Shown piece by piece: positions 1 through 64,000 of a stretch of 64,000 bases of DNA (positions within the stretch are counted from its first letter, which is position 1; the number at the start of each line of letters is the position of its first letter). Source of the stretch: Octopus vulgaris (Eukaryota); contig OX597825.1 of NCBI GenBank assembly GCA_951406725.2, forward strand, positions 53,320,001 to 53,384,000, read 5' to 3'. Under the pieces are notes generated by a model that saw nothing but the letters and a program-made list of their open reading frames with translations, ran no database searches and had not been told where the DNA came from. Position numbers and translations under genes: made by a program.

Positions 1-103
1 TCCGTAAGAATGAAATAATCTTGAAGGCTTTGTAAGTTCTGTGCGTCTGATTATGTTTGGAGGACAGTTCTCTGGTGTGCTGATGAAGTATCGTTTTCGT
101 ATA

Positions 104-495
104 CGAGTTGCATTCCAGAATTTTAAAAACTTTTTCAGGTGAGACATTTATTGAATTCTCAAAAGTACGAAACCATAATCTCCTTCAAATTTGGTTTCTC
201 TGACTTCAATACTCTTGTTGTTGTGCTCCAAAGTGAAGATGTACAAGACCTTGTAACAGCCTCCATCTTCCCAGCGTCTTCAAAACAAGTAACCCTGAGC
301 TTTGCTTCTGCTTGGGAAACAACTAAAAGTTACAGGGAGCAACGTTTGGACTAAAGGCACGGTGAGGGACAGTTTGGGTGCCTATTTCTCTGAAGTAGTT
401 AAACAGTGGGATACAATTGTGACTAGCAGCATTAAGTAGGGTGTGTTGAAAGTGCTATTACAGCCGTCTTATCTAGTCTGGAACAGAGTGTTGGG
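104..495 (-). mobile_element. mariner transposon 3' fragment (decayed transposase C-terminus and terminal inverted repeat, TIR)
   Basis: Minus strand reads PHRAFSPNVAPCNF*LFPK (mariner PHPPYSPDLAPxDFxLFPK) and KSIEVRETKFEGD; TIR-like TA|CGAGTTGCATTCCAGAA begins at 104. Confidence 0.75.
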
Positions 496-779
496 TGGTC
501 AGCTTATTAAAAGTGTAGTAATGATATACTAAATTTTCAATAATCTAAGACAGTTACAACTATAGTTATATTTTATGATATGGTTTATACAATATAATGT
601 ATTTAGCTCCACAAACTTATGCGCTTACTTTAAAGAAAAAGTACCCTATAATATTTAAACGGCATCTGGAGATATCTGCAAAGGACATACGAGACGAATT
701 ACAGATACTCGGTAACATCTTGTCAAACACCTATGTACATGAGTAGGTTATAATGTCATAGGACATTAAATATATGGGG

Positions 780-1797
780 GTCGATAAAGAAACGGGAACT
801 GCATTTGATTTGATGCCCTCAGCAAGGTCAGATAACCAGGTAGGAAGGAAAGGTTATTGAAAGGAAGGTGGGTTGGGTTGAGATCTGGAAGTGGAGCACC
901 ATGCGGTTGAGTTTCCTTCTTCAAACCACCTATGATATATAGCCTACCCCACGCAATCTGCTGAGACAGAAAGTAGTAAATGAGGACAAATATAAATGTG
1001 GAAAAGTTAGCACAGTAAAGCATATTCTATCTTACTGCTCAATGGTGTTGGAAATGTACACATGGAGGCACAATGTGATCTTCAAAATTCTCTATAGTGC
1101 CACCAAGAAGCAGATGGGAGGAACGAATGGTGACAAAGAAGCGCAGAAAGATGGCTGTAAATGGTCTATAACGTTTGTCTGCCAAATTCAAGATAGCTAT
1201 CCTAACCAGACGAAAATTAAGAAATGGGATGTCACATGGGAAGCAGCAACAGAGCTTGTAGGGTCTGAATTCCTCTTTTCAATACCAACAGTGAAGGGGT
1301 TGGATATGTCAATATGGCCTGAGGAACGTAACCTAAGACATCTTGTCGAATTAAAGGTTGCACATAGAGACAATTAAGAAAAGACGATAATATGAGGTGC
1401 TACTGGAAGACAGTATTGAAGCTAGTTGGGGTGCTGTACACTTTCCGGTTCGAATTGAATGTAGGGGTTTTATTGGTACCATACTATGACGGTGGCGTCT
1501 AATCAAATGTTGTCCAATATCGGTAAGCAGACGTCATCTTAAAGAAGACGCAAGCGGCAGATGGCTGAAAAGTGATGATGGAACCTGGCTGGAGAGGCAA
1601 TGATATTAAAATAGACTTGAGGTTGGATACTAGTCAGTCGAAAAAGGATGTGGGGCCTCATATCAGGTTGGGGCCGAGCGACGTAAAGCTGTCGATAGGA
1701 AGGGTTCCCAAACCAAGCGCATTCTCTCCTGATAATCTCTTAAACATCCTGGCATCAGGACTGACTGCACTTGCACTGGTAAGGTGGTTCCAAACTC
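780..1797 (+). mobile_element. HERO-like non-LTR retrotransposon 3' fragment with restriction-like endonuclease (RLE)
   Basis: Reads IWKWSTMRLSFLLQTTYDI*PTPRNL..KCGKVSTVKHILSYC..YTWRHN (CCHC/RHN), then LDMSIWPEE..LVELKV (PD..ExK-like) and VHFPVRIECRGFIG; stops and frameshifts present. Confidence 0.75.
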
Positions 1798-2591
1798 TTG
1801 TTATTCTACCTTGTATTCTTCTCTCGAATGACTCACATTTTGACCAGATGTCAGATTCTTGCAATTTCTTCAATGTAGATATCTTTAGTAAAACAAAACT
1901 GAACTTTTAGTCATTTTTGCGCTCTAACAATTACATGCCATTGATGGGTCCTCTGAGTTTTCTTCCAAATTCATACACCTACTTCTTCAAAAAAATGTTC
2001 TCAACAACTTCCGTTTCCTTCACCTCCCGACCTAACCTTGTCATCCTTTCTTTCAAAGAAGACATAGCTTTGTTTCTGAGAGATCAGAATATATGTATAT
2101 AATTTGTCTTGAGCATGGAAGAAGAGGAGTACTACATGTTGTCATTAGAGAGATGCAAGTTCATTCATACTCCAAAGTGGATAGGATTCTAAAATGTCTG
2201 CAAATGTAGGAGAGATAGAGAGAGAGAAAGAGAGACAGAGCATTGCTCTCTTCTCCCATCTTTCTTTTCACTCCCTCTCCTTTTCTCTCTATATATATGC
2301 GTGTGTGTGCGTGCGTATGTATATATACGTATACAGTATGCACATTTTAATACATACATATGTATCTTTACCCAAAGATCCCTGATTATCTTCCTCTGTC
2401 TAGAACTCCATGTTTCACAATATAGCGGTGACATGAAACAATATAGGTAAAGAAATTTGAGAAATTTGAAAAGAAAATACGAAACCAGTTATTTCTCCAA
2501 AAACAATGTTACTATACGCAAAATTTTATAACATTTTCCTAACATAACGATTTAAATATATTCTTTAACCATATAACACAACCCTTCTGTA

Positions 2592-2592
<1 letters not shown>

Positions 2593-2650
<58 letters not shown>
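2593..2650. repeat. (TA)n microsatellite, representative of dozens in the window
   Basis: Directly visible; similar arrays near 10990, 20905, 21330-21520, 23990, 32570, 37672, 42417 and 62280. Confidence 0.95.
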
Positions 2651-2655
<5 letters not shown>

Positions 2656-3687
2656 ATATAATATGCCTATTTTAATATATACAAACACATCTTTACATAT
2701 GTACATGTATATATATATTTATATACATGTATAAACAAAAATACTAGTATGATGTGTATAAGCATATATTACACACACACCAACACATACATACGTAAAT
2801 ATGTAGAGAGAGAGAGATGTGAAGGCAAATTTACACATAGAAGGGAAGGTACAATAATAGAGAAATAGCTAACTATAGACTGACACATATTTACATATGC
2901 ATATATGCGCGAGTATAATTGAAACTTTGAGTTATTTCGCAGGAAATGAACTTCTTCCGGCTGTGGATGTATGTGAACATGATTCTCTCGTTGTGTGCAT
3001 ATCTTCACAAGCGTATAAGAATAGACACGTGTTTCTATGCATATGTGATTGTGCGTGTGTGCGCGCAGACGTGTATATATGTACATGTAACATATATATG
3101 TATGTACATATATAGAAAACGCATACATGCCAGATATATATTTTCATTTCCTTATTTCAATTAATACCCACGCGAATGACCTCTTTATATAAGCTTTGTG
3201 CTTTTACCTTCAGAGTTCGCTACCCAACAAGGAACCCAGCTTGTCATTGTATAGTCACACTCTATAGAGTTACTGGGAACATTTTATCGTCTTGTTTGTC
3301 CGTGTGCTTGTAAATAGAGGGAAGTTACAAGAGAGTTACAAAATGACTCTAGAGGCTACTATTACGTTCAGAGCATTTATGATTCTTATAAAAATTATTT
3401 TAAACAGCAAAATTAACATGCGTCCATTTATTCTCTTACTTGTGTCAGTCATTTGACTGTGGCCGTTCTTTTGGTTAAACAATATTATCTCCAGCTGCTT
3501 CAGATACCAAGATATCAAAAATTGTCAAAGTGTAGTACAACGGTTTTACTATGGAATGACGAATTGTTTCGTTTTCTGAAAAAGCAACGCTTTGGACTTT
3601 TGTATATTTGCATATATATATATATACTTTTGTATATTTGCAACGATATACTTTTGTATATTTGTAAAGATATACACACTTAGATAC

Positions 3688-3718
<31 letters not shown>

Positions 3719-3945
3719 CTGGAATACTACTTCTTGCTATGACCTCCCTACACGAAATAAAATATTGTGATACACGAAGCTCCTTAGGGATCGACCACAA
3801 AGGATGTCGATGTAACAGATCTTGATTATTGCGATCGTCACGAGAAAGTCCAACTTTATTCCCTACCACGTCGCAGTGAGCGCTATATTATCTGAATGAT
3901 GTCAAGGATATTCCAACTCAATCGGCAAAATGATGTTGGCATTTC

Positions 3946-4015
<70 letters not shown>

Positions 4016-4061
4016 TGTGTGTGTGTGTCTGTGTCTGTGCGTGTGTGTGTGTGCGTGTGTG
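3946..4061. repeat. (GT)n microsatellite
   Basis: Directly visible. Confidence 0.95.
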
Positions 4062-4214
4062 TTCGTGACGCGGAAGAATACTCTGAAAGAGAAGACCGGT
4101 CGCATTCTCGCTTTATGCAAGTTCCGGTGTGTTACATTCATCATTTATTTATTGTCATTCATTCATTTTTTAAATCCTTTTCAATACCTTTCTCAACACA
4201 GTTCTATATTTAAG

Positions 4215-4382
4215 AGATGAGGAATTATGCACATTATTTACATTATTTACACTTGACAGATATTTGTCCTCATCTTGTTTGTTGTTAACACAACGTTTCG
4301 GCTGATATACCCTCCAGATTTTATCAGGTATATTGGGGAAATTTCGAACCTGGGTTCTCATTCCTAAGGTATTTTTCGATAT
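4215..4382 (-). mobile_element. PLE terminal-repeat-like non-coding repeat with minimal HHR (family A, copy 1)
   Basis: Reverse complement of 5665-5810 and same orientation as 55181-55325; minus strand has CTGATAA..CTGGAGGGTATATCAGCC GAAAC GTT GTGT at 4287-4332. Confidence 0.75.
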
Positions 4383-4420
4383 TGTTGTTGTTGTTGTTGT
4401 TGTTGTTGTTATTGTTGTCA

Positions 4421-4491
<71 letters not shown>

Positions 4492-4498
4492 GCCCGTG

Positions 4499-4572
4499 GG
4501 CATATGGCGTAGTAGTTAAGAGCGCGGGCTACTAACCCCAAGATTCCGAGTTCCATTCCAGACAGTGACCTG
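4499..4572 (+). mobile_element. short tRNA-derived SINE or tRNA-like pseudogene in (ATT)n
   Basis: A-box TGGCGTAGTAGTTAAG, anticodon-arm-like CGGG-CTACTAA-CCCC, B-box-like GAGTTCCATTCC, AAT-rich tail; second copy at 36055-36129. Confidence 0.7.
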
Positions 4573-4610
4573 TATAATAATAGCAATTGTAATAATAATA
4601 ATAACAATAA

Positions 4611-5598
4611 TATTGTTGGCATCCTCTTTGTCTCAGGAGACAACGGAGTTGCGCATAAAGTAATCTAGTTCGGCTTTTACATTTCATGTTCTAATACATT
4701 TCCTGCTGTGGCTGTGTAGTCCTATCCTGGACAAACACTCCCTCTGGCAGGTGCTGCAAATGTAGCGAAGATTTTTTTCCTGGCTCGTTGTATTGTCATA
4801 GTTTCTGGTTGACGTCTTTTCTTGTCTTTTCATTTCTCCTCTCTCTGTCACTCCTTTGTGTTCCCTCTTTTACGGTACGTCACCAATCTCTACGGTTGCT
4901 GGCAACTGCTTCCCAGTTGCTAATATTGATGTTGCAGGCCTTCATGTCCCTTTTACAAACATCCTTGTATCGTAAGAACGGACTTCCCACAGACCTAGTG
5001 CCCCTAGCAAGCTCTCCGTAGAGTATGTTCTTGGGGATTCTGCCATCTTCCATACGGCTAACATGTCCAAGCCATCTCATACGTCTATGTGAGGAGTGCA
5101 AGCATGCTTGGTATTCCTGCTTGCCTGAGGACATCATTGTTGGGGACATGATTCTGCCATTTGGTGCGGAGGATTTTCCGGAGCCTGCGCAGGTGAAAGT
5201 TGTTTACGCGACGCTCTTGGCGTGTGTATGGCGTCTAAGTCTCACTTCCATACAGTAGAGTGCTAAGTACACATGCCTGGTAGATCTTCATTTTTATGGT
5301 CTTGATCAGCTTATTGTTGTCACATGCCCGTTTGGAGAGTTGGGCCATCACAGCAGCTGCCTTGCCAATGCGTATATTGAGCTCAGCATCAAGGGATAGG
5401 TTGTAGGTGACGGTAGAGCCAAGATAGATAAACTTCTCCACTTCCTGTAATCTGTGGTTTCCAATATGTATGTTTGGGGTGTCCGACCCATGCTTTTGGT
5501 CTTCTTGAGGCTGATAACTAAGCCAAAGTCGTTACATGCTTGCTCAAAACAGTTGATGAGCCTTTGGAGGGCTTCTTCTGTGTGTGATACCAGAGCGG
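4611..5598 (-). mobile_element. RTE-clade (BovB-like) LINE, 5'-truncated
   Basis: FIYLGSTVTYNLSLDAELNIRIGKA, RRMRWLGHVSRMEDGRIPKNILYGEL, RYKDVCKRDMK, terminal CSTCQRECLSRIGLHSH; 3' UTR ends GATGCCAACAA. Confidence 0.92.
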
Positions 5599-5623
5599 CA
5601 ATAATAATAATAATAATAATAAT

Positions 5624-5663
<40 letters not shown>

Positions 5664-5664
5664 C

Positions 5665-5810
5665 CGACAAATACTTTAGAAATGAGAACCCAGGTTCAAA
5701 ATTTCCCCAAGACACTTGATAATGGCTGGAGGGTACATCAGCCGAAACGTCGTGTTAACAAGCAAGATGAGGACAATTATCCGTCGATTGTAAATAATGT
5801 AAATAATGTA
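5665..5810 (+). mobile_element. PLE terminal-repeat-like repeat (family A, copy 2)
   Basis: Inverted relative to 4215-4382; contains the HHR at 5711-5756. Confidence 0.75.
5711..5756 (+). ncRNA. minimal type I hammerhead ribozyme motif (U3:A8 core)
   Basis: GACAC TTGATAA T GGCTG-10nt-CAGCC GAAAC GTC GTGTT: stem I GACAC/GTGTT, stem II GGCTG/CAGCC, GUC triplet. Confidence 0.7.
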
Positions 5811-6008
5811 CCTTTGTCAACATACCACAGCACGCCATTCTCTATTTCTTCCTCATGGTTCCAAGGCATGTTTTGGTTTTGTATCTGTTTAGAGATAAGA
5901 GACATGTCTCTTAACTTGTGTTTCTACAGTTCTACAAGAGCCTAATGTATTTTATATTTCTGGAGCTGATATAATTTCTAACGCCTCTGTGCCATTTCCG
6001 CTGACATT

Positions 6009-7724
6009 CCATATATTTCTATGTATAAGGCGATCTACAGATAAGACGACCCAAAAATCCGAGTAAAAGTTCATAACTTTAGCTAATTTCGGATGTATAA
6101 GACAACCTTTAAAACACGAAACTCGCTTATGTTAGCCTAAGCCACAGTTACCATATAAAATACCGGGTATTAATTTAGGACAATTTTATTAGAGATGTTA
6201 TTTTACTTACCTTATACTTGAAAGTTAAGACATGGAACGATATATGGTATTAACATAAATTTGTATAACATGATGAAACAGATTCTTTCTTTAATGCTGT
6301 CGATTGTAACGTCGTAAACAAAGGCGTGTTCATGCAACCGAATTATTTGAAACGTTCAAAGCAGCTGACGACTGACGAGCTCATTATATCAACAAATAGC
6401 TTTATTCTTCTTCTGTTTAAAGCGCTTCAACGATAATGGTAGTTTTCACTTCTTTTTCTCTCTGATTCAGTCTGTTCTTGACTCTCCTACCAACCAGATA
6501 CAATTCTTTATATATCTATTATACTCAACCTACCAATAGAGCCGCCAAAAAATTCGAAGCAAGTTTTAAACTGAAACTTATTGAAGTTGCCAAGGCATCT
6601 AACGACTGTGCTGCAGCGAGAAATTTGATGTGACTTAGAAGATAGTAAGAGAATGGAGAAAGAAGATAATTTAAGCGACATGCCAAAGCTGAAATTTGCA
6701 AGGAGAAAAGGAACCACTCGTTGGCTAGAGTTGGAATATCATGTTTGCAAGTGGGTACTTGAACTGAGATAGGATGGATACTAAGTAACACGAAATAAGA
6801 TCATATGCATTAAAATGAGGAGAGTCCAACCAAGGCGAAATCCAGAGCTTAAAGCGACAGTAGGCTGGTGCAGTCGTTTCATGAATAGAAAGAATTTTGT
6901 GATACGACAAAAAATGAATATCGCTCAAAAGATACCAAGAGACCTTGACCATAAAGTTACAAATTTTCATCGATTTATTGTTGGGATGAGACAAAGACAT
7001 CAGTTTCCTACGTCATGTTTTGGAAACATGGATGAGGCCCCATTAAACTTTGATATGATGAATGAGAGAACGGTTGACATGAAAAGCGCAAAAGTCATGC
7101 ATGTTAGAGGCACGGGTCATGAAAATACAAGGTTTACGGTCGTATATCGTGCATGACTAACGGAACGAAACTGAAACCTATGATAGGATGATATGCTGTA
7201 TGAGAGTGAAGATCAAACAGAAGTCGACTCATCAGATTCTTACTGGGACCCTTACGATGAAACGGTACATGACGATTTGCTAGACGAAACTTTTGGGTCA
7301 GATGATGATAATTGTAGCAATTTTAAAGGAGTAAATGTGTGAAACATCTAAATAACAGTGTTCATGTGGTATGTTTAACTTTTTGTATTATTTTTATTAA
7401 AATTGATAATCTTAGTGTAATATGTTTTGTAAAACGTTTTCTTAAATTCGCTGTCTTAGTGAGAAATAAAAGGTTTAGGTAATGACAGTTCTTTTACATT
7501 ATTAATGTTGTATATTAATGTGAATTGTTTTAAATACAAGTGCTTACATCTGTAGTTACTGTACAGAGGCTGTCATCGGTATTAAGTTCAGGTTAGGCTT
7601 GGTATCTGTACAAATACACCACAAGATGTAAAGTTCACTTTTTATTACTGCTATATAAGACGACCCTCAATTTCGGTGTGATTTTTGGACTCTAAAAGGT
7701 CGTCCTATACACCAAAATATACGG
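6009..7724 (+). mobile_element. pogo/Tc2-type (POGK-like) DNA transposon, internally deleted
   Basis: Brinker-like FEASFKLKLIEVAK, CENP-B-type HTH LKATVGWCSRFMNR, catalytic start GNMDEAPLNFDM and GTGHENTRFTVV, then a jump to the acidic tail; ends CCATATATTT...AAAATATACGG with subterminal ATAAGACGACCC repeats. Confidence 0.85.
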
Positions 7725-9059
7725 AAGTTATAATTATTGCCGACAAATTACAATACTTTGAAGTCGTAGCTACGGTAACACTGTAGTCGCAGGGATTTTT
7801 CCTTCACGACTACACGGCATAGAAGAGGTTGGAAAAATATCAGTTTTGCGAATCTCTCTCGCGTACAAGTCCTTTCCGTCCCCACATTGCGTATAACCTG
7901 CCAATACTGAGGCACAATCTTGACAACAGCGAAAGGTTGTGAGCATACCTAATGTTCTACACTTTAAGACTCGTCCTTGTTCTCCAATATGCAGTGGCCC
8001 TAGCCTATTAGCAAATTATGACAGAGGTTCGGGGATTGCATTTACATTCCAACATCCAATTTTGGAACAAGGTATGCTATCCCAGAATCCGCATTTCAAG
8101 TGATAAAGAGATATTGCTGTGTCCTTCTACCAATTTTACCTCTAGTACTTGCTTTAAGATCATATCGATTTGTTCAGATAGCCAGAGATATGATATTTGC
8201 TTGATGTAGTTTATGACTTCTGATAAATAGGTGTTTCCGTTGGTCACAGTTTTCTAGCTTACAGATCTTTTCTGAGTTAAGTCATTCATGTTCAACATCT
8301 CTCATTAGTTAGCAACGCTAGCAAACGAATGTTGATAGCCAAGCTTGTGTCACTCAAAGCAACACCGTTACTCATTAAAATTTGCTTGTTTTTATTTTTC
8401 CTTTGGTAAAATGCACATGTGTATGCTTCAATAGCTGTGGATTTTGTTGGTAAAACTAATTCTGAAATTGCTTTGAACTCTTAAAATATGATCATGCTTT
8501 TAGACTTGCCATAAAATGTGTTTTATTGCTTTTGTGTCTCCTGTGTGCTATAAAGCTCATCTTCATATTTTAAGGCCTTTTCTCTAAAAAAAAAGTGATA
8601 TTGATTTGGAATGTTAACAAAGAGATAAAAATATGATTACCTCAAGTATAGAGGGTCTAATATGTCCCCCGAAACAGAGTAAACAACCACCAGGTTTCAG
8701 AATCTTCCTTGCTCGGAATTTCCAACAAGAAATATTTTTCTTTCAATTGTACTAAAGAATCCAAATTACTCTATGTGAGCTAAAATCTTGTCTCTTACTA
8801 AATTTCAATGCTTCTTTCTTCCGATTGTCCACTGACCAATATGCATATGTGTGTATGTGTACATGTATGTATGTATGTATGTATGTATGTATGTATGTAT
8901 GTATGTATGTATGTATGTATGTATGTACATATATGCTTATAATGTACATAGTAAGAAGTTCTATGACACGTAGAAGTGCGGTTAAAATATCTGAAGGCAA
9001 TAGGAATTGGAAACGAATCAATACATAACAAAAATTATTAATTTTTTATTAATTAAATT

Positions 9060-9600
9060 TTTATATGGATTCGATTTACAATTTCAATTTTCAAAACAAA
9101 AACTAAAATAATACACTTAAGTGTCATCGATTTCGGGTTATCAATTCTAGATTTCCATCATCAAAAATACTTCTTCAAAATAAGGCAAGTAAGTCAGAGA
9201 TAGATCAAATATTAGAATCTAATATGAACCAATTTTCCTATATCTTTTATTTCTTATTTTTAATTCATTCTTCTACATTTAATCATTTTATTTCATAGAT
9301 TTTGTGCTTTTGGTTATATTTTCGGGTTATATTTTTTCTTCACGAAGTCGAAATAACTTTGCTACACACAAAACCGTATATGTTTAATTACCAACATTTT
9401 TCATATACTCTTCATTTTCTCCAATCTTGGAGACGGCGGGAAATTGGATTTCATTTCAAGAACGAATATTTTGGGAAACAGATAAAGCGATGTTATTTTG
9501 GGCTCGGCTCTACTGAGTTTGGCCTCGTATTTAACTATGAAAAAATATTCACTTCCTGTAAGGATATTTCTGTGTGCCAAATTGGTAACAAAAGATGTCA
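9060..9600 (-). mobile_element. decayed PLE 3' fragment with degenerate HHR
   Basis: Minus RNILTGSEYFF resembles PFLLEGSEFTF of the PLE at about 41540; degenerate TTGATGA..GAAATCGAT motif at about 9121-9176. Confidence 0.4.
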
Positions 9601-9937
9601 GCCGTTGCGCAGAAACACTGATACAGACATACAAGCACACACACATACAAATACATATATGCATGTTTATATTCTTGCATGTACGTATACATGCGTTGAT
9701 GAGTGTGTGTACAGATATGGAAAGGATAAGACAGAAACCTACATACACAGTAAAACAGACACAAAGACACACATACATATACGCATGCGTATGCATAAGT
9801 GTGTGTGTATGTACATATGTATATGTGAAAACAAATATGCATACATAGATACATACATTTTATATTATATATATATATATACGTATATGTAAATATATAT
9901 ATATGTACATAATATATATAATATATACATATATAAC

Positions 9938-10700
9938 TCCCAATAGTGTTTAAAAGACTGCGAGCTAAAAACAGTAATAAGATACCTAATCAATATTTTT
10001 CAAAGGAAATATTTTATAAAGAAGATCCCTACTATAACAGTAGCTTAAAAGCGGTTTACGAGATAGGATATCATACAAACCTTCAGGTGAAAATACAAAG
10101 CCTGAAATAGACAACCAAAGGAATGATATGTTTCATCCCGCCATTTTCTTCTTAAATATTAAACCTAACATCGTCAAAAAATTTCTGACATTATTAAATA
10201 AGCATTCCTTAGTAAACCTCAAATACTTGAAGTTTCTTAATGGATACTTGATAAAAAAAAAACACAGGGTGCTATTGCCTCCATGTAAAGGTCATTAACA
10301 CCCACAAGTCGCATTAAGAGCCGACGCCAAGTTATATTTGTTGAAAACCTGAAACTTGACCGCTCGAACAAACGTGAATCATAAACTCAGCTGCTTATTG
10401 AGCAATTGTTTAAAGCCATAATGCAAACCAGCACTCTTTCAGACACATTAATAAAAATATAGCCAGTAAGTTGGCTAACCATGTATATGATCTGAAGACA
10501 GACTGCATACCACATACAATCAAGTGAAGAAACGTGGAATAATTTACGCTATATATAAATGGATGAAAGTAATGGAAATAATGTGAAGTTGATAGATCGT
10601 GTATTGTTTTTTAGATTCATTAATTCCACCAAAAAAATTAATTTTATAAATGAAATATTTAGCATATCAAAATACATGGATAAAATTCATTTGTCCCTCT
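9938..10700 (+). mobile_element. decayed PLE, RT-thumb to GIY-YIG region (Naiad-like)
   Basis: LNIKPNIVKKFLTLLNKH (cf. NVKTNIGKxFLxLIDKHF) and QHSFRHINKNIASKLANHVYDLK; many frameshifts. Confidence 0.6.
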
Positions 10701-10986
10701 CAAGATTGAGTCGTTATCTTACAGACTTTGCTCTCCTTTCCGATATATTACTCTGAACTAGCTAGATTGATTATAGCATTTATAGTAGAAAAAAGGGGAC
10801 GCAGAGCTTCGTTTTCTCACTTTTCTTTCTCCTCGTTCTACTTTTTACTATCAAATTTTTAGTTTTATTGTTGCTTTTTTTCTCCTTCTATGATTTCTCT
10901 GAGACCGGCTTCCTCTTTTTCAAATAGGCCTAACATTATGCACTGAGACTGTAGTATTGCTTCGAGACACAAGGCACGTTGACTAC

Positions 10987-11050
<64 letters not shown>

Positions 11051-11106
11051 TGAATCTATATACATTTACATATATTTAGATGTACATGTATATATTGGTA
11101 CACGGT

Positions 11107-11927
11107 GCGTAAGTTATTTGAGGACGAACAATTTTTGGGTCATTGCTGCATCTTTCGTCTACAAAGTTTGTAAGAAGCTAGAGACTGAAGATGGAGACGT
11201 CTCACTAGTATCAAAGCATAAAAAACATTCTAAACACTTTGAAAACATAAGAACACCTGAATTTATCCAGCACTTCAGCAGACCATTGATTACAATCCCA
11301 GAAAGTCCATAAGGTCAGTTGCAAATGATTTCCGTGTGTCAGAAAGAACAGTCAGAAATGTTGTCCACGAAGACATCACTTAGAGCTCTTATATCATGAG
11401 GAAAGGTGGTGTATTTGTCAGAAAAAGTGAAAGAAAATCTCTACATCAGATCTAAGAGGCTAATAATCAAATTGAAAAATCCAACAGAAGTTTTGATTTG
11501 TTTTTTCTCAAACGAGAAAAACTTCGACCAAGATCAAAAAGTTAACAGAAGAAATGACAGATGGTTATGTGCAGATCCTTTTGAAGTTCTAAGTTTTATA
11601 TTTACAAAATTTTCTGCAACTGTCATGATTTTATGGATTGTCAGCAATGAAGAACATGTGATCCCTCCTTACTTCTTTCTACAAAGCCTTAGAGTCAAGT
11701 CTGCTGCCTACCTTGGGGTCCTTGAAATAATTGTTGAGCCCTGGATAGACAGTGTTTGCAATATAAGGCTATATGTGTTTCAGTAAGACTTTGCACTATC
11801 ACACATGGCTCTAGTAACACAGGAATGGATGATTGAAAATTTTGATGATCACATAACTCGTAACATTTGGCCTCTTCATTCTCCAGATCTCAATCCATTG
11901 GAGTATTACATGTGGAGCTTTGTTGAG
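11107..11927 (+). mobile_element. maT/DD37D Tc1-mariner transposase pseudogene
   Basis: VSERTVRNVVHED, FFSNEKNFDQDQKVNRRNDRWL, YVFQ*DFALSH, WPLHSPDLNPLEYYMW; truncated by the Helitron array. Confidence 0.85.
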
Positions 11928-12631
11928 AGTCCGAGAGAAAGTAAGAGTAAGAGAGTGGGAAAGTGAGAGAGAAAGGAGAGAGAAACAAAGAGGAAGAATG
12001 TGGTGATAAAAAGCAGAAAGAAAACAACAGAAGGTAACAACCACACTCTTACCCGCGCGTAGAGCGGGGCACCTTAATCTACTCAATATCTATAAATCTG
12101 AAATGTGAAAAGTTTGTTTGTCTGGTTTTGGCATTGGAACGGGTTAGAGGCCACTAGATCCCGTCGGATTGACTCCAAAATTTACAGGGACATGTAAAAT
12201 GAGGTGAGAATGTCAGTGGGCTAGGTTAGAAATTCCTATCTTAAAAGGTGTCGTTACTAGGGCAAAAAACGCACACATGACAATTCTCCTCTCATTCTCT
12301 CATCTGCATGTCTTCCTCCGTCTCTCTCTGTTTCCTCCCTTCTCATTACTTTCACTCTATAACGACGTTTGACAGACACTACTATCTTTCCCCCGCCGGC
12401 TTCGCTAGCGCTGTCCCTCTTTCCCCCCACTGCCTCCCCTTCTCTCTCTCTCTCTCTTTCTCTCTCTGTATGCATTCATAGAGTTTTATAATCACCACCA
12501 CGACCACCACACAATCATGAGAACAAATATTATGAATCAAATATTTATTGGGTTAATTTATATATGTTTGTGTGTATGTTCCATATATAAATATGTATAT
12601 ATAATGTATATATACGAAGTGTATATATCTG

Positions 12632-12679
<48 letters not shown>

Positions 12680-12748
12680 GTATACATTTGTATATATAAT
12701 GCGTACACGCACGCACACGCACACATATAGATATATATATATATAATG

Positions 12749-12784
<36 letters not shown>

Positions 12785-14035
12785 GCATTATATATATATA
12801 ATGTGGGCATTATGTGATCGGTTGAGCTGAAAATAGGACAAAATTACTCATCTTATAAAATGTGGCCCGAGTAGACCTGAATGAAATAGGGTTATATTAA
12901 CCAAAATGTGAAAAGGGGTCTAAATGGGGCTGGAAGGGGGATTAAAATTTACAGGAGCGGGTGTTTAGGAATTCAGCAAGAATTACAGCAAGCTAAAAGA
13001 TTTGCGCCAGCCTTTAAATCTTCAACGTGTTGCCGTCCATGATGAAGAAGTTTTGAATGCTTGACTTGGTGAGTATACTGTCGTGAGAAAGAATCACTTA
13101 AAAACTTGGTGTTTAGGAATTATCTTTTACATCAAATTGAAAATTTTACGTTGCTGTTCGTCGTTAAGAAATTTCAGCCATGGTGACTCTACTATCTTTA
13201 GATTCTATCCCTTCAAACTTTTGTTTCCAATATATTTTAATTTTTATTCAGCTCGCAAGTTATCTGTCCCTTTTAAACGTTAGTGTTTTGCTGTCTGCCT
13301 TGAAGCAGACCTTTCCATAGTCACTGCCTGATATTTATGATTGATCTTTCAAAATATTTCTCTTTCTCAAATTACTCAAGATTTTTGTTGTTTATATGTG
13401 GGAGAGAGATAGATGGAGAAAGATAGAGAGTAAGAGAAAGCGAGGGAGAGTCCGAGAGAAAGGAGAGAGAAACAAAGAGGGAGAATTTGGTGATAAAAGA
13501 CATAAAGGAAGCAACAGAAAGTAACAACCACACTCTTACCCGCGCGTAGAGCGGGTCACCTTAAGCTAGTCTGATTCATAATATTTGCTCTCATGATTGA
13601 GTGGTGGTGGTGGCGATAATAAAACTATCTAAGAATGCAGACAGACATACAGAGAGAGAGAGAGAAAGAGAGAGAGAAGGGGAGGCGGTGGGGGGAAAAG
13701 GGACAGCGCTAGCGAAGCCGGCGGGGGAAAGATAGTTATGTCTGTCAAACGTCGTTATTGAGAGAAAGTGATGGGAAGGGAAGAAACAGAGAGAGACGGA
13801 GGAAGACATGCAGATAAGAGAATGAGAGGAGACTTGTCAATGTGTGCGTTTTTTTCCCTAGTAACGACACCTTTTGGGATAGGGATTTCTAATCTAGCCC
13901 ACTGACATTCTCACTTCATTTTACATGTCCCTATAAATTTTGGAGTCAATCCGACGAGATCTAGTGGCCTCTAAACCGTTCCAATGCCAAAACCAGACAA
14001 ACAAACTTTTCGCATTTCAGATTTATAGATATTGA
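11925..14035 (+). mobile_element. non-autonomous Helitron array: 3' stub, putative full copy 12083-13569, inverted 5' copy
   Basis: 3' hairpin CCCGC-GCGTAGA-GCGGG followed by CTAC at 12079-12082 and by CTAG|T at 13566-13570; 5' end TCAATATCTATAAA at 12083; 13572-14035 is the reverse complement of 12083-12540. Confidence 0.8.
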
Positions 14036-14273
14036 TTATAGATAACAACTCGGGCTGTAACTTCTGAGCACCAGTCAGACGCGCGTAAACGATGCCGTGA
14101 GAACGTCTGCAACGAATTATATTTTTTGACACAGGGTATCTCTAAGACGACAGCGAGATGCTGAACCAAAATAAATGAACTGTGACGAGGCTCAAGAAAA
14201 GGAGCCCAAGTTATTAGCTGCAATTGCATATTTAAAATCAGTTTCGGTAGAACTTAAATAAGCTTGCAAATAG

Positions 14274-14493
14274 ACTCTTTACTCTTTTACTCTTTTACCT
14301 GTTTCAGTCATTTGAATGTGGCTATGCTGGAGCACCGCTTTTAGTCGAGGAAATCGACTAGTACTTATCCTATCGCTCTCTTTTGCCGAACAGCTAAGTT
14401 ACGGGGACGTAAACACACAAGTATCGGTTGTCAAGTGATGTTGGGGGAGAAAAACAGACGCAGAAACACAGACACAGAAACACACACACACAC

Positions 14494-14526
<33 letters not shown>

Positions 14527-14610
14527 CACATATGTACGACGGGTCTACCAAATCCACTCACAAGGCTTTGGTCGGCCCGAGGTTATAGTAGAAGACACTT
14601 GCCCAAGATG
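14274..14610 (-). mobile_element. octopus tRNA-derived SINE (OK/OR-type), partial
   Basis: Reverse complement of the 48694-49096 copy (TGTTTCAGTCATTTG..GCTGGAGCACCGC..TTTTGCCGAAC). Confidence 0.8.
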
Positions 14611-15234
14611 TTCCTTTCAGTTTCTCTCTACTAGATCCACTTACGAGGCTTTGATTGGTTCTGTGATATACTAGAGGATGGTCGATTAGTGATTAGTAAA
14701 ATAATATGCTGATGGTGTTAAAATAGAATTTTTCATCTTGCAAAGGTGTGGACCTGCAAACAAAATCTCTTACAGTCTCTTTAATTGGTTTATCGAAATT
14801 TTGTCAAATAATTTATGACCTATCTCTCCTACAAGGAGTGGAGTCAACGATTTTCCCAACAATTTTGTAAGTAAAGTTTTGAGTAAATATTAGATTTATA
14901 TGTCTGACTATTATTTAATAACAGATGCTCAACATCAGATGTTGAATTATAACTTTTGTCTCCGTGACACATATCTTTTGAAACAGTGACAAATGACTTT
15001 TTAACTACAAGCATCTTCAAATGAAGCAATATGGAACTAAATGAGTACACAATATAATAACAGCTTCCTGTCGGTTAGTATTTAATTACTACGTCTATGG
15101 ATGTGACTTTTACACATAACTGATTTTTAATTAACGAGAAAACTAAATTTGTTTTTACAGCTTTAAAAGTGTCAAACAATTCTATCGGGATTTAAGTAGA
15201 AATACTTGGTAACATGATCTCCAACGAGCTTACA

Positions 15235-16472
15235 TATTAGAGCTGATAAATATGAGAAGTTTTCATTGAAGATTTCCCCTGACCAACATCCGGTTATTGC
15301 AGGAAACGGGAATTGTACAGGTATTATACATGTCTCTACCTGTCACATTGTAAATTGCAGCTTTCGACTAATATTCTTTTGTCTTTCACGGATGTTGATG
15401 TGGACTAAGGTGTTAAAATGGAGGCAGTTGAATGCAGGTCAGTGATCAGGTTTTTATACTTGAAAGGTCGTACACCAAAGGAGACTTTTGATGAGATAAA
15501 TGAAGATTATTAAGATGCACCATCATACGATGTCAAGCACTCGCATTGCCAGTTCAAATGCGATCGAAAATCGGTGGGAACTGCTACTATTTCTGGACGA
15601 CAGACAACATTCCACCAGTGATGATGACACCATCCATAAAGTGGAAGCCGCCATTTTGGAGGATTGGAGGATCATCACAAGGAAGTGAAGATAAGTGTTG
15701 GGTCCGTGGAAAAAATTATTCACGATGCTTTGCACAAGCAGAAGCTGTCTGCGAGATGGATTCCCCGGATGCTCACACCTTTTAAGAAGCAGGAACGAGT
15801 CAATTGCTCTCAGGCGATTTTGGTAACGTGCCAAGAAAACGAGGGAGACATTTTCTGGAAATGTAACACACGGTGAAACATGGGTGGGTCCATCACTATG
15901 TTCTTCAGACTAAAGTCCAGTTTAGCAATGGAAGCATGATAAGTCACCACCTCCAAAGTAGGTTCAGGTCCAACCCTCGGCAGGCAAGTTAATACTCGCA
16001 GTCATTTGGTATCAGCGTGGAGTGGTGACGATGGATTTTCTGGCAAAGGTCACCACAATTAGCGGGATATATTATAATGCTCTGCTGCAGAAATCGCGGG
16101 TGGCCATCCAATTAGAGAGGCGTGGAATACTGACCAAAGGAGTTCGCCTCCTCCAAGAAAACACCTCTCAATGCTCAAGTTCCCCAGATTAAGGCACTCC
16201 ACCCCCACGTCTATGAAAACCTTCATTCTTTTTCTTAATCTCCTGGCCTCACACTATCTGACTTCCGCTTCTTTCCAAACATGAAGCACTTTTCGATGAT
16301 GATGAATTATTTTTCGAGGTAAATTCTTGGCTCCAGACGCAACATACCGGCGATGGGAGAAGTGGGACACTATGAAGAGAATGATACTTGAGATGGTTAT
16401 AACTATGTCGAGATTCGTTTATCCCAGTCCGTGCGATGTGGGTCGGCGGAAATCTTTAATGAACAACCCTCG
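15235..16472 (+). mobile_element. mariner (Hsmar2/irritans-like) element, near full-length, inactivated
   Basis: MEAVECRSVIRFLYLKG from 15418, KLSARWIPRMLT, GETWV, PSAGKL, KGVRLLQEN; 3' TIR GAACAACCCTCG|TA. Confidence 0.88.
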
Positions 16473-16483
16473 TATATATATTT

Positions 16484-16535
<52 letters not shown>

Positions 16536-16554
16536 ACATATTCTTTTGTGGTTT

Positions 16555-17027
16555 TTACTTGTTTCAATCATTCTACTGCGGCCATACTGTAGCACTACTT
16601 TGAAGGATTTTAATCGAACAAATTGACCACCAGGATGTATTTTTGAAGCCTAGTATTTAATCTATCGACATCTTTTGCCGAACCGCTAGGTTACGTAAAC
16701 ACGCCAACAAGGTTTGACAAGCAATGAGGGGGACAAACACAGACACAAAGGCATACACACGCACATACACCTCTCCCACATGCATACACCTCGCTTCACG
16801 CACATACATATATATACAGATACGAAATATATACACACATATACCCTATATATGTATATATACACATATACAACTGGCTTCGTTCAATTTCTGTCTATCA
16901 AATCCACTGACAAGTTTTTGGTTGATACGTGGCTATAGTAGGGGACACCCAAGATTCCACACATTGGGACTGAACCCGGAAACATGTGATTCGGAAGGAA
17001 CCTTCTTACCATCAGACACGATTGCGC
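16555..17027 (-). mobile_element. octopus tRNA-derived SINE, diverged
   Basis: Similar to the reverse complement of 48694-49096, including the head GGGACTGAACCCGGAAACATGTG. Confidence 0.75.
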
Positions 17028-17061
17028 TTAATCAGTCTCGTATATATGCAAACCCACACAT

Positions 17062-17108
<47 letters not shown>

Positions 17109-17230
17109 CATGTATGTACTTATGTATATATACGAGACTGATTAGGCGAATATATATATATGTATGCATGCATATATGTGTGTATATATATATATATGTG
17201 TGTGTGGGTGTGTGTGTGAATATGTATATA

Positions 17231-17261
<31 letters not shown>

Positions 17262-17404
17262 TTATATATAGTGACGCATATTTGCCATTTGAATATGGCT
17301 AACCCTTTAAGGGTGGATGCTACTGTAGTTTGTAGCCCCAGGAAGATATCTCCTCCAGCTGGCTATAGACACACTATCTGTGTCCTCTCAGTATTTGTGA
17401 AGGG

Positions 17405-17443
17405 GACCCGAGTTTCAAGGTGTTTACCTTTCATCAGTGTGTG
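17405..17443 (-). ncRNA. HHR core (family B), truncated at the cleavage site
   Basis: Minus CACACA CTGATGA AAGGT-AAAC-ACCTT GAAAC TCGG GTC; the 3' strand of stem I is missing. Confidence 0.75.
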
Positions 17444-17753
17444 ACAATCATGAGTTGAAGACGGGGAGGATGACTCCCTTTCACAAATACTGAGAGGATA
17501 CAGATAGTGTGTCTATAGCCAGCTGGAGGAGATATCTTCCTGGGGCTGCAAACTACAGTAGCATCCACCCTTAAGGGGTTAGCCATATTCAAATGGCAAA
17601 TATGCGTCACAATGTGTTACCGCTACTGTTTATAACTCGCTCTGAGATTTATCATTGTTTGATTTCACTTTTTCAATATCAGTGTCAATCGACACTGGAA
17701 AAAGTATATGTATTTGTGAAGGGAGCTGACTTCTCGTCGACAACCATGATTGT

Positions 17754-17798
17754 CACACGCTGAAGATTGGTAAACACCTTGAAACTCGGGTCCGTGTG
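17754..17798 (+). ncRNA. type I HHR (family B)
   Basis: CACACG CTGAAGA TTGGT-AAAC-ACCTT GAAAC TCGG GTC CGTGTG: perfect 6-bp stem I and GUC site; base of stem II mismatched. Confidence 0.8.
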
Positions 17799-18006
17799 TA
17801 TCATGAGTTGAAGACGGGGAGAATGACTCCCCTTCCCAAATACTGAGAGGACACATATAGTGTGGCTATAGCCAGCTGGAGGAGACATCTTCCTGGGGCT
17901 ACAAACTACAGTAGCATCCACCCTTAAGGGGTTAGCCATATTCAAATGGCAAATATGCGTCACGATGCGTTACCGCTACTGTCTATAATTCGCTCTGAGA
18001 TTTATC

Positions 18007-18065
<59 letters not shown>

Positions 18066-18126
18066 ATATATCCTATACAAAATACACCTGTGTATGTGTG
18101 TGTGGATGTATGTGCGTGTGTATGTT

Positions 18127-18255
18127 TCCCAGAGGAGTGTTTCTCCAGGATAGGACTACACAGCCACAGCAGGAAATGTATCAGGACATGATTGTAAAAG
18201 CTGGACTAGACTACTTTATGCGCAACTCCATTGTCTCCCGAGACAAAAAGGATGC

Positions 18256-18267
<12 letters not shown>
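18127..18267 (+). mobile_element. RTE LINE 3' stub, same family as 4611-5598
   Basis: ECFSRIGLHSHSRKC plus 3' UTR CTCCATTGTCTCCCGAGACAAAAAGGATGCC(AAC)n. Confidence 0.85.
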
Positions 18268-18315
<48 letters not shown>

Positions 18316-19219
18316 TCCTATACAAAATACACCTCTGTATGTGTGTGTGGATGTATGTGCGTGTGTGTGTTCGCTTTTTAGGTGAAAACACCTGCAGGAT
18401 TTGCTTCCATACATGGGATGCATGAATAATTTGACCTCGAATACCAATTAGGCTCTTCAATTCATTATTATTTTTTTTTATTAGAAATAAATAATATTGC
18501 TTTATATATATTTTTCGCTTCTTTCAAAAGGTTTCTCAATGTCAACTTCATTTGCGAAATCCCACATCTATATTTTAATATTTTCCTTTCAAGTTTTAAT
18601 TCGCTATTTGCAAACGCTACGATATATTACTGACAGAAATATTTACCAAGTTCACAAATTTCGCTTGAATCTGCTCACATTATTAACTTCCGTTAAAAGT
18701 TTTTAATTATTTAATTGTTGCGCGCCGATTTCAGTTCTATGTATTTATGGTCAGTCACACTCGCACATATGTGTATTTGTATGTACTTTGTATACATTTA
18801 TGCCTGTGTGAGAGAGAGAGACAGAGACAGACAGGCAGACAGACAGACAGGCAGACAGACAGACAGACGGAAGGGATATGTTGTCATGTATACGTACATA
18901 CATTAATACATATGCATACATCTTTTTTTGTATGTGTATGTGAGAGGGAGACAGAGAGGTTAGACAGATAGAGAGGGAAAGAGAATGATATCTAAGTGGC
19001 ACGCTCTCGCTTTCACTCACACACACGCACACATACGTACAAAAAAAGATGTATGCATGTTAATGTATGTACGTACAAAATACAACACGAGCCTTCACTC
19101 TCCCTCTCTCTCTCTCGATCTCACATGCACGCTCGCGCGTCCATTTCATCTGATGTTTGATGCTGTATCTATATGATATTTACGTAACTTATTTCTTTCT
19201 AATCCCCATTATAATTTTC

Positions 19220-19830
19220 AAGGTTGTCAGTGAGAACTTCTCCAACTCTGTTAACTCTATCAATTATGTTTGCAAATATATAAACATAAGTTTAGATGCT
19301 GCAACATACATTCTTATGCAGAATGGCAGTCAGCAGATAAATAAAAATGATGACGCTGCACAGTATGACAAAGTATGATACATCAGTACCAATGAGGCTT
19401 TTTCACACATCTTCAAATTTCTCATTCATGAGGGGCACCCAGCCATTATTCACCTGAGTCTCTATCTAGAGAATGACCTCAGGGATATCTTTACAAAACA
19501 AACGGCCTTGTTGCAAACAAGCACGTTCTCCAATAGAAACTACTCTTACTGCATTTTTTAAAGTTTTGTCAAGTAGATGAAGATGCAAGAAAAGTACTTT
19601 AGCTACAATTACCCAAGTATTACACCTGGAAAAACAATAAATGGCACAAGAGGAAACCAGATCTCTAAAACAATTTTTTTTTATGAAGCACTGCTTGAAA
19701 ATGCGGAACAGGTTTTGACCATGGGAGGTAAAACTTTGTAATAGTCTGGCTCTGAACTGCTAAAAATAAAACTTTTAGTGATTTAACTTCAAGAAACATA
19801 GCAAGAGATACAATTGTCTGCATTTGTTAA
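19220..19830 (+). mobile_element. Helitron Rep/helicase coding fragment (pseudogene)
   Basis: NSVNSINYVCKYINIS..YISTNEAFSHIFKFLIHEGHPAIIHLSLYLEN..TTLTAF..LPKYYTW matches the Helitron pattern SIKYICKYVNKG..RYISSNEA..IHERxP..HLEN. Confidence 0.8.
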
Positions 19831-19967
19831 TGAATATAAACATGAATTTCCTCCAGAATAATGTTATCCACAACAAAATATGCTTCAACACCCGAACTCA
19901 CATAAAGAATATTGCAAACCAAATCCACAGACGAAATATATACATACATACATGCATACATACATAC

Positions 19968-20016
<49 letters not shown>

Positions 20017-20022
<6 letters not shown>

Positions 20023-20652
20023 AATAATAAAGGGTAAAAATAAATAATTAATAATTAATAATTTTATCAAGTAGTTCGGTATGTTAAAATAACTTTTTCC
20101 GGCAACCTTATACAAAACTTCTATAATTATAATCATAATTACAAATAGGGTTCAACATATGACATCATCACATACCGAAATTTAGAAATAGCAGTTAAAT
20201 ACTATTCCTCTACTATAAGATATCTCCCAAACACCAATCCTCTTATTTTACGTAGGTAAGGATTAAAAATAACGAATCTACCCGGATTTGATTAACCACA
20301 TAGGCGTTTCTGGATTAAAGAGATGTAATTTTTTTATTTTTAATTATTTATTTCCTTCTTCAGTGTAGTATTTGAATTGTAAATTTGAGCGTACTAATAA
20401 TTAAATACGTATTCGACAAAGCGACATCGAATAACTAGTATCCAAAAACCAGCACTTCCGAATATATGCAGACGAGTGAGAAATCACATCATTCCCCAAC
20501 CACCCTCGTGTGTTACGAGTAATGCCGCAGAAAACTGCACTTTATTATCAGGGAGTGAATTATATTTTCAATAATAATCAAGGGTAAAATTAATTAATAA
20601 TTTATAAGTAGTTCGGTATGTTAAAATAACATTTATCGGTAACCTTATACAA
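20017..20652 (+). repeat. approximately 90-bp direct repeat, 550 bp apart
   Basis: TTCAATAATAAT..AAGTAGTTCGGTATGTTAAAATAAC..AACCTTATACAA at about 20017 and about 20567. Confidence 0.75.
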
Positions 20653-20854
20653 GGTTGTATAAGGTTGAATGTAGATTCAAATGACTGAAACAAGGGAAAA
20701 GAAAAGAAATACAAATACATAGATACATATACATATATAAAGTTGATCCAAACAAGAAAACCCAAAAAAAAAACAAACAAAAAACACAACAACACGAGGA
20801 CGTGGAACAAATAAAGTATTATTGGACGCTCAGGAAAGAAGGGAAGAAGGAGGA

Positions 20855-20887
20855 TCTAACGTTTCGAGCGGAGCTCTTCTTCGGAAA
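20855..20887 (-). ncRNA. minimal HHR-like motif (family C)
   Basis: Minus TTT CCGAAGA A GAGC-TCC-GCTC GAAAC GTT AGA; palindromic AACGTT, U4C variant; abuts (TA)n. Confidence 0.5.
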
Positions 20888-20894
20888 CATATAT

Positions 20895-21037
<143 letters not shown>

Positions 21038-21317
21038 TGTGTGTTTACGCGTACGCGCGTGTGCGTGTGGATAATTTATGGAAAGAAATCACATAAAACT
21101 CATCAATTTAGTTCAAAATGGAGCAGACAAGTTTGTTTTAATTCATACAGACGATCGTTTCGTACAGAGATATAAAAATAACGCAAATTATTATTTTCAT
21201 GTTCGCAATTTTAGGCCTGTAAACTACCAGCAAAATATGATGAATCAGCATTAGATGTCTCTTTTTGGAAACCTCCAAATTAAAGGACGAATCTACATTC
21301 AAACTTTTTACACCTAT

Positions 21318-21356
<39 letters not shown>

Positions 21357-21359
21357 CTA

Positions 21360-21415
<56 letters not shown>

Positions 21416-21434
21416 GTATACATAGAGAGTAAAA

Positions 21435-21526
<92 letters not shown>

Positions 21527-22189
21527 TAAAATATTCAACAAGAGAAAATGGAGAAGATTGGTTCGTTTTAATTGTGTTGCTTCTGGAAAAGTAATGGAGA
21601 TTAAAAGATGAAAAAATATACCGATATGAGTATAAAAGGAACCGCTTCAAACAACAAAATAACTAAAAAAAAATACCAAAAAAAGATATACCACATACAT
21701 ATATATGTTTCGATATAATATTTAAGAATCATCAATAACTGTAACTTTAAAAGATGCAAAAGTCAACGCGATGGAGGTGGCAAAAGGACAGTCGTAACCC
21801 TTCGTGGGTGGTGCAAATATAAGAAAACGCTACACTAGGAAAAAGTAAATAAATAAAGATTTGATGAAAAACATTGGTGCTATTTAGAAATTAAATCATT
21901 CAGGCCACAATCTCCAGCGATTCTAAGAAAAAAAAACCCATTTTGCATTTAACACACAAGTTGCACAAAAACAATACAACAATCACGAGCTAGATATATA
22001 TTAATACTACGGAAATCAAAAACAGTGTTACTGGACAAATTCCCTGGGTCAAACTTTGAGCTGCTGGTGATCTCCATGTATTTCGTATCCATGTGTGTGT
22101 ATAAGTATGTCGAAAATATCACACACACACAAACACACACAAACACACACATATATATATATGTATATATCATATATATACGCGTTGAA

Positions 22190-22345
22190 ATGGCTGCACG
22201 GTAAGGATTTTTCTCCTCAAGCAAATTCTTCCAGGTTCAGTCCCACTGCGTTGCATGTTAGCTTAGAGTTTCTTAATATAACCTCGGGCCAGTCAAAGTC
22301 TCGTGAGTGGATTCGGAGCACGAAAACTGAAAGAAACTGTCGTAT
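22190..22345 (+). mobile_element. octopus SINE 5' half, diverged
   Basis: TGGCTGCACGGTAAG..GGTTCAGTCCCACTGCG..GTGAGTGGATT..AAACTGAAAGAA. Confidence 0.7.
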
Positions 22346-23984
22346 ATATATATATATACAGACTTCCGATATAGCGGATATATAATTGTTAAAGAGGACA
22401 ACAACCGTTAAGGCAAGGCAAACATCTCAAGTCATATACATTATTATTATTGGGAAAAAAATCAGTCTTACAGAGTATGGAATGTTCCTTCATCGGAGAC
22501 AAATAAGGAAAATGAGAAGCGTACAGATTAATGAAATGACGACATAGAGGACAGGAGAGAAGGAATAAGGAGATGAAGAAAGAGAAGAACTTTTATGCTC
22601 CTTTTTTCTTCTCTTTCTTCATATCCTTATTCCTTACCTCATGTCCTCTATGTCGTCATTTCATTAATCTGTACCCTTCTCATTTTCCATCTATGGATCC
22701 GACGACAGAACATATCATGCTCTGGGATATCCGAGGAACAACAGTAAAACTGAATTTCTTTTCCAATAATAATGAGGTATATGAATTCAGATGCTTGCTT
22801 TGCCTTAACGCTTGCTGTCCTCTTTAACAATTATATATACATTAATCTATATCTTTATATAAACACACACACACAGCACATACACAAACACACACACATG
22901 CTGTTTGTTTATGAGATTTCTTCAGATTGTTTTCTAGGTATATGCTATACTGACTTTAATAATTTAATTATAAGAAAAAGAAAGGAGAAAAGAAAAGAAA
23001 GAAAGTAAATGAAAGTGCTCTTTCAGTCTCCATGCACACAAGAATGCATTTTATGTGTGCGTATGTAATTTTGTGTAGCTGTATAACGAAATCCTTTGTG
23101 AAGATTTTGGTTGAGAATAGGGAGGCATTTAGATTACTTTTACAGTATATAAAACCCAGTATCCACTCAATAATATCATTACCAGTCTGGAAAGCATTTA
23201 CATGTCATCGTGAATGGAGTTCTCTCCCTGTTGGTCTCAAATACAGTAATCTCGCTATCACATTCACTTTCACATGACAACTTCCTACTTATTACCAACA
23301 TATAGACGAATACCTATGCACCTTCTATTAATAAACTGCAGGTAAAAGATGGCGACAGTGAATTCAATTCAGTAACGAATAACTTATATATCTTACTTGT
23401 AATGTTGTTTTCGTATTCTGACATCGCTTTAAAAGTAGAAAATATTGTTTCACCTAAAAGCAACAAAACAAACTTTTAGGTAGCCTTTGGAAGATTAGGT
23501 AGTTAGCATACCTATATATAATATAATATGTTCGACAGTAAATCAAACAACATAGTCTTCAGTGCTATGACGCCGAGAATAATAGCATAAACTAACAGAG
23601 TCTGACTAGCAAGATAATAACTGTCACCACGGTAGATGACAACGTGGCTTCTATCTAAATATATAGCTCGCTGTACAGGAAATTCCCTGTTTGGGCTTCT
23701 GATCATATTGATGGAGTTTGTTTCCTGATCAATCATATATTCTGATTGATGACATCAAACAGACTTAACAAACATCCCGCAAAAATATGTGTGAATTTAA
23801 TGACGGTGACAAAACACACCTACTCAGAAAATGTTAAGAATAACAAATTATTGATTCTCATTATGTCACAGAGTAATCCTTATTACTTCCAAACATACAA
23901 ACATACACATACACTGCAAATATACTTGAGATATGAGCACGTCTGCTTCCGCGTGAACGTGCGTATATGTATATATATATATAT

Positions 23985-24067
<83 letters not shown>

Positions 24068-24069
24068 CA

Positions 24070-24114
<45 letters not shown>

Positions 24115-24268
24115 GCACATACATACGCATACACACGCATACATATTACACAGTAAAATGACACAGGCGTGAGGGGTCGCTCGTGATTCATCGTTCTTCG
24201 TAGATATGTAGATGCACATTTACATAAGATGAAATATACAAGCATAGATGCCTACGGATACATTTATC

Positions 24269-24309
<41 letters not shown>

Positions 24310-26284
24310 GTGTGTGTGTGTGTGTGCGTTTATATGTATTCACATAAAGAAAGACTGAGTGGTAGCAGAACGAGAAAGCTATAGAGTGAGAGATGGAAAA
24401 AAAGGAGAGAAAAAGTAAGGTAAAGAGAGAAAGAGAGACAGAAAGATAGACAGAAAATCCTAGATAACGTTATGGCTTCCCCTGAAATTTGCACAATTAA
24501 TAGACATGTTGCAATAAATCATTACCTAAACGATTCTAAAGCAATTATAGACATTTACCATGAACAAGGATCCAGTTTTGGGAGATACTAATGACATATT
24601 CCAGTCACAAGAACAAGGTAACATAATTGGAACTATGAAGAATCTAATGGTTTCGGCTTGTTTCTTTTCAGCTTTTTTCTTCTTTTGTCAACTATTAAAT
24701 CCTGTGCCATGTCATTCACCGAATAAGGTTTCGTTATAACTAGCAATGATCACTTCATTTATTCGGATATATTTACGAGGTTACGTTCTTTTCCAACAAT
24801 GACCTAGATGCTGGCCGTTTCTTACTTTCTTTTTGTTTTGTTTTTAGATATAAAGCTGGTGATAGCATCAACAGATATTAGTCGCTGTTATCAGTCATTC
24901 TTGTCATTCTTGTTTGCGTTGTTGCTGTTTAGCCCCACGTCAACCCTGATCGACCACTACCTATGATGGAAGATTTTCTGGCTGCACACAACCCGTCTTC
25001 ATCTTTGTGATTACGTACCAAATTAAATAGTACAATGTAAATGTATCTTTCCTCGGTTACCATGCTGATTAGTGGACACCGATGAAGAAATTTCGCAATA
25101 GTCTCTTATTTCATGTAGGTATATAACCATTTGATGCAATCTGCTGTAATTGTAGAACATTCTCAATAGTTCTCCAGGTGCACACCAGAAGCGAATAACT
25201 AAACAAAGTAATTATAATTTAGATGCTTTTGTATTTCATCATCAGAGAACGTTTACTCTGTTTAGGCGTCCTATGTTCAGAACACACGTGATTCATTGCG
25301 TCACTGCAGTGATTCAACCTGGATGTGGGTTTCCTCGGCCAAAGCTACTCCGGAGGAATGAATGTAACAATAGTGGCTCATCATTATAGAAATCAAGAAA
25401 CAAATAACTTGTGAAGAAAGAAATACTGTGTACAATTAATATGGTTGTAGTTTTGTTGAAGACGTCAAAATATGTGAACATGAATATCTACAAATTTCCT
25501 TAGCCGAGTTTGTTGCATCCTGATGTCTGAATGTTATAACTTGCAATTTACATTTTGCAGTTGATAACTCGGATAATGTAGTACTAACATTGCAACTGGC
25601 ACCTGGCATTATATTGTTTTGTAATGCAAATATCTGTAGCATCTGAGTTTTTAAACATACAATGAGATTGGTTAAAATATGAATGAAAAATATATCAGGG
25701 TGTCATCAGCGTCCCTAGCAAACAGCATTGATACAAATCGACACAGCCCGTTCTTTTGCATTGCGGTGCATCGAAACAAATTGATAACATCGAAATGTTC
25801 ATTGGCAGATGTGAGTAAGGATTTGGCATGATATTTTTGATATTAGATTATAGCTGCCTTCAGTATTCCTGCTCAACCTCAGATGCCATCTCTTTTCACC
25901 AAAACATCCTGCTTCAGATTGGCCGGCACTATCATTTTACCATCCAGTCAACAAATCTATTACATGCATGTTATTTAACATGCTTGCACGAAATACGAGG
26001 AACACAACTGACAGTGTAAGCAGAACAATTTGCAATGCACTACTCTTCGTCCACACAGGTAATTTGCTGCAGACACTAATATCCAGTGGCTTCTAATATG
26101 TCGACACTGAGATGCCAAAGTATTGTATTACCAGCAGACAGCCAACCAGTTATATACTGATGTCACGTAATCCATGTTCAAATGAACGCACTCTTTTTTC
26201 CACCTACACATCCTGTGCGTGATCTGTTTAAATTGATCCCGAATATATTGTCCGAAACTACACGTTGGAAGTTGTGTGTGTGTG

Positions 26285-26359
<75 letters not shown>

Positions 26360-26900
26360 ATCTTGCTCTCAAACATTATCTGGACCTTCGACCAAACCCT
26401 CATTCTGACGTCCCCACTCTTCTTGGTTTGGCTAAACTCGTCCTTCTCACTCAACTGCATCTCGTTCGCGGGAGAATTTTACCATCATGTCTCGGGAGTG
26501 GCCATGGGAACAAGACTGGGCCCCATCTATGCGTACCTGTTTGGCGGCTAAGTTAAATAAGCTCACAGTTCACTGGTCCTATCCCTCCTGACATATAAGA
26601 TCGTTATTTCGATGAGCGTATCAGAACAACCTCACCCTTCCGCGAACATCTTGACAACTTCCTCTCCTTTGTCCAGTCCTTCCAGGCTGCCCTCGAATTC
26701 TCTTGCAATACCCACAACCCCTCTGTCGCCGATCTCGCACCACATCCACTCCACCGATCAATCACTACGGCTATCTGTGTTCAAACTGTCTTTGCACAGA
26801 TGCCACCCGAACACCCGCCTCCACCCTGAATCAATATTGATCTACACTCTTCATTACTTTGCTCTTTATTCGCAACTTCTCTTCATTTAAAAACCAACCT
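26360..26900 (+). mobile_element. PLE (Neptune-like) reverse transcriptase fragment
   Basis: LALKHYLDLRP..TLLGLAKLVL..NCISFAGEFYHHVSGVAMGTRLGPIYAYLF, then RYFD. Confidence 0.8.
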
Positions 26901-28050
26901 CGCACATATCCCCACATACCTCCTATCTTTATCTATCCTTTCCCTCCACTCCCACACCTTCACACCACCTAACTCAGTACCCTCAGCACACACACACACC
27001 ATTACACAAACAATAATACACACTGTTCAACTCAGTACTCATACCACAGAGTACTCATACACACCGTTCAACTTAGTACACACAAACACAAACGCGCTAG
27101 CCTTACACACCTATACACACGACCATACGCTCGCACACACACACACCTATACATAAATACCCGAAACACATCACTCCACATTGTTTGCAATGGGTTACTT
27201 ATATACATACACACACGCTCCGATGCGCACATAGAAGCCCACATAATTTTAAGATCGCCCACAAATACATTCACATGCGCCCGCCCTCACTCTCACATAT
27301 ACACTCATACACCATTCTAACATACACAGATGCTCTTGCGCACGTTAGTTCTGACGGATTACCGTTATTATCTCCCTTTCATTCAGCCACTTTCTTCCGG
27401 TCATTTCATCATGTTGAACCATTAATACAAATACATTTTTCTCTCTCCGCTTTTTCGTTCTCCTTTCGTTTTTTTCCCTCTCAACGAATGTGATTAACTA
27501 TATCGAACAGTCGGAAAATGAAATTAAAAATGTAGATCAACCAATTACAGATTTACTCCCATTCAATTTAAAGTTTATACCAATGGAAATCTGCTGTCAC
27601 TACATTTAAGTCTACTGCTGATAAATTTATTTATTTCCTGTCTTCCTATGCTCGCGTATATCTTTGGATCTACATAGTATTGTAATAAATTGCATTACAG
27701 AAACATGTGTCGGCATTTTATGTTGCAAACTATTAATTGAAGATATGTAACTCTCCATTCTTCATTGTGTTCTCCATGTATACACATATGCATTCACACA
27801 CACATACACACACACACAAATTATATAAACAGAGATAGACAGATAATTGTATATCTATACCTATATATTTACAGATATATATGTGTCTGTCTATATCAAC
27901 AAAAGTGAGCTAAATAACTCAGATAACTCAGAATGGCAGTGGCGCGTATTTGAACGACGTAAGCTAATAGTGGTATTTCAAATACCATACGAAATACAAC
28001 TTTGATTTATTAAAACTATCTCAGCCTGTAGACCATGTGTCGTTGGTACT

Positions 28051-28200
28051 AAGGCGGCGAACTGGCAGAAACGTTAGCACGCCGAGTGAAATGCTTAGCA
28101 GTATTTCGTCTCTTTACGTTCCGAGTTCAAATTGCGCCGAGGTCAACTTTGCCTTTCAGTCTTTCGAGACCGATAAATTAAGTACCAGTTGCCTGTTAGG
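28051..28200 (+). mobile_element. tRNA-derived SINE with Meta-domain-like core
   Basis: Head GGCGGCGAACTGGCAGAAACGTTAG..GAGTTCAAAT; core GCCTTTCAGTCTTTCGAGACCGATAAATTAAGTACC. Confidence 0.65.
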
Positions 28201-29419
28201 ATCGATCTAATAAAATGTGTCTTTGTTACCAAATAAGAATGACGATCATAATTTCCCTTGCCAATACGAGGAAACGAAAATATCTCATGGTTGAAAAGTT
28301 CTATATAGTTCACATTGTCACTTGACTAGGAACTAAATCTGCTACATATATTATTTACAGAGTAAGAGCGGGAGACAGAGGACCAGAGAACCAGAGAGAG
28401 AGAGACAGACAGACAGAAAGAAAGAGAGTGAGAGAGACAGAGTAACTCTATGCGCTGACAGAGAGGGTGAATATTCTCCTTTAGATAAGATAACTGCTTC
28501 GGGGTTTATATTTTATCTTTTCTATTTTCCTTATTCTTTTGCTCGATAGTTGACGTGTCATTATGGAAAGGGATAAGCGTTTTAATTGAAGATAAAACGA
28601 TAACCGTTGACACGTGTTTCTACCTTAATAGATATCATCACCACACCAGTCGTGTATACTTATAACCAGTAACCAAGTGACTTAGATTTATGGAGAACAC
28701 ATTTATGACCTGTGAAATTTACCTAATTGAATGTGACGAGAAATAACATAGAATGGCTAGTTATATGTATTTGGATATCACTAACAAATATAGAGAATGA
28801 GTGTGTATATATACACACTCATATATAGTTAATTATAATAATTTATTGTCATGAAACGCGCTTAGTTTAATGTATATGAATCAGATTAGTAATTACAGTA
28901 ATTACGTTGATAATATTTAATCCTATATATATCTCTATCATAGATAATGTCGTTCAATGTCGATTGAGTTGCTTGAAGGTGGTTCCCTCTATTAAGCCTG
29001 TCTAAACACACTCATATATATATATATGGGTTGGGGGTAATAATAGTATTTTATAAGCGATCGCAGTGCAATGACCAAAGAAAATAGTCTAATAACGGAC
29101 ATATAAGGCTTCGAAGGTAAAAAGAAAAGAAGTCGGTTTTCCCGTACGTGTGGAACTCGAAGCCACATTTCTTTGTCTTCGCTTACCATTTACACCAACT
29201 CGTGTAACTAATCTTTAAACGCTGCCGTTCATTATTAACTTAATTAGACATATTTGTTTGGAATATAATGCTGTTATAACATTTATCGCCAGGTTACTTC
29301 ATTCCGTATATCATCTGCATTCAACATTTTTCTCAGTTCAATACTGATAATGTTCTTCTGAAATTTGACCTAAACAAAGTTGTAGGAGAAAATAAAACAA
29401 ACAAGAAATGTTTCTCATA

Positions 29420-30269
29420 GGTGCAGTTGTGATTGTTTGGTAAAAAACAGGGCTCCTTAACGACAAGGTTTCGGATTCTATCAACTGTGGAACTCTGATG
29501 ATGTGATTTTGCTGTAGCCTCGGGTCGACTAAAGATTTGTGAATGAATTTGGTAGACCGATTAAATTAGCACTAGACTTTTAAAACAATACTAGCAGTAT
29601 AACCCGGCCTTTCTCGGGATTAAGTTACGATTATTAAGCTAATCAAGTTCTTTATTTCAAAACAAACTAAGTAATATAGACGTCAAATTTGGGCGAAATT
29701 CGTTGAAATTAGTTATATTATATATATATATTATATATATATAATATAATATAAATATATATGGGCAACAGACACGAACACACATACACACACGTACGTA
29801 CGTACACCTATTGCATGTTTTGTGCACGCATACATGTTCATAAACAGAAATGAATGGAAAAAATGTTGTTAAATTTGTAGATTAACGCTCGCACGATTTT
29901 CACTAAAGTATATATACTATGATTATAAAATATAGTGTCTTTTAAAAACAAAAAAAAACAAATCAATTTTTTGTGAACGTCATAACTTACTCTCTCTGTC
30001 TCTCCCTCTCTCACTTTGTATTTCCCGTGAAACTTTCTGCCTCCTTCTTCCACTTTTCTTTATCTTTTGGTTTGTTAGACGCCATCAAAAAAGCCAAGGC
30101 AGATATTTTTCGTGGCTAAAAGATATGACTGAAAATAGATATTTACGCTCCCCACGGGTGCCTCGGGGAAAAAATAAGTTGACAAAACCCAGATAGGGTG
30201 TTGACAAATGGCCTCCTAAAATTGGAGTGACATGTGTGCTAATTTGTGGATGTTCATAAATTACAATGA

Positions 30270-30303
<34 letters not shown>

Positions 30304-30403
30304 TCCTCCCTTTTATAGATATGATTACTAAGGACGATTTGTTGGACTAAACACTTAAAATTGGTTCCCCAGCATGGGTGCATGACAATGAACAAAACAA
30401 ATA
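29420..30403 (+). mobile_element. diverged octopus SINE split by a Helitron
   Basis: 5' half at 29420-29590 and 3' half at 30325-30403 match the SINE body either side of the insertion. Confidence 0.6.
29591..30324 (-). mobile_element. complete non-autonomous Helitron (734 bp)
   Basis: Minus A|TCATATCTATAAAA...CCCGAGAAAGGCCGGG-TTATACTG-CTAG|T; AT target, no TSD. Confidence 0.85.
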
Positions 30404-30940
30404 ACTTATCAAAGATTCATTACAAATAATTTTAATGGAATAGTTATTTCTTTATTACTGACTTATGGAGCTTGTCTTTTGTGATACAAATGATGATAAT
30501 AAATTATGAAAATTTGGTAATTCTAACCACTTTCTCTTTCTCTTTCCTCTTTTTCGCCCTCTCTACCCCTCTCTCTTTATCTATTTATATGTCTATCTAT
30601 CTTTCGCTCTCTTGCTCTCCATTCTTCTCTATCTCCTCTTTCCCATTTCTATGTATTATTGAAATAAATTATTCATGCCGTGGTATTCCGTAACTTTTGT
30701 CGGTTTTACACGTGTTTCAATGTAGGTACTAGCAAAACGTTTGTGTAAGAAAATTTATGATAATGGGAAATTGTAATGAATATTTGCATTCTGAAGAAAA
30801 TATACAGTAGCAAAATTAAATGAACAAAGTAGGAACAGAAAATTGCATTATTATAATGTAACATGATACACACACACACACACACACACTCACATACACA
30901 CACGCACGCAAACAGAAACACATGCATATACACGTACGCA

Positions 30941-30974
<34 letters not shown>

Positions 30975-31057
30975 CCAATATACAATATATACATATACTG
31001 TAATGTTTCGTTATGGGAGACAGATATATATATATATATTATATCATACACATGTTA

Positions 31058-31104
<47 letters not shown>

Positions 31105-31299
31105 GTATGTATATATTTATATACCTATGTATGTTTCTATGCATATAAATGCACATATATATATACTTGCACATATCATTTAAGCATTTACAAAACGTAA
31201 AAAAATGAATAACGCAAAGAATAATAAAACTCGTTCAAATTTTGAGAAGAATCTTCAACAGACGAATCCAGATACAACCTTCACTATGTATACGACGAA

Positions 31300-31652
31300 C
31301 ACTATCACAACCACCGCCGCCGTTGAATTACCGCCAACTCCAGCGCCAACACCATCACCGTTACAACCACCACCACCACCACCATCACCACCAACATCAC
31401 ACCACCAACAGTACCACCATCACCACCAACACCACTAACACCATCACCACCACCACCACTATCACCATCACCACCACCACTAACACAACAACTACCTCCA
31501 CCTCCACCACCACCACCCTATGCAAGTCTGAGACAACATTAGCAACGACGACATGAATAACTTCATAAAAAGAATCGGACGGATTTAAGAATAATAACAA
31601 TAATATCTATATCATATTAACAACAACAATAACCTCTAATATTAATAATAAC

Positions 31653-31707
<55 letters not shown>

Positions 31708-31781
31708 GTGGTGGTCATGATGGTGATGACGATGATGAGGGCAACGGCCACCATCGTGGTGACGAAATTTATCATGATGTC

Positions 31782-31844
<63 letters not shown>

Positions 31845-31990
31845 AAGAAGAAGAAGAAGAAGAACAACAACAACAACAACAACAGCAAGAAGAAGAAGAA
31901 GAAGAAGAAGAAGAAGAAGAAGAAGAAGAAGAAGAAGAAGAAGAAGAAGAAGAAGGAGAAGGTGAAGTGGAACTATAACAACAACAACAA
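31300..31990. repeat. compound trinucleotide microsatellites (CAC)n/(AAT)n/(AGA)n/(CAA)n
   Basis: Directly visible; source of the poly-H/T/I/R ORFs. Confidence 0.95.
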
Positions 31991-32495
31991 TACTAATATG
32001 AAAATGATATAAAATTAAAACCAAAAACTACAATAGATATTTTAACAAAAAAAATCTTTCTTTTTCTCTTAACATTAGAAATCTCTGAAGCATACTTAAT
32101 TTTGCCAACAAACAAAGCCCTCATTTGAGTTTATATATTTCGTTAGCTTTACATTGCCATTCTCTGCTACCATTTTTCACTTCTAATCTAATTTAAACTC
32201 ATCTTACAAAGTGACTATCGATTCTCATCATTGTTTTACATCGTTTTATTGTGTTATTCAAAGTATTTTTTACAACTAATTTTCTTACACTTGACGATGT
32301 TTTCCTGTTGCTATTTTCTTTCCTTGATTTTCTACTTGTGTTCGAGTGAGTGAATTCTTCTTTAGCTTTTTGCCCACCAGCTTTATCTTCATAAGTATAT
32401 ATGTGTGTTTGCGTGTGTGTGTCTGTGTGCGTGTGTATAGATAGATGATAGATAAATATACATATACTCGCAGACATATATACACATACATATAA

Positions 32496-32535
<40 letters not shown>

Positions 32536-32570
32536 ATATATTTGCACACATATTTATATATGTAAGCGTG

Positions 32571-32628
<58 letters not shown>

Positions 32629-32689
32629 CGCATACATAATGTTTATATACATATATATATAATATTTACGGATATATGCATATAAATAG

Positions 32690-32734
<45 letters not shown>

Positions 32735-34585
32735 ACACATATATATAAACATGTATACATATGTATGTACGTATGTATGTGTATATTTTCTTTATCCTTT
32801 GCGTATCTGTGTATATGAGTAGGTATATTCAGAGATGTTTACATATGTAGGCGTTTATATTTAGAGACCATCTAACTATGGATAGACGTCATTTATTTGT
32901 AAATCTGGCAGAGGTTTAGTGCATATTGATGTATCTGTGTTTGTATAGGTGCATTTATATATACATGTATATATGTAAAAAAACGTGTGCGTATGTAATA
33001 TATATATATATATATATTCATATATATACACACACATATATGTGTATATATATATATACATAAACATATATATGTATATATATATATATACACATATATA
33101 TGTATATATACAAACACAGACTAATACACAAACTCATGCGCATAGACATCAATACATAAATAGATATAAATACAAATACATATGTATATATATGTGTGTG
33201 TGTGTAGATATATATCTCAATATATAAATACATATAGATATATATGTATACATTGGTACATATATATGTGTGCGTGAATTTGCTTGTGTGTGTATGGATG
33301 TGTGTGTGGGTGTGTATAAAATGTGGGATATGCATATAATTCACTGCCCGTGTCAATCTATGCAAACATAAATGTGAAGATAATTAATTTATGCATTGTT
33401 ATTTATATATTTTTATTTCCATTATCTCTGGACCACATATTCCGTCTTTCGGATTTTTTTTCTTTCTATCTTGGAGCTGTTTCGTATTAACATCAGTAAC
33501 AACAATGATTTTATCAGGAAAGTACTCACCCTGGCTAAAATACACATGTGTTTCCTCGCTGAAGCGGAAAATTGAAAACTGCTGAGGCAGTTCACTAGAG
33601 AATTCATTTCTACTATGCTTTTACAAAATATAATTTCGTGATGGTGATGGGTTCATATCTGTATGTTGGGGTATTTTCTCGGAGGGAACCTTACAACAAA
33701 TGGAAGAAATCGGCAAGACAGTCATTGGAATTTATTTCAGCATTGATATTATTTAAGCTTTTAATATATTTCCAACATGATTCGCTACATATATTATATA
33801 CATACACTTGTACATTATGAATAGAAACATAAATATGTGCATCTAGATACACTCAAGCACACACTATCGACATATATATTTAAAATTTACGTGTATATAT
33901 TATTTGTATATGTGTGTGTGTATGTGTGTGTGTGTAGTTTTATATTATATATCGCACATATAAATATATTCATAAATGTATATGTGTATACATGTATGTA
34001 TGTATGTATGTATGTATGTATGTATATATGTATGTTCTTAACTTCAATGCTGCAGAATGGCAAATGAAAGCAAAAATGAATTTTATAAATGTTCTACAGT
34101 CTGTATTCGACAAGAATTGCTGAAGACAACGAATACTACCAGCTGTCTTGAATCGGATTCGAGTTACCTATGTACTGTAGGCATTGTATCTCCAAGAATA
34201 ACGTGTTAGTGCGTGCGTGTGCGGTAGTGTTTCTGTGTATGAAACACATATGCAGCTGTTTATTTCTCGAAGCATCTCTCTTGTACACGTTTGCATCTGT
34301 CAATCTATAGACATATATTTGTGTATTAGTGTATGTGTACTTGTGCATGTGTGTGTCTGTGTGTGTGTACGTTCTCTGTGACTATTCATATAAATGGGTG
34401 TATATATTAAATATATGTATCGTTATAGGTACGTATAAATTATATATATTCATAATATATAACACTTATGTTCATATAGAATTAGCATATCCTCTAGTAT
34501 GTTTTATACATATACGTTCGAATTTTATTGAAATTGAAACTTGAGTCAGAAAAAAGTCTTTGTTTAATTTCAATAAAAGTTAGTA

Positions 34586-34817
34586 CAGTAATTCCTCACC
34601 ATATGACGGTTCACCTATCGCGGTCAACCTATCACGGTTTATTATTTAAGCTTGTATCGATTCCTCCCAGATGTTGTTTTGCATTTATAATAAAATAAAT
34701 ATATATAAGTTATAAATGTAATTACAAAAAATATACAGTATTGTTTCTACCTCATGGATTTTCACATGTCGCGAGGGGTTCTGGAACGTAACACCCGCGA
34801 TATTCGAGGGATAACTG
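34586..34817. mobile_element. Tigger/MER2-like MITE
   Basis: TA|CAGTAATTCCTCACCATATGACGG ... CCGCGATATTCGAGGGATAACTG imperfect TIRs; non-coding. Confidence 0.7.
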
Positions 34818-35289
34818 AATATTCTCTACAAGTTGTAGTGGTGTGGTCATGTTCTATATTTAGGGATAGTGAGCACATGAAAGAAGGCACCATGCGACAT
34901 ATCGCACATTTTTAAACTCATTTCTCTTGTATTACGCGAAATGTTTATTTATTTACATGTAATTGTATTCTACATTCATTCATTTTATGTTTCAGAAATG
35001 ATTTCTTGGCCCATGACACTGACGCCTACTGATGTTGGTAACTACATAGTTAAAAACAATGGAGAAGCGCCAGATTTGAAAAATCTTGTTAGCTAGGCCA
35101 CTGTCTATAACATATATTGCGAACCCCAACGCTATTTTCTCATTCGTTCAGCATAAACAAGCATTCACACTCACACACAGGCACTTTCTCTCTCTCACAC
35201 ACACACATACAAACACAAACAAACATGCACACATACATACACATTCGCACACAGTCCGGGAAATATAGATGTTAATTTATTTTATTCTG

Positions 35290-35494
35290 TTACTTGTTTC
35301 AGTCATTTCACTGCGACGATGTTGGAGAACCGCCATAAAGGGTTTCATTCGAAGAAAGGCACCCTAAGACTTAATCTTTGTAAGCCTAGTACTTATTCTA
35401 CCAGTCTGTTTTGTCGAACCGTTAGGTCACGGGGACATAAACATATCAACATCGGTTCCCAAGCGATTGAGGGGCACAACATAGATATACACAA

Positions 35495-35557
<63 letters not shown>

Positions 35558-35783
35558 CGCGTGTGTGTGTGTGTGTGTGTATACGTTATACGCAGATATA
35601 TACACACATAAATACATATACACGTATACGGTCGGGTTTCTTTCAGTTTCCGTCCACTCACAAGGCTGTGACCGGCCCGCGTCTATGGCAGAACACACTT
35701 GCCCAAGGTGGCACGCAGTGGAACTGAAGCGGGACCCATGTCGTTGGGAAGCAAGCTTTTTACCACACAGCCACGACTGCCCC
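35290..35783 (-). mobile_element. octopus tRNA-derived SINE, full length, diverged
   Basis: Reverse complement of 48694-49096 with an internal TA/TG microsatellite. Confidence 0.8.
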
Positions 35784-36054
35784 CATGTGTATTTCGCTCG
35801 CAAAAACAAACACACACACACACGCGCGCGCACACACACACTCGCACACACGCACAAGTATTTCTGGAAGTGGCAATTCATGTGCTCATGGAGGGATAGC
35901 CTACACTAGAATCAGATTCTGACAGCTACTTGAGTTTCATGTCTTCTGTAATTATTCTCGAGTACATTATACAAAGTGGTACTGAAAAGTTCCTGGCTTT
36001 AAGGCACTCCTGAAAATCTTGGTTGCAGGCCTGACAGTCTGAGCACTTTTACAG

Positions 36055-36129
36055 TGCTTACGGCGTAGTGATTAAAAGCGTGGGGCTGCTAACCCCAAGA
36101 CTCCGAGTTCAATTCCAAGCAGTGACCTG
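36055..36129 (+). mobile_element. short tRNA-derived SINE (second copy)
   Basis: Homologous to 4499-4572; followed by long (AAT)n at 36139-36327. Confidence 0.7.
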
Positions 36130-36136
36130 AACAACA

Positions 36137-36555
<419 letters not shown>

Positions 36556-36581
36556 ATAATAATAATAATAATAACAATAAC

Positions 36582-36639
<58 letters not shown>

Positions 36640-36959
36640 TTGTGGTGGCCTCTATCACAACCTCCACTGCCACCACCACAAACACATCTACCACCACAAC
36701 CACCACTATATCTGCTATCTCTATCACGACCAGTACTTCCTCTCGTTCTTCATTTTCTTCTGCCACTCCTGTCTATAATAAATAGCAAACCTGTCTTCTT
36801 CATGAACTTATATATGTATATATTCATATATGTATATATATATATATATATATATAATTAATCAATATAGGGTGGCAAAAAAAATTTTGTAGAATTCTTT
36901 TGCCACCAGCGGCCTAGTGGGAAAAAATTAAATAGTCATAAACTATTTTTAAGTTCAAC

Positions 36960-37669
36960 ATCAACAATCAAGGAACGGCCATAATAGGCCATTCACCCAC
37001 TAGAAATAACAGCCAAAAGCTTTAACCGCAAAATAACGTTAATTCCGTAAACCAGGAGAAAATTATAATTTCTTAGACGATGCACCGTTTCATCTTCTGT
37101 TTAATATATTATTAAATCAAGCCAATCTACCATAGGCCCTTAGAATCATCAGTAAGAAATAGCCAAGCCGGAACAGATATTTTTCACGAGGCATTCTCGT
37201 TGCTACCTCGTCAATATTTGACCTAAAATTTTCAAATCGTCGCACTCGCGCCAAATTTATCGGCAGCAAATAAATATAAGCCGCCGATTCCATTACGGAA
37301 TTAACCAGAAAATTCATAATTAATCAATATAGGGTGGCAAAAAAAATTTAGTCGCGAGTGCGACGATTTGAAAATTTTAGGTCAGATATTGACGAGGTAG
37401 CAACGAGAATGCCTCGTGAAAAATATCTGTTCCGGCTTGGCTATTTCTTACTGATGATTCTAAGGGCCTATGGTAGATTGGCTTGATTTAATTTAATCAG
37501 GTTAGTTTTCCATTAAACAGAAGATGAAACGGTGCATCGTCTAAGAAATTACAGGGTAAATGTTTTTCAATTTTCTCCTGGTTTACGGAATTAACGTTAT
37601 TTTGCGGTTAAAGCTTTTGGCTGTTATTTCTAGTGGGTGAATGGCCTATTATGGCCGTTCCTTGATTGT

Positions 37670-37672
<3 letters not shown>
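36960..37672. repeat. HHR-bearing inverted repeat (family D), arms 36960-37250 and 37353-37672
   Basis: Arms are reverse complements apart from two indels; a 34-bp direct repeat at about 36853 and 37316; (TA)n on both flanks. Confidence 0.9.
37444..37548 (+). ncRNA. type I HHR with long loop II (family D); mirror copy 37069-37159 on minus
   Basis: TTTCTTA CTGATGA TTCT..AGAAGAT GAAAC GGTGCATC GTC TAAGAAA: 7-bp stem I, near-palindromic stem III, GUC site. Confidence 0.75.
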
Positions 37673-37727
<55 letters not shown>

Positions 37728-38219
37728 CTTTTGTAGTTCGCTTGAAGCATTGTGTATTGTTTGTAAAGGATAAAAAGATTTTAATGGTACAACAATGCAC
37801 TATAACACAAACAATGGGCTATATACCTGTTGTAATTTAGTCATCCATAGTCTGATATGATATTTCGGACAAAAATTCTTTCTTCAGATATTCTTAGATG
37901 GAATCACTGCTATAATCGGTTTTCCAACGGCTTTTCTTTTTCATTATTTTCTTTTTATTTGAAGCGTCTCAGCAGTGGTTTCATGAAGCACCTTCCGGAA
38001 TTCCTCATGAAAAGTGCGTGAGGTCGGCCATGTTTAAATCTCGTGTGTGTTGGTACATCCGTTGCGCTGCTTCTAAGTTACGTATTATTCATCCATCTTC
38101 ATTTTTCTCCTTCTTTTTTCTCTTTAAATTTTTTTTTGTTTTTGTTTTCTTGTCATAAACTACAGATGTGCATACTATCAAAAATTAACCTACACGGATC
38201 CAGATGTATCAAAATAATA

Positions 38220-40400
38220 TATTGATTGCCAACCTCCGGCCTGTTGTTAATTTGGGGCCCTAGTCTGTGTATGACTATAGCTTCCTTAATTCTGAAATTA
38301 CCCTAATTTATTTTATTGGTCTTAATTGTGACTTCTATGCTTTTGTCGGTGTTCCGGCATCTGTCTAGATGTTTTCTGAAGGAGGAGGTTGAAGTATTCG
38401 GATGTACTTTGATGCGGACGTGTAACGGTCTTGTTGTGCTACCCACATAGAACTTGTTGCATTTGTTACATTGTATTCTATACACAACAGTCACCCGTTG
38501 GCATAAATCTGTGTCACGGATGGGACAGTTTGTTAGTGTACATTGATTGTTGTCCCTTTGTTCGTTTCTTTTCGAGCCGTTCCCTCTATGCTATCTCCTC
38601 TCTTTTTATGGCTTTTCGGATGGATGTTGTTACCCTCTCACTAAAATGAGGTATTTTAAGGAAGCATGTGTTGCTGATTTTTCTATGTTTGGCGTGATGG
38701 TCGTCTTGAATACTTAAGCCGATTTACAATGGATCTAGCGTACCTGTTGGTTTTCAATATATCTAGGAAGCGTGTAGGGTGGGTCACCTTGTCCTCTACG
38801 AAGCACCGTTCTGCTGCACGTACACTGGATGCGTGCAAATTCATTTCAGGCGTATCCTATTCTGGAAGCGCTGAATTGTATTGGACAAACATTTCTCTAC
38901 TGGCTGCTTTCCTGGAGAACTCGGTGTGGATCTCACCTGCTTCCGTTATATTCAGTTTGAAGTCAAGTAGTGATAATAATTCAGCTATATCTGGGTGTTC
39001 TATAGTGAACTTTATGTTATTGAACGTCGTGAATATTCTGTCAGCCTCTTCACAGGAGGATGTGAGTATGAGGATGTCATCTATGTACCTGGTGAAGAAG
39101 GCGCATGAGCGGCAGATGTTGAGAGTTCGACGTTCCATATGGTTCATATAGGTGATGAGCAGTAGGCCCGAGACACTGGATCCCATGGGTAGACCTGTTG
39201 TCTGTTTGTATATGTGTTCCTGAAAAGAGATGTAGGTGTTGTCCACCATGATGGACAAAAGTTGATGAATATCAGCTGCGGTAAATCCGAAGCGTTGGAT
39301 GTCGGACGCTATTGTGCAGTCAGTCAATAGGTTGACCGCCGAGTATGCTGGCACCATTGTGTATATTGAGACAACGTCAAGACTAAAGGCATATCTGTTT
39401 TGCCTGATTTGGTCTAGGGGCAATTGGTGCAGTCTTTTGATGACTTCGTCGGAATTCTTGACGTGTCTAGGAAAGGTGGAGAGTAAAGCAACCAGGATAT
39501 TTTATATACAGGGCCTCCACGCTGGGGACGAATGGTCTAATCTGGATCGTCTTGCTATTCATGTGCGTTTTAATGAGGTGATAAAATCTGATTAATCTAC
39601 TGTTCTTTTTGAGGAAGTTCTTGAATTTATTATGTATGTCTCCGTTTATAGGTGTCCGTCCATGCAGTGTTAATTCGGTCCCCAAACCCTGGTCGCAGTT
39701 ATATCTGTCTCTTCAGAATATAACCTGTCATTGCTTAAATCTTCTAGTGCCAGTCTATCATATATTTCACAAGAAATCACACAGATTTTTTTCTTTTATC
39801 TGATGGTAAGTATACAAGATTTTTGTTTTTTAGTTTGGTTAGTGTTTTATAGTGCACCTTGGTTAAGTTTGGAGTTATTTTCGATTCCTTCCTGTTTCAA
39901 TCTGGATACTTTGTGGTTGAGTTCTGGGTTAGTTGGGGGTGGGTGGAGTGAGTGGTCTAGTTGGTACGTGGGAAAATTCCCGAGTGTGTTGTTGTTCTTT
40001 TTCATCACCGATAATCATTTGAGTTGGTAGGCTGTTCGACAAAAGTTGGCCTCCAGGTCGAATAAAACTTTTTCATTCGGCTGTTGTCTCAAGATAAATT
40101 TAAGGCCCAGACTGAGAGTTTCTAGTTCTTCATGGGAGAGTGACTGACTCAAGTCTGTGACTAGGGATTTCGTTGCTGATGGTGTGCTGGCGTCTTCGGT
40201 ATTAGTGTTACTTCGTTCGGCGGACGTGTCCTGTTCATCTGTGTCGGTGTAATAGGCCGAGTTGTGTCGGTATTTGGTACAAAACCACTAGAATTTAAGT
40301 TTGAGGCGTTTCTTCTTTATGTCAACGCATGGGTGGTAGCATCGGTCAATAGCTGCGATTGTTCTTCAGTATGGATGTTCAATGGTTAACGTAATGCTGG
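38220..40400 (-). mobile_element. Penelope/Poseidon-type PLE, near full length, inactivated (RT and GIY-YIG)
   Basis: LSHEELETLSLGLKF; SLDVVSIYTMVP, YKQTTGLPMGSSVSG, RYIDD, FTIEHP; VVYRIQCNKCNKFYVGSTTRPLHVRIKVH. Confidence 0.92.
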
Positions 40401-40410
40401 GTATTATTTA

Positions 40411-41030
40411 AGAGAATTTGCGTGGAAGGCCCTCTATATAAAATACCCTGGTTACTTCCACTCGGTGCCAAAATAGGATACGCCAGAAATGAACTTGCAC
40501 CCATTCAGGGTATGTGCAGCAGACAGAGGGCAAGGTAACCCACACTACACGCTTCCTAGATATATTGAAAAGCAACGGGTACCCTACATCCATTGTAAAT
40601 CGGCTTAAGTACAAAGACGACCAATGCACCGAACACAGAAAACCAAGCAACACATACTTCCTTAAAATACCCCCTTTTAGCCATAAGAGGAGATGAGCTA
40701 GCATACATATAGCCTACTCTGGCCCCTCTCTGAGAGGTCACCACGCAAAGAAACGAACAAGGAACGACAATCAATGTACACTAACAAACTGTCACACCCG
40801 TGACACAGATTTATGCCAACGGGTAGCTGTTGTGTATAGAATACAATGTAACAAATGCATCAAAGTACATCTAAATACTTCAACCTCCTCCTTCAGAAAA
40901 AATCTAGACAGATGCCGGAACACTAACAAAAGCATAACAGTCACAATTAAGGCCAATGAAAGAAATTTAGATAATCTAAGAACTAAGGAAGCTTTACTCA
41001 TACACAGACTAGGGCCCCAAATTAACAACA
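40411..41030 (+). mobile_element. inverted, internally deleted 3' copy of the same PLE family
   Basis: About 40476-41030 is a diverged reverse complement of about 38240-38860; 40415-40462 mirrors 39479-39522. Confidence 0.85.
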
Positions 41031-42400
41031 AACCTACAGACTCACAACAATACCTCCTCTTTAGTTCATGCCACCCAAAACACACCAAGACAAATATCCC
41101 TTTCAATTTAGCTAAAAGGGTATGCACCATTGTCTCGGATCCAAAAACACGAGAAATACGCCTTCAAGACCTCAAAAAACACTATTACAACGTCAATATC
41201 CCTCCACCCTTATAGAGTATGGAATAAAACGCGCCAAAGAACTAGACAACACTACACTGAAAACCAGCCAACCTAACACCACACACAACCTCAAAATATT
41301 TCCATACATTTCCACCCACAACCCCAAAAATATCGAAGCATACACCACAATCATACAAAACCTCAGTCTACTGTCAACAGACCCAAAAATGAAAAACATT
41401 ATAAATACACACAAAATCCTCAAATGCAAAAGCAACACAAATCTTTAAAAAAACTCTTGACAAATGCCAAACTTCACACACCACATCCACCCCCAACAGT
41501 AAAAAAATGTGCACGCTCAAACTGTGGTACCTGCCCCTTTCTACTTGAAGGCTCTGAATTTACCTTCAAACAAGGTACGAAGTTTAAAATCAAGACTAAC
41601 TTCTCCTGTTCCTCCGAGAACCTTATCTACGTTCTCACATGCGCTGGTTGCCAACATAATTATGTTGGACAAACGAGTCTCCCGTTACGTAAACGAGTAA
41701 CGGTGCATAAAGAATGCATTCATCACTTCAAGCTAAAACTTATATTCTTTAAATATCATTTTTACTATTGTTGTTATTACTATCATTTTTATTATAAATG
41801 ATATGACAATTTGAAATGCAATTGTCTATGCAGATTTATATTATTAGAAAATAATATAAATAAAGTGTTAAAATCTGAAAGTTAAGTTAACAAGCAATTA
41901 TATAAAAAAGATAATGCAAATGAAGCTAAAATGATAGTTTTATAATTTGGGTTTTATTGAAGAACTCAAAAGAGTTGTCTCCCCTTACTCACAACACAGG
42001 AACTGAAGAACCAGGACCACAATTACTACTACTTCCTGTCCTGCAAACATGCTGAATTTAACAACACAACACAACACATGCTCTTAATCCCTTTGGATCT
42101 TAACACCTCAAGGTAATTTTTTCGTAAACAACCATAAAACTCAAGATACACAACGAACTCACAATGTATCGGAGAAGTTATTTTTTAATTTTTGTACATT
42201 TTTATCATTATTCTTTTACAAAAAACAATGCAATTTTCTTTTTTTCCCCTTTCTAATTTTTAAAAAAACTTCTTAAAACATAGATATTCTTGACAAGTCA
42301 TACAATGACGAAAACCGGTTGAATAAATATATATTTATATATTTTATCAATTTCTCATTTTATTAAAATTTTCTTTCATTTGAGCATTCTGCATTTAAAA
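41031..42400 (+). mobile_element. Neptune-type PLE 3' half (thumb, Cys-rich linker, GIY-YIG, 3' UTR with HHR)
   Basis: KPTDSQQYLLFSSCHPKHTKTNIPFNLAKR, CARSNCGTCPFL, NLIYVLTCAGCQHNYVGQTSLPLRKRVTVHK. Confidence 0.88.
42285..42325 (+). ncRNA. minimal HHR (U3:A8 core) at the PLE 3' end
   Basis: TATTC TTGACAA GTCA-TACAA-TGAC GAAA ACCGGTT GAATA: stem I TATTC/GAATA, stem II, palindromic AACCGGTT. Confidence 0.7.
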
Positions 42401-42413
42401 AAAAATTTTTCCT

Positions 42414-42473
<60 letters not shown>

Positions 42474-42699
42474 ATATATACATATACATATACATACATA
42501 CATACATATATATGTATGTGTGTGTGTGTGTGTATTTTTAATACAACATGGCTGCTATATAACTGTATACGTCTTTCCAACTCACGACATACAAAGGCAT
42601 CAGAAACAGATATAAAATTATTTTGATTTCTCTTAACAGTTTGTCACTTGATATAGAGTTCTCTTTCAAATTTGTCACGTACAACAATGTGCAGCCTGC

Positions 42700-43440
42700 T
42701 GTACCTCTCTCTTTCTTTTTCTCTCTTTCTCCTTCACTCTTTTTCTCTCTTTCTCCCTCTTTCTCTGTGGATTTCGTAAATTACTCTTCTCTCTCTCCCT
42801 CTCTCTCCCTCTCTCTCCCTCTCTCTTTCTCTCTTTCCCTCTCTCTTTCTCTCTCTCTTTCTCTCTCTCTTTCTCTGTCTCTCTCTCTCTGCATTTCATA
42901 TTTCAAACTTCTTTCTCTCTCCGTTGCTTTCACGTATTATTCTTCTCTCTACATTTCAAGATTTATTATTTCATTATCTCTTTCTTTTTTCTTTCTCTCA
43001 CTCTCTCTCTGTCTCCCTCTTTCTGTCTCTCTATCCCCTCTTTATCTCTCTCTCTCTCTCTCTCCTGCTGCACTTTTCAGTATCTATGTCTGTTCGTTCT
43101 TCTACGAAGCACCAGTGCCTGTCTCTAACACCACATCTCGTCTAATTTCATCTCTCTCTTTCTTTTTGTCTGTCTGTTTCTTTGTTTCTCCTTCTTTCTC
43201 TCTACCTTCTCTTTGACTCTTCCCTCTCCTTCTCTCTTTCCTGTCTTTCTCAGTCTGTGTATCTCATACATCTGTTTGACACTATCACTATTTCTTTCTT
43301 GATGTCATCTATTTCACCTCCGCTACTCTTCTTAGTATATCTTACTTTTCCTGTACAAAACACTACTCTCTCTCTCACCCTCTCTGTCACTCTCACTCAC
43401 TCACTCACTCACTCTCTCTCTCTCTCTCTTCTGCTCTCAC
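42700..43440. repeat. degenerate (CT)n polypyrimidine low-complexity tract
   Basis: Directly visible. Confidence 0.9.
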
Positions 43441-43994
43441 TACACAACCTCTCTCTTGTTTGCTGTGTTTTTGTGATTTGCAACAACTCTCATCAGATTA
43501 TCTCCACGACATTCTTTATTCTTCTTCTAAGCCTGCACATGCGGACATACTCACACAATCGCGCATATACACGCTGCCTTTCATGTACATTCTCTCTGAA
43601 GATATTTGCTTTTATATGTTATGACATCGCACACTCTCAAGGTTATAATACCACTCAAACGTTTAATCATTCCGACCATATCAATAGCACTATGTCTAAG
43701 ATCAGAAACGGCTTATTTCACATAAAAGTAGGAAATAAGCACAAGATTGCGTACGTCGTTGTTCATAAACAATAGACAGATGTTTATAGTCGAATATTTA
43801 CTAATTTTGGTCATGTTTTCTTAAGTCCTAAACTTAACGAAGGAGAATGTTTCGATACTCGTCGCGTCATTTTCTAAACACGGCGCATCTCTGCTCAAGT
43901 AAACTTTAAAACAAGTTGGAACTATATAGTCACTCTCGATTCTTACACACAAACAAACATACACACACACACACGCACGCACATACATGCACAC

Positions 43995-44188
43995 ATGCGA
44001 CGGGATTCTTTCAGTTTCAGTCTACAAACTGCACTCACAAGGAATTTGTCGGCCTCGTGGCTATAGCAGAAAACACCTACCCAGTGTCGGCCTGGAGGCT
44101 ATAGCAGAAAACACCTACACATTGGGATTGAACCCGGAAACATGTGGGTGCGAAGCAAGCTTCTTGTCACACAGCTTCGCCTGCGCCT
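43995..44188 (-). mobile_element. octopus SINE 5' half with a 22-bp internal duplication
   Basis: TTCTTTCAGTTT..ACTCACAAGG..GGCTATAGCAGAAAACACCTAC (twice)..GAACCCGGAAACATGTG. Confidence 0.7.
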
Positions 44189-44989
44189 ATGTTGAACATT
44201 TGTATCCAAATATTCAAATGTTGTTTTATGAATATTCATGCCTGAACGGTGCATAAATCTTCTACAAAGAATCCATCTTACAGCAACCATATTGGCAATA
44301 ATTGTAAAACACTACAAACTCACCTAATCCGGTTATGCCTGTTATGTTCAACACATAAGAAAAACTTCTACCGGCAATACTAATGTTTCTCGAACTATCA
44401 CTTGCCATACCTTTATGCTACCATATAGAGGCACGTAGACAAGTGATTAATGTTCTGGGTTCATGATCATAGCTTCGAGTATTGAACGTTGCAATTCCTT
44501 TAATATTGCTCCAGTCTACTCAGCCGAGAATAAGTACCATTGGGAACTGGCGTACACAAATTTTCCCTCCAGGATTCGCCTTCTCGATGTATTCATGGTC
44601 ATTACATCATCGACGTATTAATCTCACGTGTCAGAGACATTACAACACAAACAACAAAGCAACAGCAGCAGCAACAACAACAGCAACAACAACAACGACA
44701 ACAACAATAATAATAATAATAATAATTAGTAGGAGTAGAAGAAGGGGGAGGGGGAGGAGGAGAAGAAGAAGAAGAAGAAGAAGAAGAAGAAGAAGAAGAA
44801 GAAGAAGAAGAAGAAGAAGAAGAAGAAGAAAAAGAAGAAGCAGAAGAAAGAGGAAGAAGTAGCTTCCATTTTTTGGCTATAAGGCTGAAAACAAAACAAA
44901 AGAGGACAATACAAAAAACATAACAAAATGAAACAAAGGACGAGTGGAGTTTGACTAAGAAATATGCGTATTCAATAAAAACAATAACA

Positions 44990-46640
44990 ATTAAAAATAA
45001 ATTTAAATAATAATATTCCTCAAAACTGGGGAGAATCACCCAGAGCCAACCAAGGTAACCCACACATCCTGGTCACCCGGACGGAAAGTATACCTCGTGT
45101 AGGCATGTTTCTCCTCAAATACTCCATCATACAAATGTCTGTTCTGAGTACGCCTATTCACACACTCCATCTTCGCTACATTCATCCAATTTTCAACAAA
45201 AATACTGGGGCCAGCTATTTCCTCTCCATTCTCACTTTCCTTTTCAAGCTGAACATGACAAAGTCAATGAGAGCTTGGCCGAAGCGGCAAGTATCTATCT
45301 TCAGTCGTTGCAACCTCCTCTACTACGCTACCGCTTTCGACATATCCACCATACAGAGGAGAACTGCCTGCCCTTCACAACCAAAAGAAGGTTGAGGGGG
45401 AGATCTTCGCTATGGACTCGGTTGATAAACAGATTCTTCCTACATGCGTGAACAGCTGTTCAACAAAGCTCCACAAGTCAGGAATGCCGGGGCAGTGGAC
45501 AAGAGCCTGCAAAAAACGTTTAAGTGCCCTGCACACATCTCGAACAGGTCTGCCTAACAGCAGTCTTTTGCCTCTAGAGCTTGTCACGAACTGTCAGATC
45601 ACACACCTCCCTATACACTTGTAGTATTGCTAGACCAAGGATTTTTGAAAATTATCCAAGGGCTCCGGCTAATCTATCTCTCCCGATATCTAGAGTTTCC
45701 CTGAGGAAATATTCGCTCTTGACTGCTGCTAATCTCCCACAGAACTCCAGTGTGGAACTTCTATCGACTGTGTTGCTCGAGTGGCAAATTGGTGTGAGCG
45801 CTTGCCGACACTCCAAGTGTGATGCACCCTTTTCTCGGTTGCGCTTGATCTTGGACTGTGGTTCCGTCAATGAGATAAACTCGAGAAAACCCCGACACGC
45901 GGCGCCTACACATGCTCACCGTCAAGGAACCAATGTAGATGTTAAAACCTTAGAACATCTCTGCGCATCATTAGCCATGGCATGACTAATCTTCCATTCT
46001 GTAGCTGCTAACAGCAGATGTACTGTACGATGAGTGGAACACGGCCCCTCCACAGTAAGTGGAAGAGCAAGTGCTCTAGTTTGATCAGCTAGGAAGCAAG
46101 AAAAAGGACGACGGCCAGAAGATAGTAGATGAAGAAAGTGATGCTAAGCATTTGCTACTGCCCGTCTGAGCCTTCAGGGACAGCTTCCTCTCTAGCCATT
46201 TCTGGGTGGAACTGACTACCCTGCTTGTAAACTCTATCCATTTCTGGAGGTCCAGATCAAACAAGATACTGAGTGTTTTAACCGGTTCTTCCTGCCAACG
46301 CCCTATGACGGTGTCGGACAGCATAGACCTGCCTTTCCAGGTCCCGAACGCGCAGGTCAAATTACATTTTTGTCTCTGTCACCAGTTCGCACTCCGTTTC
46401 TGTAGAGCCGTACGCCTCGATTTCCGAGTTGTTCGACACTATTAATGTGACGTCGGCTGCATAACTCGTGCCATGAACATTCCACATTCTAGTTCAGGCG
46501 GGACGACACTCGAAATGCCCAGCCTCCGTAGAAACGGCTCCAAGGCCAGCACGTACAGGGTGGGAGTGAGCATCCTTCATGGACCGATTTTACGGGGCGA
46601 ATCGATTCCAATTACTCTTACCACAAAATATATGCCGTTG
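44990..46640 (-). mobile_element. L1/Tx1-clade LINE, 5'-truncated ORF2 pseudogene
   Basis: LYVLALEPFLRRL, YAADVT (RT YADD), GTWKGRSML..WQEEPVKTL, KWLERKLSLK, ALVHCPGIPDLW. Confidence 0.8.
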
Positions 46641-47434
46641 TACATTGCAACTATTCAGACACGAAAACAAACGTTACTGAAACTGGTCACTGCGAAGACA
46701 AGCAACGAGTATTGGTGGAAAGAAGGTAAAATTGAACAGGAAAAGAAGAAAGCTCCTAAGGATTCATGGAGCCTATCGTGTACGTGCAGACACGGGTCGG
46801 CTATACATGAAGAGAGCAAATGGCGGGAGGAAACTGATAAGTTTGTAAGACTGCGTACGTATCGAACTCGGAAGCTTACTTTGATACCTATCCCAAAGTA
46901 AGGAAACCTTGCTAGTGTCAGTTAGGAATGCGTGAATAGTGAAAGTAGCGATAAAGGGAAAAACAAGGCAAGTGTAAAAAGGTCCTGCATCTAATATCAC
47001 GTCATCAGCGAGAAAAAAAATTCAAATATATAGTATATATATTTCTGTTTATCTAACTCATTGTGAACAGGTGGGTGTGGATTCATATTCGCCGAAGATT
47101 TCTCCGTCTGTGTGCGAATATTATCTGCTTGATTAATATGAACTGAAAACAAAATATGACAGATATAAACTATAGTTCTATTTAAATTTACAATTTAAAA
47201 AAACTTACATCATATATCATAAAATTTTATGAGTATTTTCCAAAATGTCGAGTATTTCAATATTTCTCAAATTCATATGAGCATATTAGTTATCCTTATT
47301 TTATATCGCATCTGATGTGTATATAACTTATTTCTGCTACATTGTATAATTTATATTTTTATAATTTTGTATGGATGCAATACAATAAGAAAAGTAACAG
47401 ACACACACACACACATATATATATATATATGTAC

Positions 47435-47467
<33 letters not shown>

Positions 47468-48693
47468 TGAATATACTTATATGTATATATTTAAGATATA
47501 TATATATATATATATACATATATATAAGTACATACATACGCATGTATATATGTACATATATATTCAAATCATTAAGTCACGAATAACAGTATGTGGTTAG
47601 CAGAAGCAAGAACTAAGGAGATATATCAATCGTTCATTATTACGATGCAACCCTCACCCATGAGAATAGGAACAGAGAAATAATATAATTCAATTAATTT
47701 ATAATTTAATTGGGGACTATAATCTTGCAAATCATGATAGAATTCAAGAAGTATTCACCGAATTTTAAACAACGCAAAGTAAATGCAATCCCACAAGTAC
47801 GCTCCAAATAATATTTAGCTTAAATTCTAAACGAATTTGGTAAGTTTTCCTGGATATTCCACATTTCATGCCATCAGTTGTATGTCGCTGGCATAGTTAA
47901 GAGGAACTTCAGTTAAATTCTGAATTCCTTAGCAATATATATCTATAGTGTTATAGGAGAAGTATTCAGATAGTCAATAATTTAAAAAGAATAATAGAAT
48001 AGAAATATTGTAATATGTATCCGTTATGTTTGGTAAAGGCATGCAGTAAGAGGAAGGTCAGAATAAAGGAAAATGCTTTTATTCTATCCGATTTGATTTT
48101 TACGTCTCACTATTTTGCTACTGAGGTATTTGTCGAGACAACTGATCTTGGTATTGCATAAATTTAGACAGTAGTGTGACACTAGTGCTGATTGAAAGGT
48201 GATAAGGTCATTCCCTTCTAGATTATACCATTCTATGTATAGCATGTATAGCAGAAACTCGCCACAAGGTGTTGTCTTGTTGCAAGAATATTTATGGTTT
48301 TGGAAGATATGATATGTGTTATTTCACTGTACGAAATCTTTCTGGAAAGATAGAAATATACAGTAATGTAGTTTTCACAATATACAAAAATAAACAGCCA
48401 TAATATATGTAAAATCTATAGTAATAGTAATAGTAACAACAGAAACAGCCATGGCAATAGCAACAACAATTAAAATAATTATAATGAGATGATGATGATG
48501 ATAATAATAAGAATGATTATCTTTATTATCATTACAATCATCATTATTATTATAATTTCTTTTATTCATATACATCGATATATATGTGCATATAATATAT
48601 ATATACAGACACACGTGTACATATATATATATATCTGTGTGTGTGTATGTATGCATGTATGTATGTATGTATATATATATATATATATATATA

Positions 48694-49096
48694 GGCGCAA
48701 GGGTGGCTGTGTGGTAAGTAGCTTGCTAACAAACCACATGGTTCCGGGTTCAGTCCCACTGCTTGGCATCTTGGGCAAGTGTCTTCTAGTATAGCCCCGG
48801 GCCGACTAATGCCTTGTGAGTGGATTTGGTAGACGGAAACTGAAAGAAGCCTGTCGTATATATGTATATATTTATATATGTGTGTGTGTGTGGTTGTGTG
48901 TCTGTGTTTGTCCCCCTAGCATTTCTTGACAACCGATGCTCGTGTGTTTATGTCCCCGTCACTTAGCGGTTCGGCAAAAAGAGACCGATTGAATAAGTAC
49001 TGGGCTTACAAAGAATAAGTCCCGGGGTCGATTTGCTCGACTAAAGGCGGTGCTCCAGCATGGCCGCAGTCAAATGACTGAAACAAGTAAAAGAGT
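48694..49096 (+). mobile_element. octopus tRNA-derived SINE (OK/OR-type), best-preserved copy
   Basis: A-box GTGGCTGTGTGGTAAG, B-box GGTTCAGTCCC, internal microsatellite, tail GACTGAAACAAGTAAAAGAGT; at least six related copies in the window. Confidence 0.88.
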
Positions 49097-49265
49097 ATAT
49101 ATATATATATATATATATATATTGAAGTAGATAAATGAATTATCTTATTACGGATTATTCAAATGATAACCGATACCTGGGTAGCAAAAATCACAGAAAA
49201 ATCACGGTTGAGGTTACGACCATGTGGTCTCAAACCCGTGCCTTAGTGCGGAAATTTGAAGTTTT

Positions 49266-49695
49266 ATATATTTACTGTAGGAAGAAATGGAGCTGAACGA
49301 AGATTTAACAAAATTCCTTTTTATTATTTCCTACATATGTTTCAAAGGCTGCAAAAGTCCCTAATTCGGATTGGATAAGGAGTCCATTTAGCAGCCTTCT
49401 CTTCAGGAAAATCCAGGAACTTAATTCTCCAACAAAATGCACAGCAAGCTTTTCGACAAACGCTCACGAGGAGCCCATGGGATATGGGCTCCTCGTGAGC
49501 GTTTGTCGAAAAGCTTACTGTGCATTTTGTTGGAGAATTAAGTTCCTGGATTTTCCTGAAGAGAAGGCTGCTAAATGGACTCCTTATTCAATCCGAATTA
49601 GGGATTTTGCAGCCTTTGAAACATATGTAGGAAATAATAAAAAGGAATTTTGTTAAATCTTCGTTCAGCTCCATTTCTTCCTACACTAAATATAT
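49266..49695. repeat. near-perfect palindrome (family E): about 212-bp arms, 5-nt spacer
   Basis: Centre GAGCCCAT-GGGAT-ATGGGCTC; a few substitutions and an indel between arms. Confidence 0.95.
49550..49635 (+). ncRNA. type I HHR (family E); mirror copy 49326-49412 on minus
   Basis: ATTTTC CTGAAGA GAAGGCTGC..GCAGCCTTT GAAAC ATAT GTA GGAAAT: canonical core, 9-bp stem II, palindromic ACATATGT, GUA site. Confidence 0.85.
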
Positions 49696-49764
49696 ATATA
49701 TATATATATACGTTTAAATATTTGTTGTGCAAGATTTTTTATGTGAAGTCGTGTGTTGAAACAG

Positions 49765-50168
49765 ATATTGTTATATTTCGGAATGGTCATATTGCCAGTT
49801 TAGCCAATAAAAACACACGCACTATATATTTGGTGTTATTTTGCTTCAGTGATATTTATTTTTTACATTAATCTTAATCTTATTTCGGCCAAAAGTTCTT
49901 TCGTCACACTCCTGTGACCGCATCAGTGGTCCTTTGTTTTCTTCTCACTTACTTGTGTCTCTCCTTACTAACCGGTTAGTAAGGAGAGACACAAGTAAGT
50001 GAGAAGAAAACAAAGGACCACTGATGCGGTCACATGAGTGTGACGAAAGAACTTTGGCCGAAATAAGATTAAGATTAATGTAAAAAATAAATATCACTGA
50101 AGCAAAATAACACCAAATAAATAGTGCGTGTGTTTTTATTGGCTAAACTGGCAATATATTCGAAATAT

Positions 50169-50176
<8 letters not shown>
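49765..50176. repeat. spacerless palindrome (family F): about 205-bp arms with atypical HHR-like motif
   Basis: Centre CTAACC|GGTTAG at 49973/49974; CCA CTGATGC G GTCAC-6nt-GTGAC GAAA GAACTT TGG at about 50018-50057. Confidence 0.9.
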
Positions 50177-50222
<46 letters not shown>

Positions 50223-50349
50223 AGGAAGAGAGAGAGAGAATAGGAAAATTAGAAAATTTTTTCTACCAGTGGCTAGCATGCATAAAATATTCAATGGACA
50301 TCATATTCATATAAAACTAGTGTACATTTATACACTAATTTTATATGAA

Positions 50350-50381
<32 letters not shown>

Positions 50382-50434
50382 TCGTACACTCACACTCACA
50401 TACCTATACATATGTATAGAATATAGTAGTAGTG

Positions 50435-50498
<64 letters not shown>

Positions 50499-50499
50499 C

Positions 50500-50590
<91 letters not shown>

Positions 50591-51470
50591 ATAGTAGTAC
50601 AGGGTGCATTTGTAACATTTATGAAGTTTTACATAATAAATTTTGACTGATTATTCAAAGTCTGCTCCGACCACCCCCCGCCCATGTATCATAATATTTA
50701 TATTTGTTTACATAGCAATTGTTTCTATACGTATTTATTGATGTGTGAGTATGCGTAACTATCACTGTGTATGGATGAGTGTCTGTAAATATGCGCAAGT
50801 ATAGGTGTACGTGTGTGAATTTGTATTCGAATATCTTTGTATATAACTATCAAAACATGCGTACATTCGTGTGTGCGTGTAGATAGGTGTATGCATTCGT
50901 TTGTCTGCATTTGTCTTCACACCAATGTGTTTTAATGTTTGTGTATATGTGTGCTTGGTGGTGTTTATGTACGACTATAGTCACATAAACGTTTGTGTAT
51001 TATTTTCGATGTTATAATTTTGTTGTTGATAATTTCATTATCAATGTTGTATGCAATGAGTACCTATCTCTACGAAGCAGAAATATCAAGAAAATCAACA
51101 GTTGCAGTAACAGCAAAAGGAACAACAATAACAACAACAACAACAACAACAACAACAATAGCAGCAACCGAATCATGAGAGCGAACCATAGAAAATTCAA
51201 GAGCAACCACAACAACAAAATTATAAAACAACAAGCGTAATAAAAGCAACGAAATCAACAAAAGGAATACAGACAACAAGATGACGTGGCTAAATACCAC
51301 AAACACACAGAAAAAAAAATAAAGAAACGTACAAAAATGAAACTTAGTTAATATTTCAATGAAAGAATTTTTTAAAGTGCAAAACTAAAGGAAATTGTAA
51401 TTTCAAAAAAGAATTAAAAAGCCAAGAAAAGCATAAACAGTAACAATTAAATGAATTTTTAAAATGGGAA

Positions 51471-51543
<73 letters not shown>

Positions 51544-51693
51544 GTAATAGTAAAAATAAATAATGATAATAATAATAATGATAATAATGATAATAATCAT
51601 AATGATGATGATAATGATAATAATAACAATAAAACAACATCATCAACAATAATATCAACAATAGCAACAACAAAATCAATAATAATAATAATA

Positions 51694-51773
<80 letters not shown>

Positions 51774-51832
51774 TGATGATCATGATGATGATGATGATAG
51801 TATTAATAATAATAATAATAATAATAATAAAT

Positions 51833-51905
<73 letters not shown>

Positions 51906-52442
51906 TTAATAATAATAATAATAATAAACGATATTAATTTGTAAAGAGACCGAGACGGCAAAAACAAGAATTAACAAAAACAAAGAATAAATCAACACAT
52001 ACATAAGACAAGGTTAATCTTGCTGTTAATAATAATAACAATAATAATAATGGCGTTAATAACAATGATATTACTAATAATATTGATATTAATGACAACA
52101 AAGATAATAACAACAATATAATAATACAACAATAATGATAACAAAAATAAAAATAATAATAAATGTAATAATAATGATAATAATGTTCAAATAAATGATT
52201 AATAAAAAGGAAAGGAAGCCTATATCTCAATAATTCTCGTATCTATTGTTTCAAGACGAAATTATTAAGAAGTAAAGTAGTTTATATGAATCAAAAGTAG
52301 AACGAGTAATAGAAAGGAGATATGGTATTTATTTGTTATATAAACATACATATAGAGACATCAGCCCTCCCAATACTCCACTTCCTACAGACAATTGTAA
52401 ATGTATATATGTATGTCTGCACATATGTGTGCACTTATACAA

Positions 52443-52501
<59 letters not shown>

Positions 52502-52598
52502 TGTATGTATGTATGTATGTATGTATGTATGTATATGTATGTATGTATGTATATATGTATGTGTATATATATTCATGTATGTATGCACGTGTGTATGC

Positions 52599-52638
<40 letters not shown>

Positions 52639-53175
52639 TTATAGACATGTATATATTTGTATGTATGTATGTATGTTCGTGTGCGCATGTGTGTGTGTGT
52701 TTGTACGAACTGACATACATAACTCCACACAGACATGTATCTATCTTATCATCTATGTATAAACTTATAGAGAGAAATCATTTCATTTATACATAAATAC
52801 ACACATAAATATCTATATACATACACATACTCACACACTCACACACACACATATATATATGTATAACTATGTGCATATGCGCGTATATTACCAATATATT
52901 TTCCAAATATGCAATATTGTATGCATACAGCCACTCATAAGCGCACACGCAAAAATATATACATATATATGCATGTATCTATCCATATATACACAATCTA
53001 TCCTCTATACATTTCTAAGTAAACGTCTTGGAGAGCAATACTAAAATATTGGTATTGTTATATCATTTTTATGTGTATATATATATATATGAACATTTGT
53101 CTGTGTGAATGTGTGTTTATATGTACAGATGGATATATCTGCAAAAATGTATAGATCCATATGCACACACATATG

Positions 53176-53292
<117 letters not shown>

Positions 53293-53539
53293 ACATAAGT
53301 ATACATAGGTATATATACATAAATATGCACATATTCGATATATATGTGTGTGTGTAATGAATGCATGCTTACATATGCGTACGATGTTCTTTTCCGCATC
53401 ATCATTCGTTTTATTATTCATGTATGTATATGTTATTTTTTTCTGCTTTAAATATTTTTTATTCTTCTCTGAAAAATATTTAAAAGAGTTAACGAAGAGT
53501 AAATGAGTGAGAAATAAATAAAAGACCGGATGAGCGCTT

Positions 53540-53882
<343 letters not shown>

Positions 53883-55180
53883 TGAGGGGGACACGCAGCG
53901 TGAGTAGAGGAGAGAAAGGAAATGAAAAGTTAAGAACTGTTTGGCATTAAACAATTGAAAATGTTCTGAAGAAAAACTGATTATGTACAAAGTTGGTGAA
54001 ATATGAAGTTCATATTTTGTTATCGATTTTGAAATTGAATCGAAGACTGCATGAGATGGTTGATAGTCAAAGATTAATGTTTCTCTATGATTTTCTGCTT
54101 TTAAAAGCTACTTGCTGTCAACACATTGCATTCGTAAAAATAAAACTACTTTACGTTTTTATTGTTCTTTTATATTTTTGCTTTGTGTTGGTTTTTAAGA
54201 AAACTTTCTTCTCTCTTGTGTTTCTGAATCACTAAAACGTAAAAAGAAAGAGAAGAAATATACTAAATTAATATTGTATGCGGCAAACATGGTTTTATGC
54301 TTAGTCACTTATTAAAACAAAGATTCCATTTTGAAAATGTTCTAAAACTAATAGATACCAATATTTTTCTCTTTTCCTTGTTGTCTTTTTATTATGTGTT
54401 CAAATAAATATTTGTTAACTACATTTTGTGTTTCTTTATTTTGTTTTGATTCATTTAAGTAAAATTGGTATTTCTTCAAATTATTCTAGTTTTGCCAGTA
54501 GAGTTATGCTTCAATAGAACTGACAAATTTCAAGAGAGGCGGGAGTAGTTTACAATGAGAAATGGAGTTTATCCAATGTAGTATGAAAACAGCAATAGTT
54601 GGTTGTTATTACTAATAATAATACAATAGTAAGCACACTCGTTAGGCAGGGTTACCTAATAAGATACTGTTGCGAATTTGTTGGTCATTATAGGCTAATA
54701 AAAGGAGGATAGCACTATAAGATGACATTGTGGGATAATGTTCCTTGCGCCGGGTTAATATAAACATGAGAAGAGAAGAGGGGGTATTATGAGTTAATAA
54801 TAGTATTTGTTATTTTCTTATGCCATTCAATGCTTATGTAAGATTTGTTGACGGGGAATATCACGGGTTACTGGCCAAGATATTGTAAGTTGCGGGAGAA
54901 TTTTCCATAACTGTTATTTCAATAGCATATTGAAATATGCAAGTTACGATATGTGATTTGGAGCTAAAGGAAACTGCGAGGCTGGTATAAAATATCACGG
55001 GCATTTGTGAGTTGTGAGGTTATTATTTGCTATTCGATGATACTTGTAAACTTAACAATTTTTATTCTAAAGAAACATGAGTTGTGTGAGTCTCTTATAA
55101 GTCCTTGTAAGAAAATATATGATACGGGAGACTACTGAAAATTATTAGAGGCTAATGCATAGTGTATAAAGTTATTTTAG

Positions 55181-55325
55181 AACATTATTTACATTTGACG
55201 GATATTTGTCCTTATCTTGTTTGTTGTTAACACAACATTTTAGCTGATATACCTACCAGCCTTCATCAGGTGATTTGGGGAAATTTCGAACCTGGGTTCT
55301 CATTGATAAGGCATTTTCCGATGTT
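55181..55325 (-). mobile_element. family A HHR repeat, copy 3
   Basis: Minus CAC CTGATGA A GGCTG..CAGCT AAAAT GTT GTG at 55229-55273 (GAAA mutated). Confidence 0.75.
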
Positions 55326-55327
55326 GC

Positions 55328-55508
<181 letters not shown>

Positions 55509-56073
55509 TATTAGTTTTATTGTTATAACGCGCTTTCAATGCACTATCGAGCGCAGCTCTGTGTTCCTTGGGTATGTGCCCTTTTTTGCTGTCCCATAGA
55601 TATTCACTCTCCGAACACCAGTACATTGTTGATAAGAAACTAAAAAGACTCTGCAACCAGAGATACTTGGTCATTGCACAATTCATTTAAAATGACGGAT
55701 GCTACACGGATTAGTTGTGGTTGGTTGCAGGATAAAACATCGACCAAGGGAGATGCATTACGCCGAGTCTCCAAAGAAAATGCGATACATCGATGCCTGT
55801 GAGTCACAGTAATCTAAAATAAACTATTGCAGAGGTCCTTAGAAATGTAGTTTCTGGCATTTGGGTATCTCTTCTTCTTCTTCTTCTTCTTCTTCTTCTT
55901 CTTCTTCTTCTTCTTCTTCTTCTTCTTCTTCTTCTTCTTCTTCTTCGTCTTCTTCTTCTACTCCTTCTCCCCCTCCTCTTCCTTCTTCTTATTCCTTTTC
56001 TTCTTCTTCTACTTATTCTCCTTTCTTCTTCTTCTTCTTCTTATTATTATTATTATTATGTTCATTATCATCA

Positions 56074-56133
<60 letters not shown>

Positions 56134-56229
56134 TTCTATTTTTTTGTCTCAGGTTCGGTCTCATTCCTGGCAGGGAGTATGTGGATAGCATGTAGCTATC
56201 AGATATCCACAAGTTTTCAGCAGTCTTTC

Positions 56230-57335
56230 AAGCTCCTAGGACCTTCCTGATAATCCTTGCTGTCCCTAACCCTAAGAGACACACTTTCTGTAGGAGCTCT
56301 ACGGGGCAATCTATTAATCTCTCCCTCGGTCATTTGTCTATATCTTGATTTACTGATCTCAGATCATCAATTATTATAGGCACGACCTTTACTGTTCATA
56401 TACTCCAAATTTTTCGTATTTCAAATTTCAGGAGATTGTATTTTCTTTTTTTCTTCCTCTTTCTTTAAGATCTTGGAATCAAATACGGAGTTGGAATAAT
56501 GGTTCGACAAGTAAGCAACTTCGTTTGGCCTTATCATTGTAATATTTGGTGTAGTGTTTTCTAATTTTTTTGCCGTTTGAATTCGAAAGTCCTACAAAAT
56601 CTTACATTTCTCTGACTCTAGAAACCTTTCGACTCGCTCATTGTAACATGCGTTTCTAGCTTCAAATCCTCGTTTCTAGCACAGTTTCCAGGGTAAAACT
56701 TTTACAACCTGGTCGTTCCTCCATTTCTTCTATTCTTTCTGTACCAATTTGGAACATTCTGGCATAATGTGTGCCACTTTCTCGTTACAAGTTCCTCTAC
56801 ATCGTTCTCACATATTCTCTCCATATACATTTTTTCAAGTTCTTTGTTCCTAACTCTTGATCTTGTGCTGCTACAATTAGGCTCTCCGTTTCTTTTTTAA
56901 TTGTCTCATTTTTAACCAATTCCAGGATTTTGTTACTCATACGTATTCAGTGGGTCTCCAAAATTGGACACAGTGAGGTTTTTCTTCGATCTGTCTGACA
57001 TGCTCTCTTTGTATTTTATTCTTGTCTTTTTCCCCTATGATGCTCTTCATCACCTGTTCTTTCTTACCTATCTTTAGTAGTCTTTCTGTACTGCTCTGTA
57101 ACTATTCTTCTAGACTTTTTCTTTCCATCTGTGCAAATTATTCTACTGCTATTAAGCCACTTCCACCCTGGTCTCTCCTCAAGTACAGCTTTCGGATGTT
57201 GGACTCCAAAATCGTCAACACCTTCCTGGTGTTTCTGTCAAGTTTCTTTATTTCGTTTTTGGTCAAGTCTATTATTCCAATTCTATATCTGATAAAGGGT
57301 ACTAGTCTTGAATTTACTGCTTCAATGAGACTTTT
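56230..57335 (-). mobile_element. R4/Dong-clade RLE non-LTR element 3' portion, decayed
   Basis: IEAVNSRLVPFIRY..LDRNTRKVLT..KLYLRRDQGGSGL, KKETESLIVAAQDQ, IL*DFRIQT, LKFEIRKIW..VKVVPIII; flanked by (ATT)n. Confidence 0.8.
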
Positions 57336-57365
57336 GGATTTATTATTATTATTATTATTATTATG

Positions 57366-57494
<129 letters not shown>

Positions 57495-57509
57495 TATGGT
57501 TTTCTTTTA

Positions 57510-58010
57510 TCATTACTTTATTTCAGCTGCCTTAGTACCAGGCATCATCCGGAGGCCAAGAATAGCAAAGACACTTTTGTTTTGCTATGTATGCTTAAAT
57601 TATGACCACATTCCATTTTAGATAGAGAGTGCTGTTAGTACTATATGAGCTGTAGCCATCAAGGTTATCTATTGTAGTTCACGGAGACTGGAGTTATCAG
57701 AAATTTGCTTAATATATTTCTCAGCTTCGATCTTTATCATTCCCAACGCACCTATTACTACTGGTGTTTTTATAGCACTAAGCTTCCACACTTTTGTGAT
57801 TTCAAGTTGCAGATCTTTATAGCGTGAAAGCTTTCCGTATTCCTTTCTTGTGACATTTTAATCTTGTGGAACAGACATATATACCAACAGACAAGTTCCT
57901 CTGCTGTAGTCCTTGATCTCAATGTTTGGTTGATTGGAGTCAATCTTTCTCTCTGTTTTGGGAAGTTCCAAATGGTGATGGTAGGTCTGTCAGTATTTGG
58001 GTGTCTTTGG
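57510..58010 (-). mobile_element. second R4/Dong-clade 3' fragment (RLE domain)
   Basis: CLLVYMSVPQD*NVTRKEYGKLSRYKDLQLEITKVW..TPVVIGALGMI..TAHI; lies between (ATT)n and (TTC)n/(ATT)n arrays. Confidence 0.78.
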
Positions 58011-58030
58011 TTCTTCTTCTTCTTCTTCTT

Positions 58031-58152
<122 letters not shown>

Positions 58153-58311
58153 CATTATTATTATTATTATCATTATTATTCGCCAAGATAACATGGCAGT
58201 ACAGAAAAATAGGACGAATTCTGACATTGATTAGCTCCAAGAGGTCATAGCCTCTAGCTAGCTAACCCTCCGAACAGGGTAGGTCAGCCGCTTCCCCTTA
58301 ATGGTCTGGCA

Positions 58312-58354
58312 TCTACAGACTAGTTTCAGGGTATTTGCCCCTTGTCAATGTAGA
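58312..58354 (-). ncRNA. type I HHR, U3:A8 core (family G); second copy 60290-60332
   Basis: Minus TCTACA TTGACAA GGGGC-AAAT-ACCCT GAAAC TA GTC TGTAGA; copy 2 TCTACA TTGATAA GGAGC-AAAT-ACACT GAAAC TA ATC TGTAGA. Confidence 0.78.
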
Positions 58355-58379
58355 GTAACTGAACCCAGCAGGCGTCGCT

Positions 58380-60004
58380 TAATCTTTATTATAGGAACAA
58401 TGGCCCGAATTAAGAGGGGACATTACAATACAAGACATGAGGTACATATAATAAAAAAAATCAAAATGTATGGTATGACAATGAATTATTTGTAATGAAT
58501 TAAATGGAATGGCTTACGAGCTCACAGTTTCATTTACAATTACAATTATGTTATTCAGGACGTTCATCCGTCATGTACTCGATTAACTTCTCCTGCTCAA
58601 TAATACCTGGCAAACTGTCATACCGAATGTATTGCATTACGCCTACAGATGTATACACCTTTTCCAGCTTCATTACTGTCTCTCTTTCTACAATCGCCGC
58701 CTTCACTTGGTCGTCAGATAACTTCGGGTTCAGCTTCACTCTAATTAGACTTTTCGTATTTGTCAACTTCTTCTCAATTTCCTTGTCCTTCTTGTACAAT
58801 ATTATAGCTTTAAGATTTCTTCCTTTTGGTCTTCCTCCTTCCTTACATTTTGTCAGCTGTTCATCCACTCTTCTTATTCATTCTTCCGTTACCTGCCAAT
58901 CTGAATCTTCACTCACTTTCGTTTCTGTATCTTTCTCTTCATGCGTTCGATCATCTATCTCGTCGGTAGACTTCTTTTTAGCTTTTTTCTTATTTTGTGC
59001 TTTGGGTGGTGATTCCACCCGCGTTCTCTTTCTATCCTCTTTTTCTTCTGTTCTTTCCCTTTCTTTCTCCTTCTCGTCACCTCTTTCTACATTATCTGTA
59101 GTCACGATTTCTTCTTCCACATACGCCTTTTGTAACTCCTCTGTCAAAGCATCCAGTGTTATCGTTTTCTCTTGTACTTCTCTTAGCGGACACATATCCT
59201 TCATGTGGCCTCTAATTTTGCATTTGTAACACACTGGGGGTCTCCCCTCCACTACGACTCTGAGACGTGTCTCGTCGGGGAACACCAACTCCTCTGGGAT
59301 GTTATACAGGTCTGGCATGGTTATGTGAACCAAAGCCTGCACTGCATAACCCCACCACTTTACTTCTTTCAACTTTTCCACCTTCAGTATGTCGACACTC
59401 TCTTTGCAGTTGAATACTATTGCTGCTAAAATTCTTTCCATGTTCAGTTCCGGTGAAATTTTACTGATTCGTATTCTTCCTGCCCTTTTCCACAATAGCT
59501 ATGTAGTAACACCCATTTTTCAGTTTTCAATATTTTCGTGGCGTTCCTCTTCGCTTCATTTTCGTTTTTAAAATGAACAACTACTGTTGCGTATTTTCTA
59601 CCTCTATTGTAGAAGGTAGTTTCTTCTTCAATTTCTTGTAGACACCTCTCAATTTCCTCCACCCCTGCCGCTTCTTTTCTCTTCGAAGCCACGCTCCACG
59701 TTCTGTATGTTATAATACGCTTCTCTGCTTCTTTCGCTTCGTCTTCAGGTGATGTGACCCTCAGGCAATCACCTTCCTTCTTGAAGCTGTTGAAGTATTT
59801 CTTCAAAATCTCCTTCTCGACGTCCTCTTCTTCCAACTGCAGTTCGCTCGCAGCCAGGCCCTTGCCTGCTGCTCCCGCATAAGTTTGGGCTTGCATACCC
59901 AACAAAAACTTCAACAGTTCACCACGCCGTAACAGCTTCCACCAACGAATTCGAACTCGCAATCGCAATATACAATAACCGTAACACAAAATAACCGACA
60001 CAAA
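58380..60004 (-). mobile_element. ORF1-only (HAL1-like) non-autonomous L1/Tx1-type retroelement with 18-bp TSD
   Basis: AACCCAGCAGGCGTCGCT at 58362-58379 and 60005-60022; AATAAA 5 nt from the 3' end; one gag-like ORF and no room for ORF2. Confidence 0.8.
58551..59896 (-). pseudogene. L1/Tx1 ORF1p-like protein (about 448 codons; zinc knuckle); one frameshift near 59490 and one in-frame TGA at 58878-58880
   Basis: MQAQTYAGAA..YATVVVHFKNENEAK (RRM-like)..VEGRPPVCYKCKIRGHMKDMC (CX2CX4HX4C), charged linker, C-terminal domain in frame after the TGA. Confidence 0.78.
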
Positions 60005-60899
60005 AACCCAGCAGGCGTCGCTACTGACCGTCTTTTCGAAGGATTATTTACCTAAAATTCAGTGGAATACATCCACTGGTTTTCAAAAATAGAAATATTA
60101 ATATTTTCAAGTGTCTCTAAAGGAGACTATGCCAGCGGTGCTGGATATTAATAGTTATCGACAAGCTAACATGGCAGTCCAAAAAGTTGCAAGAGGACAT
60201 CGCCTCTAGTTTGCTATGTGACACACGACCCTGTGTCCATTATAACCTTCGAACAGGGGAGGTCAGCCGCTTCCCCTTGTGATCTGGCATCTACAGATTA
60301 GTTTCAGTGTATTTGCTCCTTATCAATGTAGAGTAACCGAACACAGCAGGCGTCGCTACTGACCGTCTGTTCGAAGAATTATTTACCTAAATTCAGTTGA
60401 ATACATCCACTGGTTTTCGTCCTATTTTTCTGAACTGCCATGTTAGCTTGGCGATAACTATTGATATCCAGTATCACTGCCGTAATCTCCTTTAGAAAGA
60501 CTTAGAAATATTAATATTTCTATTTCTGTGTGTTTGCATATATCATCTGTAAAATATAATTAAGTATCAGGTAGATTGGCAAGGGACATTAAACATTATT
60601 AACTGGAGTAGGTTGGTGGAGTGGCTTTTGTTAAGTACATATTATGCAAATGGTATAAATTACAAAAAAAGAATGGTATATTATATACTAAGGGAAGATA
60701 TAATATATATTAATATCAAGTGAGGTGTAGGGAGATTTTGAGAAAATGTTAGTCCAATATTATGTAGGTCAAGTAATTATTAGAGGAGAGAGTTAAATAA
60801 TAAATATATATCAATATAATGTAAGATAATGTGATGTGCAGAGTATGTGACGATTAATAATCGAATTCCATAGAAAGGGTTAATATATACAGATATTTA

Positions 60900-61400
60900 A
60901 AAGAAGATAAGTATATTAGAAAAAAATGGAAATGTTATTAAAATTTCAAATAAGGGGTATTGTTTAAGATTAATAAAAAGGTATTTGGTCATGTATTTAC
61001 CTGAAAAAAACTTTTTCATACCTAGTATTAACAAGATGTCCATTCATTCTCATTATATTGTAGCTTTCTTCTAAACATAACCTACAAATTTTGTTATTAT
61101 ATCTGAAAGATGGGGCTGAACATAAGATTTTCCAAGATGTTGAGTATTCAATATTGTTTCTTTTGAGTTGGCTAACATTTTTAGATAGCGCTGTACTGTT
61201 TTTTGTAGGGTCATTAATGGAATATCTATGATTATTTATTCGTGATTTTATAGAAGTTTTCTTTACCTTATACTTAATATTCACAAACGAATATTAGTTC
61301 TTACACAAACACAACACCATTTTATGTAGCTCTTTAAGCATTTCTACCCCTAACTCGTTTACATTGCAACCTCCTATATACTAAATTCACTAGTTTGATT
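60900..61400 (-). mobile_element. PLE GIY-YIG C-terminal fragment (Naiad-like)
   Basis: SIKSRINNHRYS..STALSKNVSQLK..SWKIL..CRLCLEE..LVNTRYE. Confidence 0.75.
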
Positions 61401-62275
61401 TTATTCTCACGCATAATATTTTAAAATACACACCATACCTAATATTGTTTATAACTGTCAAGTCATATCCTAATTCAAACATAATTATGATTATCCACTG
61501 GACATTTCTATAAAACTTCCTCTTATAAAGGACTTATTTCGAGTTTGAATAACTTTTCTACTTACTCTTCTATAAAGGGAACGTCTCATAAAACCTTCTT
61601 CACTTATATCTTCAAATAACTGATAATTGCATTAGTTTTAGTTTATATACAAATAGACTCAGGTTCTTTATTATGTTGCTCTCAATTTTCATAAAGATAA
61701 ATATGTATGTCCGAAATTGGTCTTTGCTATTTATATCATCAAGTCCTCTGTTTATACTTCTTTCAGTGAGGAAAAATGTGATATGTAATTAATTTAATTA
61801 TACTACCAGGAATTTACATGTTATAATATAGCTGTTTGAAACGATTGAATGCATTTATAAAAATTCTTTTAAATTTTAACATCTCTTCTCCATTTTTAAC
61901 AAATTTGTTTTGTTCTACGGGATACAGGTCCATAAATCCTCATAACCCGCCATATATATATAAGACACCATATATATATACATATGTATACGAATGTGTG
62001 TGTGAGTGTGAGTGAGTATGCGGGGGAGGTCTGTTTGTGTGTGTGTTTGTAAGTGTGGTGTTTATACTTATTTGTATATATGAATTCTTTTGTTAATATT
62101 TGCCGACTACGCTTCTTTACATGACGTTTTAATGTTACTGCATCTATACATAGGCATGTGTAAATGTATCTCCTTCGCTAAGTGTGTATAAACTAAACAC
62201 ATGCATATTTCTATGTGTAGACCTGTGTGCATGCGTGAGTAAGTGTATGAATATATATATATATATATATATATG

Positions 62276-62340
<65 letters not shown>

Positions 62341-64000
62341 GCACATTTACATTCATATAATTTTACATTTATATGTTTGTATGCCTATATATATATAAAA
62401 CAACCATGATCGCATACAATAGAAGCCATGAAACGAACTACATTTAACCTTCATCTTACGTGACACAGCTTTCCTATTTAAAATTTTCTGTTAAACGAAA
62501 CAAAAGCCGACTTAAAGATATGTTCTATCTTTAGAACCATCTAAATTATACACACGTATTAAAACTAATTCTTCGGAATTTCATTTGCCAAATTCTATTC
62601 ATCAAATTCACCAAATACTGATTTCTAAAATTATGCCTTCATCCATTAATTTCAACAGAAGTTGGAATCGATATAACTGGACGTACCCTGAAATATCATT
62701 CTACTGAGGTTTGCAAAAATATTTAGGAGATTATAGATATTTTGTCTTGTGTGTTTGTTGATTAATCTACTAATAATAATATTTATTTTTCTATCTTTAT
62801 TTGTATAATTAATAATCGTAAATAGATTCGTTTTGAGAATAAATTGATTACTCTTAAAATCTTAGATGTATTAATACTGTTAAATACCAATAGGCAGTCA
62901 CCAGAAAACTAGTAGGGACCTCACTGTAGACTCGGTCTCAGCTTTCTGTTAATGGCATTATTTTACTCTGCGTGAAAATAATGAATATATATTCAACCAT
63001 GCTCATTTGAAACCCGTGGTAAGCTGCCCGGACTAAATAGCCACACACGCCCACTACTTCTTATATATTCATAGAATGTGTATAGTGTACGTATTTTTAT
63101 TTTTATGTATGTATAATATACATATAATATACATATATACATATGGATATATGTGTGTGAGTGTGCGTGTATGTGTGTGTATATGTGTATGTGTTTGCCT
63201 TTGTCAGTGTTTATGTGTGCAACTTGAAGAATGGAAAACATTACTGTATCCCTTCTTTCACTGCTATCAAATTTTACTCGAGGAAGACTACCCTCCGAGA
63301 CCTTGTATTTTCAACTTCTGACAACAAGTTCACTGTATTCTTCTATCCATTTTTCCACATAATATTCGTCTGGTCGGTAGAAACCAACACCATATTAGTC
63401 GTATATATACAAATATATGTTTACCTCAGTCTTTTTATATCTAACTATGTGTGCATGTGTACATGTCTGTATGGATATGTATGTAGTGTATGCATGTACA
63501 TAAGTCGTATATATGCATATGCAAACATATATGTATGCAATACACACTCACACACATGTATACACACACATATACATGTATATCGACGTATACTAATTGT
63601 GTAATGTCAATCTTAAACATTGCAGATCGTTCTGCTTTTAGCATTGCCTTTGCAATACGACTCTCCCTTGATAAATTCGCTAAAATTCCTGTAACACTAC
63701 ATCTCCCTATATTCATTAATACTATGCTTATCGTAATGGTTCAAAGTGACTAAAACTGCTTTGATGTTGAACTGTAGAAACTTACTATTTGTCAGAATAA
63801 GAAGCAATAAATGAGGTTATTGATGCTAATATAAAGACCGAAATGCATCTCAATACTTTTTACATGCTCACTAAAGTATTAAATATAACACGCAATTCTA
63901 CTTAAGCAGATTTCGAATTCCACTTGATTATTCTACGTATTCCTTCAGAGTTAACAATCGCATCTCATTTAGGTTCTCCATCTCTCTCTCTCTCTCTCTC

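What the first reader, a model, noticed from the sequence alone, without database searches (positions are those of the whole stretch)
58312..60332. Compensatory U3:A8 hammerhead core (UUGAYAA) recurring in unrelated families
Seen: TTGACAA at 58342-58348 (-), TTGATAA at 60320-60326 (-), TTGACAA at 42290-42296 (+) and TTGATAA at 5716-5722 (+). Each sits inside a paired stem I and precedes a stem II and GAAA. Known: C3 and G8 of CUGANGA form a tertiary Watson-Crick pair, and the U3:A8 double change restores pairing. Inference: the covariation suggests selected, active variant ribozymes that CUGANGA-based searches would miss. The 5716 case is weaker because its sister copies have C3.
Basis: partly seen in the sequence, partly recalled or inferred. 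Interest (0 to 1): 0.75.

Follow-up and report, generated by a model that had tools for sequence, protein, structure and literature searches.

The report
U3-A8 hammerheads in two octopus retroelements
Two different high-copy repeats in octopus-like DNA carry a hammerhead-ribozyme shape with a U-A pair where C-G is usual; the swap is inherited and likely leaves a slow, dimer-dependent self-cutting RNA, but it was already described in flatworm Penelope elements and cutting here is only predicted.

Summary
The four motifs are present and exceed chance (3 U3:A8 descriptor hits against 0.04 per shuffle). They are not four unrelated cases. 58348 and 60326 are two units of one tandem ~360-nt retrozyme-like repeat (90% identical), split by a 1.6-kb ORF1-only insert with an 18-bp duplication. 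58348 is intact; 60326 is decayed. Site 42290 is a second family, the 3' end of a Penelope-like element: contigs from four runs show no other letter at 4% or more, so U3:A8 is its majority state, not decay. That majority form is also one base off canonical spacing at the cleavage junction. Site 5716 is unresolved: its sisters read C3:A8 and C3:G8. So U3:A8 recurs in two families, but statistical covariation and activity are untested. Natural U3-A8 cores are published (PMC3088659; about 1,300 hits in Schistosoma Penelope-like elements, PMC4209133), and one mutational scan found poor rescue by this pair (PMC9901934). This scan already noted the retrozyme family and its insert in other windows; I found no note on the 42290 family. 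Verdict: real, a new member of a known kind.

The parts
58312..58354 (-). Site A: intact minimal type I hammerhead fold, U3 at 58348, A8 at 58343, predicted cut between 58318 and 58317
60290..60332 (-). Site B: decayed second copy of the same hammerhead, U3 at 60326, A8 at 60321; stem II mismatch and broken stem III palindrome
   Evidence: loose-end consensus of relatives keeps CCC/CCT-GAAACTAGTC
60085..60418 (-). Retrozyme-like unit 1 (334 nt here; about 360 inferred for the family), non-coding, very high depth
   Evidence: circular fold -94.3 kcal/mol, z -3.6 against 100 shuffles
60005..60084 (-). 5' part of unit 2, ending in the first copy of the 18-bp duplication (60022-60005)
   Evidence: 94% to 60418-60340 over 80 nt
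58168..58379 (-). 3' part of unit 2, starting with the second copy of the 18-bp duplication (58379-58362), holding site A, ending in (AAT)n
60427..60528 (+). Inverted truncated copy of the unit's 3' end, placed head to head with unit 1 (Penelope-type insertion geometry)
   Evidence: 85% over 102 nt to 60084-60185; geometry as in PMC8557442 Fig. 2 legend
58380..60004 (-). 1,625-nt LINE-like insert: broken ORF1 (one frameshift, one stop; CCHC knuckle), 170-nt 3' UTR ending AATAAA, no endonuclease or RT
42284..42325 (+). Site C: hammerhead fold of a second family, U3 at 42290, A8 at 42295, junction GAAAACCGGTT one base off canonical spacing
42113..42283 (+). Predicted intron (GT, pyrimidine tract, CTAAT, AG) ending at the first base of stem I of site C
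   Evidence: read from sequence; same layout reported for D. virilis Penelope in PMC4209133; no RNA evidence
41451..41745 (+). Remnant of a Penelope-like C-x2-C linker and GIY-YIG endonuclease upstream of site C; the element ends at (TA)n at 42418
   Evidence: Pfam GIY-YIG E 0.17; Atlas GIY-YIG clusters, score 0.95
5711..5756 (+). Site D: complete minimal fold with U3:A8 in an old third family; status unresolved
4231..4378 (-). Sister of D with C3:A8 (core 4327-4321), stem II damaged
55182..55325 (-). Sister of D with C3:G8 (core 55269-55263), G12 lost

Best explanation
These are minimal type I hammerhead folds in two high-copy repeat families, a ~360-nt retrozyme-like repeat (A, B) and the 3' end of a Penelope-like element (C), whose source copies already carried U3:A8; the pair likely keeps a slow ribozyme that would cut only when two units pair through the stem III palindrome. 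Shown: folds, family membership, inheritance of U3 and A8, tandem and inverted layout. Inferred: C3:G8 went to U3:A8 by two transitions, probably through a U3.G8 wobble, which is the easiest compensatory route in AT-rich DNA and explains recurrence; multimeric transcripts of the A family would be cut after GUC into unit-length RNAs that can circularise and are copied by a Penelope-type RT/endonuclease; reduced activity is tolerated because insertion may use uncut RNA. B has decayed since insertion. Family C's majority form would need a looped-out extra A in GAAA to cut and may be weaker or dead.
For:: over 42252-42331 no other letter reaches 4% of depth in 4 of 4 runs (107, 19, 43 and 19 contigs laid); X3 record 16 spans the whole fold with 0 differences at depth 1731 and X9 record 32 at depth 3600, against 3.7-30 and 4-69 for the long pieces listed in the same runs. 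Control: window-private letters do show in this method (58300 A>G, 39708 of 40283). A and B share U3 and A8 while differing at 11 of 113 places. Unit depth 56,000-386,000 against 570-20,300 for the insert in X1. Relatives keep the palindrome and GUC (loose ends at 60279: 81, 39, 82, 49 contigs). Transitions are 288 of 424 listed changes in X1. U3-A8 natural and reported active in vitro (PMC3088659); about 1,300 U3-A8 hits in S. mansoni, and minimal forms cut only as dimers and slowly (PMC4209133); mussel retrozymes are 350-390 bp and cut at about 0.1 per min (PMC7229834); ribozyme mutants do not affect insertion by an Anolis Penelope-like element in vitro (PMC11167929).
Against: No cleavage or RNA data. 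In a full pairwise mutational scan only the G3:C8 swap rescued; all other double mutants of this region had low activity (PMC9901934). For family A I did not see the letter shares at positions 3 and 8: one search listed 40 of 597 rows, none at those places. Contig depth is biased towards the window's own haplotype, so a diverged C3:G8 sister subfamily of C could be missed. In family C the 8-bp register that leaves no N17 is predicted more stable than the cleavable 6-bp register (-19.5 against -16.9 kcal/mol). Unchecked scan notes say that sister lineages of the retrozyme spread with mismatched 3:8 pairs. No hammerhead model in Rfam scores either site at E up to 10.
Confidence: 0.62

Rival explanations
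1. Hitch-hiking, not selection: U3:A8 arose in successful source copies, but the ribozyme is nearly or fully inactive and does not matter for spread.
For: Family C's majority has a second core anomaly while a minor variant with one more T restores canonical spacing (loose ends at 42320 in 4 of 107, 3 of 19, 3 of 43, 2 of 19 contigs; at most 12% of depth there in X3). Poor U:A rescue. Ribozyme dispensable for insertion in vitro. Unchecked notes of amplified mismatched cores.
Against: In two families the changes fall on exactly the paired positions 3 and 8 and stay complementary, while U4, G5, A6, A9, G12-A14, the stems and the palindrome are kept. Natural U3-A8 recurs in other phyla.
Confidence: 0.27
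2. One origin: families A and C inherited U3:A8 from a common Penelope pLTR ancestor, so the pair did not recur independently.
For: Both have the same heptamer TTGACAA; retrozymes are reported to derive from pLTRs (bioRxiv 10.64898/2026.07.22.740005).
Against: No blastn match between A and C was seen (output partly cut); stems I, II, III and all flanks differ.
Confidence: 0.15
3. Plain decay: consensuses are CUGAYGA and each copy suffered C>T and G>A separately.
For: Possible for site D only: three copies 82-87% alike show U3:A8, C3:A8 and C3:G8.
Against: Excluded for C; unlikely for A/B, which share both letters. At D the A8 is shared with the nearest sister, so an A8 subfamily fits as well as decay.
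Confidence: 0.05
4. The two hammerheads A and B are terminal repeats that cut out the CCHC-coding element between them.
For: They are co-oriented direct repeats 1,978 nt apart around an ORF.
Against: The ORF segment has its own 18-bp duplication and AATAAA end, interrupts unit 2 between parts that are contiguous in unit 1, and has far lower depth than the unit.
Confidence: 0.06

Closest known systems
U3-A8 minimal hammerheads of Schistosoma mansoni Cercyon-type Penelope-like elements (Cervera and de la Pena 2014, PMC4209133; parts 1-2 of 4 read, supplement file 2 searched and part 1 of 3 read, file 1 not searchable)
   Same: Same core change, minimal type I fold with palindromic stem III, place in the 3' repeat of a Penelope-like element; two example families with UUGAUAA and UUGAAAA cores.
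   Different: Octopus is not mentioned in supplement file 2. Family C departs from their consensus GAAAN-palindrome-NUH by one base. Their cleavage tests used family Sm1, not a U3-A8 family as far as the legends show.
Natural U3-A8 hammerheads (Perreault et al. 2011, PMC3088659; passages read)
   Same: C3:G8 covaries to U3:A8 in several natural examples, reported active in vitro; an inserted base in the GAAA strand (U13a) is also known.
   Different: The passages I saw do not concern animal retroelements; the combination of U3:A8 with a five-base GAAAA strand was not seen in them.
Metazoan non-LTR retrozymes (PMC7229834, section 14 and passages; bioRxiv 10.64898/2026.07.22.740005, part 1 of 5 and passages)
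   Same: Non-coding tandem units of 170-400 nt, one type I hammerhead each, strongly self-paired, thousands of copies, tied to Penelope-like elements.
   Different: Neither main text mentions octopus; circular RNA and cleavage are not shown here; the core is U3:A8.
Tx1-clade target-specific LINEs (PMC4494074, passages)
   Same: Insertion into another mobile repeat with a 16-18-bp duplication; tandem copies with target sequence between them.
   Different: The insert here has ORF1 only, and its target is a hammerhead repeat; specificity was not tested on more than this copy.

Membership tests
Minimal type I hammerhead ribozyme | Canonical CUGANGA core | tested here: not met
   All four read UUGAYAA; this is the published U3-A8 variant
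Minimal type I hammerhead ribozyme | Watson-Crick pair between positions 3 and 8 | tested here: met
   U:A at A, B, C, D; majority state in family C
Minimal type I hammerhead ribozyme | Stems I and II around the core | tested here: met
   A 6+4, C 5+5, D 5+6 pairs; B has a mismatch in stem II
Minimal type I hammerhead ribozyme | GAAA, A15.1-U16.1 and H17 in canonical spacing with palindromic stem III | tested here: inconclusive
   Met at A and D; palindrome broken at B; one base off at C
Minimal type I hammerhead ribozyme | Match to an Rfam hammerhead model | tested here: not met
   No hammerhead family at E up to 10 on 58250-58420 or 42240-42360; none among the 150 listed of 217 window hits
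Minimal type I hammerhead ribozyme | Self-cleavage | not testable with these tools
   Needs in vitro assay
Non-LTR retrozyme (A/B repeat) | Tandem non-coding units of 170-400 nt, each with a type I hammerhead | tested here: met
   Unit 1 of 334 nt plus interrupted unit 2
Non-LTR retrozyme (A/B repeat) | High copy number and strong self-pairing | tested here: met
   Depth in 4 of 4 runs; z -3.6
Non-LTR retrozyme (A/B repeat) | Expressed as circular RNA | not testable with these tools
   Only contigs were offered
Penelope-like element pLTR (site C) | RT plus GIY-YIG ORF upstream on the same strand | tested here: inconclusive
   Broken GIY-YIG remnant 41451-41745: Pfam E 0.17, Atlas 0.95; no intact RT adjoining
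Penelope-like element pLTR (site C) | Hammerhead in the 3' repeat, insertion at (TA)n | tested here: met
Penelope-like element pLTR (site C) | Spliceosomal intron in the repeat | tested here: inconclusive
   GT..AG with branch-like CTAAT ending at stem I, sequence only
Tx1-clade LINE (insert) | APE endonuclease and RT in ORF2 | tested here: not met
   Absent between the ORF1 stop and AATAAA; not filed as a member, only as a likely derivative
Tx1-clade LINE (insert) | ORF1 with CCHC knuckle, target duplication, AATAAA end | tested here: met
Tx1-clade LINE (insert) | Fixed insertion site across copies | not tested
   One copy only; claimed in unchecked scan notes

The most novel reading that the evidence does not exclude
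Family C is an active natural hammerhead with two core departures at once (U3:A8 and a five-base GAAAA strand with one A looped out), kept letter for letter in a high-copy Penelope-like family across several octopus species and placed directly behind a splice acceptor, so that splicing and dimer formation set when it cuts; with family A it would show repeated selection for slowed-down ribozymes in elements whose RT copies uncut RNA.
Probability: 0.2. Interest if true: 0.5.

Novelty: new member of a known kind. Interest (0 to 1): 0.27.

Why it matters
It adds cephalopod families to the short list of natural U3-A8 hammerheads and confirms that CUGANGA descriptors and Rfam undercount them. The useful part is a ready natural series for asking whether Penelope-associated hammerheads need to cut at all: intact U3:A8 (A), decayed (B), U3:A8 with shifted junction in a majority and a canonical-spacing minority form (C), and three core states in one family (D).

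Tried and rejected
No whole genome is held, so no copy-level alignment or R-scape test was possible. Exact patterns with positions 3 and 8 left free found 0 matches in metagenome contigs, prokaryote genomes and viral contigs (family C only). No RNA holder was listed for 58200-60560; this says nothing on expression. The word-index protein search with the ORF1 core found 0 of 82 candidates at E 0.001; the full scan found 151. Pfam on 28 of the 150 listed relatives showed no endonuclease or RT domain. The hit at 53955 has no proper stem II and was dropped; 30776 (A3:U8) is at chance level. MFE folds pair the core nucleotides and do not test the tertiary fold. The GIY-YIG remnant at 61293-60997 does not align with the one at 41451 and was not shown to belong to the A/B repeat. 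Literature searches: 'hammerhead' with 'U3-A8' gave 1 paper; with 'C3U' and 'G8A' 1 paper that does not bear on the pair; 'octopus' with 'hammerhead ribozyme' 5 papers, 4 listed, none on these families by title or abstract. The Terminon paper (PMC5850863) is not held, and subscription papers on 3:8 exchanges and on dimeric Penelope hammerheads could not be searched, so rates for U3:A8 remain unquoted.

Full report
Setting. The window is microsatellite-rich animal DNA. Ten relatives of the one ORF studied were looked up by name: 9 of 10 are Octopus and 1 is Argonauta, so the source is most likely an octopod. No whole genome is held. Family-level evidence therefore comes from in-window copies and from contigs of four public runs under four organism labels.

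Observation. A minimal type I descriptor with positions 3 and 8 free returns 4 hits in 128 kb of strand, 3 of them T3/A8 (5716, 42290, 58348), against 0.04 T3/A8 hits per resampled window (100 resamplings). The descriptor was written after seeing the sites. Site 60326 fails it because of an A.A mismatch in stem II.

Sites A and B are one family. They align over 113 nt at 90.3%. On the minus strand the locus reads: an inverted truncated piece (60528-60427), unit 1 (60418-60085, holding B), the first 80 nt of unit 2, a 1,625-nt insert, the rest of unit 2 (58379-58168, holding A), then (AAT)n. Each unit lacks about 25 nt that relatives have (loose ends at 58264 and 60416), which puts the family unit near 360 nt (inference). 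In X1 the unit bins have summed depth 56,000-386,000 and the insert bins 570-20,300. Unit 1 folds as a circle at -94.3 kcal/mol, z -3.6. This matches animal non-LTR retrozymes (PMC7229834) with Penelope-type inverted geometry (PMC8557442). The insert is bounded by an identical 18-mer, ends in AATAAA, and holds a broken ORF1 with a CCHC knuckle and no ORF2; it is a later guest, not the owner of the hammerheads. A and B share U3 and A8 although they have drifted 10% apart, so both letters were in the inserted template. I did not see the family-wide shares at these two positions: one search printed 40 of 597 difference rows and none was at 58348, 58343, 60326 or 60321, which is only a weak hint. 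B's damage is private: relatives keep C at 60308 and the ACTAGTC junction (loose ends at 60279 in 4 of 4 runs).

Site C is a second family. It lies about 550 nt behind a GIY-YIG remnant on the same strand, behind a predicted intron whose AG touches stem I, and the element ends at (TA)n. Laying four runs on 42252-42331 gave depth up to 164,000 in X1 and no other letter at 4% or more at any place in any run. Contigs identical to the window across the fold have depth 1731 (X3) and 3600 (X9), about 60 to 460 times the long pieces listed for X3. The same method shows window-private letters at near 100% elsewhere (58300), so T3 and A8 are not private. Caveats: contig depth favours the window's haplotype, contigs drop rare variants, and a diverged sister with C3:G8 could stay unlaid. 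The family also shares the odd junction GAAAACCGGTT-GAATA. Read with the 6-bp palindrome ACCGGU it has U17 and one extra A in the GAAA strand (an insertion there, U13a, is known: PMC3088659). Read with the 8-bp palindrome it has no N17, and this register is predicted 2.6 kcal/mol more stable. A third reading with G17 leaves C42289 unpaired, and G17 strongly impairs minimal forms (PMC3884650, passages). A minority with one more T fits the published consensus exactly (loose ends at 42320; at most 360 of 3051 depth in X3). So the most amplified form is the less canonical one.

Site D is unresolved. Its fold is complete, but the three copies in the window are 82-87% alike and read U3:A8, C3:A8 and C3:G8. 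D shares A8 with the sister 1.3 kb away, so a U3:A8 subfamily, a C3:A8 subfamily and decay all fit; three copies cannot tell.

Mechanism. Shown: structure, inheritance, layout. Inferred: U3:A8 is reached from C3:G8 by two transitions, the commonest change class here (288 of 424 listed in X1), probably through a wobble, so recurrence needs no special cause beyond selection to keep the pair. Stem III is a bare palindrome, so cutting would need two units, as shown for other minimal Penelope hammerheads, which cut slowly (PMC4209133). For A the predicted cut is after GUC (58318/58317), giving unit-length RNA from multimers. Against strong selection: a complete pairwise scan rescued only G3:C8 (PMC9901934); ribozyme mutants did not impair insertion of an Anolis Penelope-like element in vitro, and that ribozyme cut only with its protein (PMC11167929); unchecked notes of this scan report amplified mismatched cores in the retrozyme family, which lowered my weight on selection. 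I put 0.62 on inherited and weakly active, 0.27 on inherited and irrelevant; the common-origin question (0.15) is separate.

Comparison and novelty. Natural U3-A8 was reported in 2011 (PMC3088659, passage) and in S. mansoni Cercyon elements in 2014, where a dedicated descriptor gave about 1,300 hits (PMC4209133) and two example families carry UUGA cores (supplement). Recurrence in distinct families is thus in print. I found no paper on these octopus families; supplement file 1 of PMC4209133, the bioRxiv supplements and subscription papers were not visible. This scan noted the ~360-nt U3-A8 family and its Tx1-like guest many times in other windows; my own anatomy note came before those look-ups. 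A sequence look-up for family C found no note. Verdict: real, new member of a known kind, interest 0.27; the fresh points are family C's fixed U3:A8 and its shifted junction.

Noticed in passing
window 58380-60004 (-): ORF1-only LINE-like insert in the retrozyme with a perfect 18-bp duplication. A contig at depth 131 in X1 bridges the ORF1 stop and the 3' UTR (record 1), so the ORF2-less form is shared by other copies. A joint 60004 to 58381 with 22 other letters suggests tandem inserts in a different target. Scan notes describe full-length Tx1 partners (unchecked).
   Followed up: partly
window 42310-42321 (+): Family C majority junction is one base off canonical spacing; a minor variant with one more T restores it. 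One such contig (X6 record 23) has a single other letter over 42284-42320, so it cannot be C3:G8.
   Followed up: partly
window 42113-42283 (+): Predicted intron whose acceptor abuts stem I of the hammerhead, as reported for Drosophila virilis Penelope.
   Followed up: no
window 49860-50090: Near-perfect palindrome with twin hammerhead-like cores CTGATGC, a 6-pair stem II and GAAA (50021 +, 49926 -), without canonical stems I and III.
   Followed up: no
window 17437 (-) and 20884 (-): Further hammerhead-like cores: CTGATGA with 5-pair stem II and GAAA but no canonical stem I; and a decayed CCGAAGA minimal motif.
   Followed up: no
loose ends at 60279: Relatives of the A family fall into two forms at stem I and position 11.1 (TGCAGA with CCC in X1 and X6; TGTAGA with CCT in X3 and X9); whether the 5' strand compensates was not seen.
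   Followed up: no
window 38242-41030 and 60997-61293: Other Penelope-like remnants: RT (Pfam RVT_1, E 4e-13) and GIY-YIG (E 4e-5) with an inverted partial copy, and a separate endonuclease-like tail on the minus strand.
   Followed up: no

Follow-up and report, generated by a model that had tools for sequence, protein, structure and literature searches.

The window analysed here, a 64,000-nucleotide stretch of the Octopus vulgaris genome, contains on its minus strand a 1625-nt insert, which is in all likelihood a decayed copy of an old half-LINE family moved by helper-driven target-primed reverse transcription (TPRT), mostly into one fixed position of ~340-bp repeats that carry a hammerhead motif. 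The preliminary description of this DNA had reported an exact 18-bp duplication around the insert, and identical 18-mers (58362-58379 and 60005-60022) were indeed found at both of its edges. The parts of the element, in coordinates of the window, are as follows.

58380..60004, minus strand: copy interpreted as an ORF1-only, non-autonomous LINE without a poly(A) tail (1625 nt; ends as in the family copies)
60005..60022, minus strand: target-site duplication on the 5' side of the element (exact match)
58362..58379, minus strand: target-site duplication on the 3' side of the element (exact match)
59897..60004, minus strand: T-rich 5' leader, 108 nt
58551..59896, minus strand: ORF1, broken in the window copy (frameshift near 59490, stop at 58878-58880)
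58380..58550, minus strand: 3' UTR, 171 nt, with a terminal short hairpin-like motif and a poly(A)-signal hexamer (58385-58390)

When both strands of the window were searched with up to four mismatches, one further match to the 18-mer was detected at 60340-60357, where it is uninterrupted and carries one mismatch; this is the intact target that had been proposed for the adjacent tandem unit. On the minus strand, the ATG of ORF1 is located at 59896 and its final stop at 58551-58553, and the insert, which lacks a poly(A) tail, terminates 5 nt past the poly(A)-signal hexamer. The short leader, the ~170-nt 3' UTR and the AATAAA signal described earlier agree with these measurements, and the layout of the 3' UTR resembles the ends of autonomous relatives. 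As had also been stated, no endonuclease or reverse transcriptase (RT) frame was present among the open reading frames of the insert. The ~448-codon ORF1 of that description holds for the sister copies L018 (450 aa) and L008 (463 aa), in which the frame is open, while in the window copy it is interrupted by the frameshift and the stop listed above. The distance from the duplication to stem I of the hammerhead, given as 8 nt, needs a small correction: 7 nt intervene, and the stem begins at the eighth base. Elsewhere in the window, a short decayed frame at 57138-57506 (minus strand) looks by eye like the C-terminal part of the RT of an unrelated LINE (L139).

The host of the insert is a 330-360-bp non-coding unit, which occurs singly, in tandem or with inverted tails, and which is represented in the window by the following parts.

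58312..58354, minus strand: hammerhead motif (type I, U3-A8 variant of the core) in the host unit that the insert interrupts (from sequence and covariation)
58168..58379, minus strand: portion of this ~340-bp host repeat downstream of the insert, ending in a triplet microsatellite
60005..60084, minus strand: portion of the same host unit upstream of the insert, containing a TATA-like motif at 60044-60050 and an initiator-like pentamer at 60023-60027
60084..60430, minus strand: uninterrupted tandem host unit, with the empty target at 60340-60357 and a hammerhead motif at 60290-60332
60427..60528, plus strand: partial host unit in inverted orientation (85%), resembling a Penelope-type 'tail'

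The hammerhead fold follows the insert on the same strand (58354-58312), with a 6-bp stem I and a predicted cut between 58318 and 58317. Rfam gave no hammerhead match for the window, for the region around the insert or for 12 host loci. Positions 3 and 8, which the search pattern left free, are C-G or U-A in 155 of 176 cores, and two-sided changes were found in all 12 consensus pairs among 26 sequences chosen for diversity. The assignment of the host motif to the type I hammerheads, with a conserved core and stems I and II, is supported by these comparisons. Single-sequence folding of the ribozyme region of the window was no better than that of shuffled sequences (z -0.27), and z values of -2.2 to -3.5 were obtained for three other copies. 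Hosts have diverged into at least four types in use, of which the window host is H2; a short palindrome just upstream of the TATA-like box (60060-60080) is kept in the diverged hosts H1 and H3.

With its short, tandemly arranged units, which are non-coding and carry a type I hammerhead each, the host resembles non-LTR retrozymes. According to the accessible parts of the literature, these retrozymes and the minimal hammerheads of Penelope-like element (PLE) pLTRs share with it a type I hammerhead with a C3-G8 or U3-A8 core, small non-coding tandem units and inverted tails (PMC7229834, PMC4209133, bioRxiv 10.64898/2026.07.22.740005); the U3-A8 variant has been described in the part consulted of PMC4209133, and the inverted 'tail' is known from Penelope-type insertions (PMC11167929). 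Unlike PLE pLTRs as covered there, the octopus host units are known from sequence alone and have no observed link to a Penelope ORF. A fragment of an old Penelope-like GIY-YIG endonuclease family is located at 60997-61293 (minus strand); the idea that the host is the pLTR of this fragment found no support, as none of 24 fragment relatives adjoins a host unit. The long-ORF Penelope family that we found (L288:1496-4578, plus strand, a 955-codon open frame) carries its own, different hammerhead motif.

For the insertion sites, every exact match of a 25-nt pattern for the 3' end was taken regardless of flank (66 matches; control 0); the window copy differs from the pattern and is excluded. A strict hammerhead core lies within 75 nt of 36 of these 3' ends, against a background of 22 in 1706 window tiles, and 12 further ends were placed by eye at the host target, with a degenerate core or in the next array unit (48/66). 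The other 18 are at unrelated sites. The flanks thus recur at the same position of ribozyme repeats, as the proposed tabulation was expected to reveal, and 36/66 exceeds the share of more than 20% of flanks used to define a target in the accessible part of PMC4494074. Of the proposal that a ribozyme-bearing repeat is targeted, the recurrent position stands and the single target family does not, as several diverged hosts and ribozyme-free sites are used. Most hosts are empty, since the window host pattern has 263 exact sites and the hexamer-preceded (filled) pattern 11, one of them empty. The junction is situated at the base of a long hairpin enclosing the ribozyme, and no snRNA was found at 20 off-target loci. 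A second insertion register was observed at L232, L236, L089 and L230, where the 18-21-bp duplication stops at the ribozyme core, and a let-7 precursor (L152:1461-1539) lies ~3.5 kb from a truncated off-target copy.

In hosts H1, H3, H4 and H5, copies were seen by eye to have a strict TATA match at a distance of 24-36 nt ahead of the duplication. In the window host, a near match only (60044-60050) stands 28 nt before the duplication and a pentamer (60023-60027) lies at the junction, motifs which we take to be TATA-like and initiator-like; the second register is 41 nt from the TATA-like box. Of the 7 flank classes of ribozyme-free full-length copies, 4 (L010, L104, L111, L127) also have a strict TATA match, at -26 to -32, and none of 7 truncated off-target copies has one, in a spacing tally made by eye without background control. 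These positions suggest that the junction may be the transcription start of the host repeat, and because the TATA-like box at 24-36 nt recurs at ribozyme-free sites, the ribozyme may be a bystander and not itself the target. That the promoter or start region sets the site has a chance approaching even in our judgement, while choice by the ribozyme itself is improbable, less likely than a promoter or a sequence cue.

Such a sequence cue, in which a loose preference of the helper endonuclease and target-derived bases at the RNA 3' end would set the site and the TATA box would be just a conserved part of the host, is a serious contender that we hold at somewhat under even. The targets in H1, H2 and H3 have a short degenerate motif in common, registers vary by 8-13 nt between families, and the off-target copies L010, L137, L138, L140 and L154 begin with the 3-5 bases that their subfamily has on target; endonuclease specificity is, moreover, the stated norm for Tx1 in the part consulted of PMC4494074. 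Against this cue, ribozyme-free targets of unrelated sequence have a strict TATA match in 4 of the 7 full-length classes and in none of the 7 truncated copies of the by-eye tally.

The insertions are largely independent of one another, since hosts are switched inside tight element clades: among 39 full-length units, the window copy sits in H2 yet groups with copies in H1, and one tight clade spans H1 and H3 hosts. A passenger model, in which a few ancient insertions were amplified with the ribozyme repeat and the apparent targeting is hitch-hiking, is already contradicted by this as the main cause and is quite unlikely; duplication lengths and 5' extras also vary, a 114-nt truncated copy (L135) has its own 17-bp duplication at the ribozyme site, several unrelated autonomous and ORF1-only families are found at one site, and arrays occur. 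Some copies have evidently spread as passengers, so that the 36 ribozyme-site ends are not all independent: host and element are shared at 95% over 1.5 kb between L083 and L146, and 13 of the 36 ribozyme-site copies, mostly truncated ones, yielded no duplication. The 5' junctions shared by L008, L012 and L013 fit the same model. It is very unlikely that element and ribozyme form one protein-coding retrozyme driven by Penelope machinery, as might be supposed from their common strand and the Penelope-like inverted tails of the host, because the duplication encloses the ORF1 unit and leaves the ribozyme outside, most hosts are empty, 18 of the 66 ends are at unrelated sites, and ORF1 is homologous to the ORF1 of APE-RT LINEs.

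In a DNA search of the O. vulgaris genome (2.8 Gb), in which 40 of 283 candidates were scored, 51 match rows were obtained. Both element ends are covered by 25 of these, the window copy counted, with starts at nt 26 or earlier and stops at nt 1622 or later, and the others among the 25 are 69-91% identical to the window copy. With duplications of ~13-19 bp of their own, these are the many ~1.6-kb copies with the same two ends that had been predicted. The ORF1 protein search of the genome gave 150 scored places, with many head-to-tail arrays at ~1.8-kb spacing. In the fetched loci, an ORF2 start within 1.6 kb behind ORF1 was found in 0 of 81 matches at 60% identity or more, in 0 of 3 at 45-60% and in 43 of 61 below 45%, and no RT of the same lineage was detected upstream of 66 3' ends in the 2.1-5 kb examined. 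The RT upstream of L139 was rejected as the family RT, as it belongs to an unrelated LINE. Fixed ends and the lack of ORF2 in the 81 close ORF1 copies bear out the earlier proposal that the element transposes as an ORF1-only unit. The insert is almost certainly an ORF1-only LINE, belonging to a multi-copy unit with fixed ends, an ORF1 homologous to that of autonomous LINEs and signatures of TPRT.

A young subfamily (L068-L073, L081, L082, L112-L119, L123) possesses the same ORF1 with a family-B-like 3' end, suggesting 3'-end swapping between helpers; it forms arrays of up to 7 units ahead of the 5' ends of other elements, and a second, separate ORF1-only lineage is present within the same arrays. 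Another group of copies (L009, L016, L021-L023) is mosaic, with 5' and 3' halves that cluster with different subfamilies.

The RRM-like/CCHC character attributed to ORF1 was confirmed by prediction. An AlphaFold model of the intact sister ORF1, built with a 70-sequence alignment (mean pLDDT 79), has the predicted order RRM-RRM-CCHC, long helix, disordered linker and C-terminal alpha/beta domain. Its two RRM-type folds matched nucleolin best (Z 8.9, rmsd 2.5 over 78 residues), followed by La (8.7), and a CCHC knuckle is present; Pfam returned a weak zf-CCHC alone, and L1ORF1p was absent among the structural matches listed for the whole model. A word-index protein search returned no homologue, and a HMMER protein search returned 393. 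ORFs of this kind are annotated as uncharacterised octopus genes, and the species represented among the named homologues are Octopus bimaculoides, O. sinensis and O. vulgaris, together with Argonauta. ORF1 is ~28-36% identical to ORF1s that precede an APE-RT ORF2. A FastTree phylogeny (midpoint root, local support, no clade test) separates all ORF2-bearing families, with a support of 0.975, from the half-LINE family, which stands together with further ORF1-only loci and three O. bimaculoides proteins.

ORF1 is under purifying selection: when 18 open-frame copies were compared, the 113 pairs with dS of at least 0.15 had bin medians of dN/dS between 0.10 and 0.25, the two closest pairs had a median of 0.52, and 38 of 153 pairs were saturated. 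The tree split, the selection on ORF1 and the lack of ORF2 in close relatives make the lineage look old rather than freshly deleted. That the insert arose once, by deletion from a full LINE or by its premature 3'-end formation, as the poly(A)-signal hexamer just after ORF1 in autonomous family A might suggest, has practically no chance, since there are dozens of fixed-end copies, ORF1 has been selected over the long term and the 81 close ORF1 relatives have no ORF2.

Marks of retrotransposition are found both on and off the ribozyme site. The ~13-19-bp duplications flank full-length and 5'-truncated copies, also at unrelated sites, and a scripted search detected them at 23 of the 36 ribozyme sites and at 16 of the remaining 30. 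Inversions of the 5' part occur at five loci (L015, L132, L143, L147, L149), and head-to-tail arrays carry a duplication between their units. Sense-strand-specific A-to-G hypermutation was observed in unit 1 of L073 (C4, near 97.909 Mb), unit 1 of L076 and L127: A>G accounts for 176 of 184 differences between two L073 units, 140 of 198 at L076 and 180 of 278 at L127, versus 0/9 and 17/110 in controls. ADAR is known for A-to-I editing, and these genomic copies likely point to an RNA intermediate that was edited by ADAR and then retrotransposed. No report of such hypermutated retrotransposed copies was found in a literature search.

A distant ORF1 query led to LINEs with ORF1 and an intact 1132-1138-aa ORF2 (families A and B), in which Exo_endo_phos (APE), RVT_1 (RT) and zf-RVT domains were identified. 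Family A (L198-L205, with several intact ORF2) is situated in (TC)n microsatellites, like Kibi, and family B in arrays, both without a poly(A) tail. A genome pattern combining the hexamer with the ribozyme gave 205 sites (control 5), and 20 of them, a by-eye diversity pick from 100 listed, were examined: an ORF2 C-terminus lies directly upstream at 10 (families C-F), 7 are ORF1-only, 2 have a similar tail without an ORF match, and 1 is apparently empty. Family C matches the ORF1-only copies L021 and L022 in its junction, in a duplication of ~14 nt and in a T-rich 5' start, and family E inserts ~8 nt farther downstream than the junction of the window copy. At that exact junction in H2, no autonomous element was seen among the sampled sites. 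The autonomous copies examined at ribozyme sites align in several pieces, none of these copies being demonstrably intact; their ORF2s have roughly 50-68% alignment identity with that of family A, and their ORF1s are ~30% identical and not the sister group of the ORF1-only family.

These autonomous APE-RT LINEs are the likely helpers. The preliminary description had called for an autonomous Tx1/L1 element with a shared 3' tail; APE-RT elements with a similar end do occur at the same sites, although the likeness is one of layout and terminal hexamer, with limited sequence identity. The helpers are best described as L1/Tx1-type, Tx1 being preferred over L1 on architecture, which is shared with L1, and on target specificity rather than on a reference tree; the best named match of the helper RT was a Ciona pol-like protein (26%), and no named Tx1 was returned. 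Mobilisation in trans by such helpers is highly probable, given the absence of ORF2 and the junctions shared with autonomous elements.

Under the proposed mechanism, the half-LINE would move by TPRT with the endonuclease and RT of autonomous L1/Tx1-type LINEs. It would likely be transcribed from the promoter of the host repeat, as a TATA-like box stands 24-36 nt upstream after insertion and L003 has at its 5' end an additional stretch that resembles the target of another host variant, as though transcription had begun in the flank of the donor. ORF1p would likely coat the RNA and recruit helper ORF2p via the common 3' end, and, a poly(A) tail being absent, reverse transcription would have to be primed through a few bases that match the target and lie at the 3' end of the RNA or beyond it. 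Read-through RNA might be cut by the predicted ribozyme downstream, ~65 nt beyond the element.

HAL1 in the strict sense is a mammalian L1 derivative with a poly(A) tail. The octopus family, with octopod named homologues and no poly(A) tail, lies outside this definition; the suggestion of a cephalopod HAL1-like family thus holds for an ORF1-only multi-copy family and, given its octopus L1/Tx1-type descent, as an analogy only. ORF1-encoding non-autonomous LINEs include HAL1 (from L1), HeT-A (Jockey) and Ag-Sponge (CR1) according to the accessible parts of PMC5753468 and PMC5786205. As described there, they are like the octopus family in having ORF1 only, a retained LINE 3' end, a conserved ORF1 and movement in trans, which is inferred in the octopus. 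The octopus family differs in its L1/Tx1-type origin, its lack of a poly(A) tail and its strong site specificity, and its ORF1 lineage is old and not sister to the candidate helpers.

Target-specific Tx1 elements, in the part consulted of PMC4494074, include Xenopus Tx1 in Tx1D, crocodilian Tx1-Mar and SINEU-3 in Mariner-N4_AMi, and Kibi in (TC)n. They too have a fixed site in a mobile repeat, ~15-bp duplications, tandem copies sandwiching the duplication and a non-autonomous partner with a common target, and octopus family A lies in (TC)n as Kibi does. Unlike in these systems, the octopus target is a hammerhead-bearing non-coding repeat, with several hosts and ribozyme-free sites, and the non-autonomous partner encodes ORF1. 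In Dictyostelium, according to the accessible part of PMC3159450, TRE5-A.2 is an ORF1-only derivative of TRE5-A.1 mobilised in trans; TRE5-A integrates ~50 bp upstream of tRNA genes, and binding of its ORF1p to subunits of TFIIIB has been observed in vitro. The Dictyostelium system shares with the octopus family an ORF1-only derivative and position-specific insertion, and offers a precedent for promoter-guided targeting, whereas TRE5-A.2 is an internal deletion of its helper and a protein tether in the octopus would be hypothetical.

By comparison with that precedent, we raise as a doubtful, speculative reading that an animal LINE lineage may integrate by position, at transcription starts behind TATA boxes, with ORF1p tethering to the promoter machinery. 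On this reading as a whole, ORF1 might be kept as an aiming device, retrozymes might serve as dispersed, harmless promoters, 3' ends might be swapped across helpers, the host ribozyme may trim RNA, and Penelope, retrozyme/LINE and half-LINE could form a three-tier parasite chain.

Both LINEs with ORF1 only and Tx1 elements that target other TEs have been described; their combination and this target were not found in the literature searched. Neither retrozymes as LINE targets nor half-LINEs of cephalopods turned up in that search, outside which lay Repbase Reports, repeat libraries and subscription journals, and in a 2026 Octopus vulgaris repeat paper, hammerhead, HAL1 and ORF1 are absent from the main text, and hammerhead and HAL1 from one supplement. 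With this finding, 'half-LINEs' that encode ORF1 only are known also from a target-specific lineage of L1/Tx1 type, and repeats with a ribozyme motif join the list of LINE targets. With many autonomous and ORF1-only families inserted at one site in differing registers, the octopus genome offers a natural series on LINE target choice, which also bears on why a non-autonomous element retains ORF1. If it is true that the cue is the promoter and not the sequence, the family would be an animal counterpart of TRE5-A targeting.
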